Assembly (NCBI GenBank): GCA_021740045.1 | Contig: JAIPAP010000003.1 | Coordinates: forward strand, 4,061-68,060 | Length of the DNA: 64,000 nucleotides | Direction of reading: 5' to 3' | DNA from: Bacteroidales bacterium | GTDB lineage: Bacteria; Bacteroidota; Bacteroidia; Bacteroidales; JAIPAP01 | In this document: positions 1 to 64,000 of the stretch, piece by piece | Layout of the letters: each line of letters starts with the position of its first letter | Numbering within the stretch: the first letter of the stretch is position 1 | Notes under the pieces: generated by a model | Told to the model about the DNA's origin: nothing | What the model saw: the letters and a program-made list of their open reading frames with translations, nothing else | The model's database searches: none | Translations under genes and position numbers: made by a program

Positions 1-1
1 G

Positions 2-310
2 AAAACCCGCAATTCTTCGGGATATAAAACCATCATGAAAGATATTCATGATAAAAAAGCCCGGTTTGACCCCACAATAGATGTTAGGGGAAAACGCGGT
101 GAAGAAGCCGTTGCACAAGTGAATAGCTTTATTGATGAAGCTTTGTTACTCGGAGTTAAAGAGGTAAAGATTATTCACGGTAAGGGGAACGGTATTCTTC
201 GGAGTTTGATCAGAGACGAACTGTCGGCCAACCAGGATGTGCAACGCTTTTATGACGAACATGTGGAACGGGGCGGACAGGGCATAACCATTGCCTGCCT
301 CAACGCTTGA
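2..310 (+). CDS. mutS2: Endonuclease MutS2, C-terminal Smr domain (5' end lies outside the window)
   Basis: The reading frame is open from the window edge. The tail DVRGKRGEEA...VKIIHGKGNGILR fits the Smr (small MutS-related) domain. Confidence 0.75.
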   Translation, partial: KTRNSSGYKTIMKDIHDKKARFDPTIDVRGKRGEEAVAQVNSFIDEALLLGVKEVKIIHGKGNGILRSLIRDELSANQDVQRFYDEHVERGGQGITIACLNA

Positions 311-419
311 GACGGGCAAACATAACTGTTGGTAAATTGTTAATGAAGCAATAGGCACAAATCTCAAGATGAGTCGATAGATGAAATTAGTTAAAACTTA
401 AAACTTTATACGAAAGAAA

Positions 420-890
420 ATGGCAAAAAACAAAGGTTCACAAATATTTACAATCGCAGCGATCATTTTAATCGGGGCAGGTATTGCCTGGATAGTCAGG
501 CAGCAACTCATTGATGATGAACCGAATCCGGAACCTGGCGGGAAGAATTTAGTTACCCTCACTGATCAAAATGTAGAAAAAGTAACCGGCAATGGTGTTG
601 TCCTCATTGATTTCTGGGCCGAGTGGTGCCAACCATGCCGTATCCAGGGGCCCATTGTTGAAGAAGTTGCAAATGAGATGAGTGGACGTGACCAAGTTAC
701 CATCGCCAAACTCGACATCGATAGCTACCGCAGTATAGCGGCAAAATACAAAATTCAGGTCATTCCCACCATTGTTATTCTCAAAGATGGGAAAGAAGTC
801 GAGAAACTTAGGGGGGTGCAGAAGAAGGAAAAACTGATTGAAACACTAAATAAATACGCTGATACCAAAAATGCACAAAGCGGAAAATAG
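420..890 (+). CDS. Membrane-anchored thioredoxin
   Basis: Has a WCQPCR (WCxPC) redox motif in a thioredoxin-length domain, preceded by one hydrophobic helix IFTIAAIILIGAGIAWIV. Confidence 0.85.
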   Translation: MAKNKGSQIFTIAAIILIGAGIAWIVRQQLIDDEPNPEPGGKNLVTLTDQNVEKVTGNGVVLIDFWAEWCQPCRIQGPIVEEVANEMSGRDQVTIAKLDIDSYRSIAAKYKIQVIPTIVILKDGKEVEKLRGVQKKEKLIETLNKYADTKNAQSGK

Positions 891-894
891 CAGC

Positions 895-1140
895 ATGAAG
901 AAACAATTGGCAAAACTTACAAGCAAACGCTACATTGCCCTTATAACAGCGATTATAGCAGGAGCCATAGGCGGTTATATTTATTACCTCGAAGTAGGTT
1001 GCGTAAGCGGTACCTGTGCCATCACGTCAAACCCTTATCTGAGTACTTTCTGGGGCGGCCTGTTGGGCTGGGTTTTAGGTGATACTATTTTAGGTAAGAA
1101 GAAAGTGGAAAAAGCCCCACAATCACCTGAACAAGAATAG
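895..1140 (+). CDS. Small two-helix membrane protein of unknown function (DUF6132-like)
   Basis: ORF track 871..1140. The internal ATG at 895 avoids overlap with the thioredoxin gene. Two hydrophobic segments flank GCVSGTCA. Confidence 0.45.
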   Translation: MKKQLAKLTSKRYIALITAIIAGAIGGYIYYLEVGCVSGTCAITSNPYLSTFWGGLLGWVLGDTILGKKKVEKAPQSPEQE

Positions 1141-1176
1141 CTTTTCCTTGCTTCAATCTTACCCTCCGGAAACTGA

Positions 1177-1536
1177 TCAGGATTCCTCTAACAACTCATC
1201 CTGCAGCTTCCGCGGGAGCCCACTAACCACCAGCTCATAAGAGTCATCAGTCCATTGATATATTATATCATCGGCAACATCATCATTTGGCATTACTGTA
1301 TTCCAGTGCTTTTTGTTCATATGATAGCCGGGGGATACCGCATTGTAATGTTCTCGAAGTTCAATGGCTTTTTGAGGATCGCATTTTAAATTTACACGAA
1401 AATCGTCATCGGTATCGGTTAATGCGAACATCTTGCCCTTCACCTTAAATACCAGGGTGCTTTCATCAAACGGGAACTCTTCGGTTACACCCTTCTTTGC
1501 GAGGCAATAATCGCGAAACTCTTCAATATTCATCAT
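1177..1536 (-). CDS. MmcQ/YjbR family DNA-binding protein
   Basis: 119 aa. Family-typical N-terminus FRDYCLAKKGVTEEFPFDE and the motif PGYHMNKKHWNTV. Confidence 0.8.
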   Translation of the reverse strand: MMNIEEFRDYCLAKKGVTEEFPFDESTLVFKVKGKMFALTDTDDDFRVNLKCDPQKAIELREHYNAVSPGYHMNKKHWNTVMPNDDVADDIIYQWTDDSYELVVSGLPRKLQDELLEES

Positions 1537-1804
1537 TCATCGGTTTTGTTTTTACCCCGTAAAAATAAAACACCCGTAGGGAATCAAACAAAATTGCAGT
1601 AAAATAAATTCATAGTAATAGAGTTAATTGTGTTTAGCTTATGAGTAGAATTTATAAAGCATTTGGCAAGTAGTAAGGTTTCATAAGGCTGTTTAAAATT
1701 ATTAAGCTGGGCATATATATTTAAATTATATTATTTTTGTATTATTGCGCCGGGGATTCAGACAAGGATAAGTTGAAAGGGTTTTCTCATTAAAAGGAGC
1801 AGAT

Positions 1805-3352
1805 ATGTCAATGAAAAACAAGACTTCCGACCTGAGGCAAAGGATGAGTGAAGCATTGAAGGGAGGAGGAGATAAGGCCATACTCAAGCAAAAAGCGACC
1901 GGAAAAATGACGGCTCGTGAGCGCATCTTGGCATTGCTTGATCCCAAGTCATTTCATGAATACGACCTGTTTGTTAAACATGCCGGACGCGATTTCGACA
2001 TGGATAAAAAATATTTGCCCGGCGATGGGGTGATCACAGGAACCGGAACCATTAACGGTCATCCGGTGTGTATTTATGCCCAGGATTTTACTGTTGCAGG
2101 AGGCTCTCTTGGTTACATGCATGCCAAAAAGATCACCAAGATCATGGATCACGCCATGAAGCTTAAGATCCCGATCATCGGAATTAACGATTCCGGTGGC
2201 GCCCGCATACAGGAGGGTGTAAATTCATTGGCCGGATACGGTGAGATTTTCTTCCGCAACACACAGGCATCTGGCGTTATCCCTCAAATTTCCGTAATTC
2301 TTGGGCCATGTGCAGGAGGGGCCGTTTATTCCCCTGCCCTCACCGATTTTGTATTTGTGGTTGATAAAATATCCAAGATGTTTATTACCGGCCCCCAAGT
2401 GATTAAGACGGTACTGGGTGAAGAAATTTCAATGGAAGAGCTTGGTGGCGCCCGCACACATGCTGAAATCACCGGCAATGCCCATTTCTTCGCGCAAAGT
2501 GAAGAAGAGTGTTTTTCGCAAATCAAATCCCTGTTCACCTATATTCCCTGGAACAACAAAAAAACCGCCGAATCATTTCCCAAAAAGCCACCCAAAACCC
2601 GTCAATACAAGCTCGATAATATATTCCCGACCGATCCGCGCATGCCTTATGATGTAAAAGACGTTATCAGGGCATTATCGGACGATTCCGAATTTTTAGA
2701 GGTTCAGGAATACTTTGCACCCAATATTGTGGTTGGATTCTCACGGCTGAACGGAAATACCGTAGGGTATGTGGCTAATCAACCCTTGGTGCTGGCCGGT
2801 GTGCTCGATGTGGATTCATCGGACAAGGCCGCCCGGTTTATCCGCTTTTGTAATGCCTTTAATATCCCGCTTATAACCCTGGTGGACCTTCCGGGATACC
2901 TCCCCGGTATCGACCAGGAACATGCCGGTGTGATCCGCCACGGCGCAAAAGTATTGTACGCCTATTCCGAAGCAACCGTGCCAAAGATCACGGTGATCAC
3001 ACGTAAGGCATACGGCGGTGGTTATATCGCTATGTGCTCACATCACCTCAGAGCCGATTTTGTTTTCGCCTGGCCTACTGCCGAAATCGCTGTAATGGGC
3101 CCCGAGGGAGCTGCCAATATCATTTTTAAAAATGATATTAAAAATGCTGATAATCCCGAAAAGGTAAGGCAGGAAAAAATTGAAGAGTATAAGCAAAAGT
3201 TTGCCAACCCATATGTAGCTGCTGCCTATGGCTATGTAGATGCAGTAATTGAACCTGAAGAAACCCGCAATATGCTTATCCATAGCCTGGATATTTCGGC
3301 CAGCAAATCGGTAGAGCGCCCGGATAAAAAACATGGTATTCCTCCATTCTAA
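1805..3352 (+). CDS. Acyl-CoA carboxylase carboxyltransferase subunit (propionyl-CoA carboxylase beta / methylmalonyl-CoA decarboxylase alpha family)
   Basis: 515 aa with full-length similarity to the carboxyltransferase family (GGSLGYMHAKKI, DSGGARIQEG, PGYLPGIDQEHAGVIRHGAK). A TATTTTTG (TAnnTTTG-type) box lies at 1732-1739. Confidence 0.9.
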   Translation: MSMKNKTSDLRQRMSEALKGGGDKAILKQKATGKMTARERILALLDPKSFHEYDLFVKHAGRDFDMDKKYLPGDGVITGTGTINGHPVCIYAQDFTVAGGSLGYMHAKKITKIMDHAMKLKIPIIGINDSGGARIQEGVNSLAGYGEIFFRNTQASGVIPQISVILGPCAGGAVYSPALTDFVFVVDKISKMFITGPQVIKTVLGEEISMEELGGARTHAEITGNAHFFAQSEEECFSQIKSLFTYIPWNNKKTAESFPKKPPKTRQYKLDNIFPTDPRMPYDVKDVIRALSDDSEFLEVQEYFAPNIVVGFSRLNGNTVGYVANQPLVLAGVLDVDSSDKAARFIRFCNAFNIPLITLVDLPGYLPGIDQEHAGVIRHGAKVLYAYSEATVPKITVITRKAYGGGYIAMCSHHLRADFVFAWPTAEIAVMGPEGAANIIFKNDIKNADNPEKVRQEKIEEYKQKFANPYVAAAYGYVDAVIEPEETRNMLIHSLDISASKSVERPDKKHGIPPF

Positions 3353-3364
3353 AAAACGGAATTT

Positions 3365-3691
3365 ATGAGTTCAGAAATTAACAAGCACGAATATAAGACG
3401 GTTACCGTCGATGATACGGCATATAAGACTTCTTTTCATCGCAAATATAAGGAGCGTAAACCCTATGAGCCTGTTGACCATAAAAAAGTAAAAGCGGTAA
3501 TTCCCGGAACTATTGTTAAGGTATTTGTGAAGCCCGGAGCCAAGGTTTCGGAGGGCGATCCCTTATTGACGCTAAGCGCCATGAAAATGGAAAATGAAGT
3601 ACATGCCCCCATCGACGGAGAAATTAAAAAAGTGTACGTTAAACCCAAAGATGTGGTATATAAGAAACAAATGATGATTGAATATAAATAG
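3365..3691 (+). CDS. Biotin carboxyl carrier / biotinyl-domain protein
   Basis: 108 aa. Biotinylation motif AMKMENEV inside a biotinyl/lipoyl fold. Lies immediately downstream of the carboxyltransferase. Confidence 0.85.
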   Translation: MSSEINKHEYKTVTVDDTAYKTSFHRKYKERKPYEPVDHKKVKAVIPGTIVKVFVKPGAKVSEGDPLLTLSAMKMENEVHAPIDGEIKKVYVKPKDVVYKKQMMIEYK

Positions 3692-3697
3692 CCGGAC

Positions 3698-4309
3698 TTA
3701 CCGGAAATCTTCCCTGAACATCTGGTTTATATCTTCAATGGTTTTTAGTATCTCATCACGTCCAAGGCCTGTGAAGGCTGAAGTTTGAATCATCCCGGGC
3801 AGTTCTTCCCATTGCTCCGATAACACTGTTTTATAGTGCTCCACATTTTTCTTAAGCTGGGCAGGTTTCAGCTTATCGGTTTTTGTAAACAGCAAAGTAA
3901 AAGGCAGCTGATTATAGCCAAAAAAATCGATCACTTCCAGGTCGGTTTTCTGCGGAGGTATGCGGGCATCAATCAAATAAAAAGTGTTTAACAGGGTAGC
4001 CCGGTTATAAAGAAAGAACTCGATCATCTGCCGCCACTTTTCGCGATCTTTTTTCGAGGTTTTGGCATACCCTACACCCGGAAGATCGACCAAAAACCAA
4101 CTTCCGTTAATTAAAAAATAATTGATGGTTCGTGTCTTACCTGGCTTTCCCGAGGTTTTGGCCAAATCTTTCCGGTTCACCAGCATGTTAATCAATGATG
4201 ATTTGCCCACATTCGAGCGCCCCAAAAAGGCAAATTCCGCTTTAGCAGGCCTGGGACAATCATCGAGCCCAACTGCACTGGTAATGAATTCAGCCGTGTT
4301 GATCTTCAT
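3698..4309 (-). CDS. engB: Ribosome biogenesis GTP-binding protein YihA/EngB
   Basis: P-loop GRSNVGKSSLIN, DLPGVGYA (G3) and TKTDK (G4). The 203 aa length is typical. Confidence 0.9.
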   Translation of the reverse strand: MKINTAEFITSAVGLDDCPRPAKAEFAFLGRSNVGKSSLINMLVNRKDLAKTSGKPGKTRTINYFLINGSWFLVDLPGVGYAKTSKKDREKWRQMIEFFLYNRATLLNTFYLIDARIPPQKTDLEVIDFFGYNQLPFTLLFTKTDKLKPAQLKKNVEHYKTVLSEQWEELPGMIQTSAFTGLGRDEILKTIEDINQMFREDFR

Positions 4310-4311
4310 AC

Positions 4312-5250
4312 TTATGTATTTTTCCTGCCTTTATACGTGGAAAGATGACGGTCTTTCTTAATATCGTAAATATCACCAATGGTAACAATAATCCCGGTTT
4401 CCTCAACATTGCCAAAAGCCGCATTAATTGCCGTACCAAAAGAACGCATGGTCGAGGAGAGGTTCATATAAGCGTTCACGAGTGGTGGGATGCCTTCACC
4501 CATACTCCGTACGTTTTTGATCAGGATTTTATAATCTTCTTCATACGAACCGCCAATAAAGATATTTTTCAGGAAATTACGATCGGTTTTGACCTCCACA
4601 GGATCATAAGGCTCTACCAATCTTTCCTCATCCGGGAAATACTTTTCGAAGAAATAAAGGATCATATCCCTTGCCAGCAGGTTGTAATGAGGATACATGG
4701 TAATTTTACCAAAGAAATACTTAATTTCAGGATTATCCACCATAATTGCTCCAAGGCCGTCCCATATGTTATCGAGCGCATACATGCCCTTTCGTATATT
4801 ATAGGCTGGCTGATAAAGCGGCTGAACAAAGGAACGCCCAAGCTCAATGGTATAAGGCAGGTACTCATTGATGAATTTTTCTGAAAAATGGAAAAGCTTG
4901 GCGGTAGGGCTCAACACCTTACCATGCTCATCTTGGCCCAGTTTATTGCAATCTAAAAACCGGTATCCCCCTATAATTTCCTTCTCCCGCGGATCCCATA
5001 CGATCAATTGCTCAAAAGGGACATCCTTGGTATCGTAATTATCCAGATCACAGTCCTTACCGGTACCTCCACCGGCATCGCGAAATGTGAGCTCACGTAA
5101 ACGGCCAACTTCGCGGGTAATGTTGGGTGAATTATGATAATTAACTATATATATTTCATTATGGCCGTTATTGGTTTCCCTGATGAACTGTTCCTCTGTC
5201 AGTTCCTGTTCAATAACTGCTCTTTCAACCGGTGGAATGATCTCTTTCAT
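4312..5250 (-). CDS. GNAT-fold, hemolysin-like N-acyltransferase; GlsB/OlsB-like aminolipid N-acyltransferase
   Basis: 312 aa. Its family and its pairing with a PlsC-type O-acyltransferase gene on the same strand resemble the Bacteroidota glycine-lipid (glsB/glsA) locus. The function is inferred. Confidence 0.65.
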   Translation of the reverse strand: MKEIIPPVERAVIEQELTEEQFIRETNNGHNEIYIVNYHNSPNITREVGRLRELTFRDAGGGTGKDCDLDNYDTKDVPFEQLIVWDPREKEIIGGYRFLDCNKLGQDEHGKVLSPTAKLFHFSEKFINEYLPYTIELGRSFVQPLYQPAYNIRKGMYALDNIWDGLGAIMVDNPEIKYFFGKITMYPHYNLLARDMILYFFEKYFPDEERLVEPYDPVEVKTDRNFLKNIFIGGSYEEDYKILIKNVRSMGEGIPPLVNAYMNLSSTMRSFGTAINAAFGNVEETGIIVTIGDIYDIKKDRHLSTYKGRKNT

Positions 5251-5383
5251 AATGCTGCTTTTCGCTTTTGTTGTTAAGAACCTTGCCTGTTTACCAGATT
5301 TATCTTTTCACAATAGTTCTATATTCATAGTCCTTCATTCGTTATTCTAATAATTCTCTCCCCCTTCGTCACCCTCACGCCAT

Positions 5384-5468
5384 TCTCCTCCCGATGGCTA
5401 TCGGGACTTCAATCTCCTCCCGATGGCTATCGGGACTTCAATCTCCTCCCGATGGCGATCGGGACTAC
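5384..5468. repeat. 29-bp tandem repeat x2.9, each unit carrying the hairpin TCCCGAT-GGCT-ATCGGGA
   Basis: Units start at 5384, 5413 and 5442 (TCTCCTCCCGATGGCTATCGGGACTTCAA). Confidence 0.9.
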
Positions 5469-5559
5469 ATTCTCAATTCTCAATTCTCAATTCTCCATTC
5501 TCCATTCTCCATTCTCCAATCTCCAATCTCCATTCTCCAATCGCTGATCTCCATTCACT
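5469..5559. repeat. Heptanucleotide tandem repeat (ATTCTCA / ATTCTCC / AATCTCC), about 13 units
   Basis: Read directly: ATTCTCA x3, ATTCTCC x4, AATCTCC x2, then degenerate units. Track ORFs 5394..5654 and 5423..5794 are translations of this repeat. Confidence 0.9.
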
Positions 5560-6439
5560 GCCTCTTGAGCAACGGCTCCAGCGGCGATTCCCCAGCCTCT
5601 CCCATTGCATACACATGTTTTTTCATCATTCGGGCCCATTCACGGTCAGTATGACGTTTATCAAAAGTAGTGTAAGGTATTGGTTTTCCAAATATAATAC
5701 GGATAACCTTATCTTTTTGTTTAAACATTTCATCCACCAAATAAAGCATTTCAATGTTGGCTTTTATACCCAGTTTACTTCGCAAGCGAGCTAAATTGTA
5801 AAAGAAGTTGGAATTCCTGCCGTAAATGTATGTGGGTAAAACATCCCGCTTATGGCGCCTGGCCTTTGTTATAAAGCTCTTCTTCCATTCCAGGTCGATG
5901 ATTTGCCCTCTTTGTTTGCGCGAACATAGCCCGGCAGGAAAATAAAGCACTGTTTTATCAGATGAAAAAGTCTCTTCGAACACCCTGATATTGGCGGCAT
6001 TGGAACCGTGTTTATTAATGGGGATGAATAAATCACGAAGGTTGGGAAGGTTCATTAAAAGATCGTTTACCGGGAAAACAATATCATCACGGACCTCCCC
6101 TACCACCTTCATTAATGCCATTCCGTCGAGACCTCCAAGGGGATGGTTTGATGCTATGATCAATCTACCCTCTTTTGGAATATTTTCTTTTCCTTCCACT
6201 TGCAACTCGGCCTGGAAATGATCCAGTATCGCCTCGATAAAATCAAGGCCATATTTATCGCGATTTTCATACAGGGCTTTATTGATCTCTTCCTGGTGAA
6301 TTACCCGTTTAAGATAGTTAATCACAAACTTGGGTAAGGCCTTAGCCAGCTTTTCGCTCTTACTGGCAACAACCTTTTCCAAATCGATAAACTTCTTTCC
6401 TATTTCTTGCTGTGTATTATCTTCAACCTGTTGTTCCAT
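5555..6439 (-). CDS. Lysophospholipid / PlsC-family acyltransferase (GlsA/OlsA-like O-acyltransferase)
   Basis: 294 aa. Has the acyltransferase motif NHPLGGLD and FPAGLCSR. The C-terminal few codons run into the heptamer tract. Confidence 0.8.
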   Translation of the reverse strand: MEQQVEDNTQQEIGKKFIDLEKVVASKSEKLAKALPKFVINYLKRVIHQEEINKALYENRDKYGLDFIEAILDHFQAELQVEGKENIPKEGRLIIASNHPLGGLDGMALMKVVGEVRDDIVFPVNDLLMNLPNLRDLFIPINKHGSNAANIRVFEETFSSDKTVLYFPAGLCSRKQRGQIIDLEWKKSFITKARRHKRDVLPTYIYGRNSNFFYNLARLRSKLGIKANIEMLYLVDEMFKQKDKVIRIIFGKPIPYTTFDKRHTDREWARMMKKHVYAMGEAGESPLEPLLKRQ

Positions 6440-6648
6440 GATCTAATCCTGCTCAAACCAGCCTCAAATCTTACAAAATTAAGCATATTTTAAGAATGGG
6501 AAGCTTAATCTATTTTTTCCACTTTCAACCACCGTCCAATATTGGGACACCCTCGCCCTACCACTTTTACCCACCCCTTTGTAATTGCGGTTATTACAAC
6601 TATTTGCTTTAATCAGCCCAAAACCGACCACAAAAAGTTTTCAACAAA

Positions 6649-6686
6649 GGTGGTATAAAGTGGTAGATTGTGCAACAAAGTGGTAC
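6649..6686 (+). promoter_or_regulatory. Candidate MraZ operator: direct GTGGTA boxes in 10-bp phase
   Basis: The sequence AAGGTGGTAT AAAGTGGTAG ATTGTGCAAC AAAGTGGTAC places GTGGTA at 6650, 6660 and 6680, with a degenerate GTGCAA at 6670. It lies 40-75 nt upstream of the mraZ ATG. An inverted AAAGTGGTA lies at 6559-6567. Confidence 0.55.
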
Positions 6687-6723
6687 AAAATGTATTATAT
6701 TAGCACATCGAATCGCGATTAAT

Positions 6724-7194
6724 ATGATACAAGGCTCCACAGAATACCACTGCAAACTGGACGAAAAAGGTCGTTTGCCGATACCCTCAAAGTTAAGGAA
6801 AAATCTGGGGGAATCGTTCGAACAGGGCTTTTTTGTTAAGCGAAGTATATTCTTCTCCGCACTGGAGCTGTTTCCAAACGATGAATGGGAAAAAGAAAAA
6901 CAACGCCTGTCAGGACTGAGCCTCCTGAAAGAAGCTAACGTGCGTTTCCTGATGGCCTATACATCCGGCGAAGACCTGCAAATAGATGGCGCAGGACGGA
7001 TAAAAATACCCAAGGTGCTGATGGATTTTGCAGGTATGACCAATAAACAGGAAGTGGTCATTCAGGTGGTGGTTAATCGCATGTATGTGTGGGATAAAGC
7101 CAAATGGGAAGAAGAACAAAACAAATCCATTGATGAGTTGCCCAACCTGGCCAATCAGGTAGATGAAGAACTAAAAAACACGAATAAAGGATGA
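6724..7194 (+). CDS. mraZ: Transcriptional regulator MraZ
   Basis: Two SpoVT/AbrB-like halves (GRLPIPSKLR and GRIKIPKVL). First gene of the dcw cluster. Start taken at ATG 6724 rather than the track's GTG 6670. Confidence 0.9.
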   Translation: MIQGSTEYHCKLDEKGRLPIPSKLRKNLGESFEQGFFVKRSIFFSALELFPNDEWEKEKQRLSGLSLLKEANVRFLMAYTSGEDLQIDGAGRIKIPKVLMDFAGMTNKQEVVIQVVVNRMYVWDKAKWEEEQNKSIDELPNLANQVDEELKNTNKG

Positions 7195-8099
7195 TGTACC
7201 ACAAACCCGTATTGCTCAAAGAAAGTATTGATGGCCTCAACATAAAGCCCGATGGTATTTATGTTGACGCTACATTCGGGGGTGGTGGTCATGCGCAGGA
7301 GATATTAAACCGGCTGGATACCGGGCGCTTGATCGCTTTTGATCAGGATGAAGATGCCCTGGAAAATGACATTGATGATGAACGGTTTATGCTGTTGAAC
7401 CAGAATTTTATGTACATCAAGAATTTCCTCAAGCTGTATAAAGCCATTCCCGTTGATGGTATCCTTGCGGACCTGGGCATTTCATCCCATCAGATCGATA
7501 CGGCCGAAAGAGGCTTCTCCACCCGGCTTGAGGGAGAACTGGACCTGCGCATGAACCGGAAAAACCAACTGACGGCTCAGAAGATCATCAACGATTTTTC
7601 GGAAAACCAATTGGCTACAATATTTAAAAAATATGGTGAGGTGCGAAATCCTTATCCTATGATCAATGCAATCGTCAGACAGCGAAAAGAAAGACCGATA
7701 ACCTCCACTACTGACTTAAAGGAGGTTATCGAGCCTTTCGCCAAAAAAGGTAAGGAGCATCAGTTTTTTGCCAGGATATTCCAGGCATTGCGCATAGAGG
7801 TGAACCAGGAGATGTATGCCTTGGAAAAATTCCTAAAAAGTACCTATGAAGTGTTAAAAGATGGCAGTCGATTGGTGGTGATATCTTATCACTCCCTTGA
7901 AGACCGGCTGGTGAAAAATTATATTAAAGCGGGGAACTTCGAAGGAAAAATTAAAAAAGATTTTTACGGAAATCCGGAGGTGATATTCAAATCGATCACC
8001 CGGAAACCGGTAACGCCTTCGGAGGAAGAGCTGGAGCGCAATCCACGCTCACGTAGTGCAAAATTGCGAATTGCAGAAAAACTAAGTAACAATGAGTAA
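7191..8099 (+). CDS. rsmH: 16S rRNA (cytosine1402-N4)-methyltransferase RsmH
   Basis: HKPVLLKE, DATFGGGGH, SYHSLEDR and NPRSRSAKLR motifs. ATGA overlap with mraZ. Confidence 0.95.
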   Translation: MMYHKPVLLKESIDGLNIKPDGIYVDATFGGGGHAQEILNRLDTGRLIAFDQDEDALENDIDDERFMLLNQNFMYIKNFLKLYKAIPVDGILADLGISSHQIDTAERGFSTRLEGELDLRMNRKNQLTAQKIINDFSENQLATIFKKYGEVRNPYPMINAIVRQRKERPITSTTDLKEVIEPFAKKGKEHQFFARIFQALRIEVNQEMYALEKFLKSTYEVLKDGSRLVVISYHSLEDRLVKNYIKAGNFEGKIKKDFYGNPEVIFKSITRKPVTPSEEELERNPRSRSAKLRIAEKLSNNE

Positions 8100-8469
8100 A
8101 GGAAATACCATCAAGAAACAGAAGAAAGCCGGGCAAACCAAAACCAGGACCAGCAAAGTCGGGGCTTCCGTTACAGGTGTGTTCAAAGGGCATTTTCTTA
8201 CCAGCAAAGAAATGCGGAAACTACTGCCTTTTTTCCTTTACCTTACTGTGTTAGCCATTATATACATCACCAATAATTACAAAGCCGAACAAAAGATTAT
8301 TGAAATTTCCGAAACCAAGGAGGAACTCAAAAAACTGCGTTATGAATACATCACTACTAAATCGCAACTCATGTATCATACACAACCGTCACAGGTTTCG
8401 CAAAAGCTCGATCAAATGGGTGTTAAGGAATCGACTGTTCCACCTTATAAAATCTATATAAAGGACTGA
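8092..8469 (+). CDS. FtsL-like cell division protein
   Basis: 125 aa with a single TM helix followed by a coiled coil. The assignment rests on its position between rsmH and the PBP gene. Confidence 0.55.
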   Translation: MSKGNTIKKQKKAGQTKTRTSKVGASVTGVFKGHFLTSKEMRKLLPFFLYLTVLAIIYITNNYKAEQKIIEISETKEELKKLRYEYITTKSQLMYHTQPSQVSQKLDQMGVKESTVPPYKIYIKD

Positions 8470-8473
8470 AGTT

Positions 8474-10579
8474 GTGGAAGAATTGGATAACAACATACTG
8501 GCAAAGACTTATGTGATCTATTTTCTGATCATCATTTTCGGATTACTGGTGATCGGTAAGGCGATCCATATCCAGTTTTTCGAAGGAGAGAAGTACCGTC
8601 AAAGATCACAGGAAGTAACCCTCCGGTATGATGAGGTTGAAGCATATCGCGGCAACATTCTTGCTGCTGACGGAAGCCTGCTGGCCACATCGGTTCCCAT
8701 TTTCGAAATTAGGGTTGATGCTGCCTCCCCCCTTATTTCCGATGTCGATTTCAACAATAATATCGATGAACTGGCCTTAAATCTATCCAAATTATTTCAT
8801 GATCATTACAAGGGATATTACAAAAACAAGCTCACCAGGGCACGAAAGGAAGGCAACCGCTACTTTTTGCTAAAACGGGATGTGACCTATGCGCAACTAA
8901 AGAAGCTGAAAAAATTTCCAATTTTCCGCCGGGGGAAATACCGCGGGGGACTCATTGCCATCCCCAAAACCAGGCGCGAAAAACCTTACCAGCTACTTGC
9001 CTTCCGCACTATAGGCTGGGATAGGCCTGATACAGAAAAGGATGTAGGACTGGAAGCTGCCTACAACGAGCACCTTAAAGGCAGCAGCGGCCGCAGACTG
9101 GTGCAGCGGATCGGAAACAGCTCCTGGCGCCCCATTAATCAGGATAATGAGATCGAACCTAAAAACGGCAGCGACATCATCACATCGATTGATATCAACC
9201 TGCAGGATGTCGCCGAAACGGCCCTCTTAAAACAATTAAAGCTTCACAAGGCTGATCATGGTTGCGCCGTGCTCATGGAGGTGGAAACCGGCTATATTAA
9301 GGCTATTGCAAACCTGGGTAAAGATAAAAAAACCGGAGAATACCACGAGGATTATAATTATGCTGTGGGCGAAGCCACAGAACCCGGGTCCACATTTAAA
9401 CTCGCCTCCATGCTGGTAGCCCTTGAAGATGGACTGATCAGCCTTGAGGACACCATTGAAACCGGCGATGGCTGGACAATGTATCATGGAAGCACCATGC
9501 AGGACGTGCACAAAATTGCCGATGGACGTATTCCGGTTAAAGAAGTGTTCTGGCATTCATCCAATGTCGGGGTATCAAAGATCATCCAAAAGAACTATTC
9601 GGATAAGCCTGGACAATATGTGGACGGTCTCCGGGATTTACATCTTCATAAAAAACTCGGGTTGGAAATTTCCGGCGAAGGACAGCCCTTGATCAAAGAC
9701 CCGGAAGACAGCACCTGGTCATTACTCAGCCTGCCCTGGATGTCGGTGGGTTATGAGGTGGAGATAACCCCCTTGCAACTTGCTGCCTTCTACAATGCCA
9801 TTGCCAATGACGGCAAACTAATGCAACCACGATTCGTAAAAGAAATCCGCGAAGCTGGAAGAACAGTCAAACGCTTTAGTCCTAAAGTAATTGACCCCTC
9901 CATAATTTCGGCTGAAACCCTTGAAAAAGCTCACATCTTGCTTGAAGGTGTCGTAAAGGAAGGAACCGCTAAAACCCTTGATAGTCCGTTTTACCAGGTG
10001 GCCGGAAAAACCGGCACGGCACAGATAGCTGTACCACATAAGGGCTATAACAAGAAAGATTATAAAGCTTCATTTGTAGGCTATTTTCCGGCCGATAATC
10101 CGGCTTATACCTGCATTGTATCGATCACTGCCCCACGCTCGGGTGAATACTACGGGAGCCGTGTAGCCGGACCTGTATTTAAAAACATTGCCGACAAGGT
10201 ATATGCCATGCAACTGGATATTCACCGGGAAAAGGATGAAAAACTGGTTTTGACCAATCTTCCGGCAGATCAAGCCGGGCATAAGGAAGATATCAGGTCA
10301 GTATTTGCCTCACTGGATCTGCCGTTTAAAGGTAGTTCCATACCAAAAGAATGGGCGCAAACAAGCGTGAACAATGATACGCTCACCCTGCAAGGCAAAG
10401 AATTTTCGGGGAACTACCTCCCTGACCTTCGCGGGATGAAAGCCCGTGATGCCATTTACCTGGTGGAAAAAACGGGAGCCTCAGCCCGCATCAAGGGCCG
10501 GGGGAAGGTATATATGCAATCGATCGCACCTGGTTCCAGGGTTACAAAAGGTAAGGTAGTAACGCTGTATTTGAAATAA
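8474..10579 (+). CDS. ftsI: Penicillin-binding protein (FtsI/PBP3-like transpeptidase) with C-terminal PASTA domain
   Basis: N-terminal TM helix. Motifs STFK, SSN and KTGT. PASTA-like tail LPDLRGMKARDAIYLVEKTG. GTG start. Confidence 0.9.
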   Translation: MEELDNNILAKTYVIYFLIIIFGLLVIGKAIHIQFFEGEKYRQRSQEVTLRYDEVEAYRGNILAADGSLLATSVPIFEIRVDAASPLISDVDFNNNIDELALNLSKLFHDHYKGYYKNKLTRARKEGNRYFLLKRDVTYAQLKKLKKFPIFRRGKYRGGLIAIPKTRREKPYQLLAFRTIGWDRPDTEKDVGLEAAYNEHLKGSSGRRLVQRIGNSSWRPINQDNEIEPKNGSDIITSIDINLQDVAETALLKQLKLHKADHGCAVLMEVETGYIKAIANLGKDKKTGEYHEDYNYAVGEATEPGSTFKLASMLVALEDGLISLEDTIETGDGWTMYHGSTMQDVHKIADGRIPVKEVFWHSSNVGVSKIIQKNYSDKPGQYVDGLRDLHLHKKLGLEISGEGQPLIKDPEDSTWSLLSLPWMSVGYEVEITPLQLAAFYNAIANDGKLMQPRFVKEIREAGRTVKRFSPKVIDPSIISAETLEKAHILLEGVVKEGTAKTLDSPFYQVAGKTGTAQIAVPHKGYNKKDYKASFVGYFPADNPAYTCIVSITAPRSGEYYGSRVAGPVFKNIADKVYAMQLDIHREKDEKLVLTNLPADQAGHKEDIRSVFASLDLPFKGSSIPKEWAQTSVNNDTLTLQGKEFSGNYLPDLRGMKARDAIYLVEKTGASARIKGRGKVYMQSIAPGSRVTKGKVVTLYLK

Positions 10580-10592
10580 AGAAAAAGAGCAT

Positions 10593-12047
10593 TTGAAAAC
10601 ATTAGCCGGCATATTGCAAGGGATTGAGGTAACAAGGCTTACCGGAGATGGGAACGTTGCGGTGGGAAATATCCGCTTCGATTCACGCCAGGTGGAGCAT
10701 GGCGATGTGTTTGTTGCTGTAAAGGGTACCCAGGTCGATGGGCATGATTACATCGAACAGGCTCTCGAAAAAGGCGCTGTTTGCGTAATTGCGGAGCAAA
10801 TACCGGCAATCGGCCGCAATGTTGCCTTTGTTAAGGTTAAGAATAGCGCAAAAGCGTTGGGCATAGCTGCTTCCAATTATTTCGACCGGCCTTCCGCGAA
10901 ACTTAAGCTGGTTGGTGTTACCGGAACCAATGGTAAAACTACCGTGGTTACCTTATTGCATCAGCTTTACCGGTTGATGGGGAACAACAGTGGTTTCCTG
11001 TCCACTATCCGAAATATGATCATTGATGAAGAATTTGAGGCAACGCATACCACACCCGATCCGGTAAGGATTAACCGTATATTGAATGATATGGTAATAG
11101 CCGGGTGCAGCCATGCCTTTATGGAAGTAAGTAGCCATGCCGTTGATCAATTCCGCATTGAAGGCTTGCATTTTGCCGGAGGCATTTTTACCAATATCAC
11201 CCACGATCATCTCGATTACCATAAAACCTTTGGCGCTTATTTGAATGCCAAAAAGGCTTTTTTCGATCAATTGCCGGCCGGGGCTTTTGCCTTAACCAAT
11301 GCGGATGATAAAAACGGGAACTATATACTTCAAAACACCAAGGCCAACAAACATGGCTATTCACTGAAATCCATGGCCGATTTCAAAGGCCGTATCATCG
11401 AAAACCATTTCGACGGGCTTTTGATCAAAATAAACGGCCGGGAACTTTGGACACCACTTGTTGGCGAATTCAATGCTTACAATATTATGGCAGTGTATGG
11501 GACCGCCCTCTTGATGGAAGAAGAAACAGGCGAGGTGCTTGAAAAGATCAGTCAGCTTAAGCCGGCCCGGGGTCGGTTTGAATATGTGAAATCGACGCGT
11601 GGAAAGGTAGGCATTGTCGATTATGCCCATACTCCCGATGCACTGGAAAATGTTCTGAAAACAATATACAAACTACGCCGCACCGACCAGTTAATCATCA
11701 CTGTAATTGGCGCCGGAGGCGACCGTGATAAAAAGAAGCGCCCATTGATGGCCAAAATAGCTGCAAAATACAGTGATCAGGTGCTCTTCACCTCCGATAA
11801 TCCAAGGAGCGAAGATCCGGAGCAGATCATTGCGGATATGAAAGAGGGATTAAGCGGTAATGAAAACATTAAGGTGCTTTCTGTCACAAACCGGATGGAA
11901 GCCATTAAAACCGCTTGCATGCTGGCCGGTAACGATGATATAATCCTGGTAGCCGGAAAAGGCCATGAAACTTACCAGGAGATTAAGGGTGTAAGACATT
12001 CATTTGACGATAAGGCTGTTTTGAAAGAGATTTTACATAACGAATAA
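10593..12047 (+). CDS. murE: UDP-N-acetylmuramoyl-L-alanyl-D-glutamate--2,6-diaminopimelate ligase
   Basis: Mur ligase motifs GVTGTNGKTT and DNPR. dcw gene order. TTG start. Confidence 0.95.
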   Translation: MKTLAGILQGIEVTRLTGDGNVAVGNIRFDSRQVEHGDVFVAVKGTQVDGHDYIEQALEKGAVCVIAEQIPAIGRNVAFVKVKNSAKALGIAASNYFDRPSAKLKLVGVTGTNGKTTVVTLLHQLYRLMGNNSGFLSTIRNMIIDEEFEATHTTPDPVRINRILNDMVIAGCSHAFMEVSSHAVDQFRIEGLHFAGGIFTNITHDHLDYHKTFGAYLNAKKAFFDQLPAGAFALTNADDKNGNYILQNTKANKHGYSLKSMADFKGRIIENHFDGLLIKINGRELWTPLVGEFNAYNIMAVYGTALLMEEETGEVLEKISQLKPARGRFEYVKSTRGKVGIVDYAHTPDALENVLKTIYKLRRTDQLIITVIGAGGDRDKKKRPLMAKIAAKYSDQVLFTSDNPRSEDPEQIIADMKEGLSGNENIKVLSVTNRMEAIKTACMLAGNDDIILVAGKGHETYQEIKGVRHSFDDKAVLKEILHNE

Positions 12048-12056
12048 AGATAAGGA

Positions 12057-13316
12057 ATGCTGTACTATTTGTTCGATCATCTTGATAAAGTTTATGATCT
12101 GCCGGGAGCAGGGATGTTCCAGTTCATTTCATTCCGGGCTGCCATGTCGGTGATCCTTTCACTTATCATTTCGCTGTTGTTCGGCAAAATGCTGATCCGC
12201 TTTTTACGTAAAAAGCAAGTAGGCGAAAGCGTTCGCGACCTCGGTCTCGAGGGTCAGATGGAAAAGCAGGGAACACCCACCATGGGAGGCCTAATCATAT
12301 TAGGCTCTATCCTGGTCCCAACGCTGCTGTTTGCAAAACTCGATAACATCTATGTTATCCTGATGATCTTTATCACGGTATGGTTAGGCATTATTGGTTT
12401 TCTTGATGACTACATAAAGGTATTCAAAAAAGACAAGGCTGGCCTGGCCGGTAAGTTTAAGATCTTGGGGCAAATTGTAGCCGGTTTGGTCATTGGATTA
12501 ACTATGTTTTTTAACGATGATATAGTGATGCGGGAAAAGATCACCGCTGAAGAACAACAAGATCTTAAAACAGCTATGGGGTTGGAACAGGGCGAATCGC
12601 TGGATCCCTCGGATAAGTTCTCGCGTTATTCCGAACGGTCGACCAAAACCACCATCCCGTTTTTCAAGAACAATGAGTTCGATTATTCGGTATTGATTTC
12701 ATTTATCGGCGATAACTATAAAAAATGGGCCTTCCTCATCTTTGTACCCATTGTCATTCTTATTATTACGGCTGTTTCAAACGGCGCCAACCTCACCGAT
12801 GGTATTGATGGATTGGCTACAGGGTCATCGGCTATAATCGGATCCGCCCTGGGGGTTCTGGCATGGGTGTCGGGTAACATCATATTCGCCGACTATCTGA
12901 ACATTATGTACATCCCCAGCGCCGGGGAGTTAACCATATACATCAGCTCCTTTGTAGGAGCATGCGTAGGCTTCCTTTGGTACAACACCTATCCGGCACA
13001 GGTGTTTATGGGCGACACGGGGAGCCTGGCCATAGGTGGTATCATAGGCGCTTATGCGGTGTTGATCAGAAAAGAGATACTGCTCCCTATCCTTTGCGGG
13101 ATATTCCTGGCCGAAGCGATTTCGGTAATGATGCAGGTGAGCTATTTTAAATATACAAAAAAACGCACGGGTAAGGGGAAGCGCATCTTCAGGATGTCGC
13201 CCCTGCATCATCATTATCAGATGATTGGGTATCCCGAGCCAAAAATTGTCCAGCGGTTCTTTATTGTGGGGATCATGCTGGCCGTATTTACCATCATAAC
13301 CTTAAAGATCAGGTAA
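12057..13316 (+). CDS. mraY: Phospho-N-acetylmuramoyl-pentapeptide-transferase
   Basis: Polytopic membrane protein with [24 protein letters not shown] and PLHHHY motifs. Confidence 0.95.
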
Positions 13317-13317
13317 G

Positions 13318-14655
13318 ATGAACCGGATCGTAGTGCTGGGAGCCGGAGAAAGCGGTGTAGGAGCGGCTATCCTGGCAAAGAAAAAGGGTTTTGAAGTTTT
13401 TGTTTCAGATAAGGGCACCATAAAGCCAACATATAAAAACGTTCTTTCACAACATGAGATCTCGTTCGAAGAGGGTAAACACAGCGAAGCTGCTATTTTA
13501 TCAGCACGAGAGGTGGTTAAAAGCCCCGGAATCCCCGATCATATTCCAATGATCAAAAAAATTAAGGAACAGGGAATCCGGGTAATCTCCGAAATCGAGT
13601 TTGCCGGCAGATACACCGGTGCAACAATGATCTGCATCACCGGTAGCAATGGTAAAACCACTACAACCCTGCTCACCTATCATATCCTTAAAAACGGGGG
13701 ATTGAACGTGGGCTTGGGGGGAAATGTAGGTCAAAGCTTTGCATGGCAAGTGGCCCGGCACAATTTCGACTATTATGTGCTTGAGGTCAGTAGCTTTCAG
13801 CTCGACGGCATGTTCGATTTTAAGGCAGATATCGCCGTGCTGCTAAACATTACCCCCGATCATCTCGACCGGTATAACAATAGCTTTGAACGCTACATAC
13901 AGTCGAAAATGCGCATCACACAAAATCAAACGCACAATAACGCTTTGATCTATTGCATTGATGACGAAACGATTAACAACGAGATCAAAGGAAAATCCTG
14001 GCAGCAACGCCTATACCCCTTTTCGACTTATGAAAAGATCGAAGGTGAGGGAGCATACCTGGCAGGGAATAAAATTTTGTTTAACGTAAATTCACAAACA
14101 TTCCATATGACAATAGAAGAATTGGCATTACAAGGCAGGCACAATATTCACAATTCAATGGCAGCAGGTATTGCTTCGCGGCTTGTGGAATTGCGCAAAA
14201 ACACCATTAAACAGTGTTTGTCCGATTTTCAGAATGTGGAACACCGCCTCGAACATGTGGCTAACATTCATGGCATTGAATTCATTAACGATTCCAAAGC
14301 CACCAATATCAACGCTACATGGTATGCCCTGGAATCGGCCGAAAAGCCGGTGGTATGGATCGTAGGCGGTATCGATAAGGGCAATGATTACAGCAAGCTC
14401 ATGGAACTGGTGAAGGAAAAGGTGAAGGCCATTGTATGCCTGGGCGTCGATAATCATCGTATTCATGAAGCCTTCGATAAGGCTGTTGAAACCATTATCG
14501 ACACATCTTCAGCTAATGAGGCAGTGGGAAGTGCCTATTACCTTTCCACACCAGGTGATATGATATTACTATCGCCCGCCTGTGCCAGTTTCGACTTGTT
14601 TGAAAATTACGAAGACCGGGGAAACCAGTTTAAACAAGCTGTTAGCAAGCTTTAA
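13318..14655 (+). CDS. murD: UDP-N-acetylmuramoylalanine--D-glutamate ligase
   Basis: Mur ligase P-loop ITGSNGKTTT. dcw position. Confidence 0.95.
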   Translation: MNRIVVLGAGESGVGAAILAKKKGFEVFVSDKGTIKPTYKNVLSQHEISFEEGKHSEAAILSAREVVKSPGIPDHIPMIKKIKEQGIRVISEIEFAGRYTGATMICITGSNGKTTTTLLTYHILKNGGLNVGLGGNVGQSFAWQVARHNFDYYVLEVSSFQLDGMFDFKADIAVLLNITPDHLDRYNNSFERYIQSKMRITQNQTHNNALIYCIDDETINNEIKGKSWQQRLYPFSTYEKIEGEGAYLAGNKILFNVNSQTFHMTIEELALQGRHNIHNSMAAGIASRLVELRKNTIKQCLSDFQNVEHRLEHVANIHGIEFINDSKATNINATWYALESAEKPVVWIVGGIDKGNDYSKLMELVKEKVKAIVCLGVDNHRIHEAFDKAVETIIDTSSANEAVGSAYYLSTPGDMILLSPACASFDLFENYEDRGNQFKQAVSKL

Positions 14656-14666
14656 GTTAAAGAGTT

Positions 14667-15821
14667 ATGTCGGAAAAATTAAAAAGGATCAAAATACGTG
14701 GCGACCGGGTGATCTGGGCAGTAGTGATAATTCTGTCCATCCTCTCGCTGCTGGCTGTTTACAGCTCATCAGGATCATTGGCATATCGCTACCGGCAGGG
14801 AAATGTGGAATATTTCCTGTTTAAACAACTTATCATTCTTGGCACCGGCCTGGTCCTGATGTATATAGTCCACCACTTTTATTACAGGAAATTAAAATCG
14901 GCCTATGGATTGTTATTATTGAGTGCTATTGTATTAATGATTGGCACCTGGATTTATGGTATTTCCATAAATGAGGCTCCCCGATGGATCAAAGTGCCCG
15001 GCATACCCCTTACCTTTCAACCTTCCGAAATTGCAAAGCTTGCTGTGGTGATCTACCTGGCCTTTATGCTTAAGAAAGAAGATGTCATCCAGGGATTTCC
15101 ACACATACTTACATTTATTTTATTTCCGGTAATCCTTATTTGTGGATTGATCTTCTTTGCCGATTTTTCGACGGCGGTATTACTATTTGCCACAGCCTAC
15201 ACCATGATATTTATATCGAAGATTAACTGGCGATACACCTTATCAATTGCCGGTGGAGCTTTGGCAGTGATTGCCATAGTGGTTATCCTGGCCTATACGT
15301 ATCCTGAATTCGAACGTTTCGGCACCTGGAAAGAACGCATTGAGGCCTTCATGCATCCTGAAGGTGAAGATAATTACCAGGTTGAACAGGCCAAAATTGC
15401 CATTGCTACAGGAGGAGTTGTCGGTAAATTGCCCGGGAACAGCACCCAGCGGAATTTTCTACCACAAGCATATTCCGATTTCATTTTTGCAATCATAATT
15501 GAAGAATATGGCCTGGTTGGAGGTGGTACGGTGGTATTGCTTTACCTGATACTCTTTTACCGGGCCATTCGAATCGTGACCAAGCTGAAGGAAAAACTAC
15601 CCTCCTACTTGGTCATCGGATTAAGCTTTATGGTGGTGTTTCAAGCACTTTTGAATATGGCTGTAGCGACCAATTTTTTGCCGGTAACCGGTCAGCCGCT
15701 TCCCATGGTAAGTATGGGGGGAACTTCCATTTGGTTCACCAGCATCGCCATAGGTATCATTTTGAATATCAGTCGTGAAATTGACGAAAAAGAACCCGGA
15801 AAAAACATATCATATGCATAA
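14667..15821 (+). CDS. ftsW: FtsW/RodA/SpoVE family peptidoglycan glycosyltransferase
   Basis: About 10 TM segments, with the motif PVTGQPLPMVSMGGTS. dcw position. Confidence 0.9.
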   Translation: MSEKLKRIKIRGDRVIWAVVIILSILSLLAVYSSSGSLAYRYRQGNVEYFLFKQLIILGTGLVLMYIVHHFYYRKLKSAYGLLLLSAIVLMIGTWIYGISINEAPRWIKVPGIPLTFQPSEIAKLAVVIYLAFMLKKEDVIQGFPHILTFILFPVILICGLIFFADFSTAVLLFATAYTMIFISKINWRYTLSIAGGALAVIAIVVILAYTYPEFERFGTWKERIEAFMHPEGEDNYQVEQAKIAIATGGVVGKLPGNSTQRNFLPQAYSDFIFAIIIEEYGLVGGGTVVLLYLILFYRAIRIVTKLKEKLPSYLVIGLSFMVVFQALLNMAVATNFLPVTGQPLPMVSMGGTSIWFTSIAIGIILNISREIDEKEPGKNISYA

Positions 15822-16929
15822 GAGCCATGCCAAAATATTGATCAGTGGTGGGGGTACCGGAGGCCACATCTATCCGGCTATTGCCATTGCCGATGCTTTA
15901 AAGGCCAGGCTCGAACAGGCTGAGATTCTCTTTATCGGCGCTGAAGGTAAAATGGAGATGGAGAAAGTCCCGAAAGCCGGTTATAAAATTGAAGGCTTGC
16001 CCATAAGGGGATATCAAAGGGGTTCCATATTGAGTAACTTAAATCTGCCCTTCCGTTTGCTCGCCAGTATGCATAAAGCAGGCCGGATTATAAAGAACTT
16101 TAAACCCGATGTTGTGGTAGGCGTAGGTGGTTATGCCAGCGCCCCTACAGTGCGGAAAGCAAGCAAGCGTGGCATACCCACTTTGATACAGGAGCAAAAT
16201 TCCTATGCAGGTCTCACCAACCGATGTTTTCTTGGAAAGCGTGCCGATAAATATTGTGTGGCTTATGCGGGTATGGAAAAGTTTTTCCCGAAAGACCGCA
16301 TCATTTTAACCGGGAATCCTATCAGAAAAGATATAAGCAATATTAGCCAAAAGCATGATGAGGCCCTGCAGTATTTCAATCTCCGCAGCGATCGTAAAAC
16401 ATTGCTGGTATTTGGCGGAAGCCAGGGAGCGCTAGGGATCAACGAAGGTATTTATCAATCTATCGATTCATTGTTGCAAAACAATGTGCAACTGATCTGG
16501 CAAACCGGCAAGTACTATTATCCCATTGCACGGGCAGCAGTAAATGCCGGAATGGAGAAACATGGCATACGAGTGTTGGAATTTATTGACCGGATGGACC
16601 TGGCTTATGCCATAGCCAATGTGATCGTATCGCGGGCAGGCGCCATTGCCATTTCGGAGATCAGCGCTGCTGGCAAACCTTGCATATTTGTACCCTTACC
16701 CACGGCAGCCGAAGATCATCAAACCAAAAATGCATCGGCACTTGCGGAAAAGAATGCGGCCATTTTGATCAAAAACAATGAAACCAGGGAAAAGCTGGGT
16801 AATACAGCACTTGAATTATTATTTGATGAAAAGAAACAAAACGAGATGAGTAAGAATATTTTAGAATTTGCTCATCCCGATGCAGCAAACAAAATAGCGG
16901 ATGAAATCATAAAACTGATGAGATCATAG
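15814..16929 (+). CDS. murG: UDP-N-acetylglucosamine--N-acetylmuramyl-(pentapeptide) pyrophosphoryl-undecaprenol GlcNAc transferase
   Basis: GGGTGGHIYPA motif. Start taken at ATG 15814 (8-nt overlap with ftsW) instead of the track's GTG 15775. Confidence 0.9.
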   Translation: MHKSHAKILISGGGTGGHIYPAIAIADALKARLEQAEILFIGAEGKMEMEKVPKAGYKIEGLPIRGYQRGSILSNLNLPFRLLASMHKAGRIIKNFKPDVVVGVGGYASAPTVRKASKRGIPTLIQEQNSYAGLTNRCFLGKRADKYCVAYAGMEKFFPKDRIILTGNPIRKDISNISQKHDEALQYFNLRSDRKTLLVFGGSQGALGINEGIYQSIDSLLQNNVQLIWQTGKYYYPIARAAVNAGMEKHGIRVLEFIDRMDLAYAIANVIVSRAGAIAISEISAAGKPCIFVPLPTAAEDHQTKNASALAEKNAAILIKNNETREKLGNTALELLFDEKKQNEMSKNILEFAHPDAANKIADEIIKLMRS

Positions 16930-18296
16930 TGGACCTGAACAGCTTACATAGCATCTATTTTCTCGGTATAGGCGGCATAGGTATGAGCGCTCTGGCCCTG
17001 TATTTTAATGACCTTGGGGTTGATGTCCATGGCTATGACAGGGTTATCACACCACTCTCACGCCGCCTCGAAACCGAAGGTATGACGATCCATTATGAAG
17101 AAGATATTGATCGGATCCCTGAATACATTGATTTGGTTATCTTAACCCCGGCTATCCCCGAGGAACATAAAGAACTCCATTACTTCCGAAAATATAATTA
17201 TCCCATCCTGAAACGATCGGAAGTATTGGGTTTGCTGACTAACGATAAATACACCATTGCGGTTGCCGGAACGCATGGAAAAACAAGCATCACCTCTCTT
17301 ATCGCCCACATTTTCAAAACTGCTCAAAAAGATTTCAGGGCATTTGTGGGAGGCGTAAGCAAAAACTATAACTCAAACTATATTGCCCATGGCCAACCTG
17401 TAGTTATGATTGTTGAAGCCGATGAATACGACCGCTCCTTCCTCAGGCTTCATCCCAATATGGCAGTGATCACCTCAATGGATGCCGATCATCTCGATAT
17501 TTATATCGATCGTCAAAACCTTCAAAAGTCATTCAATGAATTTGTGGGACAAATTGGAGAAAACGGCTATTTGATTCATAAACCGGGATTGGAATTTCAT
17601 GCTGCCGGCAGCGTTAAGAAATCGGCTTACGATATTTCACAAGCACCCCATAAAGCAAGAAATATCCGGGTTTATAACGGGGTCTTTCACTTCGACCTGG
17701 TGGTTGATAACGAGGTGATCGAAGGAATAAGCTTTGGACTTCCCGGCCGCTATAATATCGAAAATGCCCTGGCAGCCTCCATAGCAGCCAAAAAATCGGG
17801 AATTTCCGCTAAAGCGATCCGCAAAGCCCTCAGTAGCTATGAGGGTGTCCAACGGCGGTTCGATTTCCGGGTACGCACCGAAAAGGTGGTTTATATCGAT
17901 GATTATGCCCATCATCCCGAGGAGTTAACCGCTTGCATTAGCGCCGTTAGGGAACTTTATCCCCGGAAAAAGGTTACCGGCATTTTCCAGCCTCATCTTT
18001 ATTCCCGGACACGTGATTTTGCCCAAGGGTTTGCCAATAGCCTCGAAAGCCTGCTCGACGACATTATTTTGCTCGATATATATCCGGCACGCGAAAAACC
18101 CATTGAAGGTGTTAGCTCGGAAATGATCTATGATAAGATCAGTAAAAAGCCCAAGGCCTTATGCACCAAAGCCGATCTGCCTGAAGAGCTTGACCGGCAC
18201 GAATTCGATATTTTATTAACCCTTGGGGCAGGTGATATCGACCAATTGGTTGAGCCAATTGAAAAGCACTTAAAATCAAAATATAAGGTGGCATGA
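16929..18296 (+). CDS. murC: UDP-N-acetylmuramate--L-alanine ligase
   Basis: GIGGIGMSALA and GTHGKTS motifs. The GTG start overlaps the murG stop by 1 nt. Confidence 0.95.
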   Translation: MDLNSLHSIYFLGIGGIGMSALALYFNDLGVDVHGYDRVITPLSRRLETEGMTIHYEEDIDRIPEYIDLVILTPAIPEEHKELHYFRKYNYPILKRSEVLGLLTNDKYTIAVAGTHGKTSITSLIAHIFKTAQKDFRAFVGGVSKNYNSNYIAHGQPVVMIVEADEYDRSFLRLHPNMAVITSMDADHLDIYIDRQNLQKSFNEFVGQIGENGYLIHKPGLEFHAAGSVKKSAYDISQAPHKARNIRVYNGVFHFDLVVDNEVIEGISFGLPGRYNIENALAASIAAKKSGISAKAIRKALSSYEGVQRRFDFRVRTEKVVYIDDYAHHPEELTACISAVRELYPRKKVTGIFQPHLYSRTRDFAQGFANSLESLLDDIILLDIYPAREKPIEGVSSEMIYDKISKKPKALCTKADLPEELDRHEFDILLTLGAGDIDQLVEPIEKHLKSKYKVA

Positions 18297-19075
18297 AAAA
18301 ATTCATTGGCATCGTCATATGGAGCATCGTTATAGCAGGCGTATTCGTCTCGCTGGTGGCTTTGCGCGAGGGATATAAAAAAACCACCTGTAGCTCCATT
18401 GAGGTTATGCTCGATGATGAACAGGGGGCCGGACTGATCAGCAAATCGGATGTTCTGGAAGCCATCCATAATGCACATGATAGCATTGTTGGAAAGCGGG
18501 TATCGGAAATTGACCTGCTCAAGATCGACCGGGCCATCGAGCAAACAGCCTTTGTAAAAGAAGCCGATGTATTTACCACCCTGGATGGTGAATTGCATAG
18601 CCGCATCCATTCATGGGACCCGGTGGCCCGTATCGTTAATAATCAAGGTAAAGATTATTACATCGACCGCAGTGGCAAACTGATCCCCACCCGCCAGGGT
18701 TTTCCGGTGAGAACTTTAATTATAAGCGGTTATACAGGAAATCATTTTTCCGACACACTGAACCTAAAAAATCTGCCCCCGGAATCAAAAAAGGTTACAA
18801 TTTTGCACCGGCTTTTTCCGATGATAATGTACCTGAAGCAGGATGAGTTTTTCCGTGCCCAAATCGAACAAATATATCTCGATAAACATGGAGAAATAGA
18901 ACTCATCCCCAAGGTAGGTAATCATGTGGTTGTTTTTGGCACTGTTGAAAACTTTGAACAGAAATTAGATAAACTGTTTGCATTTTACCGGCAAGGTTTA
19001 AAACAATCGGGTTGGAACAAGTACAAAACCATCAACCTGAAGTATAAAGATCAGGTTGTGTGTTCAAAACATTAG
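18293..19075 (+). CDS. ftsQ: Cell division protein FtsQ (POTRA-containing)
   Basis: N-terminal TM helix. Assignment rests on size and on position between murC and ftsA. Confidence 0.7.
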   Translation: MKKFIGIVIWSIVIAGVFVSLVALREGYKKTTCSSIEVMLDDEQGAGLISKSDVLEAIHNAHDSIVGKRVSEIDLLKIDRAIEQTAFVKEADVFTTLDGELHSRIHSWDPVARIVNNQGKDYYIDRSGKLIPTRQGFPVRTLIISGYTGNHFSDTLNLKNLPPESKKVTILHRLFPMIMYLKQDEFFRAQIEQIYLDKHGEIELIPKVGNHVVVFGTVENFEQKLDKLFAFYRQGLKQSGWNKYKTINLKYKDQVVCSKH

Positions 19076-19088
19076 AATTGAGGTTTTT

Positions 19089-20342
19089 ATGAAAGAAAAC
19101 GAGATCATAGTCGGACTGGATATTGGGACAACAAAGATCGCTGCCATTGTTGGCCGCAAAAATGAGTATGGAAAGATTGATATCCTGGGATCGGGTAAAA
19201 CCGAGTCGAAGGGTGTTAAGCGCGGTGTGGTAACCAATATCGACAACACGGTAAGTTCCATTCAAAAAGCTGTAAAAGAAGCTGAGCAAAAGTCGAGTGT
19301 TAACATCCAAAGCGTAACTGTTGGTATCGCCGGCCAGCATATTAAAAGCACGCCCCACCGGGGAAGTGTGGTAAGGGAGAGTTCCGAGGAGGAGATCACG
19401 CAGGAAGAGATCGACAATTTGACCAACGACATGTACCGCTTGTCGATTGAACCCGGGGAAACCATTATCAATGTTATTCCGCAGGAATACTTTGTAGATA
19501 AAAATGCAACCAATCAACAACCCAAGGGTATGACCGGTTCGGTGCTGGAAGCCAATTTCCAGATCATAACAGCTCAGCTTACAGCAGCCAAAAATATCCG
19601 CCGTTGTGTGGAAAAAGCAGGCCTGGATGTGGACAATGAACTGGTGCTGGAGCCCATCGCCTCGGCCGAAGCTGTATTGAGCGAAGAGGAGAAGGAAGCC
19701 GGTGTGGTACTGGTTGATATTGGCGGGGGAACCACCGACCTGGCTTTATTCAAGGATAAAGTGATTCAGCATACGGCGGTTATTCCTTTTGGTGGCGATA
19801 TTGTTACCGAGGACATTAAAACCGGCTGCAACATCATTAAGAAACATGCCGAAGATTTAAAGGTGAAATTCGGCTCGGCCCTGGCCAACCAGAATAAGGA
19901 AGAGGAAATAGTGGCTATACCCGGCTTGCGGGGTCGTCCGCCTAAAGAGATCACCCTGAAAAACCTGGCCGGCATCATACAAGCCCGGATGGAAGAGATC
20001 ATCGAGTATGTTCATTATGAGATCAAGGATACCAAACTGGAAGATCAGATGATCGCCGGAATCGTGCTCACGGGCGGTGGAGCACAATTGAAGCACATCA
20101 GGCAGCTGACCGAATATATCACAGGTATGGATACCCGTATTGGTCAACCCAATGAACACTTATCGAATGAAGTGCCCGATGAGGTCTTAAATCCCATGTA
20201 TGCCACCGGTGTAGGACTGGTGATCATGGGTATTCGGCAAAATGAAAAAACCCAGTACAAGAGTAAAAAGCACACCGGAACCGATAAGAAATCGGAGGGC
20301 TTTTTCACCATGATGAAACGATTTTTCGGTGAAGATGAGTAA
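19089..20342 (+). CDS. ftsA: Cell division protein FtsA
   Basis: Actin-fold motifs VGLDIGTTKI and VDIGGGTTD. Start taken at ATG 19089. Confidence 0.95.
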   Translation: MKENEIIVGLDIGTTKIAAIVGRKNEYGKIDILGSGKTESKGVKRGVVTNIDNTVSSIQKAVKEAEQKSSVNIQSVTVGIAGQHIKSTPHRGSVVRESSEEEITQEEIDNLTNDMYRLSIEPGETIINVIPQEYFVDKNATNQQPKGMTGSVLEANFQIITAQLTAAKNIRRCVEKAGLDVDNELVLEPIASAEAVLSEEEKEAGVVLVDIGGGTTDLALFKDKVIQHTAVIPFGGDIVTEDIKTGCNIIKKHAEDLKVKFGSALANQNKEEEIVAIPGLRGRPPKEITLKNLAGIIQARMEEIIEYVHYEIKDTKLEDQMIAGIVLTGGGAQLKHIRQLTEYITGMDTRIGQPNEHLSNEVPDEVLNPMYATGVGLVIMGIRQNEKTQYKSKKHTGTDKKSEGFFTMMKRFFGEDE

Positions 20343-20383
20343 CATTCATCGTCAACATATTAATTAACAAAAAACCTAACGCC

Positions 20384-21850
20384 ATGACCGATTTATTGAA
20401 CTTCGAATTACCGCAAAACCAGCCTTCCATCATAAAAGTGATAGGTGTAGGCGGAGGCGGAAGCAATGCTGTTGATTACATGTACCAGCGTGGAATAGAA
20501 GGTGTTGATTTCATTATTTGCAATACCGATGCCCAAGCGCTGAACAGGAAAACGGTGCCAAATAAAATACAGCTTGGCAGTAAAGGGCTCGGTGCCGGAA
20601 ATGCTCCGGATAAGGGGCGCCAGGCCACCGAGGAAAGTATTGACAAAATTGTAGAAACCCTGGGAGAAGACACCCAGATGCTTTTTATTACCGCCGGCAT
20701 GGGTGGAGGCACCGGAACCGGAGGGGCGCCTATTATTGCCCAAAAAGCAAAGGAAATGGGAATATTAACGGTTGGCATTGTAACTACCCCATTTTATCTG
20801 GAAGGCCCCAAAAGAATGAAACATGCCCATCAAGGCATTGAAGAATTAAAAAAATATGTTGATACCTACCTGATCATCAATAATGATAAGCTGCGGGAAT
20901 ATCATGGCGACCTCAGCTTGGCGAAAGCCTTCAGTCAGGCTGATGATGTGTTGGCTACAGCAGCCAAGAGCATTGCCGAGATCATCACCATCCCTGGTTA
21001 TGTGAATGTTGACTTTGAAGACGTGAAAACCGTGATTGAAAACAGTGGCAAAGCCATTATGGGTAACGGCACTGCCGAAGGTGAAAACCGAACCCTGGAG
21101 GCCATCGAAAGCGCTTTGGCCTCTCCCCTGCTCGAAGACGACAGCATTAAAGGAGCAAGCGACATCTTACTTTATATGGCCTCGGGCCCCGACCGTGAGA
21201 TATCTTTCGATGAATTTGAACTCATCACGGACTTTATCCAGAAAGAAGCCGAAAACAATAACAACACCAATATCATATGGGGTAACGGTACAGATGACTC
21301 CATGGGGAACCACATCAGCATTACGGTGATCGCAACCGGTTTTAACAACCGAAAACCCACCAATAAAAAGCTTGTTGGTACCATTGGTGAGGAAGAAGGC
21401 AAGCCCCAGGTTAATAAAGAAGGAATTGCCGAAGAGAGTGTTCGACTGAAAAAACAAAAAAGCGATGAAAATGACCCCGGGCAGCAGAAATTAGACATTG
21501 AATTCAATAGCACTTCCCGGCCTTCATCCCCACCGAAACCAAAAGATAAACGCATCACCTATAAACCGGTGAAAGAAAACCCGGAGGAGGAGGAAGAACC
21601 CAGCGATAAACTGGCCGATAACCGGCAAAAAGAACTCTCGAAACATGTGAACCGGCAGAAAAAAGTATACACCGACCCCAATGAAATTGAACGGTTGGCG
21701 AAAGAGCCGGCTTATAAACGACGTAATTTCGAGCTGAATGAAAACAAGCCATCCAAAGAGAGCAATATCTCACGTTATGTATTAGGAAAAGATGAATACG
21801 ACGATCCGGAACTAAAAGACAATTCGTACCTTAACAAGAAAGTAGATTAA
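20384..21850 (+). CDS. ftsZ: Cell division protein FtsZ, with a long disordered linker and tail
   Basis: GGGTGTG tubulin signature and NTDAQAL. A conserved C-terminal peptide-like EPAYKRRN is followed by about 45 further residues. Confidence 0.95.
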   Translation: MTDLLNFELPQNQPSIIKVIGVGGGGSNAVDYMYQRGIEGVDFIICNTDAQALNRKTVPNKIQLGSKGLGAGNAPDKGRQATEESIDKIVETLGEDTQMLFITAGMGGGTGTGGAPIIAQKAKEMGILTVGIVTTPFYLEGPKRMKHAHQGIEELKKYVDTYLIINNDKLREYHGDLSLAKAFSQADDVLATAAKSIAEIITIPGYVNVDFEDVKTVIENSGKAIMGNGTAEGENRTLEAIESALASPLLEDDSIKGASDILLYMASGPDREISFDEFELITDFIQKEAENNNNTNIIWGNGTDDSMGNHISITVIATGFNNRKPTNKKLVGTIGEEEGKPQVNKEGIAEESVRLKKQKSDENDPGQQKLDIEFNSTSRPSSPPKPKDKRITYKPVKENPEEEEEPSDKLADNRQKELSKHVNRQKKVYTDPNEIERLAKEPAYKRRNFELNENKPSKESNISRYVLGKDEYDDPELKDNSYLNKKVD

Positions 21851-21880
21851 TGGTTTTTGAATAAATAAAAAAGAAGCATT

Positions 21881-22336
21881 ATGTCACTGGAAAAGAAAAT
21901 CAACGACGATATGAAGGAAGCCATGAAGGCCAGGGATAAAAACAAACTGGAAGCGCTTCGTGGCATTAAATCGGCTTTACTGCTCGAAAAAACAGGAAAA
22001 GATCAAGCCGCAGGTGAAATACCGGAGGAGATTGAAGTAAAACTCCTGCAAAAGCAATTAAAACAGCGTAAAGAATCGGCCGAGGTATACAAAGCCCAAG
22101 GTCGTGATGATTTGGCCGATTATGAAATGTTCCAGGCTTCGATTATTGAAAGCTACCTGCCCGAGCAAATGAGCGAAGAAGAACTAAGAGGTATTGTTGA
22201 GGACATCATCAAAGAAACCGGAGCCGAGTCGATGAAAGATATGGGCAAGGTTATGGGCGCCGCCACCAAAAAGCTGGGCGGAAAGGCCGACAATAAGGCG
22301 ATAGCTGCTATTGTAAAGGAAAAGCTTGGCGCCTGA
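21881..22336 (+). CDS. GatB/YqeY domain-containing protein
   Basis: 151 aa. Typical YqeY sequence (DMKEAMKARD, ESAEVYKAQGRDDLA). Confidence 0.85.
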   Translation: MSLEKKINDDMKEAMKARDKNKLEALRGIKSALLLEKTGKDQAAGEIPEEIEVKLLQKQLKQRKESAEVYKAQGRDDLADYEMFQASIIESYLPEQMSEEELRGIVEDIIKETGAESMKDMGKVMGAATKKLGGKADNKAIAAIVKEKLGA

Positions 22337-22477
22337 TAACCAAAATCCATGGTCTTTACATTAATCGATGCATTACCCTGAAAAGGACGGATAATGGTAT
22401 AGTTTATCTTTATGTTTTATTATTGATCTCAACTCAGAGCAATTTTTTAGTATTTTTGCGTTGAAATCAAGTCAATA

Positions 22478-23067
22478 TTGATGGAAGAACTGATAGCATT
22501 CCAAAACAACTTATTATTGCAAACGAATAATCGTTGGCGCCGGTATCTATATCCCGCTCTCTTGGAAAACAGGGGGTTATTTGGCTTGAAAGGTCTAAGA
22601 GGAGTTGGAAAAACTACGATGTTTTTGCAATATCTTGCATATGACTACACGGACAAGGAGAAAGGTCTGTATGTAACAGCTGACCACCCCTATTTTTATT
22701 CGAATACGTTACTCGAGCTGGCTTCGGAATGGACGCGTTATGGCGGACAACTATTGCTCATCGACGAAGTTCATAAATACCCCAATTGGTCTCGCGAATT
22801 GAAACTCATTTATGACGGTCATCCCGAACTAACCGTTTTGTTTACCAGTTCTTCATGAATCAACTGAAAAATTCCGGTCATCAAATTAATATAAGTCCCA
22901 AATTTGGAGACTTTATTGTTGATGGTCAATACATTTTTGAAATAGGCGGTAAAAATAAAGACACCAGTCAAATACGAGGTATTGCTAACAGCTTTCTTGC
23001 TCTTGATGAACTAGAGCATGGCTTCGGAAATAAAATACCGTTGTGGTTGTTTGGTCTTTTATACTAA
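22478..23067 (+). pseudogene. AAA+ ATPase (COG1373-type, AAA_14/DUF4143 family) with internal deletion
   Basis: ORF 22478..22858 holds the N-terminal Walker A/B part (GLRGVGKTT, LLLIDEVHKYPNW, LFTSSS). The overlapping ORF 22855..23067, in another frame, holds only the family's extreme C-terminus (GDFIVDGQYIFEIGGKNK...NKIPLWLFGLLY). The central part is absent. Confidence 0.6.
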
Positions 23068-23181
23068 CATTATATTTTTTTCAAACAGATGATTTATCAT
23101 GCTGTTGAACAAATGATAATCATTCCTGTTAACCTTTGCAGTTTAAAAAATAAACAAAATCATAATTAACAATACCATCAT

Positions 23182-23847
23182 ATGGAAGAACATAAAGTAA
23201 AAATTATCGACATAGACTGGGCAACGCATGATGTAAGACGAATTGTTACCGAAAAGCCACAGGGTTATTCCTTTATCCCCGGTCAGGCTACCGAGGTGGC
23301 AATTAATAAACCCGGATTGCAGGAAGAAAGACGTCCCTTTACCTTTACCTCATTGAATGATGACGAAAACCTGGAATTCACCATAAAGGTTTATGAACCC
23401 GACGGCGTAACGGAAGAGATTGGAAAACTTAAAATTGGCGATGAACTGCTTATACACGACGTATGGGGAGCTATTCAATATAAGGGGCCGGGCTATTTCA
23501 TAGCAGGTGGTGCTGGTGTAACCCCCTTTATAGCCATTCTTCGTCAACTTAAAAAAGATGGAAACGTAGACGGCAATAAGCTGCTCTTCTCCAATAAAAA
23601 AGCAGAGGATATCATCTATGAGGATGAATTAAAGGATATTTTAGGTAATAACCTGATCTTAAGCTTAACCCGTGAGGATAACAATAATTACTTGTACGGA
23701 CATTTTGATAAACAGTTTTTGAAGGGTCATATTGATGACTATAAAAAATATTTCTATATCTGTTCCACCGCTGAAATGACGGAGAAAATGGTGAATATGC
23801 TTAAAGAGTTGGGAATAGATGATGACAAGATAGTGATGGAAGAGTAA
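23182..23847 (+). CDS. Ferredoxin-reductase-type FAD/NAD(P)-binding oxidoreductase
   Basis: RPFTFTS (RxY/FS FAD-binding motif) and GGAGVTPF (NAD-binding motif). 221 aa. Confidence 0.7.
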   Translation: MEEHKVKIIDIDWATHDVRRIVTEKPQGYSFIPGQATEVAINKPGLQEERRPFTFTSLNDDENLEFTIKVYEPDGVTEEIGKLKIGDELLIHDVWGAIQYKGPGYFIAGGAGVTPFIAILRQLKKDGNVDGNKLLFSNKKAEDIIYEDELKDILGNNLILSLTREDNNNYLYGHFDKQFLKGHIDDYKKYFYICSTAEMTEKMVNMLKELGIDDDKIVMEE

Positions 23848-23870
23848 GGAAAAGGCAAGTTGTAAAATTT

Positions 23871-23900
23871 AAAAAGGCTGCCTTTATCAGGCAGCCTTTT
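23871..23900. terminator. Bidirectional intrinsic terminator
   Basis: AAAAA-GGCTGCC-TTTATCA-GGCAGCC-TTTT, between convergent genes (oxidoreductase and tsf). Confidence 0.7.
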
Positions 23901-23932
23901 CATTATATCTGGTTTTAATGTGATCCTATGTA

Positions 23933-24769
23933 TTAATCACCAAGTTTAAGGCGTTTGAAATCGGCTACCGTAAGCTCTTTATCAAACCGATCGAGATACT
24001 GGCGAACCGTTATCTTGCCTTCCTTAACAAACTCCTGGTTAAGCAGGGTATTTTCCTTAAAGAACTTGTTTAATTTACCCTGGGCGATCTTTTCGGCCAA
24101 CTGTTCCGGCTTACCTTCCTGGATAGCTTGTTCCTTACCCAAAGCAATTTCCTTATCGATTTCCTCCTTCGGAACACCATCCTTATCAACCGCCAGCGGA
24201 TCCATAGCGGCCACCTGCATGGCGATCTCGTTACCGGCCTCGTCGATATTCTCAATGCCGGCTTTGTTGAAGCCGACCAAAGTCGCCAGGCTGTTTCCGT
24301 GATGGTTGTATTCAAATACGCGCTCAGCGCTAACGTATTCATATTTAGCCAGGGTCATTTTCTCGCCGGTTTTACCGATAAGGTCGGTAATGCTCTCATC
24401 AATGGAACGGGTATTGATTTGGAGGTTCTTGAATTCATCCAATGATTTGGGTTGTTCTTCAACAGCTTTATCAACAATGTGATTTGCAAAATCAACGAAT
24501 TCCTGGTTCTTAGCTACGAAGTCGGTTTCGCAGTTTAACATAATAATAGCACCAAAATTACGGTCTTTGTTGGTTTTTGCAATAATCACACCTTCGTTGG
24601 CTGCTTTATCGGCACGCTTATGAGCGAGTTTTTGTCCTTTTTTTCTCAGGTATTCTATTGCCTTGTTATAATCACCATCGGCTTCTACCAGCGCTTTTTT
24701 ACAATCCATCATACCGGCGCCGGTTTGTTGACGGAGTTTATTAACTTCTGCTGCAGTGATTTTTGCCAT
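23933..24769 (-). CDS. tsf: Translation elongation factor Ts
   Basis: N-terminal UBA-like region ITAAEVNKLRQQTGAGMMDCKKAL. Lies downstream of rpsB. Confidence 0.95.
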   Translation of the reverse strand: MAKITAAEVNKLRQQTGAGMMDCKKALVEADGDYNKAIEYLRKKGQKLAHKRADKAANEGVIIAKTNKDRNFGAIIMLNCETDFVAKNQEFVDFANHIVDKAVEEQPKSLDEFKNLQINTRSIDESITDLIGKTGEKMTLAKYEYVSAERVFEYNHHGNSLATLVGFNKAGIENIDEAGNEIAMQVAAMDPLAVDKDGVPKEEIDKEIALGKEQAIQEGKPEQLAEKIAQGKLNKFFKENTLLNQEFVKEGKITVRQYLDRFDKELTVADFKRLKLGD

Positions 24770-24796
24770 TTCTTTTCTAATATTAACAGTTATACT

Positions 24797-25717
24797 TTAT
24801 TTCTTTGTCCGACGAGATGTACCAGCGCTTTTTGCAGTTGTTCTGCGGGGTCTTCTGCGGCGTGATTCACCTTCTTCTTCACTTTCTTTGTCTTTGCGGG
24901 AGCCTTTTTTAGCAGCAGGCTTTGCTTCGCCTTCCTCGTCCTCTTCGTATTCTTCAACAGATTTCGAACTGGCTTTTGCTTTTTCCTCTTCTTCCTGCTC
25001 CTCTTCGTGAGCCCGCTTGTCTTTTTCAAGTTTACGCTCAGTCACACCTTCCTGAATAGCTTCCACCATCTTACCAACAACCAGTGAGATCGACTTGGAA
25101 GCATCATCGTTAGCGGGGATAGGGAAGTCAACCTTTTGCGGGTCGGAGTTGGTATCGACCAGGGCAAAAGTGGGGATATTAAGCTTGTTGGCTTCGGCTA
25201 CCGCAATACGTTCTTTATTAATATCAACCACAAAAATTGCTGAGGGCAACCGGTTCAAATCGGCAATACTACCGAGTTGCTTCTCCAGCTTTGCCCGTTC
25301 ACGTGAAATATGCAAACGTTCCTTTTTGGAAAAGTTCTGGAACGTATCGCTATTCATCAGCTTATCGATATTGGTCATCTTCCGTACGGCCTTACGAATG
25401 GTGGCAAAATTGGTAAGCATACCACCGGGCCAACGCTCAACAACATAGGGCATATTCACCGGTTTTACGGTTTCGGCTACTATATCTTTTGCCTGCTTTT
25501 TGGTTGCTACAAAAAGTATTTTCTTACCTGATTTAGCGATTTGCTTCATCGCTGCTGCGGCCTCATCGATCTTTGCTATTGTTTTATAAAGGTCGATAAT
25601 GTGAATACCATTACGCTCCATAAAAATGTAAGGAGCCATATTCGGATTCCATTTACGTTTCAGATGACCGAAATGAGCGCCGGCATCCAATAATTCATCA
25701 AAAGTTGTTCGTGCCAT
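24797..25717 (-). CDS. rpsB: 30S ribosomal protein S2 with a charged low-complexity C-terminal extension
   Basis: S2 core (LLDAGAHFGH ... ERWPGGMLTN) followed by an E/K/R-rich tail of about 75 aa. Confidence 0.95.
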   Translation of the reverse strand: MARTTFDELLDAGAHFGHLKRKWNPNMAPYIFMERNGIHIIDLYKTIAKIDEAAAAMKQIAKSGKKILFVATKKQAKDIVAETVKPVNMPYVVERWPGGMLTNFATIRKAVRKMTNIDKLMNSDTFQNFSKKERLHISRERAKLEKQLGSIADLNRLPSAIFVVDINKERIAVAEANKLNIPTFALVDTNSDPQKVDFPIPANDDASKSISLVVGKMVEAIQEGVTERKLEKDKRAHEEEQEEEEKAKASSKSVEEYEEDEEGEAKPAAKKGSRKDKESEEEGESRRRRPRRTTAKSAGTSRRTKK

Positions 25718-25831
25718 TTTTAAATTTTTAAAGGTTTACATTCCGATTAAAAAGCAATTGCTAAGTAGTACCACAAAGGCGGTAGTCTTAGCAATTTAGA
25801 TACTAAACCTGATTTATATAGGTAAGTAACA

Positions 25832-26218
25832 TTAACGCTTGCTGAACTGGAACTTCTTACGTGCTTTCTTCTGTCCGGGCTTTTTACGTTCAACCATGCG
25901 GGAATCTCTGCGAAGCATTCCTTTTGATTTAAGGGGTGAACGCAGCTCTTCATCAATCTGGATGAGAGCTCTTGCAATGGCCATGCGCAACGCTTCGGCC
26001 TGTCCGTTAATACCACCACCGGTCAATGTTGCCTTCACATCAAACTTTCCTGCGGTTTCGGTGGTTTCAAAAGGCTGCTTTACCACATACCGCAAGGTAC
26101 CCGTTGGAAAATAGCTTTCATAATCACGCTTATTCACGGTTACCTTACCGGAACCCTCCTGCAAGTAAACCCGGGCAATAGCTTTCTTTCTTCTACCTAT
26201 CGCATTGTATACTTCCAT
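25832..26218 (-). CDS. rpsI: 30S ribosomal protein S9
   Basis: GRRKKAIARV ... C-terminal KKARKKFQFSKR. Confidence 0.95.
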   Translation of the reverse strand: MEVYNAIGRRKKAIARVYLQEGSGKVTVNKRDYESYFPTGTLRYVVKQPFETTETAGKFDVKATLTGGGINGQAEALRMAIARALIQIDEELRSPLKSKGMLRRDSRMVERKKPGQKKARKKFQFSKR

Positions 26219-26221
26219 ATC

Positions 26222-26677
26222 TTACTTTATGTTATCGAGATTTATCTTTTTTGGTTTTTGTGCTTCATGCTGATGCTCTGTTCCTGCATATACCTTGAGG
26301 TTGCGGAAAAGCTGGCTTCCCAGTTTATTCTTGGGAAGCATGCCTTTAACAGCTTTCTCAACCAGGGCAATGGGCTTCTTTTGCAACAACTGGGCTGCAG
26401 TGTATGAATACTGCCCTCCCGGATACCCGGAATAGCGAATGTATTCTTTCTCATCCCACTTATTACCACTAAGGCTTACCTTTTCGGCATTGATCACAAT
26501 TACATTGTCACCACAATCAACATGGGGTGTAAACTCGGGTTTGTGCTTACCCCTCAACATCTTGGCTACCTTTGATGCCAAGCGACCCAGTTTTTCATTT
26601 TCTGCATCAACAAGAACCCATTCTTTATTAACAGTTTCTTTGTTAGCGCTAATCGTCTTATAACTTATCGTATTCAT
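26222..26677 (-). CDS. rplM: 50S ribosomal protein L13
   Basis: WVLVDAENEKLGRLAS...LRGKHKP. Lies directly upstream of rpsI. Confidence 0.95.
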   Translation of the reverse strand: MNTISYKTISANKETVNKEWVLVDAENEKLGRLASKVAKMLRGKHKPEFTPHVDCGDNVIVINAEKVSLSGNKWDEKEYIRYSGYPGGQYSYTAAQLLQKKPIALVEKAVKGMLPKNKLGSQLFRNLKVYAGTEHQHEAQKPKKINLDNIK

Positions 26678-26723
26678 TATAACAGAATTTCTTTTGCTAC
26701 ACTCTTCTTCTTAAAAAGGGGTG

Positions 26724-26755
26724 CAAAGATAGAACATTAAAATTTAATTCACAAA
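26724..26755 (-). promoter_or_regulatory. Bacteroidota sigma-A type promoter for rplM-rpsI(-rpsB-tsf)
   Basis: On the minus strand: TTTG (26755-26752), a 20-nt spacer, then TATCTTTG (26731-24). This matches the TTTG / TAnnTTTG consensus. The -7 box ends about 45 nt upstream of the rplM ATG. Confidence 0.6.
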
Positions 26756-26904
26756 CTTTTACCATTTTCCAGGATAAATCTGTGAAAACGGCGCCAAATA
26801 TAATTATTCAAGCAACCTAAACGATTAAACGGCAGATTAATTTCCTGTTAAAAATATAAACATTCGTTATAGGCTTTCGTTATAAGATAATAAAAACCAG
26901 CTCT

Positions 26905-27618
26905 ATGAGTGCAAAAAATGCATGGTTCATAATCATTTGGGTTAGCTTGTTTGCTATTGGGATGGCTTTTGTAGAAAGTGCTGTGGTAGTTTATCTCAGG
27001 GAGCTATATTACCCCACGGGGTTCGAATTCCCCCTGCGCGAAATACATAGCAATATTGCGCTAACGGAGGCCATTCGCGAAGCAGCAACCTTATTGATGC
27101 TCATTTCAATAGGTATCCTGGTGGGCCGCACCGCTACCGAAAAGTTCGGTGTGTTCCTGTTTGCCTTTGCCCTTTGGGATATTTTCTACTACGTTTTTTT
27201 AAAGGCTATTCTCAACTGGCCTGTCGAATGGCTGGAATGGGACGTATTGTTTATGCTGCCTGTTACCTGGGTTGGGCCGGTACTTGCGCCCATGTTAAAT
27301 GCCTTGGTAATGGCCATTTTAGGGACGCTCATTATTTGGGCCGTGCAAAAACACGGCAGGGCAAGCATTTCACGACTGCAATGGGGACTATTGATCATAG
27401 GCGCAGTTTTTATCCTGATCTCATACATGGAAGATTATGTGCTTTTTATGAATGATAAAATGCCACTTATGGAAATGTTTGCCCTGAGCGAAGAACAAAT
27501 CTCAAAATACATCACTCAATATAAACCCGATAATTTTAATTGGTTCCTTTATGGAGCGGGATTCATTCTGCATGTTATAGCGGTAATCTTGTTCGGCCGA
27601 AAATCCATTGGTCGGTAA
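26905..27618 (+). CDS. Polytopic membrane protein of unknown function
   Basis: 237 aa with about 6 hydrophobic helices. No family recognised. Confidence 0.45.
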   Translation: MSAKNAWFIIIWVSLFAIGMAFVESAVVVYLRELYYPTGFEFPLREIHSNIALTEAIREAATLLMLISIGILVGRTATEKFGVFLFAFALWDIFYYVFLKAILNWPVEWLEWDVLFMLPVTWVGPVLAPMLNALVMAILGTLIIWAVQKHGRASISRLQWGLLIIGAVFILISYMEDYVLFMNDKMPLMEMFALSEEQISKYITQYKPDNFNWFLYGAGFILHVIAVILFGRKSIGR

Positions 27619-27669
27619 GATTTCATTTTTATTAATTTTGCCTTTCTTGTAAAATCAATAACTCAATAG

Positions 27670-28590
27670 ATGTCGGTACAGGTAGAACACATAACAAAGA
27701 TATACGGCGAGCAGAAGGCATTGGATGATGTTTCGTTCGAAGTGAAGCCCGGTGAAGTGGTAGGCCTGCTGGGCCCTAACGGAGCCGGAAAATCAACCTT
27801 AATGAAGATATTAACCTGTTTTCTTCCCCAAACCTCCGGCGAAGCTTCAGTTATGGGCTTCGATGTACTCGAGGAATCAGTAGAAGTACGAAAACGTGTA
27901 GGATATCTTCCGGAGAATAATCCCCTTTACCTCGACATGTATTTAAAAGAGTACCTTGAGTTTATAGCTCATGTGCATAAGCTTGGAAAAAACATCTGGA
28001 ATCGCATCGCCGAAATAATCGAACTTACAGGGCTGGGGCAGGAGCAAAACAAAAAACTGGGAGAATTATCAAAGGGGTACCGGCAACGTGTGGGCATTGC
28101 ACAAGCTTTAATCCATCAACCCGAAGTGCTTATTTTAGATGAACCCACTTCCGGTCTCGATCCCAATCAGCTGGTTGAGATCCGTAATCTGATCACAAAA
28201 ATCGGAAAGGAAAAAACCGTAATTCTCTCCACTCACATTATGCAGGAGGTGGAAGCTGTGTGTGACCGGACTATCATCATTCATAAAGGCCGGATTATTG
28301 CCGATGATCAAACGGAAAACCTCTCCCGGCAATCAGCTAACCGCCAGGTAATTATAGCTGAGTTTGACTCCCCCATCGATAAAAATATGCTCGCCTCCAT
28401 TCAAGGTGTAATAAAAACTGAAAATACGGCCGGCAATACATGGCGTATAGAAGCAACCACCGAGCGGGACGTACGTTCCGATATCTTTAAGGCTGCTGTA
28501 AACGAAAATAAAACCGTGCTTTCGCTAAACAAGGAAACCAGGCGGTTGGAAGACATCTTCCACCAATTAACACAAAACAAAGAAGCCTGA
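27670..28590 (+). CDS. ABC transporter ATP-binding protein (GldA-like)
   Basis: Walker A GPNGAGKST, signature LSKGYRQR and Walker B LILDEPTSGLD. The GldA assignment rests only on size and family. Confidence 0.85.
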   Translation: MSVQVEHITKIYGEQKALDDVSFEVKPGEVVGLLGPNGAGKSTLMKILTCFLPQTSGEASVMGFDVLEESVEVRKRVGYLPENNPLYLDMYLKEYLEFIAHVHKLGKNIWNRIAEIIELTGLGQEQNKKLGELSKGYRQRVGIAQALIHQPEVLILDEPTSGLDPNQLVEIRNLITKIGKEKTVILSTHIMQEVEAVCDRTIIIHKGRIIADDQTENLSRQSANRQVIIAEFDSPIDKNMLASIQGVIKTENTAGNTWRIEATTERDVRSDIFKAAVNENKTVLSLNKETRRLEDIFHQLTQNKEA

Positions 28591-28601
28591 AAGCGCTTAT
28601 T

Positions 28602-28643
28602 AAAAAAAATGCCGGCTCTTTCTCTGAAGAACCGGCATTTTTT
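28602..28643. terminator. Bidirectional intrinsic terminator
   Basis: A8-GCCGGCTCTT-TCTCTG-AAGAACCGGC-ATTTTTT, between convergent genes. Confidence 0.7.
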
Positions 28644-28663
28644 ATTTGATATTAATTGCTGTA

Positions 28664-29407
28664 TTATCTAACCACCAACTTACGTGTTATCAGTAATTCA
28701 TTATTCAGCACCAATGTATAAAAATAAACTCCTTCTTTAAGGTCATTAACATTGATTCTAACTTTGGCCGCATCTTTCGTAACCGGTACACTCTTAACCA
28801 TGGCTCCCAACACATTGCGAACGGCTATCCTGGCCTGTCCCTGGTGATCCGGAGGTAAGGTATAATCGATATTGGTATAATCACCAGCCGGATTCGGATA
28901 GGCATTTATTTCCGGCTTAATGGCTTCAGGCTCTTCCTCTACTCCTACATAACCCGAAGTGTAATCAACGTAAACACTCACCGAATCGTCGGGGTTATTG
29001 CTATCGAAAAACACATACATCATGGATGATGTTCCGTCATTACCTTGCGGATAGTATTCGCCATGAAAGGAATCTTCTGTTTCGCCGGGATCAATGGTGA
29101 TGGGATTGGGTGATACAAAAGTTGAGGGCGGAAAGCAGGATTCACCCCAGCAGAAAGTATTCATGGTATTTTCCAGCAGATCGATCTCAATTTTTTTCAC
29201 CTTTACATCCAATGCATTGTTGGCATTATTGGTGACGTTTACATATGATTCTATAATGTCATTACCCGGCTCTTCAATAAATTCAACGGTAGCCCCATTT
29301 TCAATGGCGGTTCCGTCGGTGAGGGTTAATGACAGACTTTGGCCAAAGCCAAAATTGATGAGGGCAATAAAAAAAATCCCTATGAGTAAATGCTTTTTCA
29401 TAACCAT
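28664..29407 (-). CDS. Secreted protein with T9SS C-terminal sorting domain
   Basis: Signal peptide MKKHLLIGIFFIALINFGFGQ. CTD-like tail YPNPAGDYTNIDY...GVYFYTLVLNNELLITRKLVV. Confidence 0.75.
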   Translation of the reverse strand: MVMKKHLLIGIFFIALINFGFGQSLSLTLTDGTAIENGATVEFIEEPGNDIIESYVNVTNNANNALDVKVKKIEIDLLENTMNTFCWGESCFPPSTFVSPNPITIDPGETEDSFHGEYYPQGNDGTSSMMYVFFDSNNPDDSVSVYVDYTSGYVGVEEEPEAIKPEINAYPNPAGDYTNIDYTLPPDHQGQARIAVRNVLGAMVKSVPVTKDAAKVRINVNDLKEGVYFYTLVLNNELLITRKLVVR

Positions 29408-29649
29408 TCGTTTTTCATTTTTTAAAACAATGCAACATTTATGCTATATTTTAATTTCCGACTGCAAAAGTGAAATTTTTTTTCATAATCCCACGTCGTT
29501 GTTAACATCTTTTAATATTTCAACCAACCTCTGTCCTTCATCAATCCTATAAAATTGTCCTATCCTTGGAAAATTTGGTCCAAATGTACAAAATTAAATG
29601 AATAAGTAATATATTTACATTTCTAAATAAAACCTAAAAAACTGATAGC

Positions 29650-31296
29650 ATGAAAAGATTTTTACTATTTACCGGATTAGCGTTCTTTGTTTTAATGGCT
29701 TACAGTCAACAAGTTGAGCGCGAGATGGTGGTTCTTGAGATAGCCACCGGAACCTGGTGCCCTTATTGTCCGGGCTCTGCCATGGGCGCCGATGACCTGA
29801 TCGAAAACGGACACGATGTGGCCGTTATCGAATACCACTCGGGCGATGATTATCAGAACACCTATGCCACAAGCCGGATCAACTATTATGGGATCACTGG
29901 TTTTCCAACCGCTGTTTTCGATGGTGTTAGCCAGGTTGTGGGAGGCAGCTCCAATCAAAGCATGTATCCCCAGTACCTGCCGCGTTATCAGAACCGCAAG
30001 AATACACCCTCGTCATTTACCATTGATGTGGAAGGTTACCATTATGGTTTAACGGAATACCATGCCGATATTACCCTGGAAAAGGTGGCCGCTACAAGCA
30101 GTGAAGACATCGTATTGCATGCTGCCCTAACCGAATCGCATATAGAAGAATATTGGCAAGGGATGGATGAATTGAACTTTGTAGAAAGATTAATGATCCC
30201 CAACCAATATGGAACCCCGGTGGACTTTTCCGGTGGAGATATCCAGGAGGTTAATCTTACGTTTGATATGGAAGCCGAATGGGTGATGGATAATTGTGAG
30301 CTGGTGGTATTTCTGCAAGACACCGATACAAAGGAAATCCTTCAGGGTACCAAGATCAGCCTTACCGAATTCCCCTCAGCATGCCAGTTGGATGCAGGCA
30401 TTCTCAGCACAAGTCATATTCCGCTTACAACGTGTTCAGGAACAGTTCAGCCTTTGGTGGAATTTAACAACTGTGGTAATGAAGAGCTTACATCACTGGA
30501 CGTGAGCTATAGTGTAAATGGCGGCGAACCGGTTACGGCCGAATGGACCGGCTCATTAGCCTACCGCGATACAGCTACCATGGAATTACCCCTGGGAGAA
30601 TTTACGGTGGAGGAATCAAATACCCTCGAGGTTAGCCTGAGCAATCCCAATGGACAAGGCGATGAATTCAACGGAAACGATGCCCAAACACAAGAAATTG
30701 AACAGGCTATGGAGGTAACCAACCCCATCTACATCATGCTTCGTACGGATAACAATCCCGAGGAAACGACCTGGGAAATTCTGAATTCTTCAGGTGAAGT
30801 GGTTCATTCCGGAGGGCCCTATGAGGAACCTTCCACCTTTGTGTTGCTCAACGACCCGTTTGAATTCGAATATGACGATTGCTATTCCTTTATTATTTAT
30901 GATGCCGGTGGCAATGGCATACGAAACGGGAACGGCATGGGCATGTATTACATCGCTTATGGAAATGATGAGGAAATAGTGGAAGGCGCCGAGTTTGGCG
31001 ATCAGGAAGAAACGGAATTCAACCTTACTGTTACGTCGGTTAACGAACTGGCTAAAAACAACAAGATCACTCTTTATCCAAATCCGGTACAAAAAGGCGA
31101 GGCTGCTTACATCAATATTCCGGGCAATGAAAACGCCCGGTTCAGCATATTTGACAACACCGGCCACTTGCTACAGGAATTACAGGCTGAAAGCGGCATC
31201 AGTCAAATTCCCGTTAGCCGCCTAAGCGCCGGCGTCTATGTCATTCAAATAGTTACAGCGGATCAAGTGGTAAGTAGGAAGTTAATCATTGAATAA
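29650..31296 (+). CDS. T9SS-sorted protein with an N-terminal thioredoxin-like (Omp28-related) domain
   Basis: Signal peptide. CxxC in ATGTWCPYCPG. CTD-like tail LYPNPVQKGEAAYINI...AGVYVIQIVTADQVVSRKLIIE. Confidence 0.75.
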   Translation: MKRFLLFTGLAFFVLMAYSQQVEREMVVLEIATGTWCPYCPGSAMGADDLIENGHDVAVIEYHSGDDYQNTYATSRINYYGITGFPTAVFDGVSQVVGGSSNQSMYPQYLPRYQNRKNTPSSFTIDVEGYHYGLTEYHADITLEKVAATSSEDIVLHAALTESHIEEYWQGMDELNFVERLMIPNQYGTPVDFSGGDIQEVNLTFDMEAEWVMDNCELVVFLQDTDTKEILQGTKISLTEFPSACQLDAGILSTSHIPLTTCSGTVQPLVEFNNCGNEELTSLDVSYSVNGGEPVTAEWTGSLAYRDTATMELPLGEFTVEESNTLEVSLSNPNGQGDEFNGNDAQTQEIEQAMEVTNPIYIMLRTDNNPEETTWEILNSSGEVVHSGGPYEEPSTFVLLNDPFEFEYDDCYSFIIYDAGGNGIRNGNGMGMYYIAYGNDEEIVEGAEFGDQEETEFNLTVTSVNELAKNNKITLYPNPVQKGEAAYINIPGNENARFSIFDNTGHLLQELQAESGISQIPVSRLSAGVYVIQIVTADQVVSRKLIIE

Positions 31297-31326
31297 GCGC
31301 AAGGCTTTTCGGCTTTAAAAATACAG

Positions 31327-31364
31327 GGGCAACTGGGAAAGTTTTATTTTCCGGTTGCCCTTTT
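31327..31364 (+). terminator. Intrinsic terminator candidate
   Basis: GGGCAACTGG-N14-CCGGTTGCCC followed by TTTT, 30 nt after the stop codon at 31296. Confidence 0.5.
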
Positions 31365-31385
31365 CATTTGCTTTCGTATTTATCT

Positions 31386-33106
31386 CCGATCCGATAATTA
31401 TCGAATACGCGAATCCAACACGAATTGACGCTAAGTATGGAGCTGTCGTGGATTTGTAATCCACGCCATAAACCCGTGAGCAGAATACAAATTAAGCGGA
31501 TTATAAATCCGCTCAAACAGGTAGCGGCTATCAAACGCAAATAAACGCTAATATCTATTAGCAGAAATTCGCGGGTAATTCGCGGGGATTAGCGGACTAC
31601 ACCAGAGCTTACCGCTAAATAGTTAGATGGCGGGCGTTTGAAGCGGAGAAGGGTTTCCAACCCCTTCGGGGGTTTGAAACCCATGCGTTGCAATAATGGT
31701 TTTTTTGGAGCGAGGTTTCAAATCCCTGAACCTGCGCCTTTAGGCCAGGTGAAGGGTTGGAAACCTTAAGCCCCGCTAAGTGTCGAGCTGGCGTGGATTT
31801 GTAATCCACGCCATAAACCCGTGAGCGGATTACAAATCCGCTCAAGCAGGTAGCGGCTATCCAACGCAAATAAATGCTAATACCTGTTAGCGAAAATTCG
31901 CGGGTAATTCGCGGGGATAAGCGGACTACACCGGAGCTTACTACTAAATGTTTAGCTGGCGCGCGTTTGAAGCGGATTGCAGAAAAGAGGAGTAAATGCA
32001 CTAACCCATCGGTTTGCAGCGGCTTAACGCGTGCCCGGTAAACCTCCTCGTTTGTAACGAGATTTTTTCAACCCCTCTATAACCTTCATGAATTGCATAT
32101 TTCATGCTTCCCGCTGTTTTATCTCGTCACAGACGAGTGATATAGAAAGGCACGCGATACAATCGCGCGCCAGCAGCCGGGTTGCAAGACTAAAAACAGT
32201 AAGGGTTTCCAACCCCTTCGGGGGTTTGAAACCCATGCGTTGCAATAATGGTTTTTTTGGAGCGAGGTTTCAAATCCCTGAACCTGCGCCATTAGGCCAG
32301 GTGAAGGGTTGGAAACCTTAAGCCCCGTTAAAAGTCCGCGATGCGATGATTATAGGATACGCAAATCCAACACGAATTGACGCTAAGTGTCGAGCTGGCG
32401 TGGATTTGTAATCCACACCATAAGCCCGTGAGCGGAATACAAATTGAGCGGATTACAAATCCGCTCAAGCAGGTAGCGGCTATCCAACGCAAATAAATGC
32501 TAATACCTGTTAGCGAAAATTCGCGGGTAATTCGCGAGGATTAGCGGACTACACCAGAGCTTACCGCTAAATGGTTAGCTGGCGCGCGTTTGAAGCGGAT
32601 TCCAGAAAAGAGGAGTAAATGCACTAACCCATCGGTTTGCAGCGGCTTAACGCGTGCCCGGTAAATCTCCTCGTTTGTAACGAGATTTTTTCAACCCCTC
32701 TATAACCTTCATGAATTGCATATTTCATGCTTCCCGCTGTTTTATCTCGTCGCAGACGAGTGATATAGAAAGGCACGCGATGCAATCGCGCGCCAGCAGC
32801 CGGGCTGCAAGACTAAAAACAGTAAGGGTTTCCAACCCCTTCAGGGATTTGAAACCCATGCGTTGCAATAATGGGTTTCTGTGGAGCGAGGTTTCAAATC
32901 CCTGAGCCTGCGCCTTTAGGCCAGTGGAAGGGTTGGAAACCTTAAGCCCCGCTAAGTGGCGAGCTGGCGTGGATTTGTACTCAACGCCATAAACCCGTGA
33001 GCAGATTACAAATCCGCTCAAGCTGGTAGCGGCTATCCAACGCAAATAAATGCTAATACCTGTTAGCGAAAATTCGCGGGTAATTCGCGGGGATTAGCGG
33101 ACTACC
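31386..33106. repeat. Left array of a 552-623 bp hairpin-dense tandem repeat (2 full and 2 partial units)
   Basis: The anchor AAGGGTTTCCAACCCCTT occurs at 31649, 32201 and 32824. The same ordered modules are seen in every unit. See findings. Confidence 0.95.
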
Positions 33107-33121
33107 ATATTCCGGAGATCC

Positions 33122-33274
33122 CTAAAACAACCCTTCCACTACCTCATAATCCGCAATATTCGGTATGGTAACTTTTAGGCGGGCTTCGGCTTCCATAGCC
33201 CGGTTAATGGCAAAGATGGCGCCGTTATTGCGGGCCCAGCTGCGGCGGGCAATGCCGTTGTTGACATCCCACAT
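33122..33274 (-). pseudogene. hutU: 3' relic of a urocanate hydratase gene (last 49 codons plus stop)
   Basis: Translates to (M)WDVNNGIARRSWARNNGAIFAINRAMEAEARLKVTIPNIADYEVVEGLF*. This matches the C-terminus of the intact hutU at 37682..39688 at all but 3 residues. Homology stops at 33271. Confidence 0.85.
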
Positions 33275-33629
33275 TTTTTTATAGTCCACTTGGATTTAAA
33301 CAAACTTATGATTATTTTGAGCCGTCAATTACTTGTTTAAAACTATCTACGCTTGTCCTATGCTATATGACGAATGTTGAGCGCTTCAGAACTTGGAAAT
33401 AAGTAAACAGTATTTTAAACGCCACCATAGCGGATTAAAATACTACTAACATAAATAAAACATCATGTATCAAGCCTGCCATTACCGCTTGTTTTATTTC
33501 CTTAATCCAAAGGAGGTAAAGGATTATTCGCGCTTTTTTGTCACTAGTTTTGTCACTACCCTGAATTTTTCTCAAAAAACCAGTCACATTTTTAATTTTT
33601 TGCAACTATATAATATAGAGTATTATCAA

Positions 33630-35225
33630 ATGAAAAAGTCTCTGATTATCATTTTTATAAAATTTGGGCTTGTTTCAATCACACAAGCCCAAAGATGGCA
33701 ACACATCTATGGTGAACCAAACCAAACTGAAAACAGTTGGGATATAACTGAACATTACGACAATGGATATTTTATAACGGGGTCCCATAATACCAGATAT
33801 GGATGGTTGATCAAAACCGATATTAATGGAGAGGTATTATGGGATAAGATCATAGGCAAATATCCTGATGAAGCAATGATACGAGTAACTGTTTATGATG
33901 ATGAGGGAAATATATATGTATTGGGTACATTAATTCGTGAACAAACTGAAGATTGGCCGTTTATTGTGAAGTTAAATCCTTGTGGTGAAAAGCTCTGGTG
34001 TAAATGGTTTATCGATTATAAATTTATGTGGGGAGATTTTTTTGATGCAATTGTAATGGGTGATGGAGACATAGTTGGTCTGGCATATATGCCCACGGAT
34101 AATCAATATGAAATGATCTATTTATTCCGCATAAGCCCGGATGGGGAGCTAAGATGGAAGAAATCCTATGCCTCTCACAAACATCATGAACATTGCCATG
34201 AAATGCGATTAGGATACCGGTTGGTTAGTTTTAATAACTTGCTTATAATTGTAGGATATGCCTATTTGCCTTATCCCGGAAATCCTAATCATTTTTTCCA
34301 AACACCCATGTTTATTGGGGTTGATTATAACTTTGAGGAGAAATTCCTGTTACCTTTCGGCATGAGGGATTCGCTTCATGGCAAGGCTTTTTCCGGGATG
34401 CCGCTGAACGATTCTATATTTATGGGAGTGGGAGCACATCGTTTTAATGAAGGAGGTTATGAGACGTGTAATACAATGCTGATGTTTTTTAATAAAGATG
34501 GTGAAGAAATCGGTTATAGTACAATACCCAATGAGGCTATAGCGCCGGAAATTAAAGCTAATTATTCACGCGACATAGCATGGATCAACGATAGTTTGTT
34601 TATGACAACTACTTGGTATGGCGAAGAATATAGTGGCAATACCTATGGTGAATTTGTAATTGATACAGCAGGGACTGTTTATGATAATAAAAAGAATTAT
34701 GAAAATGTTAGATATTGTAGGATAACAAAAACATTTGACAATAAATACATTATTTCTGGTAACTTAAACTATTCCGATATTATTCTTTATAAAATCAACG
34801 AAAACCTTGAAGCGGACACGGTATACCCCGGTAATTACAACTATGACAGCTTGTGCAATGAGCTTCCCATACCCTCCGGCACTATCGACCTGGCCGATTG
34901 CGATATTGTAACAAACATAGATGAAATACCCACACTGGAAGAATACCGTGCTGGTAAAAACCGGATAGCGACGGAGGCATTTCCCAACCCCGTTACCGGG
35001 CAAACAGTAGAACTGCAGTTTAAAAATCCGGGTAAATTAAAAAAACTGGAAATCAGGATATTTAATTTGCTGGGCAGGGAAGTTCATAAAGAGCAAATCC
35101 ATAACCGGCAAACCGGCACAAAGATCACCACGGCCCATTGGCAAGCAGGCATATATGTAGTCATAATATACAGTAATGGTGTGCTTAAAGGGAAATGCAA
35201 GTTAGTGGTGAAATATAGAAGATAG
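33630..35225 (+). CDS. Secreted protein with T9SS C-terminal sorting domain
   Basis: Start moved to ATG 33630 (signal peptide MKKSLIIIFIKFGLVSITQAQ). The track's upstream extension is AT-rich. CTD-like tail AFPNPVTGQTVELQF...GIYVVIIYSNGVLKGKCKLVV. Confidence 0.7.
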   Translation: MKKSLIIIFIKFGLVSITQAQRWQHIYGEPNQTENSWDITEHYDNGYFITGSHNTRYGWLIKTDINGEVLWDKIIGKYPDEAMIRVTVYDDEGNIYVLGTLIREQTEDWPFIVKLNPCGEKLWCKWFIDYKFMWGDFFDAIVMGDGDIVGLAYMPTDNQYEMIYLFRISPDGELRWKKSYASHKHHEHCHEMRLGYRLVSFNNLLIIVGYAYLPYPGNPNHFFQTPMFIGVDYNFEEKFLLPFGMRDSLHGKAFSGMPLNDSIFMGVGAHRFNEGGYETCNTMLMFFNKDGEEIGYSTIPNEAIAPEIKANYSRDIAWINDSLFMTTTWYGEEYSGNTYGEFVIDTAGTVYDNKKNYENVRYCRITKTFDNKYIISGNLNYSDIILYKINENLEADTVYPGNYNYDSLCNELPIPSGTIDLADCDIVTNIDEIPTLEEYRAGKNRIATEAFPNPVTGQTVELQFKNPGKLKKLEIRIFNLLGREVHKEQIHNRQTGTKITTAHWQAGIYVVIIYSNGVLKGKCKLVVKYRR

Positions 35226-35272
35226 AAAATAGAAGATAGAAAAATAGATTTAAACCATAAAAATTAACCAAA

Positions 35273-36139
35273 TTGAAAAGGCTTAGTGTATTATTATTAA
35301 CGGCAATTTTGTTTTCCTCTCGTGCATTTGCACAGGATTATTACCCCCTGGTTCAGGAAAATAATGAGTGGAACGTGCTTTATGTATATAATGACTTAAA
35401 TGTGTATCCTCCAGATACTATTTATTATACCCAAACATATAAGATTGACGGCGATACGCTAATTGAAGAGCAAATTTATCAAAAGGTATATATAAAGGAA
35501 GAGGATATGGAAAACTGGGAGTACCAAACAAGTCTGCGGGAGGAAAACCAAAAAGTATGGAAATTTTCAAAGTATTCTAATGAGGAACTATTAATTTATG
35601 ATTTCCAGGTTGAGGTAACCGATACCCTGTCTTATCTTCCGCAATCAGCTGTGGTGGATTCCATCAAATACATGGAAATTATTGGTGAGCAAAGGAAACA
35701 TATATTTTTAAGTTACCTTAACACTCCCTGTACTGAGTTATGGGTAGAAGGTATCGGGAGCAACTATGGTATATTATCAAGTGGAGAAGGTATGTCCTTA
35801 GGAAGTTGGACTTGGTTATTATGCTATTGGCAGGATGAGGAATTGGTATACAGTAACCCGGATTTTGAAGGCTGCTGGATGACCAATGTCGGCCTGGAAG
35901 AAGCCAGGGAAAGACAAATCAGGATTTACCCCAATCCTGCAAAAGACTATCTCCGTATTGAAAATACCGGGAATAATAGAATCAGGGAGATTTCCATTTC
36001 CGATATCACAGGACGTGAAATCATGGTCATTAAAGAATGTAACAGGCCAATAAATATTTCAAGCCTTGCTTCCGGTGTATATATCGTAAAAGTAATATAT
36101 TCGGGTAGTGAAATAACCCGTAAACTTGTTGTGGAGTAA
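35273..36139 (+). CDS. Secreted protein with T9SS C-terminal sorting domain
   Basis: TTG start with signal peptide KRLSVLLLTAILFSSRAFAQ. CTD-like tail IYPNPAKDYLRIEN...GVYIVKVIYSGSEITRKLVVE. Confidence 0.7.
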   Translation: MKRLSVLLLTAILFSSRAFAQDYYPLVQENNEWNVLYVYNDLNVYPPDTIYYTQTYKIDGDTLIEEQIYQKVYIKEEDMENWEYQTSLREENQKVWKFSKYSNEELLIYDFQVEVTDTLSYLPQSAVVDSIKYMEIIGEQRKHIFLSYLNTPCTELWVEGIGSNYGILSSGEGMSLGSWTWLLCYWQDEELVYSNPDFEGCWMTNVGLEEARERQIRIYPNPAKDYLRIENTGNNRIREISISDITGREIMVIKECNRPINISSLASGVYIVKVIYSGSEITRKLVVE

Positions 36140-36185
36140 ATTATTTGTAAAAAAGTCAAGTATCTATTCAGTCATTAAGATTGAT

Positions 36186-37666
36186 TTATCCGCGAAACCA
36201 AAACCAATTGACGCCAACAGCACTTAGCGAAAATTATCGGGTTCCGAGAAGGGTTTCCAACCCCTTCAGGGATTTGAAACCCATGCGTTGCAATAATGGG
36301 TTTCTGTGGAGCGAGGTTTAAAATCCCTGAGCCTGCGCCTTTAGGCCAGTGGAAGGGTTGGAAACCTTAAGCCCCGCTAAGTGTCGAGCTGGCGTGGATT
36401 TGTAATCCACGCCATAAACCTGTGAGCAAATTACAAATAAGCGGATTACAAATCCGCTCAAGCAGGTAGCGGCTATCCAACACGAATAAACGTTTATAGC
36501 TCTTAGCGAAAATTCGCGGGTAATTCGCGAGGATTAGCGGACTACACCAGAGCTTACCACTAAATGGTTAGCTGGCGCGCGTTTAAAGCGAATTGCAGAA
36601 AAGAGGAGTAAATGCACTAACCCATCGGTTTGCAGCGGCTTAACGCGTGCCCGGTAAATCTCCTCGTCTGTAACTAGATTTTTTCAACCCCGCTATAACC
36701 TTCATGAATTGCATATTTCATGCTTCCCGCTGTTTTATCTCATCGCAGACGAGTGATATAGAAAGGCACGCGATGCAATCGCGCGCCAGCAGCCGGGTTG
36801 CAAGACTAAAAACAGTAAGGGTTTCCAACCCCTTCAGGGATTTGAAACCCATGCGTTGCAATAATGGGTTTATGAGGAGCGAGGTTTCAAATCCCTGAAC
36901 CTGCGCCTTTAGGCCGGGTGAAGGGTTGGAAACCTTAAGCCCCGTTAAGTGTCGAGCTGGCGTGGATTTGTAATCCATGCCATAAACCCCTGAGTGGATT
37001 ACAAATCCGCTCAAGCAGGTAGCGGCTATCCAACGCAAATAAACGTTAATAGCCTTAGCGAAAATTCGCGGATAATTCGCGGGGATTAGCGGACTACACC
37101 GGAACTTACTACTAAATGTTTAGCTGGCGGGCGTTTAAAGCGAATTGCACAAAAGATAAGTAAATGCACTAACCCATCGGTTGGCAGCGGCTTAACGCGT
37201 GCCCGGTATATTTTCTCGTTTGTAACGAGATTTTTTCAACCCCGCTATAACCTTCATGAATTGCATATTTCATGCTTCCCGCTGTTTTACCTCGTCACAG
37301 ACGAGTGATATAGAAAGGCACGCGATGAAATCGCGCGCCAGCAGCCGGGCTGCAAGACTAAAAACAGTAAGGGTTTCCAACCCCTTCGGGGGTTTGAAAC
37401 CCATGCGTTGCAATAATGGGTTTCTGTGGAGCGAGGTTTCAAATCCCTGAGCCTGCGCCTTTAGGCCGGGTGAGGGGTTGGAAACCTTAAGTCCTGCTAA
37501 ATGTCGAGCTGGCGTGGATTTGTAATCCACGCCATAAACCCGTGAGCGGATTACAAATTAAGCGGATTACAAATCCGCTCAAGCAAGTAGCGGCTATCCA
37601 ACGCAAATAAATGCTAATAGCCTTAGCGAAAATTAGCGGGTAATTCGCGAGAATTAGCAGACTACC
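36186..37666. repeat. Right array of the same 552-568 bp tandem repeat (2 full and 2 partial units)
   Basis: The anchor occurs at 36249, 36817 and 37369. The array ends 15 nt before the hutU stop codon. Confidence 0.95.
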
Positions 37667-37681
37667 ATATTCCGGAGATCC

Positions 37682-39688
37682 CTAAAACAACCCCTCCACT
37701 ACCTCATCATCGGCAATATTCGGCACAGTAACTTTCAAACGTGGTTCAGCTTCCATAGCCCGGTTAATGGCAAAGATGGCGCCGTTATTCCTTGCCCAGC
37801 TGCGGCGTGCAATGCCGTTGTTGACATCCCAGTAAATCATGCTTTCGATGCGGCGATCGGCTTCTTCGCTGCCATCCAGCAACATCCCGAAACCACCATT
37901 AATAACTTCACCCCAGCCTACACCACCACCATTATGGATGGATACCCAGGTAGCACCCCGGAATGAATCACCTATCACATTATGGATAGCCATATCGGCC
38001 GTAAAACTCGAACCGTCATAAATATTAGCCGTTTCGCGATAAGGCGAATCCGTACCGGAAACATCATGGTGGTCGCGGCCCAACACCACGGGGGCCGAAA
38101 TTTTCCCTTCCCGTATAGCCTTGTTAAACGCCAGGGCTATCCTTATACGTCCTTCGGCATCGGCATACAATATCCGGGCTTCCGAGCCAACCACCATCTT
38201 ATTTTCTTCGGCTGAGCGTATCCAATGCAGGTTATCATTCAGTTGCTGTTTGATCTCGACAGGGGCTTTCTGTGCCATTTCTTCCAGCACTTCGGCTGCA
38301 ATGCGGTCGGTGGTTTGCAGGTCGTTGTGATCGGAAGAAGTACACACCCAGCGGAAAGGCCCGAAACCAAAGTCGAAACACATGGGCCCCATAATATCTT
38401 CTACATAGGAGGGATATTTAAACGAGCCGTCCTGCTTCATGATATCGGCACCCGCCCGGCCGGCCTCCAACAGGAAGGCATTGCCGTAATCCCAGAAATA
38501 CATGCCATTTGCCGTCATTTTGTTGATGGCATTTACCTGCCGTTTCAGCGATTCATGCACCTTTTCCTTAAATTTATCCGGTTCATTGGCCATCATTTCA
38601 TTGGCTTGCTCAAAACTTAGCCCGGCCGGATAATAGCCGCCGGCATACGGATTATGCAAGGACGTTTGGTCGGAGCCCAGATCGATGTAAAAGTCTTCCT
38701 TCACCAGCTTTTCCCATAGATCAACAATGTTGCCCTGGTAGGCCAGCGAAACCGCTTCTTTTTGATCGCGTGCTTCTTTCATCCGGGCAAAAAGCTGATC
38801 GAGGTCTTCATAGACTTCATCTACCCAAGCCTGTTCATGACGCTTTCTGGTAGCGGCAGGGTTTACCTCGGCAACCACGCCAATGGCGCCGGCAATAACC
38901 GAGGCTTTTGCCTGTGCACCCGACATTCCTCCTAAACCGGAAGTCACGTATATCTTTCCCGAAAGGTCATCGGAGCCTTTTTCCTGCATACGGCCTGCAT
39001 TTAGCACGGTAATGGTGGTGCCATGCACAATTCCCTGCGGACCAATGTACATAAAGGAACCGGCAGTCATTTGCCCGTATTGGGAAACGCCCAGGGCATT
39101 AAATTTTTCCCAGTGATCGGGTTTGGAATAATTGGGGATGACCATGCCATTAGTCACCACCACTCTTGGTGCTTCTTTATGCGATGGGAATAATCCCATC
39201 GGATGCCCTGAATACAACACCAGGGTTTGTTCCTCGGTCATTTCGGCCAGGTACTTCATGGTAAGGCGGTATTGGGCCCAGTTTTGAAAAACGGCGCCAT
39301 TGCCGCCATAAGTGATCAGTTCATGTGGATGCTGGGCCACTGCCGTATCGAGGTTATTGCTCAGCATCAGCATGATGGCTGCCGCTTGTTTGGATTGATG
39401 GGGGAAATCATCTATTTTTCTGGCAGAGATGGGATAATCGGGCCTGAAACGGTACATATAAATACGTCCGTACTTTTTCAGCTCTTCGGCAAATTCCGGG
39501 GCCAGCTCGCCATGATGCTTTTTGGGAAAATAGCGTAAGGCATTCCTAATCGCCAGTTTCTTTTCTTCTTTGTTCAATATATCTTTCCGTTTGGGCGCAT
39601 GATTGATGTTTTCATCATAGGGTTTCGGCGCCGGCAACTCATCCGGTATTCCTGCTAAAATCGACTGTTGAAATGCTTTTAAGTCCAT
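37682..39688 (-). CDS. hutU: Urocanate hydratase
   Basis: 668 aa with full-length urocanase similarity (GGMSGAQ, TSLHNPYAGGYYP, GRDHHDVSGTDSPYRET). Confidence 0.95.
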   Translation of the reverse strand: MDLKAFQQSILAGIPDELPAPKPYDENINHAPKRKDILNKEEKKLAIRNALRYFPKKHHGELAPEFAEELKKYGRIYMYRFRPDYPISARKIDDFPHQSKQAAAIMLMLSNNLDTAVAQHPHELITYGGNGAVFQNWAQYRLTMKYLAEMTEEQTLVLYSGHPMGLFPSHKEAPRVVVTNGMVIPNYSKPDHWEKFNALGVSQYGQMTAGSFMYIGPQGIVHGTTITVLNAGRMQEKGSDDLSGKIYVTSGLGGMSGAQAKASVIAGAIGVVAEVNPAATRKRHEQAWVDEVYEDLDQLFARMKEARDQKEAVSLAYQGNIVDLWEKLVKEDFYIDLGSDQTSLHNPYAGGYYPAGLSFEQANEMMANEPDKFKEKVHESLKRQVNAINKMTANGMYFWDYGNAFLLEAGRAGADIMKQDGSFKYPSYVEDIMGPMCFDFGFGPFRWVCTSSDHNDLQTTDRIAAEVLEEMAQKAPVEIKQQLNDNLHWIRSAEENKMVVGSEARILYADAEGRIRIALAFNKAIREGKISAPVVLGRDHHDVSGTDSPYRETANIYDGSSFTADMAIHNVIGDSFRGATWVSIHNGGGVGWGEVINGGFGMLLDGSEEADRRIESMIYWDVNNGIARRSWARNNGAIFAINRAMEAEPRLKVTVPNIADDEVVEGLF

Positions 39689-39819
39689 GCTTTCCTTAAT
39701 TTATTGTTCGTATTCAAAATGGGGTATAAAATTACAGCTTTTTAAAGAATTAAATGGAGAAGACCCAGGCAAATGGATTTCCATTTCAGCAGGCCGAAAA
39801 TTTAGTTAATTTTGCATGA

Positions 39820-41052
39820 GTGATTAAGAAACAGGAAAAGAAGATTTACAATCAAAAAGATTCTCGATTGCAAATAATTGAAGTTAACGATAAGAAGACG
39901 AGGAAGGAATTTCTAATGCTTCCGGTAAGGCTTTACAAGGATGATGAAAACTTTATTCGTCCCTTGGATAAAGATATCGAGTCGGTATTTGATCCCAAAA
40001 AGAATAAGAAATTCCGTCATGGGGAAGCCATAAGGTGGTTATTATTAAATGATGAAGGTAAAACCATAGGCAGGGTGGCCGCTTTCATCGACCGCAAAAC
40101 GGCCGAAAAAAATGATCAGCCCACAGGAGGTATGGGATTTTTTGAATGTGTTAACGATCAGGAGGCTGCTTTCAAATTGTTCGATCAGTGCAAGGCGTGG
40201 CTTGAGGAAAGAGGAATGGAAGCTATGGATGGCCCTGTTAACTTCGGGGAACGTGACCGTTGGTGGGGCTTATTGTTCGACGGCTTTTATGAACCCAATT
40301 ATTGCATGCCCTATAACTTCGGCTATTACAAAGACCTTTTCGAAGCCTATGGATTCAAGATTTATTTTAAACAATATACTTATCACCGCAAGGTAAAAAC
40401 CGGTGGCATCAGCGATATCATCCGTGAAAAAGCCGACCGCGTAGCGCAAAACCCCAAATATCACTTTGAGCACAGCCGGAAGAGAAACCTCGATAAATAC
40501 ACACAAGATTTTCAGTCTATCTATAATGAAGCCTGGGGCAGCGTTCCAGGCGTTTCTAAGATGAGTAGCATACAAGCCAAAGCGCTCATGAAGCAAATGA
40601 AACCCATCATCGATGAAAAACTGCTTTGGTTCGCTTATTACGAGGATAAACCCATTGCCTTTTACCTCATGCTTCCCGAGATCAACCAGGTGATCAAACA
40701 CATGAACGGCAAGATGGACCTGTATGGCAAGCTGTTATTCCTTTATTACAAATGGGCCAAAAAGATCGATAAAGCTTTTGGATTGATCTTTGGCGTGGTA
40801 CCCGAGCACCAGGGCAAAGGTGTTGAAGGCGCTATTGTGATGGCCTTTTCGAAAGTTGCCTGGGCACCGGGCTTTCCATATGAAGATTTTGAAATGAACT
40901 GGATAGGCGATTTCAATCCGGCCATGATGCGCGTAGCCCAGCAGGTAGGCGGCAAAATCCGCAAAACCCATCACACCTACCGCAAACTTTTCGACGAAAC
41001 CAGGGAGTTTAAGCGAGCACCGGTCATGGGACGGCAAAAGCGGAAGAAGTAA
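39820..41052 (+). CDS. GNAT-like N-acetyltransferase family protein (about 400 aa Bacteroidota family)
   Basis: Conserved-looking N-terminus LQIIEVNDKKTRKEFLMLPVRLYKDD. The start is uncertain: GTG 39820 lies only 6 nt after a TAATTTTG (-7-like) box at 39807-39814, so TTG 39868 is an alternative. Confidence 0.55.
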   Translation: MIKKQEKKIYNQKDSRLQIIEVNDKKTRKEFLMLPVRLYKDDENFIRPLDKDIESVFDPKKNKKFRHGEAIRWLLLNDEGKTIGRVAAFIDRKTAEKNDQPTGGMGFFECVNDQEAAFKLFDQCKAWLEERGMEAMDGPVNFGERDRWWGLLFDGFYEPNYCMPYNFGYYKDLFEAYGFKIYFKQYTYHRKVKTGGISDIIREKADRVAQNPKYHFEHSRKRNLDKYTQDFQSIYNEAWGSVPGVSKMSSIQAKALMKQMKPIIDEKLLWFAYYEDKPIAFYLMLPEINQVIKHMNGKMDLYGKLLFLYYKWAKKIDKAFGLIFGVVPEHQGKGVEGAIVMAFSKVAWAPGFPYEDFEMNWIGDFNPAMMRVAQQVGGKIRKTHHTYRKLFDETREFKRAPVMGRQKRKK

Positions 41053-41130
41053 GCCAACATACGACGATGCGGCTTTTCATGAAGCCGGGCAAGATTGTTC
41101 CTGGTTAGGTGTTTCAATGTGTATATGGAA

Positions 41131-41432
41131 TGATTGGTTGATTGGTTGATTGGTTGATTGATTGAATGAGAACCGCTCAATCCATCAGTCCCTCAATCCT
41201 TCAACCCTTCAATCCTTCAACCCTTCAATCCTTCAATCCTTCAATCCTTCAATCCTTCAATCCATCAATCCATCAGTCATTCAATCCTTCAATCCATCAG
41301 TCATTCAATCCATCAGTCCATCAATCCATCAATCCATCAATCCATCAGTCCATCAGTCCATCAGTCCATCAATCCATCAATCCATCAGTCCATCAATCCA
41401 TCAGTCCTTCAATCCTTCAGTTCATCAATCCC
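41131..41432. repeat. Octanucleotide tandem repeat: 5 units of TGATTGGT type, then 32 units of TCAATCCN/TCAGTCCA type
   Basis: Counted directly. 41177-41432 holds 32 x 8 nt. 41131-41170 holds 5 units of roughly the inverse-orientation motif. Confidence 0.95.
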
Positions 41433-41555
41433 TTTATATGCCATTTACACAAACAGTCGCAACCCCAATATACCAGACCACTCCACAGCCGGATAAACAA
41501 CTCACCCGGCTGTGGTGTTAAATATCTGGATGTTGAATATGAAAAGAAGGAGAAC

Positions 41556-42548
41556 ATGATGGAAACAACAAAGCTGCACAATTTACCGGTTAAAGCTTCC
41601 CGCATTGGTTTAGGCACCTGGGCCATCGGGGGCTGGATGTGGGGTGGAACCGATGAACGGGAATCCATAAAAACCATCCATGCCGCATTGGATAAGGGTG
41701 TAAACCTTATCGATACAGCCCCGGTTTATGGATTCGGAACCTCGGAAAAAATTGTAGGCAAAGCATTAGCTGAATACGGCAAACGCGAAGATATTGTGCT
41801 GGTAACCAAGGTTGCCCTCGATTGGAAAGAAGGAAAACCTTTTCGCAATGCTTCCAAAGAGCGCATTTTTAAAGAGATAGACGATTCTCTCAAGCGTTTG
41901 CAAACCGATTACATCGATGTTTACATGATCCACTGGCCCGATCCGGTTACGCCCTTTGCGGAAACGGCCGAAGCCATGAAACAGCTTATGGACAAGGGTA
42001 AGATCAAGTCTATTGCAGTGAGTAATTATGCCACCGATCAGATGGATGAATTTAAAAAAGCCGCTCCGCTGCATGTACTCGAGCCGCCTTATAATATGTT
42101 TGAACGCGGTATTGAGGACAAGATCATGCCTTATTGCGACGTGAATGATATCAAGATATTGGCATACGGAGCACTATGCCGCGGCTTGCTGAGCGGTAAG
42201 ATGCAACCCGGTCAGACGTTTTATGGTGATGATTTGCGCAACGTAGATCCCAAATTCCAACAAGATCGCTTCCCGATGTACCTGGATGCAGTGGATAAGC
42301 TGGACAAATTTGCCCGGGAAAACTACAACAAAAGCGTTCTTCACCTTGCTGTCCGCTGGATGCTCGATAAAGGTGTTGATGTGGCGCTTTGGGGAGGACG
42401 CCGCCCCGACCAAATGGACTCCATTGATGACATAATGGGTTGGCATATTGATGAAAGCGCCATGATAGAAATCGATAACATCATTAATAGCGCCATAACC
42501 AATCCCGTTGGGCCGGAGTTTATGGCGCCGCCCTCGCGTAAGGGTTAA
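41556..42548 (+). CDS. Aldo/keto reductase
   Basis: Start moved to ATG 41556 (MMETTKLHNLPVKASRIGLGTWAIGG, typical AKR N-terminus). The track's upstream 130 codons translate the octamer repeat. Confidence 0.9.
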   Translation: MMETTKLHNLPVKASRIGLGTWAIGGWMWGGTDERESIKTIHAALDKGVNLIDTAPVYGFGTSEKIVGKALAEYGKREDIVLVTKVALDWKEGKPFRNASKERIFKEIDDSLKRLQTDYIDVYMIHWPDPVTPFAETAEAMKQLMDKGKIKSIAVSNYATDQMDEFKKAAPLHVLEPPYNMFERGIEDKIMPYCDVNDIKILAYGALCRGLLSGKMQPGQTFYGDDLRNVDPKFQQDRFPMYLDAVDKLDKFARENYNKSVLHLAVRWMLDKGVDVALWGGRRPDQMDSIDDIMGWHIDESAMIEIDNIINSAITNPVGPEFMAPPSRKG

Positions 42549-42575
42549 AAAATAATTTATTGAATCTGTTACCTT

Positions 42576-42601
42576 AAGGCCTTTCGTATGGAAGGCCTTT
42601 T
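42576..42601 (+). terminator. Intrinsic terminator candidate
   Basis: AAGGCCTT-TCGTATGG-AAGGCCTT followed by TT. Confidence 0.55.
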
Positions 42602-42614
42602 AAAGTATGATTGA

Positions 42615-43211
42615 ATGAAGGAATTTTGGGATCAACGGTACAACACCAATGAATACGTTTACGGAAAAGAGCCCGATGCGTATTTTGAAAAGCTCATCAC
42701 TGAGATGAAACCCGGGAAAGTCTTGTTACCGGGCGAAGGTGAAGGCCGCCATGCCGTATTTGCTGCAAAACACGGTTGGGATGTCACGGCATTCGACTAT
42801 AGTGATCAGGCAAGGGAGAAAGCCCTGAAGCTGGCAGTAGAAAAAGGGGTTTCAATTAACTACTATGTCGGAGAGCTGGAACATATGGCTTTGCCCCATG
42901 ATCACTTTGACCTGATCGCCTTGTTTTACCTTCACCTGCCATCGGACAACAGGCGGGTTTTTCACGGTAAACTTCAACAACATATGGCTCCCGGTGGAAT
43001 GCTTTTGTTAAAAGCCTTTTCGAAAGCCCAGATCAAAAATGCTTCCGGCGGCCCCAAAAACCCCGACATGCTTTATGACCCCCGTGATTTGCAAAACGAC
43101 TTTGATGAATTGATGATCCATGAATTATCTGAACAAACGATAAACCTTCAAGAGGGCCCTTATCATCAAGGAAAAGCGGAGGTCATTTACCTTTTGGGAG
43201 AAAAGAAATAA
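42615..43211 (+). CDS. Class I SAM-dependent methyltransferase
   Basis: Motif I-like VLLPGEGEGRHAVFAAKHGWDVTAFDYS. 198 aa. Confidence 0.8.
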   Translation: MKEFWDQRYNTNEYVYGKEPDAYFEKLITEMKPGKVLLPGEGEGRHAVFAAKHGWDVTAFDYSDQAREKALKLAVEKGVSINYYVGELEHMALPHDHFDLIALFYLHLPSDNRRVFHGKLQQHMAPGGMLLLKAFSKAQIKNASGGPKNPDMLYDPRDLQNDFDELMIHELSEQTINLQEGPYHQGKAEVIYLLGEKK

Positions 43212-43302
43212 TGCTTGAAATAAAATTGGAGTTTTCATTTAAAACAACAAACTTTGATCTCCATACAATAAGCTGTACCTTTGCAGTATTATATAATTGA
43301 TT

Positions 43303-44007
43303 ATGGTTGAGGTTTTTGCCCTAAGTATTATGGATGACAGATCCTTTTTGGAACAAAAAAGCCGGCTCATGGTTTTTCTTCCGAAAGCAGGAAAGGAAAA
43401 GGTAAACAGCTTTGTTCAGACCAGGGATGCCCAACGAACTTTATGGGGTGAGCTTATGCTGAGGAGCATATTATCGCAAAAGCATGAAATACCGCATCAG
43501 GAGATATCTTTTGAAAAAACCGGGAATGGCAAGCCAACCGCATCACCGGGGCATATTATGCATTTTAATATTTCGCATTCCGGAAATTGGGTAACCTGCG
43601 CTATTGCTAAAAAACAAGTAGGCATCGATGTGGAAAAAATAAAGTCGGTGCCCCTGCGGCTGGCCAAACGTTTTTTCTCGCCCGATGAATACCATACCCT
43701 GGTGAGCCTCCCGGAAGATAAACAGAAGGAGTATTTTTTCGATCTCTGGACCCTGAAAGAAAGCTATGTTAAAGCATTGGGAACGGGATTACGAATGGGC
43801 ATGCAATCCTTCACCATTCACAATAATGAAGGTAATTATATGGTCCATGTTGCCGGGCAACACGAAGACCTTTTTTTCAGGCAATACCATATCGATTTAG
43901 GATACAAACTTGCTGTATGCAGTGAGGAGGAGGTATTTACCGAAGAAGTCACGGTACTTACTCCGGAACAAATAATTGAGAATCTTTCAGAAATGGAGGA
44001 GATGTAA
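43303..44007 (+). CDS. 4'-phosphopantetheinyl transferase (Sfp type)
   Basis: GIDVEKI and FDLWTLKESYVKALG motifs. ATG 43303 is preferred over TTG 43297. Confidence 0.8.
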   Translation: MVEVFALSIMDDRSFLEQKSRLMVFLPKAGKEKVNSFVQTRDAQRTLWGELMLRSILSQKHEIPHQEISFEKTGNGKPTASPGHIMHFNISHSGNWVTCAIAKKQVGIDVEKIKSVPLRLAKRFFSPDEYHTLVSLPEDKQKEYFFDLWTLKESYVKALGTGLRMGMQSFTIHNNEGNYMVHVAGQHEDLFFRQYHIDLGYKLAVCSEEEVFTEEVTVLTPEQIIENLSEMEEM

Positions 44008-44009
44008 TT

Positions 44010-44936
44010 ATGGATAAAGATGTTGCCCTTGTATTGTCGAGCGGTGGAGCCCGCGGAATGGCCCACATCGGTGTGATCGAAGAGCTGGAAAGCCGTGGAT
44101 ATACTATACGCTCCATTGCAGGAAGTTCAATGGGAGCAATAGTTGGTGGGATTTATGCCTCCGGAAACCTGGAGGAATTTAAGAAATGGCTCCTGGGCAT
44201 GGGAAAGCTCGACATTGTTAAGTTGATGGATTTTGCCATCAACCGTAAAGGTATGATCAAAGGCGAAAAAGTATTTAACGAAATTGCCAAATTCATCAGC
44301 TCTTCCAATATTGAAGACCTAAGCATTCCTTTTGTGGCTGTGGCTACCGATATTCGCAACCAGGAAGAGGTTGTATTTCGGAACGGTAAGCTGTTAACGG
44401 CCTTGCGGGCTTCATCAGCAATTCCTTCATTTATTTTGCCCCTTAAATATAAAGGGCTGGACCTGGTCGATGGCGGGATCCTCAACCCCTTCCCTATTAA
44501 CCACGCCATCAGGAATGAAAATGAAAAGGTGGTGGCGGTGAATGTAAATGCCCATATACCCTATGAGGTACCACCCATCAAGGACCTAAAAAGAGAAAAG
44601 ACCGGAAACTACCTGAAAGCAATTAGCATGATCAATGAAAAATGGACGCAGTTTTTCAACAATAACAATCTTCAGCACAAAAAAGAATATCATGAAGAGG
44701 AAGATCAGCACTCCAAGCCACTGGGTTTTTTCGATATTATCACCAACTCATTCGCCACTATGCAATACCGCCTGGCACAAATCGCCATTAAAAACTACAA
44801 GCCTGATGTATTGGTCAATGTTTCGAGATATTCCTGTGAATTACTTGAATTTTACAGGAGTCAGGAATTGATAGAAGCTGGCAGAATAGCTACCCGCAAG
44901 GCGCTGGATAAGGAAGAAAAAAAGCTCTCGGCATAA
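44010..44936 (+). CDS. Patatin-like phospholipase
   Basis: GGARGMAHIGV oxyanion motif, GSSMG nucleophile elbow and DGG. Confidence 0.85.
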   Translation: MDKDVALVLSSGGARGMAHIGVIEELESRGYTIRSIAGSSMGAIVGGIYASGNLEEFKKWLLGMGKLDIVKLMDFAINRKGMIKGEKVFNEIAKFISSSNIEDLSIPFVAVATDIRNQEEVVFRNGKLLTALRASSAIPSFILPLKYKGLDLVDGGILNPFPINHAIRNENEKVVAVNVNAHIPYEVPPIKDLKREKTGNYLKAISMINEKWTQFFNNNNLQHKKEYHEEEDQHSKPLGFFDIITNSFATMQYRLAQIAIKNYKPDVLVNVSRYSCELLEFYRSQELIEAGRIATRKALDKEEKKLSA

Positions 44937-44968
44937 TGGTCGTCACGCTATAAAGCCATCATCACAAA

Positions 44969-45831
44969 TCACTGCTTTATTACAACCACCAGGTAGCGGC
45001 TGGCACTCCAGAAATCCTCCGGGTTGTCGATAATGAGCTTTTCGGTTTGATCCTCACCCTCAAAATGGAAAGTATTTTCAGGATGTGGTGTTACCAATTC
45101 GGCTTTACGGACATTCAGCTCCAATTCCTGCATCTTGGTCTTATCGGCAGCCGTAAAATAAGAAAGATCGAGGCTATCGCTCAGGGTTTCCGAGCGTCCT
45201 ATACCCAGAATACCGCCTTCGCGATCGATCACATTGTTTTCCTCAAGTTTTTTTTGGTTCCATATGCGTAATACACCTTGTTCAGCTTATCGATTTGTTC
45301 ATTGATGATCTTATCCTTATATGTGTTCTGCTCCTTAAGATAATCCACCCGGGCATTCAGGTCATCAACCTTAATATTCAGCTTGCCAAGCTTTTTCTTT
45401 AACTCAACAATTTCGGCTTCTTTTTCGTGCAGCTGATCACGGATTAAATTAAGCATCCGGCGAACCTTGCTGTTCTGATATTTACTCTTCTTCAATTGCT
45501 GCTCCAGTGATTCGATGGTATTGCGGTTTTGCTCCATCAGGGAATTGATGATGGAAATGCTGCGGTTAATACGGTTTCTTGCATCTTCGGCCAGTTCTTT
45601 GTTCCCCGAAGTAGAGCGGGTGATCACATTTTCTTTGGCCCGGATGGTGGCCAGGTTTTCTTCGATATTATTAAATGAGGAGGCCATCATGTTGATCACC
45701 GAATCCTGCGTTTCCGTCCGCGCCTTCAGCATTTGGTTTTGCTGTTTCAACTCTTCAAGCTTCTTTTTATCGCCTGATTGTCCGCATGCCACAAATAAGG
45801 GAATCAATAACAAGAAAATATATCGGTACAT
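44969..45831 (-). pseudogene. Coiled-coil lipoprotein gene interrupted by a frameshift in an A8 tract (or a sequencing error)
   Basis: ORFs 45229..45831 (lipobox LFVACG) and 44969..45232 join into one frame if the A8 run (T8 on the plus strand, 45248-45255) gains 1 nt or loses 2 nt. The joined sequence reads ...YAYGTKKKLEENNVIDREGGILGIGRS... Confidence 0.6.
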
Positions 45832-45962
45832 AAGCTTTTATTTTGATTTACTTTTAAACGCTTGAACAACCTGATTATGATAATTTCAACCTACTTGGCA
45901 CCGGAGCTTCTCGCTATATAAATCACAGCCCTTTTACCCATCCCTCAAAATGCTTGCATCTC

Positions 45963-47075
45963 TTACCACTTATCAGGCTTTCGGAAAATATTGGAAATGG
46001 CAATCACCGGATTCAATACGATAAAAAACACCTCCAGAAACGGAGTAAGGATGAGCAAGCTCTTTTCCTGAAGCTTTTGTTGTGCTTTTCCAAAAATAAT
46101 CATCTGTGTTGCCAGACGTATCGCGAAAGCGCCTAAAACATACATCCACCAGAATTGCCAAATCAACAGCAGAACAAAACCTGCAAAGAATGCCAATTGG
46201 GATGTTGAATAAAGCCCCAGCAGCCATTTATGCTTGGCCCGGTAAAACTTACCGGTTGAAAGGTGCCGTTTCTTTTGCCTGAACCATCGCCCAAAATGAC
46301 GTTTTGGTTCCGAGATTGTTAAGCTTTCGGGATGTATGGTAATGGCCGTATTTTTCTTATCCGCCACTTGGTTGATAAATAAGTCATCATCGCCGGAGGC
46401 AACTTTGTAATGCGATACAAAACCACCGGTTTTATAAAAAAGCCCTTTTTTATAGGCCAGGTTGCGCCCAACTCCCATATAGGGCATCCCGGCCAATGCA
46501 AATGAAAGATATTGAAGCCCAATATGAAAGGTATCGAAACGGATCAGCACATTAAGCAGGCTGTTATATTTCCGGTAGGGGCTATAACCCAGATTGATCT
46601 CCTTACCTTGACTGAAATGCTTTTGCATGTGCGCAATCCACTTATTTCCGTATGGCTTACAATCGGCATCGGTGAGAAGGATGATCTCATTTTTGGCTGA
46701 TTTGATCCCAATGGAGAGGGGGAACTTCTTACCCCTGAAAAAATTAAGATCCTGATTGATCGTCACCACGTTCAAATGATCATAGCGATGATCGTATTCC
46801 TTGAGCAATTCGGCGGTTTCATCATCGGAGGCATCGTTTACCACCACTACTTCAAAATCGGGATGATCTTGCTCGAGTATGGCCCGGAGATTCTTTTTTA
46901 AGTTATGATATTCATCCTTGGCGCTGATCACCACCGAAACAGGGGTTTGCTCACCGGTTTCCTCTACCTTGCGATAAAAGGCCAATCGGCTAAACACAGC
47001 CCAATAATAGATCAGCTGTACCAACCATGTTAATCCAAACACAACCAGCACAATAAGAAATATCAATTGCATCAT
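45963..47075 (-). CDS. Family 2 glycosyltransferase, membrane-bound
   Basis: VSVVISAKDE...VVNDASDDET (GT-A DxD region), flanked by N- and C-terminal TM helices. Confidence 0.85.
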   Translation of the reverse strand: MMQLIFLIVLVVFGLTWLVQLIYYWAVFSRLAFYRKVEETGEQTPVSVVISAKDEYHNLKKNLRAILEQDHPDFEVVVVNDASDDETAELLKEYDHRYDHLNVVTINQDLNFFRGKKFPLSIGIKSAKNEIILLTDADCKPYGNKWIAHMQKHFSQGKEINLGYSPYRKYNSLLNVLIRFDTFHIGLQYLSFALAGMPYMGVGRNLAYKKGLFYKTGGFVSHYKVASGDDDLFINQVADKKNTAITIHPESLTISEPKRHFGRWFRQKKRHLSTGKFYRAKHKWLLGLYSTSQLAFFAGFVLLLIWQFWWMYVLGAFAIRLATQMIIFGKAQQKLQEKSLLILTPFLEVFFIVLNPVIAISNIFRKPDKW

Positions 47076-47195
47076 AATGTACTTGCTTACCTGGCAGCAA
47101 AAGTATTCATATCCTGAAAATAACAGCTACCTTTGAGCTTTTAAACCAAACCGAAAAAAGAAATCTTTAAAACCGGCGTTGTGTTTATCTAAATA

Positions 47196-48332
47196 ATGAT
47201 AATGGAATACACACTTGAGCACACTGAAAAACACTCAAAAGCCCGTGCCGGCTTAATTAAAACCGATCACGGCAGCATTCCCACCCCTATATTCATGCCT
47301 GTTGGCACGGCTGGAGCAGTAAAGGCGGTTCATTTCAGCGACCTGGAAAAAGACACCGATGCCCGGATTATTCTGGGAAACACTTATCATCTTTACTTAA
47401 GGCCTGGTATGGATGTGATAGAAGAAGCAGGAGGCCTGCATAGCTTTAATGGCTGGAATCGTCCCATTCTTACCGATAGCGGAGGCTACCAGGTTTTCTC
47501 CCTTTCGCCGCAACGGAAGCTAAAGGAGGAAGGAGCTCACTTTCGCTCTCATATCGATGGCTCAAAACATTTGTTCACCCCCGAGAAGATCATCGACATA
47601 CAGCGAACCATCGGGGCCGACATCATGATGGCTTTTGATGAATGCACCCCTTACCCCAGTGAATATGACTATGCCAGAGACTCGATGGAGTTAACGCATC
47701 GATGGCTGGGCCGGTGTTTCGAGCAATTTAACCGGACCGGACCCAAATACGGGCATTCCCAAGCATTATTCCCCATTGTACAGGGAAGCACTTACAAAGA
47801 GCTGCGGAAAAAATCGGCCAGGGTCATCGCTTCCTATGATGCTCCCGGAAATGCCATAGGAGGACTTTCAGTAGGAGAACCTACCGAAATAATGTATGAA
47901 ATGACCGAACTGGTATGTGGAATTTTACCGGAAGAAAAGCCCCGCTACTTAATGGGCGTTGGCACGCCTGTAAATATTCTTGAAGCCATTGCCCTGGGGG
48001 TGGATATGTTCGACTGTGTGATGCCAACCCGCAACGGCCGCAACGGGATGTTGTTTACTTCCGAAGGTATTATGAACATGCGGAATGAGAAGTGGAAACA
48101 CAATTTTTCGGTTATCGATGCAAACGGGCCCTCAGTGGTTGATAAAAGGTATACCAAGGCCTACCTTCGTCACCTGTTCACCGCAAACGAAATGCTGGCC
48201 GCCATGATCGCCAGCATGCATAACCTGGCATTTTACCTCTGGTTGGTAAAAGAAGCCCGGAAACAGATAATGGATAACAACTTTTCATCATGGAAAACAC
48301 AAATGGTAAAAAAACTCTCGGTACGCCTGTAA
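47196..48332 (+). CDS. tgt: Queuine tRNA-ribosyltransferase
   Basis: TPIFMPVGT, LTDSGGYQVFS and MAFDEC motifs. Confidence 0.95.
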   Translation: MIMEYTLEHTEKHSKARAGLIKTDHGSIPTPIFMPVGTAGAVKAVHFSDLEKDTDARIILGNTYHLYLRPGMDVIEEAGGLHSFNGWNRPILTDSGGYQVFSLSPQRKLKEEGAHFRSHIDGSKHLFTPEKIIDIQRTIGADIMMAFDECTPYPSEYDYARDSMELTHRWLGRCFEQFNRTGPKYGHSQALFPIVQGSTYKELRKKSARVIASYDAPGNAIGGLSVGEPTEIMYEMTELVCGILPEEKPRYLMGVGTPVNILEAIALGVDMFDCVMPTRNGRNGMLFTSEGIMNMRNEKWKHNFSVIDANGPSVVDKRYTKAYLRHLFTANEMLAAMIASMHNLAFYLWLVKEARKQIMDNNFSSWKTQMVKKLSVRL

Positions 48333-48382
48333 AATAAAACTCACTTGGAAATCATTATTTTTGCAGCCATCTTTTAACTGAA

Positions 48383-49480
48383 ATGCAGGGAACTAGAATA
48401 GTTAAAATACTCGACATATACATTATCAAGCGTTTTTTGGGAACGTTCTTTTACGCCATTGCGCTGCTCTCCATCGTGGTGATCATTTTCGATATATCCG
48501 AAAAGATCGATGAATTCCTCGAACCCAGCGGGCCCTCTTTGCAACAGATCATTTTTGATTATTACCTGAATTTCCTTCCGTACTTTGTTAACCTCTTCAG
48601 TTCCCTGTTTACATTTATCACCGTTATTTTCTTTACCTCTAAAATGGCAGGTGATACCGAGATTATTGCCATTTTGAACAGCGGTATCAGCTTTCGCCGT
48701 TTTCTCAGACCATTTTTGGTTTCGGCCATTATACTCAGCTTTATGTCATTTTACCTCAGTAACTTTCTAATCCCGGAAACCAATAAGCAACTCACGGCAT
48801 TTGAATTGAAATATATTAAAGACCCCATCAGGAAGCGTGATATGAACGTTCACCTGCAAATAGGTCCACAGACCTATGTTTATGTTGAGAATTTCAACAT
48901 CAACCGTGACCTCGGAAACAAGTTTTCATTGGAACATATTACCGATAAAGGACTAACCTACAAACTTACCTCCGATTACATTAAATGGGACAGTGTGTCG
49001 CAACAATGGACCATACACAATTATCACATTCGTAAGATCGATGGATTTGAGGAAAAGATCATCAAAGGCAACAAACTGGATACCACACTCAACCTTAGGC
49101 CCGCCGACTTTGTGATCTATCTTGATAACATGAAAACCATGGGTTTCTGGAAGCTACGGGAGTACATTGAAGAAAAGAAGATGCGCGGGGCGCAGGAAGT
49201 AATCGAATATGAGGTGGAAAAGCACAAGCGTATTGCCTTTCCGTTTTCAACCATTATTCTGACTTTGATCGGTGTGTCGCTTTCGAGTCGCAAAGTAAGA
49301 GGGGGTATTGGTGTTAACCTGGGTATAGGCGTTACACTTGCATTCTCATACATCTTGTTTATGCAAGTATCGACGGTATTTGCCACTTATGGTGATCTAC
49401 CCCCGCTTATCGCCGTTTGGATACCAAACCTGGCTTACGCTGTCATTTCCATATTCCTGCTTAAAAAAGCCCCGAAATAA
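48383..49480 (+). CDS. LptF/LptG (YjgP/YjgQ) family permease
   Basis: 365 aa. N-terminal ILDIYIIKRFLGTFF, 6 TM helices and a central periplasmic domain. Confidence 0.85.
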   Translation: MQGTRIVKILDIYIIKRFLGTFFYAIALLSIVVIIFDISEKIDEFLEPSGPSLQQIIFDYYLNFLPYFVNLFSSLFTFITVIFFTSKMAGDTEIIAILNSGISFRRFLRPFLVSAIILSFMSFYLSNFLIPETNKQLTAFELKYIKDPIRKRDMNVHLQIGPQTYVYVENFNINRDLGNKFSLEHITDKGLTYKLTSDYIKWDSVSQQWTIHNYHIRKIDGFEEKIIKGNKLDTTLNLRPADFVIYLDNMKTMGFWKLREYIEEKKMRGAQEVIEYEVEKHKRIAFPFSTIILTLIGVSLSSRKVRGGIGVNLGIGVTLAFSYILFMQVSTVFATYGDLPPLIAVWIPNLAYAVISIFLLKKAPK

Positions 49481-49482
49481 GC

Positions 49483-50295
49483 TTATAACTTAGCTTGCCA
49501 CACAAAATTCCCTGGAAATTTCCGTTTCAGCTTTACATTACGGTCAAAGATGCCGTATACCGCCGATCCGCTTCCGCTCATGGCCGCATAAACAGCTCCC
49601 AAGTCATAAAACCTTTCTTTGATCTTTCGAATGGCAGGATATTTATGAAAGATAGGCTGTTCAAAATCATTTACAATGACACTTCTCCATGTTCGAATAT
49701 CTTTGTTGATCAGGGCGGGTAACGCTCCTTCAGGCAGTTTTGGCGTAATACCGGCATATGCCTCCGCTGTACGCACATTAAACGCCGGTTTAACAATGGC
49801 AACAAAAAATCCTTTAAGTGAATCCATCTTTATGGTCGATAATTGAGTTCCTGTACCTGTAACCAATGTGGGCTGATTGGAAATGAAAAACGGGCAATCG
49901 GAACCGAGCATTGCTGCATATTGCTCAAGCGCCGTTTTTTCTAGTTTTAGATCAAAAATTGCGTTTAACATTTTGAGGGCATAGGCGCCATCGGAAGATC
50001 CTCCCCCTAAGCCGGCACCTATGGGAATATGCTTATGCAGATGAATCTTTACCGGCGAAATGCCGAAATCCTCATGAAACAATTGCCAAGCCTTGAAGCA
50101 GAGATTATCTTCCTGCTTCCCATGAACCGGAACACCACTTAACAATAGATTCACCTTTTTTCCACCAGGCACAATTTCCAAAACATCCGTTAACCCTAAG
50201 GGATACAGAATACTCTCTATTTCATGATAACCGGAAGGCAATTTTCGGATTACCCGTAATCCAATATTGATCTTGGCATTTGGAAAACTGATCAT
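49483..50295 (-). CDS. ispE: 4-(cytidine 5'-diphospho)-2-C-methyl-D-erythritol kinase
   Basis: AKINIGLRV start and GHMP kinase motif PIGAGLGGGSSDGA. Confidence 0.9.
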   Translation of the reverse strand: MISFPNAKINIGLRVIRKLPSGYHEIESILYPLGLTDVLEIVPGGKKVNLLLSGVPVHGKQEDNLCFKAWQLFHEDFGISPVKIHLHKHIPIGAGLGGGSSDGAYALKMLNAIFDLKLEKTALEQYAAMLGSDCPFFISNQPTLVTGTGTQLSTIKMDSLKGFFVAIVKPAFNVRTAEAYAGITPKLPEGALPALINKDIRTWRSVIVNDFEQPIFHKYPAIRKIKERFYDLGAVYAAMSGSGSAVYGIFDRNVKLKRKFPGNFVWQAKL

Positions 50296-50476
50296 GCTGT
50301 AAAGATACAGATTGTAGGCTCACCTGCAATATTTGGCCTTTAAAAAACGTAATTCAATACGAAGAAATCGGGTTTTGTAAATGCTACAAATCATATAAAT
50401 TTACTGCCGTATTTCGCTATAGGAAACAAATAAACGCCTATTGGGTTTAATTGAGGATAAAACAGGATAAAAGACC

Positions 50477-52000
50477 ATGCCATTAATTAGTTCTGTCGTT
50501 TCGTGGTTGATGAAGAAGCGGATGCACCAGATCGACTTGTTCATTAAGTATCCGCATGAAGTACAATCGGAATTGTTTCGTAAGCTTATAACCTCGGCCA
50601 AAAACACCGAATGGGGAAAGAAATACGATTATCATTCCATAAAATCAATTGATCAATACAAGGCACGGGTTCCCATTAACGAATATGAAGACCTGAAGCC
50701 ATATATTGACCGGGTTCGTAAGGGTGAGCAACAGATCTTGTGGAACTCCGATATCAGATGGTTTGCCAAATCATCGGGGACTACCAGCGACCGAAGCAAA
50801 TTCATCCCCGTAAGCCCCGAAGCCCTTGAAGAATGTCATTATAAAGGTGGCAAAGACATGCTTTCATTGTATTGCAACAACAATCCCGAAACCGGCATTT
50901 TCGACGGTAAAGCTCTCGCGTTAGGCGGAAGCCATAACTATCCCAGTAAAGATGCCATCAGCTATCACGGTGATGTCTCGGCCATCTTGATGGAAAACCT
51001 GCCGTTTTGGGTACAGCTTATCCGAACCCCCGAGCGATCGGTGGCATTAATGAATGAATGGGAAAGCAAGATTGAGCGTATTGCAAAGATCACCAGTGTT
51101 GAAAATGTTACTAACATTTCGGGAGTCCCTTCCTGGAGCCTGCTACTGTTGAAGCGAATCCTGGAGATCACCGGGAAAGAAAATATACAGGAGGTGTGGC
51201 CCAAATTTGAATTGTTTGTACATGGTGGTGTTAATTTTGCCCCCTATCGCAATCAATTTGCCAAGATCGCTCCACCCGATATAAAGTATCTTCAAACCTA
51301 TAATGCATCCGAAGGCTTCTTTGGCATACAAGACCGCAATGATGCCGATGATATGCTCCTGATGCTCGACTATGGCATCTATTATGAATTCCTGCCCCTG
51401 GATCAACTGGAAGAAGACCAGCCACAAACGTTAAACCTCGACCAGGTGGAAACCGGGAAGAACTATGCACTGGTAATTTCGACCAATGCCGGGTTGTGGC
51501 GTTATAAAATAGGTGACACCATACGGTTTACATCTCTCAATCCCTACCGCATACAAGTAAGCGGCCGTACAAGGCACTTTATCAATGCCTTTGGCGAAGA
51601 ATTGATTATTGATAATGCCGAAAGAGCCATTTTTATTGCTTCACAAAAATCGGGAGCTGTTGTGAATGAGTACACCGCCGCCCCCGTGTATTTTGATGAT
51701 GAAGGCAATGCCAGCCATGAATGGCTTATCGAATTCGAAAAAAAACCGGAAAATGGCAGCTATTTTGTTGAGGTGCTCGACAATGCACTTAAATCCATCA
51801 ATTCCGATTACGAGGCTAAACGTTACCGCGACATGATCCTTTCCAAACCTATTGTAAGGCAAATGCCTGGCAAAACATTTTATCAGTGGCTCAAGGCAAA
51901 AGGCAAACTGGGAGGGCAAAACAAGGTTCCCCGCCTGTCGAATAACCGCAAATACCTGGAAGAAATTCTGGAATTAACCCGGCCCGAAGTAACTTATTAG
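50477..52000 (+). CDS. GH3 auxin-responsive-promoter family protein (acyl-adenylate-forming fold)
   Basis: 507 aa with SSGTTSDRSKFIPV. Overall a Bacteroidota GH3-family sequence. Confidence 0.85.
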   Translation: MPLISSVVSWLMKKRMHQIDLFIKYPHEVQSELFRKLITSAKNTEWGKKYDYHSIKSIDQYKARVPINEYEDLKPYIDRVRKGEQQILWNSDIRWFAKSSGTTSDRSKFIPVSPEALEECHYKGGKDMLSLYCNNNPETGIFDGKALALGGSHNYPSKDAISYHGDVSAILMENLPFWVQLIRTPERSVALMNEWESKIERIAKITSVENVTNISGVPSWSLLLLKRILEITGKENIQEVWPKFELFVHGGVNFAPYRNQFAKIAPPDIKYLQTYNASEGFFGIQDRNDADDMLLMLDYGIYYEFLPLDQLEEDQPQTLNLDQVETGKNYALVISTNAGLWRYKIGDTIRFTSLNPYRIQVSGRTRHFINAFGEELIIDNAERAIFIASQKSGAVVNEYTAAPVYFDDEGNASHEWLIEFEKKPENGSYFVEVLDNALKSINSDYEAKRYRDMILSKPIVRQMPGKTFYQWLKAKGKLGGQNKVPRLSNNRKYLEEILELTRPEVTY

Positions 52001-52028
52001 TTATTTTTGGAACACCAAATCATGTAAT

Positions 52029-52649
52029 ATGGCAATGCACATCGCAATAGCAGGAAATATCGGCTCGGGTAAAACCACTCTTACCGGCTTACTGGCTAAG
52101 CATTTTGGCTGGGAGCCTCATTACGAAGATGTTGATTCAAATCCTTACCTGGCCAGCTTTTATGAAGACATGCAACGCTGGTCATTTAACTTGCAGATTT
52201 ATTTTCTCAATAGCAGGTTCCGGCAAATTGTAGAGCTGCGGAAAAAGAAGAAAACAGTCATCCAGGACCGTACCATTTATGAGGATGCCTATATCTTCGC
52301 ACCTAACCTGCATGCCATGAACCTGATGAGCACCCGTGATTTCGAAAATTACAGCTCATTATTTGAGTTGATGAACTCTTTTATCCAATCACCCGACCTG
52401 TTGGTCTACCTCAGGGCCAGCGTTCCCACCCTGGTGAATCAAATCCAAAAGCGTGGACGCGAATACGAAAACTCCATCCGACTCGATTACCTGAAAAGCC
52501 TGAACGAACGCTACGAAAAGTGGATCAAATCATACAAGGACGGTAAACTATTGATTGTTGATGTAGATAATATCAGTTTTACTGATAATCCCGAAGACCT
52601 TGGTAACATCATCGAGCGCATCAATGCCGAGTTGCATGGCCTTTTTTAA
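52029..52649 (+). CDS. Deoxynucleoside kinase
   Basis: P-loop GNIGSGKTT and DRTIYED motifs. 206 aa. Confidence 0.85.
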   Translation: MAMHIAIAGNIGSGKTTLTGLLAKHFGWEPHYEDVDSNPYLASFYEDMQRWSFNLQIYFLNSRFRQIVELRKKKKTVIQDRTIYEDAYIFAPNLHAMNLMSTRDFENYSSLFELMNSFIQSPDLLVYLRASVPTLVNQIQKRGREYENSIRLDYLKSLNERYEKWIKSYKDGKLLIVDVDNISFTDNPEDLGNIIERINAELHGLF

Positions 52650-52654
52650 CTCAT

Positions 52655-53404
52655 ATGGAGAATAACCTCAAATACATCGGCATTATTCCGGCACGATATG
52701 GTTCAACCCGTTTTCCGGGAAAACCGCTAGCTCTTATAAACGGGAAATCAATGATCAAAAGGGTTTATGAACAGGCTTCCAAAGCTTCCGTTCTTTCAAA
52801 GGTTTTGGTAGCTACCGATGATGAACGCATTGCCAGCCATGTAAAATCTTTCGACGGAAACTGGGTAATCACATCCGATGATCATGATAGCGGCACGGAG
52901 CGTTGCTGCGAGGCTATGATCAAAGAATGGGGCCAGGCAGCAACCGGTTTCGTTGTGATCAACATACAAGGGGATGAACCTTACCTTCGACCTCAGCAAA
53001 TTAATGAGCTGGCCGGCTGTTTTAATGATCCCAAAGTGGACATTGCCACCTTAATAAAACCTGTTAAAAAGCCTGAAACCCTGGTTAACCCCAACCATGT
53101 AAAGGTGGTGATCGATAGTAACGGATTTGCCATTTATTTCAGCCGGGCCGCCATACCTTATTTAAGAAATAAAACTGACCACAATTTATGGCCTAAGGAA
53201 CATATCTATTACAAACATCTTGGCATCTATGCCTACCGGGCTGATGTACTCGAACGTATTGTGAAACTCCCGCAGGGTAAACTGGAGCAAGCCGAATCAT
53301 TGGAACAATTGCGCTGGCTGGAAAACGGCTACCGCATTAAAACCAAAGTCACTGATTTTGAAAGTATTTCCATCGACACGCCGGAAGATTTGAAGAATCT
53401 TTAG
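52655..53404 (+). CDS. kdsB: 3-deoxy-manno-octulosonate cytidylyltransferase
   Basis: IIPARYGSTRFPGKPL and IQGDEP motifs. Confidence 0.95.
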   Translation: MENNLKYIGIIPARYGSTRFPGKPLALINGKSMIKRVYEQASKASVLSKVLVATDDERIASHVKSFDGNWVITSDDHDSGTERCCEAMIKEWGQAATGFVVINIQGDEPYLRPQQINELAGCFNDPKVDIATLIKPVKKPETLVNPNHVKVVIDSNGFAIYFSRAAIPYLRNKTDHNLWPKEHIYYKHLGIYAYRADVLERIVKLPQGKLEQAESLEQLRWLENGYRIKTKVTDFESISIDTPEDLKNL

Positions 53405-53412
53405 TAACTTAG

Positions 53413-53582
53413 ACCTAAGTTGAGCGATTTGAATGCAGTGAAAAATCGCTTTACTTAGGTATAATCCCGTCCCGAAGGTTTTCGGGATAGAAATTGTTGC
53501 TTTTCATCGAATGGGTGAGGTGAAAAGCTTACAATTTCTTGATCCCCGATGTTTCGGGGCAGGCCGTGAGCGAGAATCGCTC
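53413..53582. repeat. Cluster of five stem-loops in a 500-bp intergenic region
   Basis: Five stem-loops were read directly. (1) ACCTAAGT/AGCGATTT...AAATCGCT/ACTTAGGT at 53413-53460. (2) TCCCGAA-GGTT-TTCGGGA at 53470-53487. (3) AGAAATTGT..GCTTTTCA...TGAAAAGC..ACAATTTCT at 53489-53539. (4) CCCCGA-TGTT-TCGGGG at 53544-53559. (5) GAGCGA-GAA-TCGCTC at 53568-53582. Confidence 0.8.
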
Positions 53583-53671
53583 AATTTGGGTTAGTGATAA
53601 GCGTTTAGCGAGAGAATCTCAACTACACAAACGCCAAAATGCACGCTCCACTCACTTTACATTGCTTTGTG

Positions 53672-53817
53672 CATCACTCCATACCCCATGCTCCATTCAA
53701 TCACTCCTTTTGCTCTATGTCTTTGCTAACCCCCGCCAGGTTTTGGAACCGCTGGCAGGATAGCCACTCCATGCTCCATTCTCCATGCTCCATGCAATCA
53801 CTCCTCTCCAATCATAC
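53672..53817. repeat. Degenerate heptamer tract (CCATGCT/CCATTCT, the same family as 5469-5559), as two direct-repeat blocks
   Basis: ATCACTCCATACCCCATGCTCCATTCAATCACTCC and CCACTCCATGCTCCATTCTCCATGCTCCATGCAATCACTCC flank the imperfect hairpin CCGCCAG...CTGGCAGG. Confidence 0.7.
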
Positions 53818-53901
53818 CCACAATCTTTTCCAACCCTGTTGGATTTTATGACCAAACGTCGTATCTTAGCAGATTGAAAATTTAATGACACCTTTTGATT
53901 A

Positions 53902-54942
53902 ATGACCATTGAACAACACATAAGCGTATTACTCCATAAAACCGAATGCGTTATTATTCCTGGTTTCGGGGGCTTGATCACCAATTATCAGCCGGCCCGT
54001 ATCAGCAAGGTTCAGCATTCTTTTTATCCACCCACAAAAAATGTGGTGTTCAATTCCAATTTGAAAAATAATGACGGCCTCTTAGCCAATTACATTGCCG
54101 ATGTGGAAAACATCAGCTATATGCAGGCCATTGATCAAATAAACCATTTTGCCAATACCATGATCGCTCAGCTTAGAGAAGGAAAAATGGTGGTTTTGGA
54201 AAACATTGGCAATTTCACCCAGAACAATGAAGGGGAAATACGCTTTGAACCGGATAAGGAAATTAATTTCTATGAAGAATCCTATGGTCTTCCTACCATA
54301 GTTTCACCTCCTATCAAGCGGATGGGCAAGCAAAAACGAATAGAACGTAAACTGCTTGGGCGTGAGGATGAAATCCATTCCATCAATCGAAAACGGATAA
54401 GATGGGCGGCAGCCATTACCATTCCTGTAGCCGCAATGGTAGCCTGGGCACTTATTTCGGATATAACCGTAAAGGATATCAAGGTACAGAGTTCGAAACT
54501 GGTACCCGATATCCTGAAAACCCAAAAAGACCTGGAAAAGCAAAAGCAACCGGGACAATCTTCTCCTAAGACTTTCGATATGGGCAAGGATATATCCTCC
54601 ACTGATCAATTGGACAGCAAACCTGTTGAAAAACCGGAACCAGCCACCAAACCCGAAACCAAAGCAAACGAAGACCCCGTTAATACACCTCCGGCAATGG
54701 AACGCCAAGAGGAGTTGCCACAGTATCATATCATAGCCGGTTCATTTTCTCATAAGGAAAATGCCGAACAGTTTGCCGACCGCTTGTTTTCGGAAGGATA
54801 TAGTGTAAAGGTTATTGAAAATGAAAACAAAGGCTTATTCAGAGTAAGTATGGTTGCTACCGATGAAAAGAAAGAGGCCCTTGAAGTGCTCTTAGCCATC
54901 AGGAACAATAATCATCCCAATGCCTGGTTACTAAAACAATAG
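53902..54942 (+). CDS. SPOR domain protein with an N-terminal HU-like (CCDC81-type) domain
   Basis: N-terminus LLHKTECVIIPGFGGLITNYQPA, a central TM helix, and a C-terminal SPOR-like YHIIAGSFSHKENAEQFADRL...FRVSMV. Confidence 0.8.
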   Translation: MTIEQHISVLLHKTECVIIPGFGGLITNYQPARISKVQHSFYPPTKNVVFNSNLKNNDGLLANYIADVENISYMQAIDQINHFANTMIAQLREGKMVVLENIGNFTQNNEGEIRFEPDKEINFYEESYGLPTIVSPPIKRMGKQKRIERKLLGREDEIHSINRKRIRWAAAITIPVAAMVAWALISDITVKDIKVQSSKLVPDILKTQKDLEKQKQPGQSSPKTFDMGKDISSTDQLDSKPVEKPEPATKPETKANEDPVNTPPAMERQEELPQYHIIAGSFSHKENAEQFADRLFSEGYSVKVIENENKGLFRVSMVATDEKKEALEVLLAIRNNNHPNAWLLKQ

Positions 54943-54965
54943 ATTACTTTTTAGGAGGAAGCGTT

Positions 54966-55646
54966 GTGACGAAACGTAAGCTGGAACGATTCGCCGAGAA
55001 TAAAACATTTACCCATTTTTTCGAACCGTCCTTTCACGAAATCCTAAAGGGTTTTAAGCTTAAAGGACGCTGGAACCAGGACTTTTTTAAAAGTGACCGG
55101 CCAATAGTGCTGGAACTGGGGTGTGGCAAGGGTGAATATACCGTAAATTTGGCCCGTAATTATCCGCATAAGAATTTTATCGGCATCGATATTAAAGGAG
55201 CGCGCATGTGGCGAGGAGGTAAAACATCAAAGGAAGAAGGCCTGCCGAATGTAGCTTTCCTACGAACCCGTATTGAATTGATCGAATATGCCTTTGCCCA
55301 TCAAGAAGTCAGTGAGATCTGGATCACTTTTCCCGATCCCCAACCCAAAAAACCCCGTAAAAGGCTCACTTCCCCGCAATTTTTGGAACGCTATAAAAAA
55401 ATCCTGAAAGAAGAAAACACTATTCACCTAAAAACCGACAACACCCTCTTATACAAATACACCCTCGACGTTCTTAAGGAGCTTAATATTACACCGTTAG
55501 TCCACTCCTCAAACTTGTATCATTCAGGTATCAATACCGATGTGATTACTATTCAAACATATTATGAGGCTTTGTGGTTGGCGGAGGGTAAAAATATTAA
55601 GTATATTCGTTTCGCTTTACCTATAGATGAAACCAATGACCACTAA
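54966..55646 (+). CDS. trmB: tRNA (guanine46-N7)-methyltransferase
   Basis: LELGCGKGEY, FPDPQPKK and typical TrmB length. GTG start. Confidence 0.9.
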   Translation: MTKRKLERFAENKTFTHFFEPSFHEILKGFKLKGRWNQDFFKSDRPIVLELGCGKGEYTVNLARNYPHKNFIGIDIKGARMWRGGKTSKEEGLPNVAFLRTRIELIEYAFAHQEVSEIWITFPDPQPKKPRKRLTSPQFLERYKKILKEENTIHLKTDNTLLYKYTLDVLKELNITPLVHSSNLYHSGINTDVITIQTYYEALWLAEGKNIKYIRFALPIDETNDH

Positions 55647-56007
55647 ACCAAAAACTGCTCTTATGCGGAACGAATCGTTCTTTTACAAAGTGTATGATGT
55701 TGTAAGCGAGATCCCCTACGGGAAAGTAACTTCATATGGGGCCATAGCCAACTTCCTGGGCACCAAACGTTCGGCCAGGATGGTAGGCTGGGCTCTTAAT
55801 CAAACCAAAACCCAGCTCGAGTCCATTCCGGCCCACCGCGTTGTAAACCGAAACGGGATGCTCACCGGAAAACAACACTTTGGTGCAAATGATCTAATGC
55901 GTCAACTGCTCGAAAGCGAAGGAGCCATTATTGTCAATGATAAGATCATTAATTTCGATGAGATGTTCTGGGACCCGGCGCGCGAGCTTAGCTTTGAGCC
56001 TAAGTGA
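55627..56007 (+). CDS. MGMT-family DNA-binding protein lacking the acceptor cysteine (alkyltransferase-like, ATL)
   Basis: YGKVTSYGAIA...IPAHRVVNRNG has PAHRV where active alkyltransferases have PCHRV. The start may be at 55636 or 55663. Confidence 0.8.
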   Translation: MKPMTTKPKTALMRNESFFYKVYDVVSEIPYGKVTSYGAIANFLGTKRSARMVGWALNQTKTQLESIPAHRVVNRNGMLTGKQHFGANDLMRQLLESEGAIIVNDKIINFDEMFWDPARELSFEPK

Positions 56008-56288
56008 CCGAAGGAAAGAAGCGATAGATTATTTATAACTCAATCACCTGAGAAGAATGACTGAACATAAGAAGATAGTGGTATGTTGTCATTCATTCAT
56101 TCATTCATCCAATCCAATACTTCCTGAAACACGTGCTTCCAGAAGTGAATCCCATATATCAGGCCTGATCGGGAAACACCTTATTTTAGAAGATATTTAG
56201 AACAATATTCAAAATAAGCACCGTTATGAATTTATATCTTTTATATATCTTTACCGATTCTAAATAAGGAGGAAAAGTACATAAGACT

Positions 56289-57389
56289 ATGAGCTACAGC
56301 AAAGAAAAAATTATTGAAGCCCTTAGGACCGTTAACGATCCCGACCTGAAAAAAGACCTTGTGACCCTGAATATGATCAAGGATATTGAAACCGGAGGCA
56401 ATACGATAAAATTCAAAGTAGAGCTAACTACCCCGGCCTGTCCTTTGAAAGACAAAATAGAGGAAGATTGCCGCAATGCCATCCATGAAATAGTTGATCC
56501 CGGGGCTGATGTTCAAATCGAAATGACATCGCGGGTAACCACCAAGCGCAAAGAAGCCCGGCAAATGATGCAAGGTGTTAAAAACATTGTGGCCGTTGCA
56601 TCGGGGAAAGGCGGTGTAGGTAAATCCACTATTGCCGCCAATCTGGCTATTTCACTCTCGAGAAACGGGGCCAAGGTTGGTTTGCTCGACGCCGATATTT
56701 ATGGCCCCTCCATTCCCCGCATGTTCGATCTGGAGGATGCCCGCCCCTATGCTACCGAAAAAGACGGAAAGCAAATGGTGATCCCCATAGAAAAGTATGG
56801 TATACACATTCTTTCCATAGGATTTTTTGTTGACCGAAGTAAAGCTTTGATATGGCGTGGGCCAATGGCTTCCAATGCCCTTACCCAGCTATTCACCGAA
56901 GTTGATTGGGGCGAACTGGATTACCTGGTAATCGACCTGCCGCCAGGCACAGGCGACATTCACTTAACCGTAGTACAGCAGGTTCCGGTAACCGGTGCCG
57001 TGATTGTAACTACACCACAGGAAGTTGCTTTAGCTGATGCCCGCAAGGCTTTTTCCATGTTCAACCAAGAGCAGATCAAGGTTCCTGTGCTTGGATTGGT
57101 GGAAAATATGTCGTATTTCACCCCTGCCGAATTACCCGAAAACAAATACTACATCTTTGGCAAGGAAGGAGGCCGCAAGCTGGCCGAAGAATCCAATGTT
57201 TCCTTCCTGGGAGGTATACCCCTGGTGCAAAGCGTGAGAGAATCGGGTGATAATGGAAGCCCCGTAACCTTGTTTGAAAAAGAGCAGGTCGCCCAGGCAT
57301 TTGATACAGTAGCCCAAAACACCGCACGGCAAATCGCTATCGTAAATGCCAACATGGAACCTGCTGAAAAAATCGGTCACACCGAATAG
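56289..57389 (+). CDS. apbC: Fe-S cluster carrier ATPase Mrp/ApbC
   Basis: N-terminal DUF59-like domain, deviant Walker [11 protein letters not shown] and CxxC-less family-typical [10 protein letters not shown]. Confidence 0.9.
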
Positions 57390-57451
57390 GTAAAAACAAC
57401 AAATTTGTTCAAATCCAGTTATCTGAATAAACCATTTTAGGCACTATTTAT

Positions 57452-57706
57452 ATGGAAGCAAACAATAAGGAAGAAATCACAAAAAAAGTCAATAATGTTA
57501 TTGAACAAATCCGTCCCTACCTTCAGGCCGACGGTGGCGATATAAAATTTGTAGAACTCACTGAGGACAATGTAGTCAATGTAGAACTTCACGGAGCATG
57601 CGGTTCATGCCCCTTTAGCCGGATGACATTAAAAAACGGGGTTGAAGAAGCCGTTATAAAAGCCATCCCACAAGTTAAAGGTGTTGAAGAGGTTGCCCCG
57701 GCTTAG
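57452..57706 (+). CDS. NifU C-terminal-domain (Nfu-like) Fe-S assembly protein
   Basis: IRPYLQADGGDI...GACGSCP (CxxC) motif. 84 aa. Confidence 0.85.
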   Translation: MEANNKEEITKKVNNVIEQIRPYLQADGGDIKFVELTEDNVVNVELHGACGSCPFSRMTLKNGVEEAVIKAIPQVKGVEEVAPA

Positions 57707-57727
57707 CAAAATTGCATTTTTACGTTC

Positions 57728-57774
57728 AAAAAAACCGGTTAAGTACTCCTGATTGCCACTTAACCGGTTTTTTT
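57728..57774. terminator. Bidirectional intrinsic terminator
   Basis: A7-ACCGGTTAAGT-N13-ACTTAACCGGT-T7, between the convergent nfu-like gene and nadE. Confidence 0.75.
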
Positions 57775-57940
57775 ATAGGAAGGCATCTCTGTAGTTCTCC
57801 TCCCTCAAAAAATGGTATATTGCAATCGGATGAATTTTTCTACCCGAATGACAGGTCACGCGGTACTACCCGACTGCTCGGTCAGAAGGGCCACTCCAAT
57901 TAAATTCGCTCATGCAGGGTTTTCCATCGCATTAAATCCA

Positions 57941-59581
57941 TTAGGCCAGGTATTTTGCAACAATCGGCATACGCCGGCCCATGCCGAAAGCCTTTTTCGA
58001 AACCCTTAAAATAGGTGGGGTTTGGTGTCGCTTCCATTCGTTGATGTTGACCAGCTTGAGGGTTTTCTCCACAATGGCTTTATCGAAACCCATATTGATG
58101 ATCTCTGCCGGACCTTTTCGCTTTTCGATGTACTGATAAAGAATTTCATCCAGCACATCATATTCCGGCAATGAATCCTGGTCTTTCTGATCGGGGCGCA
58201 ACTCTGCCGAAGGCGCCTTGGTAATAATACTCTCCGGAATAACTACTTCCTTACGATTGATATACCGGGCCAACTCGTATACCTGTGTTTTATAAACGTC
58301 ACCCAAAACCGACAAACCCCCGCACATATCACCATAAAGGGTTCCGTAGCCCACAGCCGCTTCACTCTTATTGGAAGTATTCAGAAGAATATAGCCGAAT
58401 TTGTTGGAAAAGGCCATGAGTATTACCGCTCTTGTACGTGCCTGTATATTTTCCTCGGTCACATCAAATGGGCGGCCTTCAAAATACGGTTCGAGTGTTT
58501 GCTCAAACGATTTGTAAATATCTTTAATGCCCACCACCTTATGAGGCGAACGCAGGTTTTTAACCAATTGTTCCGAATCACTTACCGAATGACCGGTGGA
58601 ATATTGGGAAGGTAAGAGTACAGACATCACATTTTTTGTCCCTAAAGCTTTTACCGCCAGTACCAATGTAACGGCCGAATCAATGCCACCGGAGAGGCCA
58701 AGAATTGCCTTCTTAAAGCCCAGTTTTTCGAAGTAATTCCTAATCCCCATCACCAGGGCATCATGAATAAGCCCTATGGGATTCTCCTCAACCTCAAACC
58801 GGGCTTTTTCCTTTTCCACCTGGAATTCTTCGGTTTCAAAAGTAAAAACCTCTTCGGTGAAATAGGCCATTTGATGCCTGAGGGTGCCCTGGCTGTCCAT
58901 AACCATGGAACCGCCATCAAATAACAGCTCGGTTTGGGCCCCTACATGATTTACATAAACCACCGGCAAACCAAACTTCTCCACATTACGCTCCAAAATA
59001 GTACGCCTGTTTTTAAACTGGTTATAATCAAAGGGCGAAGCCGCTATGTTGATCATTAAATCGGGCTGCTGTTCCATTAACTTCTCCATAGGTGAAACCC
59101 GGTACAGGGTATCATCATCCAAATCCCACAAATCTTCGCATATGGTCAGCGCCAGCCGTAACCCTTTGTATTCGATGACGTTAAAAGTGCTATTGGCCTC
59201 AAAATAGCGGTATTCATCAAAAATATCGTAATTGGGCAAGAGCGTTTTATGAATGATTTGCTTGATTTCTCCATCGGCTAGAAAATAAGCCGAATTAAAC
59301 AGCTTTTTCCCTTTGTAGCTGGGATTTCTTGAAGGCGCACCCAATATGCATGCTATATTCCTGCATTTCCGGGCAATTTGTTCAATCTGTGCATGGGTGC
59401 GATCAATAAAATCATCGAATTCCAGGAAATCTCTTGGCGGATAACCGGTCAAAGCCAGCTCGGAAAAAATAACCAGGTCGGCTCCCTCCCGTTTGGCCAG
59501 GTTGATATGGGCGGATATATGCTTGCTGTTATTCTCAAAATCGCCAATAATATAATTTAATTGTGCCAGCGCTATCTTCAT
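57941..59581 (-). CDS. nadE: Glutamine-dependent NAD+ synthase
   Basis: 546 aa. N-terminal nitrilase-type CN hydrolase domain (FSELALTGY, ICEDLW) plus an NAD synthetase domain (GLSGGIDSAV). Confidence 0.95.
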   Translation of the reverse strand: MKIALAQLNYIIGDFENNSKHISAHINLAKREGADLVIFSELALTGYPPRDFLEFDDFIDRTHAQIEQIARKCRNIACILGAPSRNPSYKGKKLFNSAYFLADGEIKQIIHKTLLPNYDIFDEYRYFEANSTFNVIEYKGLRLALTICEDLWDLDDDTLYRVSPMEKLMEQQPDLMINIAASPFDYNQFKNRRTILERNVEKFGLPVVYVNHVGAQTELLFDGGSMVMDSQGTLRHQMAYFTEEVFTFETEEFQVEKEKARFEVEENPIGLIHDALVMGIRNYFEKLGFKKAILGLSGGIDSAVTLVLAVKALGTKNVMSVLLPSQYSTGHSVSDSEQLVKNLRSPHKVVGIKDIYKSFEQTLEPYFEGRPFDVTEENIQARTRAVILMAFSNKFGYILLNTSNKSEAAVGYGTLYGDMCGGLSVLGDVYKTQVYELARYINRKEVVIPESIITKAPSAELRPDQKDQDSLPEYDVLDEILYQYIEKRKGPAEIINMGFDKAIVEKTLKLVNINEWKRHQTPPILRVSKKAFGMGRRMPIVAKYLA

Positions 59582-59626
59582 GCTTCTGTGTTTTTACATT
59601 TAACGACAAACCGGGGGCGAAGTTCG

Positions 59627-60322
59627 TTAAAAAATAAAACCTACACTCAACCCCAATAAATTCGATATGGCATAAGCTTCCACATCGGGATGGCGCGAAT
59701 TATGCCCTTTCAATATATTGGTAAAGCCGTTGTTAAAATTTACCTCACCGGTAATTACATTGGTGCCGCTTAAGGCATATTCCACACCAAAACCAAGGAT
59801 CAGGGTTTCGTGGATGAGCCTGACATCCTCCTTTATACGCCTTTCCTCCATATAACTAATGTTATTATCGCCTTCCGGATAAAACTCATCTTTGGCTTTT
59901 GCATCGAGCATGAAGTTGGTGCCCACTCCTACACGGGCATAAAAATTCCACCGGCCAGCCGTGCTGGTTTTCATTTTAATGGTTACGGGCAACTCAATGG
60001 TTTTCAAATCATATTGCCGGTGCAGGATACCATGGGCCGTGGAGCCGTTCTGTTGCAACACGTATGGGAATTCGAGCTTACCACCCCGTTGATGGACATT
60101 AACACCAGTTGCCACAGCATAATTACGTGTTAGGTTGAATTCGGCAACAAACCCCCATGAGAAAAAGGCAGTTACGCCATTTGATTCATAATAGCGAGCA
60201 TCAGGCTTCATCCAACCCAGTTCAGGAGAAGCTTTGAAACCAAACAAAAATGGCTTGAACTGAGAAAAAGCAGGAATGGATAAAAGTATCGAAATCAGAG
60301 TTAAAAGACTTGCTTTTTTCAT
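59627..60322 (-). CDS. Outer-membrane beta-barrel protein (PorT/OprF-N-like small barrel)
   Basis: Signal peptide, alternating beta-strand pattern and a terminal aromatic residue (…GFIF). 231 aa. Confidence 0.6.
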   Translation of the reverse strand: MKKASLLTLISILLSIPAFSQFKPFLFGFKASPELGWMKPDARYYESNGVTAFFSWGFVAEFNLTRNYAVATGVNVHQRGGKLEFPYVLQQNGSTAHGILHRQYDLKTIELPVTIKMKTSTAGRWNFYARVGVGTNFMLDAKAKDEFYPEGDNNISYMEERRIKEDVRLIHETLILGFGVEYALSGTNVITGEVNFNNGFTNILKGHNSRHPDVEAYAISNLLGLSVGFIF

Positions 60323-60423
60323 AATGGTCTATTATTTGTGTATCTTGCTCACAAATTACATAAATTATTTTGAACAATGCCTAAATGTATTGTTATATTT
60401 GTAGAAACTTAAAAAAATCGGTT

Positions 60424-61044
60424 ATGAAAAAAGCACTTATTTTATTAATTGCAATGCTGGCAGGGCAGCTTGCATTCGGACAATTATCACTGGGCCCGAA
60501 AATTGGTTATACGGCTTCGAGCTTGAGCACGGATGCTGACGATATTAATGAAGACATGAAGAGTTCCCTTCATTTTGGAGCTTTTGCGCGTTTAGGCACC
60601 AAGGTCTATTTTCAACCCGAGGTTCTGTGGATGACCAAGGGAACTGAATTTGGTTTCGAGCCTAATCTTTTTCAAGGCAGTGCCGAAGTAACACAGGACG
60701 TCGATATGAAGACCATTGATGTACCCCTGCTGGTTGGGGTGAAGCTCGTCAACCTGAAAGTGACCAACATACGGGCGATGGCCGGACCGGTGGCCTCATT
60801 TGTAATGGATAAGGAAATTGAAGCCGAAGATGTCCCCGCATCATTCACCATAGAAGATAAAGACATCAACGATGCCAACTGGGGCATACAAATTGGTGCC
60901 GGCGTGGATGTATTGAAGTTCTCCCTCGACGTCCGTTACGAAATAGGCCTTAACGATATTGCCGAAGGCGACGATGACGACTTCAACTATGGCAATCTTA
61001 AGAACAATGCTTTCCTGGTGAGCTTGGGATGGGCCATTTTTTAA
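60424..61044 (+). CDS. Outer-membrane beta-barrel protein
   Basis: Start moved to ATG 60424 (signal peptide MKKALILLIAMLAGQLAFGQ). C-terminal LVSLGWAIF. Confidence 0.6.
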   Translation: MKKALILLIAMLAGQLAFGQLSLGPKIGYTASSLSTDADDINEDMKSSLHFGAFARLGTKVYFQPEVLWMTKGTEFGFEPNLFQGSAEVTQDVDMKTIDVPLLVGVKLVNLKVTNIRAMAGPVASFVMDKEIEAEDVPASFTIEDKDINDANWGIQIGAGVDVLKFSLDVRYEIGLNDIAEGDDDDFNYGNLKNNAFLVSLGWAIF

Positions 61045-61074
61045 GGTATAAAACGAAATTGACTACACATGCTT

Positions 61075-61098
61075 AAAACCCGGCCTGATCCGGGTTTT
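61075..61098 (+). terminator. Intrinsic terminator candidate
   Basis: AAAACCCGG-CCTGAT-CCGGGTTTT. Confidence 0.6.
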
Positions 61099-61166
61099 AC
61101 TTTTTGGACAATGACCTGTAATATCCTGCTGCACCTCACGTTTTTCTGATCAAAATCTCAGAATCG

Positions 61167-62168
61167 ATGAAAAATTACATTGGACTTTCTTTACTTGCTA
61201 TAGCGCTTATTATTCAGGCATGTGGGCATAAGAATGATCCGCTTAAAGAAGTGGATGTATCAGGTGTGGAAATGAAACCCGTTAGCATAAAGCGATATGA
61301 GCAGGATATCTTTTCAGTTAACCGGGAAAAACTGGTTACCGAACTAAGGGCACTGAAAAGGAAATACCCGTTTTTTCTTGCCGGCAACCTTGAGGACACG
61401 CTCAACATAATACAAATCAAGGAATACCTTAATGATTCGCTCCTAAACGAATTATATGATGATGTAAGCCAGCAATATAAAGATGTTTCGGAACTGGAGT
61501 CAACGCTCACCTCGGCCTTCAAACATATTAAATATTACTACCCCGCTTTCGAGCCGCCAAAGGTATATACCTATGTATCAGGCTTGGATTATAAACACCC
61601 GGTAATTTATGCCGACAGTGTCATGCTGATTGCACTGGATAATTATCTAGGCAGCGATTATAAAACCTACCGCAAGTTAAATCTCCCAAAGTACAGGATC
61701 CGTCGCATGCGCAAGGATTTTATACCTACCGGATGCATTAAGGAAATAGCCTTTACCTACCTGCCGGAAAACAATGATAAGACCTTGCTCGATCACATGA
61801 TCAAGGCCGGAAAAATACTTTATTTCACCGATGCGATGCTGCCAAAAATGCCCGATAGCTTAAAAATGGAATATACCCCGCAACAAATGGAATGGATCGG
61901 GAATAACGAAGGCAATATTTGGGCTTATCTCATCGAAAAAGAATTGTTATACACACGCAATAGCCAGTCCATCAATAAACTTATGGTGGATGGACCTTTT
62001 ACCAGCACCTTTTCGCAAAAGTCCCCGGCACGTATTGGTGAATGGGTAGGCTGGCAAATCGTGAAAAAATACATGCGCGGAAATGACAAGGCCACACTTT
62101 CGGAGATGATGCAAAATGACAACGCCCAGGCTATTTTAAAACGTTCGAATTATAAGCCTGAAAAGTAA
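61167..62168 (+). CDS. gldB: Lipoprotein, probable gliding-motility lipoprotein GldB
   Basis: Lipobox LIIQACG. A 333-aa protein near nadE, as at described gldB loci. The family call is from memory of GldB features, not from a search. Confidence 0.55.
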   Translation: MKNYIGLSLLAIALIIQACGHKNDPLKEVDVSGVEMKPVSIKRYEQDIFSVNREKLVTELRALKRKYPFFLAGNLEDTLNIIQIKEYLNDSLLNELYDDVSQQYKDVSELESTLTSAFKHIKYYYPAFEPPKVYTYVSGLDYKHPVIYADSVMLIALDNYLGSDYKTYRKLNLPKYRIRRMRKDFIPTGCIKEIAFTYLPENNDKTLLDHMIKAGKILYFTDAMLPKMPDSLKMEYTPQQMEWIGNNEGNIWAYLIEKELLYTRNSQSINKLMVDGPFTSTFSQKSPARIGEWVGWQIVKKYMRGNDKATLSEMMQNDNAQAILKRSNYKPEK

Positions 62169-62323
62169 GATCGCTTTTAATTTGATGGCAATGGCAGTGG
62201 GCAGGCAAAGAGAAGAAAAGCACAGGTATATAAGTATAGGAGGTAAATAGCCCAATCTTTACAAACCAGTGGTATAATACAATTTTTCTTCGTATCTTGT
62301 CGCAAAATCCAAATCCTCCCGAT

Positions 62324-63862
62324 ATGCTTGTAAAAACCTATGGCAGTACAATTATAGGGATTAACGCCATCACCATTACCGTAGAGGTTAATATTGATAT
62401 TGGAATACAATTCTTTTTGGTTGGATTGCCTGATAGCGCTGTAAAAGAAAGCCATCAGCGCATTGAAGCAGCTTTGAAAAACATCGGTTACAAGCTGCCC
62501 GGCCAAAAGATCACCATCAATATGGCTCCGGCCGACATCCGCAAAGAAGGCTCGGCCTATGACCTTACCATCGCCATAGGGATACTTGCCGCCTCGAATC
62601 AGATCAGCTCATCACGACTTGATGAGTATATCATTATGGGCGAACTATCGCTTGACGGGAGCCTGCAGCCTATTAAAGGTGCTTTACCCATCGCAATCGA
62701 AGCCCGCAACCAAGGCTTTAAAGGGTTTATCCTTCCCAGAACTAACGCCCGCGAAGCTGCTATCGTTAACAGCCTGGATGTTTATGGAGTGGATAACATT
62801 TTGGATGTGATCAACTTTTTTGATGGTAAAACCGACTTGGAAAAAGAAATTGTGGATACCCGCGAAGAATTTTACGCCAACTTGAACGAATACGAGTTTG
62901 ATTTTGCCGACGTAAAAGGGCAGGAAAATATTAAGCGCTCATTGGAGGTTGCAGCAGCTGGAGGACACAATGCAGTTTTGATAGGCCCGCCCGGATCGGG
63001 AAAGACTATGCTGGCCAAGCGCCTGCCTTCCATACTTCCACCTCTTAATCTTCATGAAGCCCTTGAAACCACCAAGATACACAGCGTTGCCGGGAAAATG
63101 TCACATGAAGCATCGCTTGTTTCCATACGGCCGTTTCGCTCGCCGCATCACACCATAAGCGATGTGGCCCTTGTCGGTGGAGGAACCAATCCTCAACCGG
63201 GTGAGATCTCACTTGCCCACAACGGTGTATTATTTATGGATGAATTACCCGAATTCAAACGAACCGTTCTGGAAGTGTTGCGGCAACCATTGGAAGACCG
63301 ATTGGTTACCATTGCCAGGGCACGGCTTAGTGTGGAGTATCCGGCCAGTTTTATGCTGGTGGCAGCCATGAATCCCTGCCCATGCGGATATTATAACCAC
63401 CCGGATAAAGAATGTGTTTGTTCCCCGGGTTTTGTGCAAAAATATCTCAACAAGATCTCAGGCCCACTTCTCGACCGCATTGATATCCATGTAGAAGTTA
63501 TCCCGGTGCCGTTTAGTGAGCTTAGTGAAGTACGAGAAGGCGAAAAAAGTGAAACCATTCGCAAACGGGTAGTGGAAGCTCGCATAATACAGGATGAGCG
63601 CTATAAAGAAAGTAAAGGTATTTATTGTAATGCACAAATGAACAGTAAACAGTTGAAGCAAATCTGCCAGATCGACAAAGCGGGCCATGCTTTATTAAAA
63701 AAGGCTATGGAACGACAAAGCCTTTCGGCCAGGGCTTATGACCGCATTTTAAAGGTATCGCGTACCATCGCTGACCTTGACTCCAGCGAGTCTATTAAAC
63801 CCGAACATCTGGCAGAGGCCATACATTATCGCAGCCTCGATAAGGAAAACTGGGGTAGATGA
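62324..63862 (+). CDS. comM: YifB/ComM family Mg-chelatase-like AAA+ ATPase
   Basis: Lon-protease-like N-terminal domain, Walker A GPPGSGKTM and LFMDELPEF. ATG 62324 is preferred over TTG 62297. Confidence 0.9.
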   Translation: MLVKTYGSTIIGINAITITVEVNIDIGIQFFLVGLPDSAVKESHQRIEAALKNIGYKLPGQKITINMAPADIRKEGSAYDLTIAIGILAASNQISSSRLDEYIIMGELSLDGSLQPIKGALPIAIEARNQGFKGFILPRTNAREAAIVNSLDVYGVDNILDVINFFDGKTDLEKEIVDTREEFYANLNEYEFDFADVKGQENIKRSLEVAAAGGHNAVLIGPPGSGKTMLAKRLPSILPPLNLHEALETTKIHSVAGKMSHEASLVSIRPFRSPHHTISDVALVGGGTNPQPGEISLAHNGVLFMDELPEFKRTVLEVLRQPLEDRLVTIARARLSVEYPASFMLVAAMNPCPCGYYNHPDKECVCSPGFVQKYLNKISGPLLDRIDIHVEVIPVPFSELSEVREGEKSETIRKRVVEARIIQDERYKESKGIYCNAQMNSKQLKQICQIDKAGHALLKKAMERQSLSARAYDRILKVSRTIADLDSSESIKPEHLAEAIHYRSLDKENWGR

Positions 63863-64000
63863 TCGTTGGCAGAAAGATAACCTTTGTTGATTTTTTGCGT
63901 TATAATTATTTGAATCATTCTGGCTTGATTTTGGGGGAGTCCAAAACAACCTGCAAAAAAAGGGCACGTGCATGAAGATGATCAATCATGGGTTACGGTA

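Follow-up and report, generated by a model that had tools for sequence, protein, structure and literature searches.

What is the large tandem repeat that adjoins a urocanase gene (hutU) in an uncultured Bacteroidales bacterium? The repeat stands in two sister arrays within a 64-kb stretch of a metagenome-assembled contig, the whole of which is called the window here. Its unit is 552-623 bp long, non-coding and dense in small palindromes. A sequence-only reading of this DNA had left three explanations side by side: a tandem array of a large structured RNA, an overgrown REP/BIME-like element, or a protein-binding array. Of these, the overgrown REP/BIME-like element fits best. We hold with modest confidence that the arrays are a lineage-private, non-coding macrosatellite made of REP/BIME-type DNA palindromes and situated between convergent genes. 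Their assignment to REPs is tentative, and the analysis turned up no evidence for a dedicated function.

Location and boundaries of the arrays

The arrays are extragenic and occupy the 3' zone between convergent genes (Omp28/T9SS-cargo and hutU). An Omp28-like T9SS-cargo gene on the plus strand (29650..31296; Pfam Omp28 and Por_Secre_tail) converges on the left array, and an Omp28-type gene also neighbours hutU in a relative, L140. The intrinsic terminator of this gene (31325..31362, plus strand) consists of a 16-bp stem and a T-run, and gives just a weak ctRNA-like Rfam match (E=0.35). The left array begins ~12 nt downstream of the terminator and spans 31374..33105, with no strand assigned. 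Its limits had been placed at 31386-33106; the start lies instead at ~31374 and the end at 33105 (...GGACTAC). The order of its parts is head, module ii (without iii), i, ii, iii, i, head', ii, iii, i and a partial ii (...GGACTAC). Behind it lies a 165-bp pseudo-fragment of the hutU 3' end on the minus strand (33107..33271), which has ~90% identity to 37667-37831 and was recognized by a weak Urocanase_C match and by BLAST matches to the hutU genes of relatives. This fragment was missing from the sequence-only reading. A candidate Bacteroidota -7 box, TAAGTTTG, at 33301..33308 on the minus strand is directed toward the hutU fragment and the left array.

Between the arrays lie two genes for T9SS cargo (33630-35225 and 35273-36139, plus strand; Pfam Por_Secre_tail). 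The arrays are in direct orientation and enclose the pair (33630..36139). The enclosed genes were not found at the corresponding position in L140. The right, or sister, array (36183..37665, no strand assigned) consists of a head with a deletion, i, ii, iii, i, ii, iii, i and a partial ii (...GACTAC). From its end to the stop codon of hutU there are 16 nt. The hutU gene itself, encoding urocanate hydratase, is on the minus strand (37682..39688) and has the Pfam Urocanase N, middle and C domains. The two arrays open with homologous heads and with a first unit that is missing module iii. They share their last base as well (...GGACTAC), at a distance of 16 nt from the stop codon of hutU or its 165-bp pseudo-copy. 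The common end, together with the copied 165 bp of the hutU 3' end, indicates that the array and the gene end were duplicated as one segment. This segment of ~1.7-1.9 kb (the array plus the last 165 bp of hutU) is thus present in duplicate around the two T9SS-cargo genes.

Composition of the repeat unit

The anchor AAGGGTTTCCAACCCCTT occurs in exactly six copies, at 31649, 32201, 32824, 36249, 36817 and 37369, against a chance expectation of 0.01. The periods of 552, 623, 568 and 552 bp were reproduced, and the ordered modules and all the hairpins named in the sequence-only reading are present. Units are 93-96% identical to one another. The 623-bp unit is, as had been described, the 552-bp unit with a 55-nt insert and a 16-nt half-hairpin duplication. 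The insert, head' (32328..32382, no strand assigned), is homologous to the array head (31380-31419), and portions of it are paralogous to other parts of the unit.

Module (i) is a nested double inverted repeat with four mini-hairpins: GGGTT-TCC-AACCCC, GGGGTT-TGA-AACCC, AGGTT-TCA-AATCC and GGGTT-GGA-AACC. Its first copy lies at 31649..31770 (no strand assigned) and the further copies at 32201-32322, 32824-32945, 36249-36370, 36817-36938 and 37369-37490; pairing is 98.5% across all six. Module ii contains an inverted pair with GTAG...CTAC ends (31850..31929, no strand assigned), which is read from the sequence as GTAGCGGCTATCC, 52 nt and GGATAAGCGGACTAC. Most other copies have GGATTAGCGGACTAC in place of GGATAAGCGGACTAC. 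A helix is predicted for the pair, joining unit columns 97-109 with 162-176. Among ~10 hairpin types it is the sole hairpin of the unit with a REP-type tag, and its last copies stop at the array boundaries, 33105 and 37665.

Module iii is 225 nt long and is present in some units and missing in others. The terminator-like plus-strand hairpin CTCGTT-TGT-AACGAG, followed by A and T6, was found as claimed at 32047..32068 and again at 32670 and 37214; the R1 copy is degenerate. Several motifs recur in phase in each unit, namely AGCGGA five times, CGCTAA/TTAGCG four times, and AATTCGCGGG twice at 11-bp spacing. A stretch of 45 nt is invariant in all four full units. The view that differences between copies fall largely in loops did not hold, since predicted plus-strand stems contain 31 of the 54 variable columns.

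Hairpin density and folding

Nearly half of the perfect hairpins of the window (21 of 47, counting stems of 6 bp or more that close a 3-nt loop) lie inside the 3.2 kb of the arrays, and the density outside is near the shuffle level. Every short hairpin of the ~330-620 bp palindrome-rich stretch has an inverted partner; complementarity within the pairs A/A', B/B', H1/H2 and H3/H4 is 79-93%. A single unit is predicted to fold well below shuffled sequences on both strands (z = -7.9 and -7.0). Such near-equal folding of the two strands is expected of DNA palindromes. Long-range helices close three predicted domains of the unit, one of these helices being an 11-bp GC helix that surrounds module iii. 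The extended fold of module (i) is predicted in all six copies and is better on the plus strand by 8-20 kcal/mol. Variation in stems formed on both strands is half as frequent as in the remaining columns (5.8% vs 11.7%, p=0.04), a comparison that is biased by the structure prediction. A practical warning can be drawn here: DNA palindromes produce a high density of hairpins and strongly negative folding z-scores on the two strands, which should not be taken as evidence of an RNA gene.

Tests for an RNA gene and for coding sequence

The proposed comparison with Rfam gave no significant family match. Covariance models produced no match at the gathering score, and at E<=5 only chance-level matches appeared (for example, CRISPR-DR31 with 19.6 bits vs a cut-off of 35). 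Compensatory pairs numbered 0 of 44 in module (i) across the six copies and 1 of 165 predicted pairs in four full units; the power of both counts is low because the copies are 93-96% identical. One compensatory change, from G-C to A-T, occurs in a GAGGAG/CTCCTC pairing that overlaps the 5' arm of the terminator in an attenuator-like layout. The 45-nt invariant stretch, the less variable two-strand stems and this change all hint at constraint and are not accounted for if the repeat is wholly neutral. Wobble mismatches show no strand bias when predicted pairs of both strands are pooled (22 G.T vs 24 A.C). A plus-strand RNA had been suggested by a wobble excess of 15:6, which was an artefact of strand-specific structure prediction. 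No TAnnTTTG box is present inside the arrays on either strand, in agreement with the sequence-only reading. A terminator-like T6 hairpin is present once per unit on the plus strand. No test lent support to a tandem array of a large structured RNA, as judged from the sequence.

The same sequence indicates that the arrays are non-coding. All of their reading frames are full of stops. The small open reading frames had been said to end differently between copies. One frame of 64-77 aa, which begins at an invariant ATG, is nevertheless retained in each of the four full units, but it has no homologue. A search with the 64-aa frame found no homologue among 1.84 billion representatives (one chance match was to an unrelated repeat protein), and the 128-aa frame has no homologue among 5.8 billion proteins.

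Copies and relatives elsewhere

The ~60 scanned open reading frames of the window contain no transposase, RAYT, reverse transcriptase or cas domain, as had been noted, and no integrase domain. RAYT genes are single-copy and can be anywhere in a genome, so a cognate RAYT (Y1 HUH transposase), absent from these ~60 frames, may lie elsewhere. The arms and hairpins have no copies in the ~60 kb of the window outside the arrays. An exact 18-mer scan of 185,579 species genomes returned 18 single matches, which is the chance number, and BLAST found none of them to be homologous. Four patterns scanned against viral contigs gave nothing real, two units compared with plasmids and phages by distant blastn gave no match, and a metagenome scan with two module (i) arm cores revealed no unit-homologous locus among the matches listed. 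The nearest homologues of hutU have only 80-81% identity. In the nearest relative, whose hutU is 81% identical, the syntenic intergenic region is without the repeat, and none of four related loci carries it. Homologues of the kind that the sequence-only reading proposed to look for were found in none of the collections searched, though the metagenomes may hold relatives beyond the matches listed. It had held that a repeat confined to this locus would be a local satellite, and the evidence points to one.

Relation to known systems

REPs are imperfect extragenic palindromes of 20-40 nt, typically near gene 3' ends; their defining features include a conserved GTAG or CGTC tag at one end and dispersal in many copies over the genome. 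BIMEs have periods of ~80-120 bp. The unit described here differs in its 552-623 bp length and its ~10 hairpins of at least four sequence types; a three-domain unit of 552 bp is, to our knowledge, several times larger than any known BIME period. It also differs in that most hairpins have neither a GTAG nor a CGTC tag, GTAG/CTAC ends being found only on the pair GTAGCGGCTATCC...GGATTAGCGGACTAC. The 64-kb window has neither dispersed copies nor a RAYT. The likeness to REP, BIME and REPIN elements (PMC3733652, PMC3116915, PMC3337134) consists of short imperfect palindromes in inverted doublets, able to form either separate hairpins or a single long one, an extragenic site at the 3' ends of convergent genes, and mosaic tandem clusters carrying pieces of flanking DNA. 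The short palindromes in inverted pairs, their 3' position and the mosaic presence and absence of modules speak for a REP/BIME-like element. Co-duplication of flanking gene DNA has been described for large REP clusters (PMC3733652). For the phylum of the Bacteroidales host, the literature reports CGTC-type repeats only.

The arrays resemble GOLLD, ROOL, OLE and HEARO in their 500-800 nt size class, multi-domain predicted fold and lack of coding capacity. Those RNAs are single genes with promoters and are defined by covariation over many genomes. The arrays differ from them in having no Rfam match, covariation, promoter box or homologue, and their stems are perfect DNA palindromes that fold equally on both strands.

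An integron attC array or CALIN was considered because a ~120 nt palindromic module (i) recurs once per ~550-bp "cassette" and its outer arms have AAC...GTT cores (TTCCAAC / GTTGGAA). An attC site has R''-L''...L'-R' boxes with symmetric short spacers, and it separates unrelated cassettes with intI nearby (absent in CALIN). This identity was rejected: the arm spacing is asymmetric (1 nt vs 25 nt), the array boundaries are inside module ii and not at the putative attC, the cassettes are mutually identical and non-coding, and there is no integrase in the ~60 window frames. A MITE was rejected as well; the module (i) arms are TIR-like, but their flanks (...ACAGT/AAGGG and CCTTAAG/CCCCG) show no duplication and there are no dispersed copies in the window. 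A CRISPR array comprises direct repeats of 23-50 nt, unique spacers and cas genes. Here the "spacers" between module (i) copies are themselves repeated at ~95% identity, and there is no cas domain. Xer-dependent tandem integration at the replication terminus (dif/IMEX) was discarded with no dif-like site above chance, an oriC or iterons with poor DnaA-box matches, and an invertible promoter between H3 and H4 with no promoter box within. The cumulative GC skew peaks near 34-44 kb of the window.

Alternative explanations

The arrays could be a cluster of a non-autonomous mobile element (REPIN, MITE or PATE-like) that is mobilised by a tyrosine HUH transposase (RAYT/TnpA) encoded elsewhere and that grew by repeated insertion beside existing copies. 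The hairpins in inverted doublets, one pair of which is GTAG/CTAC-ended, and the exact termination of both arrays at the CTAC of the tagged pair are consistent with this, as are the identity of the module (i) arm apex to that of GTAG-tagged metagenome REP doublets and the insertion- or deletion-like behaviour of the head, module iii and the half-hairpin. However, no RAYT, transposase or integrase domain accompanies the arrays among the ~60 window frames, no dispersed copy occurs in the 60 kb outside them, and no copy was found in the plasmid, phage and viral collections. Target-site duplications were not seen. The full 550-bp order is common to the units, for which segmental reiteration is a better fit than independent insertions, and we regard mobilisation as unlikely. 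We give a somewhat smaller chance to the proposal that each unit encodes a structured non-coding RNA of ~550 nt from a new family, with RNA genes standing in tandem at the locus. The very stable unit fold (z of -7.9 and -7.0), its three domains closed by long-range helices with the 11-bp GC helix around module iii, the terminator-like hairpin with T6 once per unit, the attenuator-like overlap of GAGGAG/CTCCTC with that terminator and its one compensatory change, and the 8-20 kcal/mol plus-strand advantage of module (i) would all suit an RNA. They are set against the lack of any Rfam family even at E<=5, of a Bacteroidota -7 box inside the arrays on either strand, and of covariation. Moreover, the plus-strand wobble excess disappears upon pooling (22 G.T vs 24 A.C), both strands fold almost equally well, no homologue was found in the searched collections, and the syntenic relative is without the repeat.

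It is improbable that the array is a set of double-stranded DNA sites for a dimeric protein (nucleoid, partition or regulatory), with the 3-bp-centred palindromes as operators. All hairpins are near-perfect palindromes with an odd 3-bp centre, the motifs AGCGGA, CGCTAA/TTAGCG and AATTCGCGGG are in phase, and strand-symmetric mismatches fit a role at the DNA level. But a single protein could not read all the palindromes, as they fall into four or more unrelated sequence types; no candidate binding protein is encoded beside the arrays, and nothing comparable is conserved in relatives. A similarly low probability attaches to a new element private to this uncultured Bacteroidales lineage, either a three-domain RNA (a 3' extension of hutU, or one with an unconventional promoter) or a non-autonomous element amplifying at the CTAC-ended hairpin. 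The invariant 45-nt core and the arrangement of GAGGAG/CTCCTC with the terminator would then be its functional parts. Expansion or chimeric joining of the repeat by the assembler is very improbable indeed. The contig is metagenome-assembled, and the array interrupts short-read contigs of the same organism. Assemblers, though, collapse repeats and do not diversify them; the copies here differ by 4-7% with structured indels, and the hutU pseudo-fragment is 10% diverged from the gene. The left boundary is reproduced by an independent Logan contig (L145), which matches positions 23748-31476 of the window at 99.987% identity and breaks off within the array.

Origin and consequences of the proposed macrosatellite

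The sequence shows that the palindrome-rich stretch was reiterated in tandem while the head, the 225-nt module iii and the 16-nt half-hairpin came and went as modules. The variants of the unit follow one another in an alternating two-unit pattern. The haplotypes are mosaic, with variants shared between both arrays, which indicates that the arrays keep exchanging sequence. On the preferred reading, a REP/BIME-like macrosatellite, amplification would have occurred by unequal homologous recombination or replication slippage with no dedicated enzyme, and the element would have no product of its own. By analogy with REP/BIME clusters, its effects would be passive at most. The arrays might stop or insulate convergent transcription, as such clusters may, and their hairpins could likewise cap the 3' ends of the hutU and Omp28 mRNAs. 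Since the arrays are 1.5-kb direct repeats, the enclosed T9SS cassette may be prone to RecA-mediated loss or amplification.

If the macrosatellite reading is true, the locus is mainly a curiosity. It would mean that REP/BIME-like clusters can reach the size of ~550-bp macrosatellites in Bacteroidales, in a phylum for which repeats of this kind are poorly catalogued, and that palindrome clusters can drag gene ends along. It would also mean that two genes for T9SS surface proteins, flanked by direct repeats, can be excised or amplified.

Comparable hairpins in metagenomes

The scan with the module (i) arm cores listed at least hundreds of GTAG/CTAC-tagged REP doublets among its matches. The arm core GGTT-TCC-AACC is the apex of these doublets, and 91 of the 122 apex-bearing doublets among the matches listed have GT[AG]G...C[TC]AC tags. 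The module (i) arms and hairpins H1-H5 of the arrays are without a GTAG tag. The link between the arrays and the doublets is weak, since it rests on two 11-mers that the search pattern itself required, and BLAST of the doublet loci found no homology beyond the 11-mers. The GTAG-tagged doublets that share the apex GGTT-TCC-AACC constitute a superfamily that is very abundant in soil metagenomes and may be of more general use.

One metagenome locus, L102 (Ga0209187_1000988), has two sister tandem arrays of 5 and 9 units with a 120-nt period and a higher-order period of 241 nt. It comes from another organism (53% GC), its unit is 120 nt vs 552 nt here, and it has no sequence homology to the hutU locus beyond an 11-mer. 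Each of its units has a GGCGGTT-GGA-AACCGCC hairpin. The same ~115-nt gene 3' end precedes each array, which indicates that this gene end was co-duplicated with the hairpin array. L102 therefore resembles the hutU locus in combining sister hairpin arrays with a co-duplicated gene end.

Structure of the repeat arrays

The hairpin-rich tandem repeat of the left (31374-33105) and right (36183-37665) arrays is best supported as a lineage-private, non-coding macrosatellite of REP/BIME-type palindromes. The sequence-only reading had described an 18-mer anchor at six positions (31649, 32201, 32824, 36249, 36817 and 37369), and the anchor occurs at exactly these six against a chance expectation of 0.01. 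The periods of 552, 623, 568 and 552 bp also hold, and multiple alignment confirms that the ordered modules are alike in every unit, with unit-to-unit identities of 93-96%. The 623-bp unit is indeed a 552-bp unit carrying a 16-nt half-hairpin duplication and a 55-nt insert (32328-32382) homologous to the array head. The arrays (3.2 kb) hold 21 of the 47 perfect hairpins counted over the window (3-nt loop, stem of at least 6 bp); the rest of the window holds about as many as shuffled sequence would. The fold of one unit is far stabler than those of its shuffled versions on both strands (z-scores of -7.9 and -7.0). Variants are shared as a mosaic, in which the third left copy (L3) resembles the first right copy (R1), L1 is close to L2, and R3 has a mixed make-up. 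Unit types alternate, with the half-hairpin present or absent and haplotype A or B. This mosaic sharing and alternation suggest that unequal exchange or gene conversion has continued.

An assembly artefact was rejected, since a Logan contig matches the left-array boundary in a separate assembly. The contig (run SRR12088347) corresponds to 23748-31476 of the window at 99.987% identity and ends inside the array, at the point where unit variants diverge. Two further contigs of this run match the window, one of them breaking at an unrelated 8-nt microsatellite.

Array boundaries and duplication with hutU

The scanned ORFs of the window are all Bacteroidota chromosomal housekeeping genes, including the dcw cluster, rpsB-tsf, rplM-rpsI, tgt, lptFG and gldB. 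The domain scan upheld the absence of transposase, RAYT, reverse transcriptase and cas genes from the window, and it found no integrase domain in these ORFs. An Omp28-like T9SS-cargo gene precedes the left array, which starts about 12 nt past the terminator of this gene. Both arrays finish on a common terminal base, …GGACTAC, at 33105 and 37665, and 16 nt separate the end of the right array from the hutU stop codon (urocanase gene, minus strand). Directly after the left array lies a 165-bp pseudo-fragment of the hutU 3' end (33107-33271), which shares about 90% identity with the gene. Both arrays open with a homologous head followed by a first unit without the 225-nt module iii; the first-unit junctions are GGAG/AAGGG and CGAG/AAGGG, as against CAGT/AAGGG internally. 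The common array ends, the heads and the hutU end or pseudo-fragment indicate that a single segment of about 1.7-1.9 kb, comprising head, array and hutU end, underwent duplication. The two array copies lie in direct orientation, with two T9SS-cargo genes (33630-36139) between them.

A perfect Bacteroidota -7 box, TAAGTTTG, is located on the minus strand at 33301-33308, just upstream of the hutU pseudo-fragment, and a 55-aa ORF (33122-33289) begins there. This box could give rise to minus-strand transcription through the left array. In relatives (loci L140 and L142), ECF sigma factor and GT2 glycosyltransferase genes lie immediately upstream of hutU. Compared with these, the window has five other genes inserted at 39820-44936 (a 410-aa protein of unknown function, aldo-keto reductase, methyltransferase, PPTase and patatin), and the hutU neighbourhood is therefore rearranged on both sides.

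Conservation and coding capacity

Sequence searches argue against conservation of the repeat outside this locus. The closest homologues of hutU are only 80-81% identical. In GCA_021738575.1, the closest genome to keep the Omp28-hutU neighbourhood, another gene occupies the intergenic region and the repeat is missing. An exact 18-mer scan of species-representative genomes returned a chance number of matches, none of them homologous, and no copy was found in plasmids, phages or viral contigs.

The units are not coding. Every frame of the full units contains 4 to 16 stop codons, and a search of 5.8 billion protein clusters returned no homologue of the longest ORF (128 aa). Each of the four full units preserves an ORF of 64-77 aa with an invariant ATG start. 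The differences between copies of this ORF are mainly non-synonymous, and a complete HMMER search of 1.84 billion representatives gave one chance-level match, to an unrelated repeat protein.

Alternative explanations

The sequence-only reading had left a choice between a structured RNA, a REP/BIME-like element and a protein-binding array. An array of structured RNAs gained no support from Rfam, the promoter box, pair covariation or wobble balance. Rfam gave zero matches at gathering thresholds and noise alone at E<=5. The Bacteroidota -7 box TAnnTTTG is absent from the arrays, as had been stated, and occurs 50 times in the window. Module (i) is 98.5% paired across its six copies, and none of its pairs is altered on both sides; in the four full units 1 of 165 pairs changed on both sides; a further G-C to A-T change was seen by eye in a GAGGAG/CTCCTC pairing overlapping the terminator-like hairpin. 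Module (i) is predicted to fold 8-20 kcal/mol better on the plus strand, and in the plus-strand consensus fold wobble-preserving changes outnumber A·C changes by 15 to 6. This excess, a candidate sign of plus-strand RNA, was rejected as an artefact of single-strand prediction, as the minus-strand fold gives the mirror outcome (3 versus 13). When pairs from the two folds are pooled, the counts are 22 G·T versus 24 A·C, and for pairs common to both they are 3 versus 3. Stems paired on both strands are less variable than other columns (5.8% versus 11.7%, p=0.04), which is weak evidence because structure prediction favours conserved pairs. The claim that copies differ largely in loops is true of the examples quoted for it but not overall, with 31 of 54 variable columns in predicted plus-strand stems. 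A large structured RNA keeps a low probability but lacks positive evidence, and the same holds for a protein-binding array and a mobile REPIN-like cluster.

The REP/BIME-like reading fared best, and among the points in its favour every unit hairpin has an inverted partner (loops TCC/GGA and TGA/TCA in module (i), TGT/ACA in H1/H2 and H3/H4). Like REP doublets, the partners of a pair can therefore fold singly or join in a single long hairpin. One inverted pair (31850-31929) has true GTAG/CTAC ends, and both arrays terminate exactly at the CTAC of such a pair. Membership of a REP family is not established, because no dispersed hairpins occur in the 60 kb of the window outside the arrays, the GTAG tag is absent from most unit hairpins, and the RAYT search was confined to the window. 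The palindrome macrosatellite would have been amplified by recombination and later co-duplicated with the hutU end. Its activity would be passive at most: transcription block, 3'-end hairpin caps for the convergent genes, and substrates for recombination on either side of the T9SS cassette. This reading accounts neither for the size of the unit nor for its three-domain fold and invariant 45-nt core, which leaves a small probability of something new.

Resemblance to REP doublets in metagenomes

When metagenomes were scanned for the two arm cores of module (i) (GGTTTCCAACC and GGTTGGAAACC, 80-105 nt apart), at least 120 loci matched, with about 3 expected by estimate. Each match is a palindrome about 119 nt long lying between GTAGCGCA and TGCGCTAC, with the anatomy of GTAG-tagged REP doublets, or REPINs (PMC3733652, PMC3116915). 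GT[AG]G…C[TC]AC tags occur on 91 of the 122 matches listed, and the apex GGTT-TCC-AACC is common to at least 10 different lower stems. The window repeat and these doublets share an arrangement in which a spacer separates one pair of hairpins from a second, inverted pair. The resemblance is one of architecture, homology not being shown, because BLAST comparison finds only the demanded 11-mers in common.

These GTAG…CTAC-flanked doublets (L020-L139) are very abundant, mostly on soil metagenome contigs. Their commonest form among those listed is GTAGCGCA-GGTTTCCAACC-TGCTGTATCGC…GCGATACAGCA-GGTTGGAAACC-TGCGCTAC, and its inner hairpins, CGATT-TCC-AATCG and GGCT-GGA-AGCC, can be oriented either way. 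Rfam has no entry for them, and a literature search by sequence found no paper on the superfamily. One metagenome locus, L102, carries two sister tandem arrays, of 5 (5561-6197) and 9 (7741-8878) units. The unit is 120-121 nt long, has a higher-order period of 241 nt and contains the hairpins GGCGGTT-GGA-AACCGCC and AACGGGAT-AA-ATCCCGTT. The same gene 3' end, about 115 nt long, precedes both arrays, so that L102, like the window, shows co-duplication of a gene end with a hairpin array.

Other features of the window

Cumulative GC skew reaches its maximum (0.37) at 34000-44000 and declines on both sides. The skew hints weakly at a replication terminus, for which gene orientation gives no support, and no dif-like site was found. 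A 126-aa ORF at 22478-22858, whose sole match is the N-terminal part of an AAA_14 ATPase domain, is probably a gene fragment. Between GNAT-domain and acyltransferase genes, an intergenic tandem repeat (5384-5556) consists of three 29-nt units with the hairpin CCCGAT-GGCT-ATCGGG, followed by about 10 CATTCTC/CAATCTC heptamers. The 8-nt microsatellite at 41131-41431, within which a separate short-read contig breaks, consists of about 32 repeats of TCAATCCA/TCAGTCCA, with 4 copies of TGATTGGT ahead of them. It is intergenic, upstream of the aldo-keto reductase gene, whose true start is likely near 41557, and it could be a slipped-strand phase-variation tract because its length is not a multiple of three.
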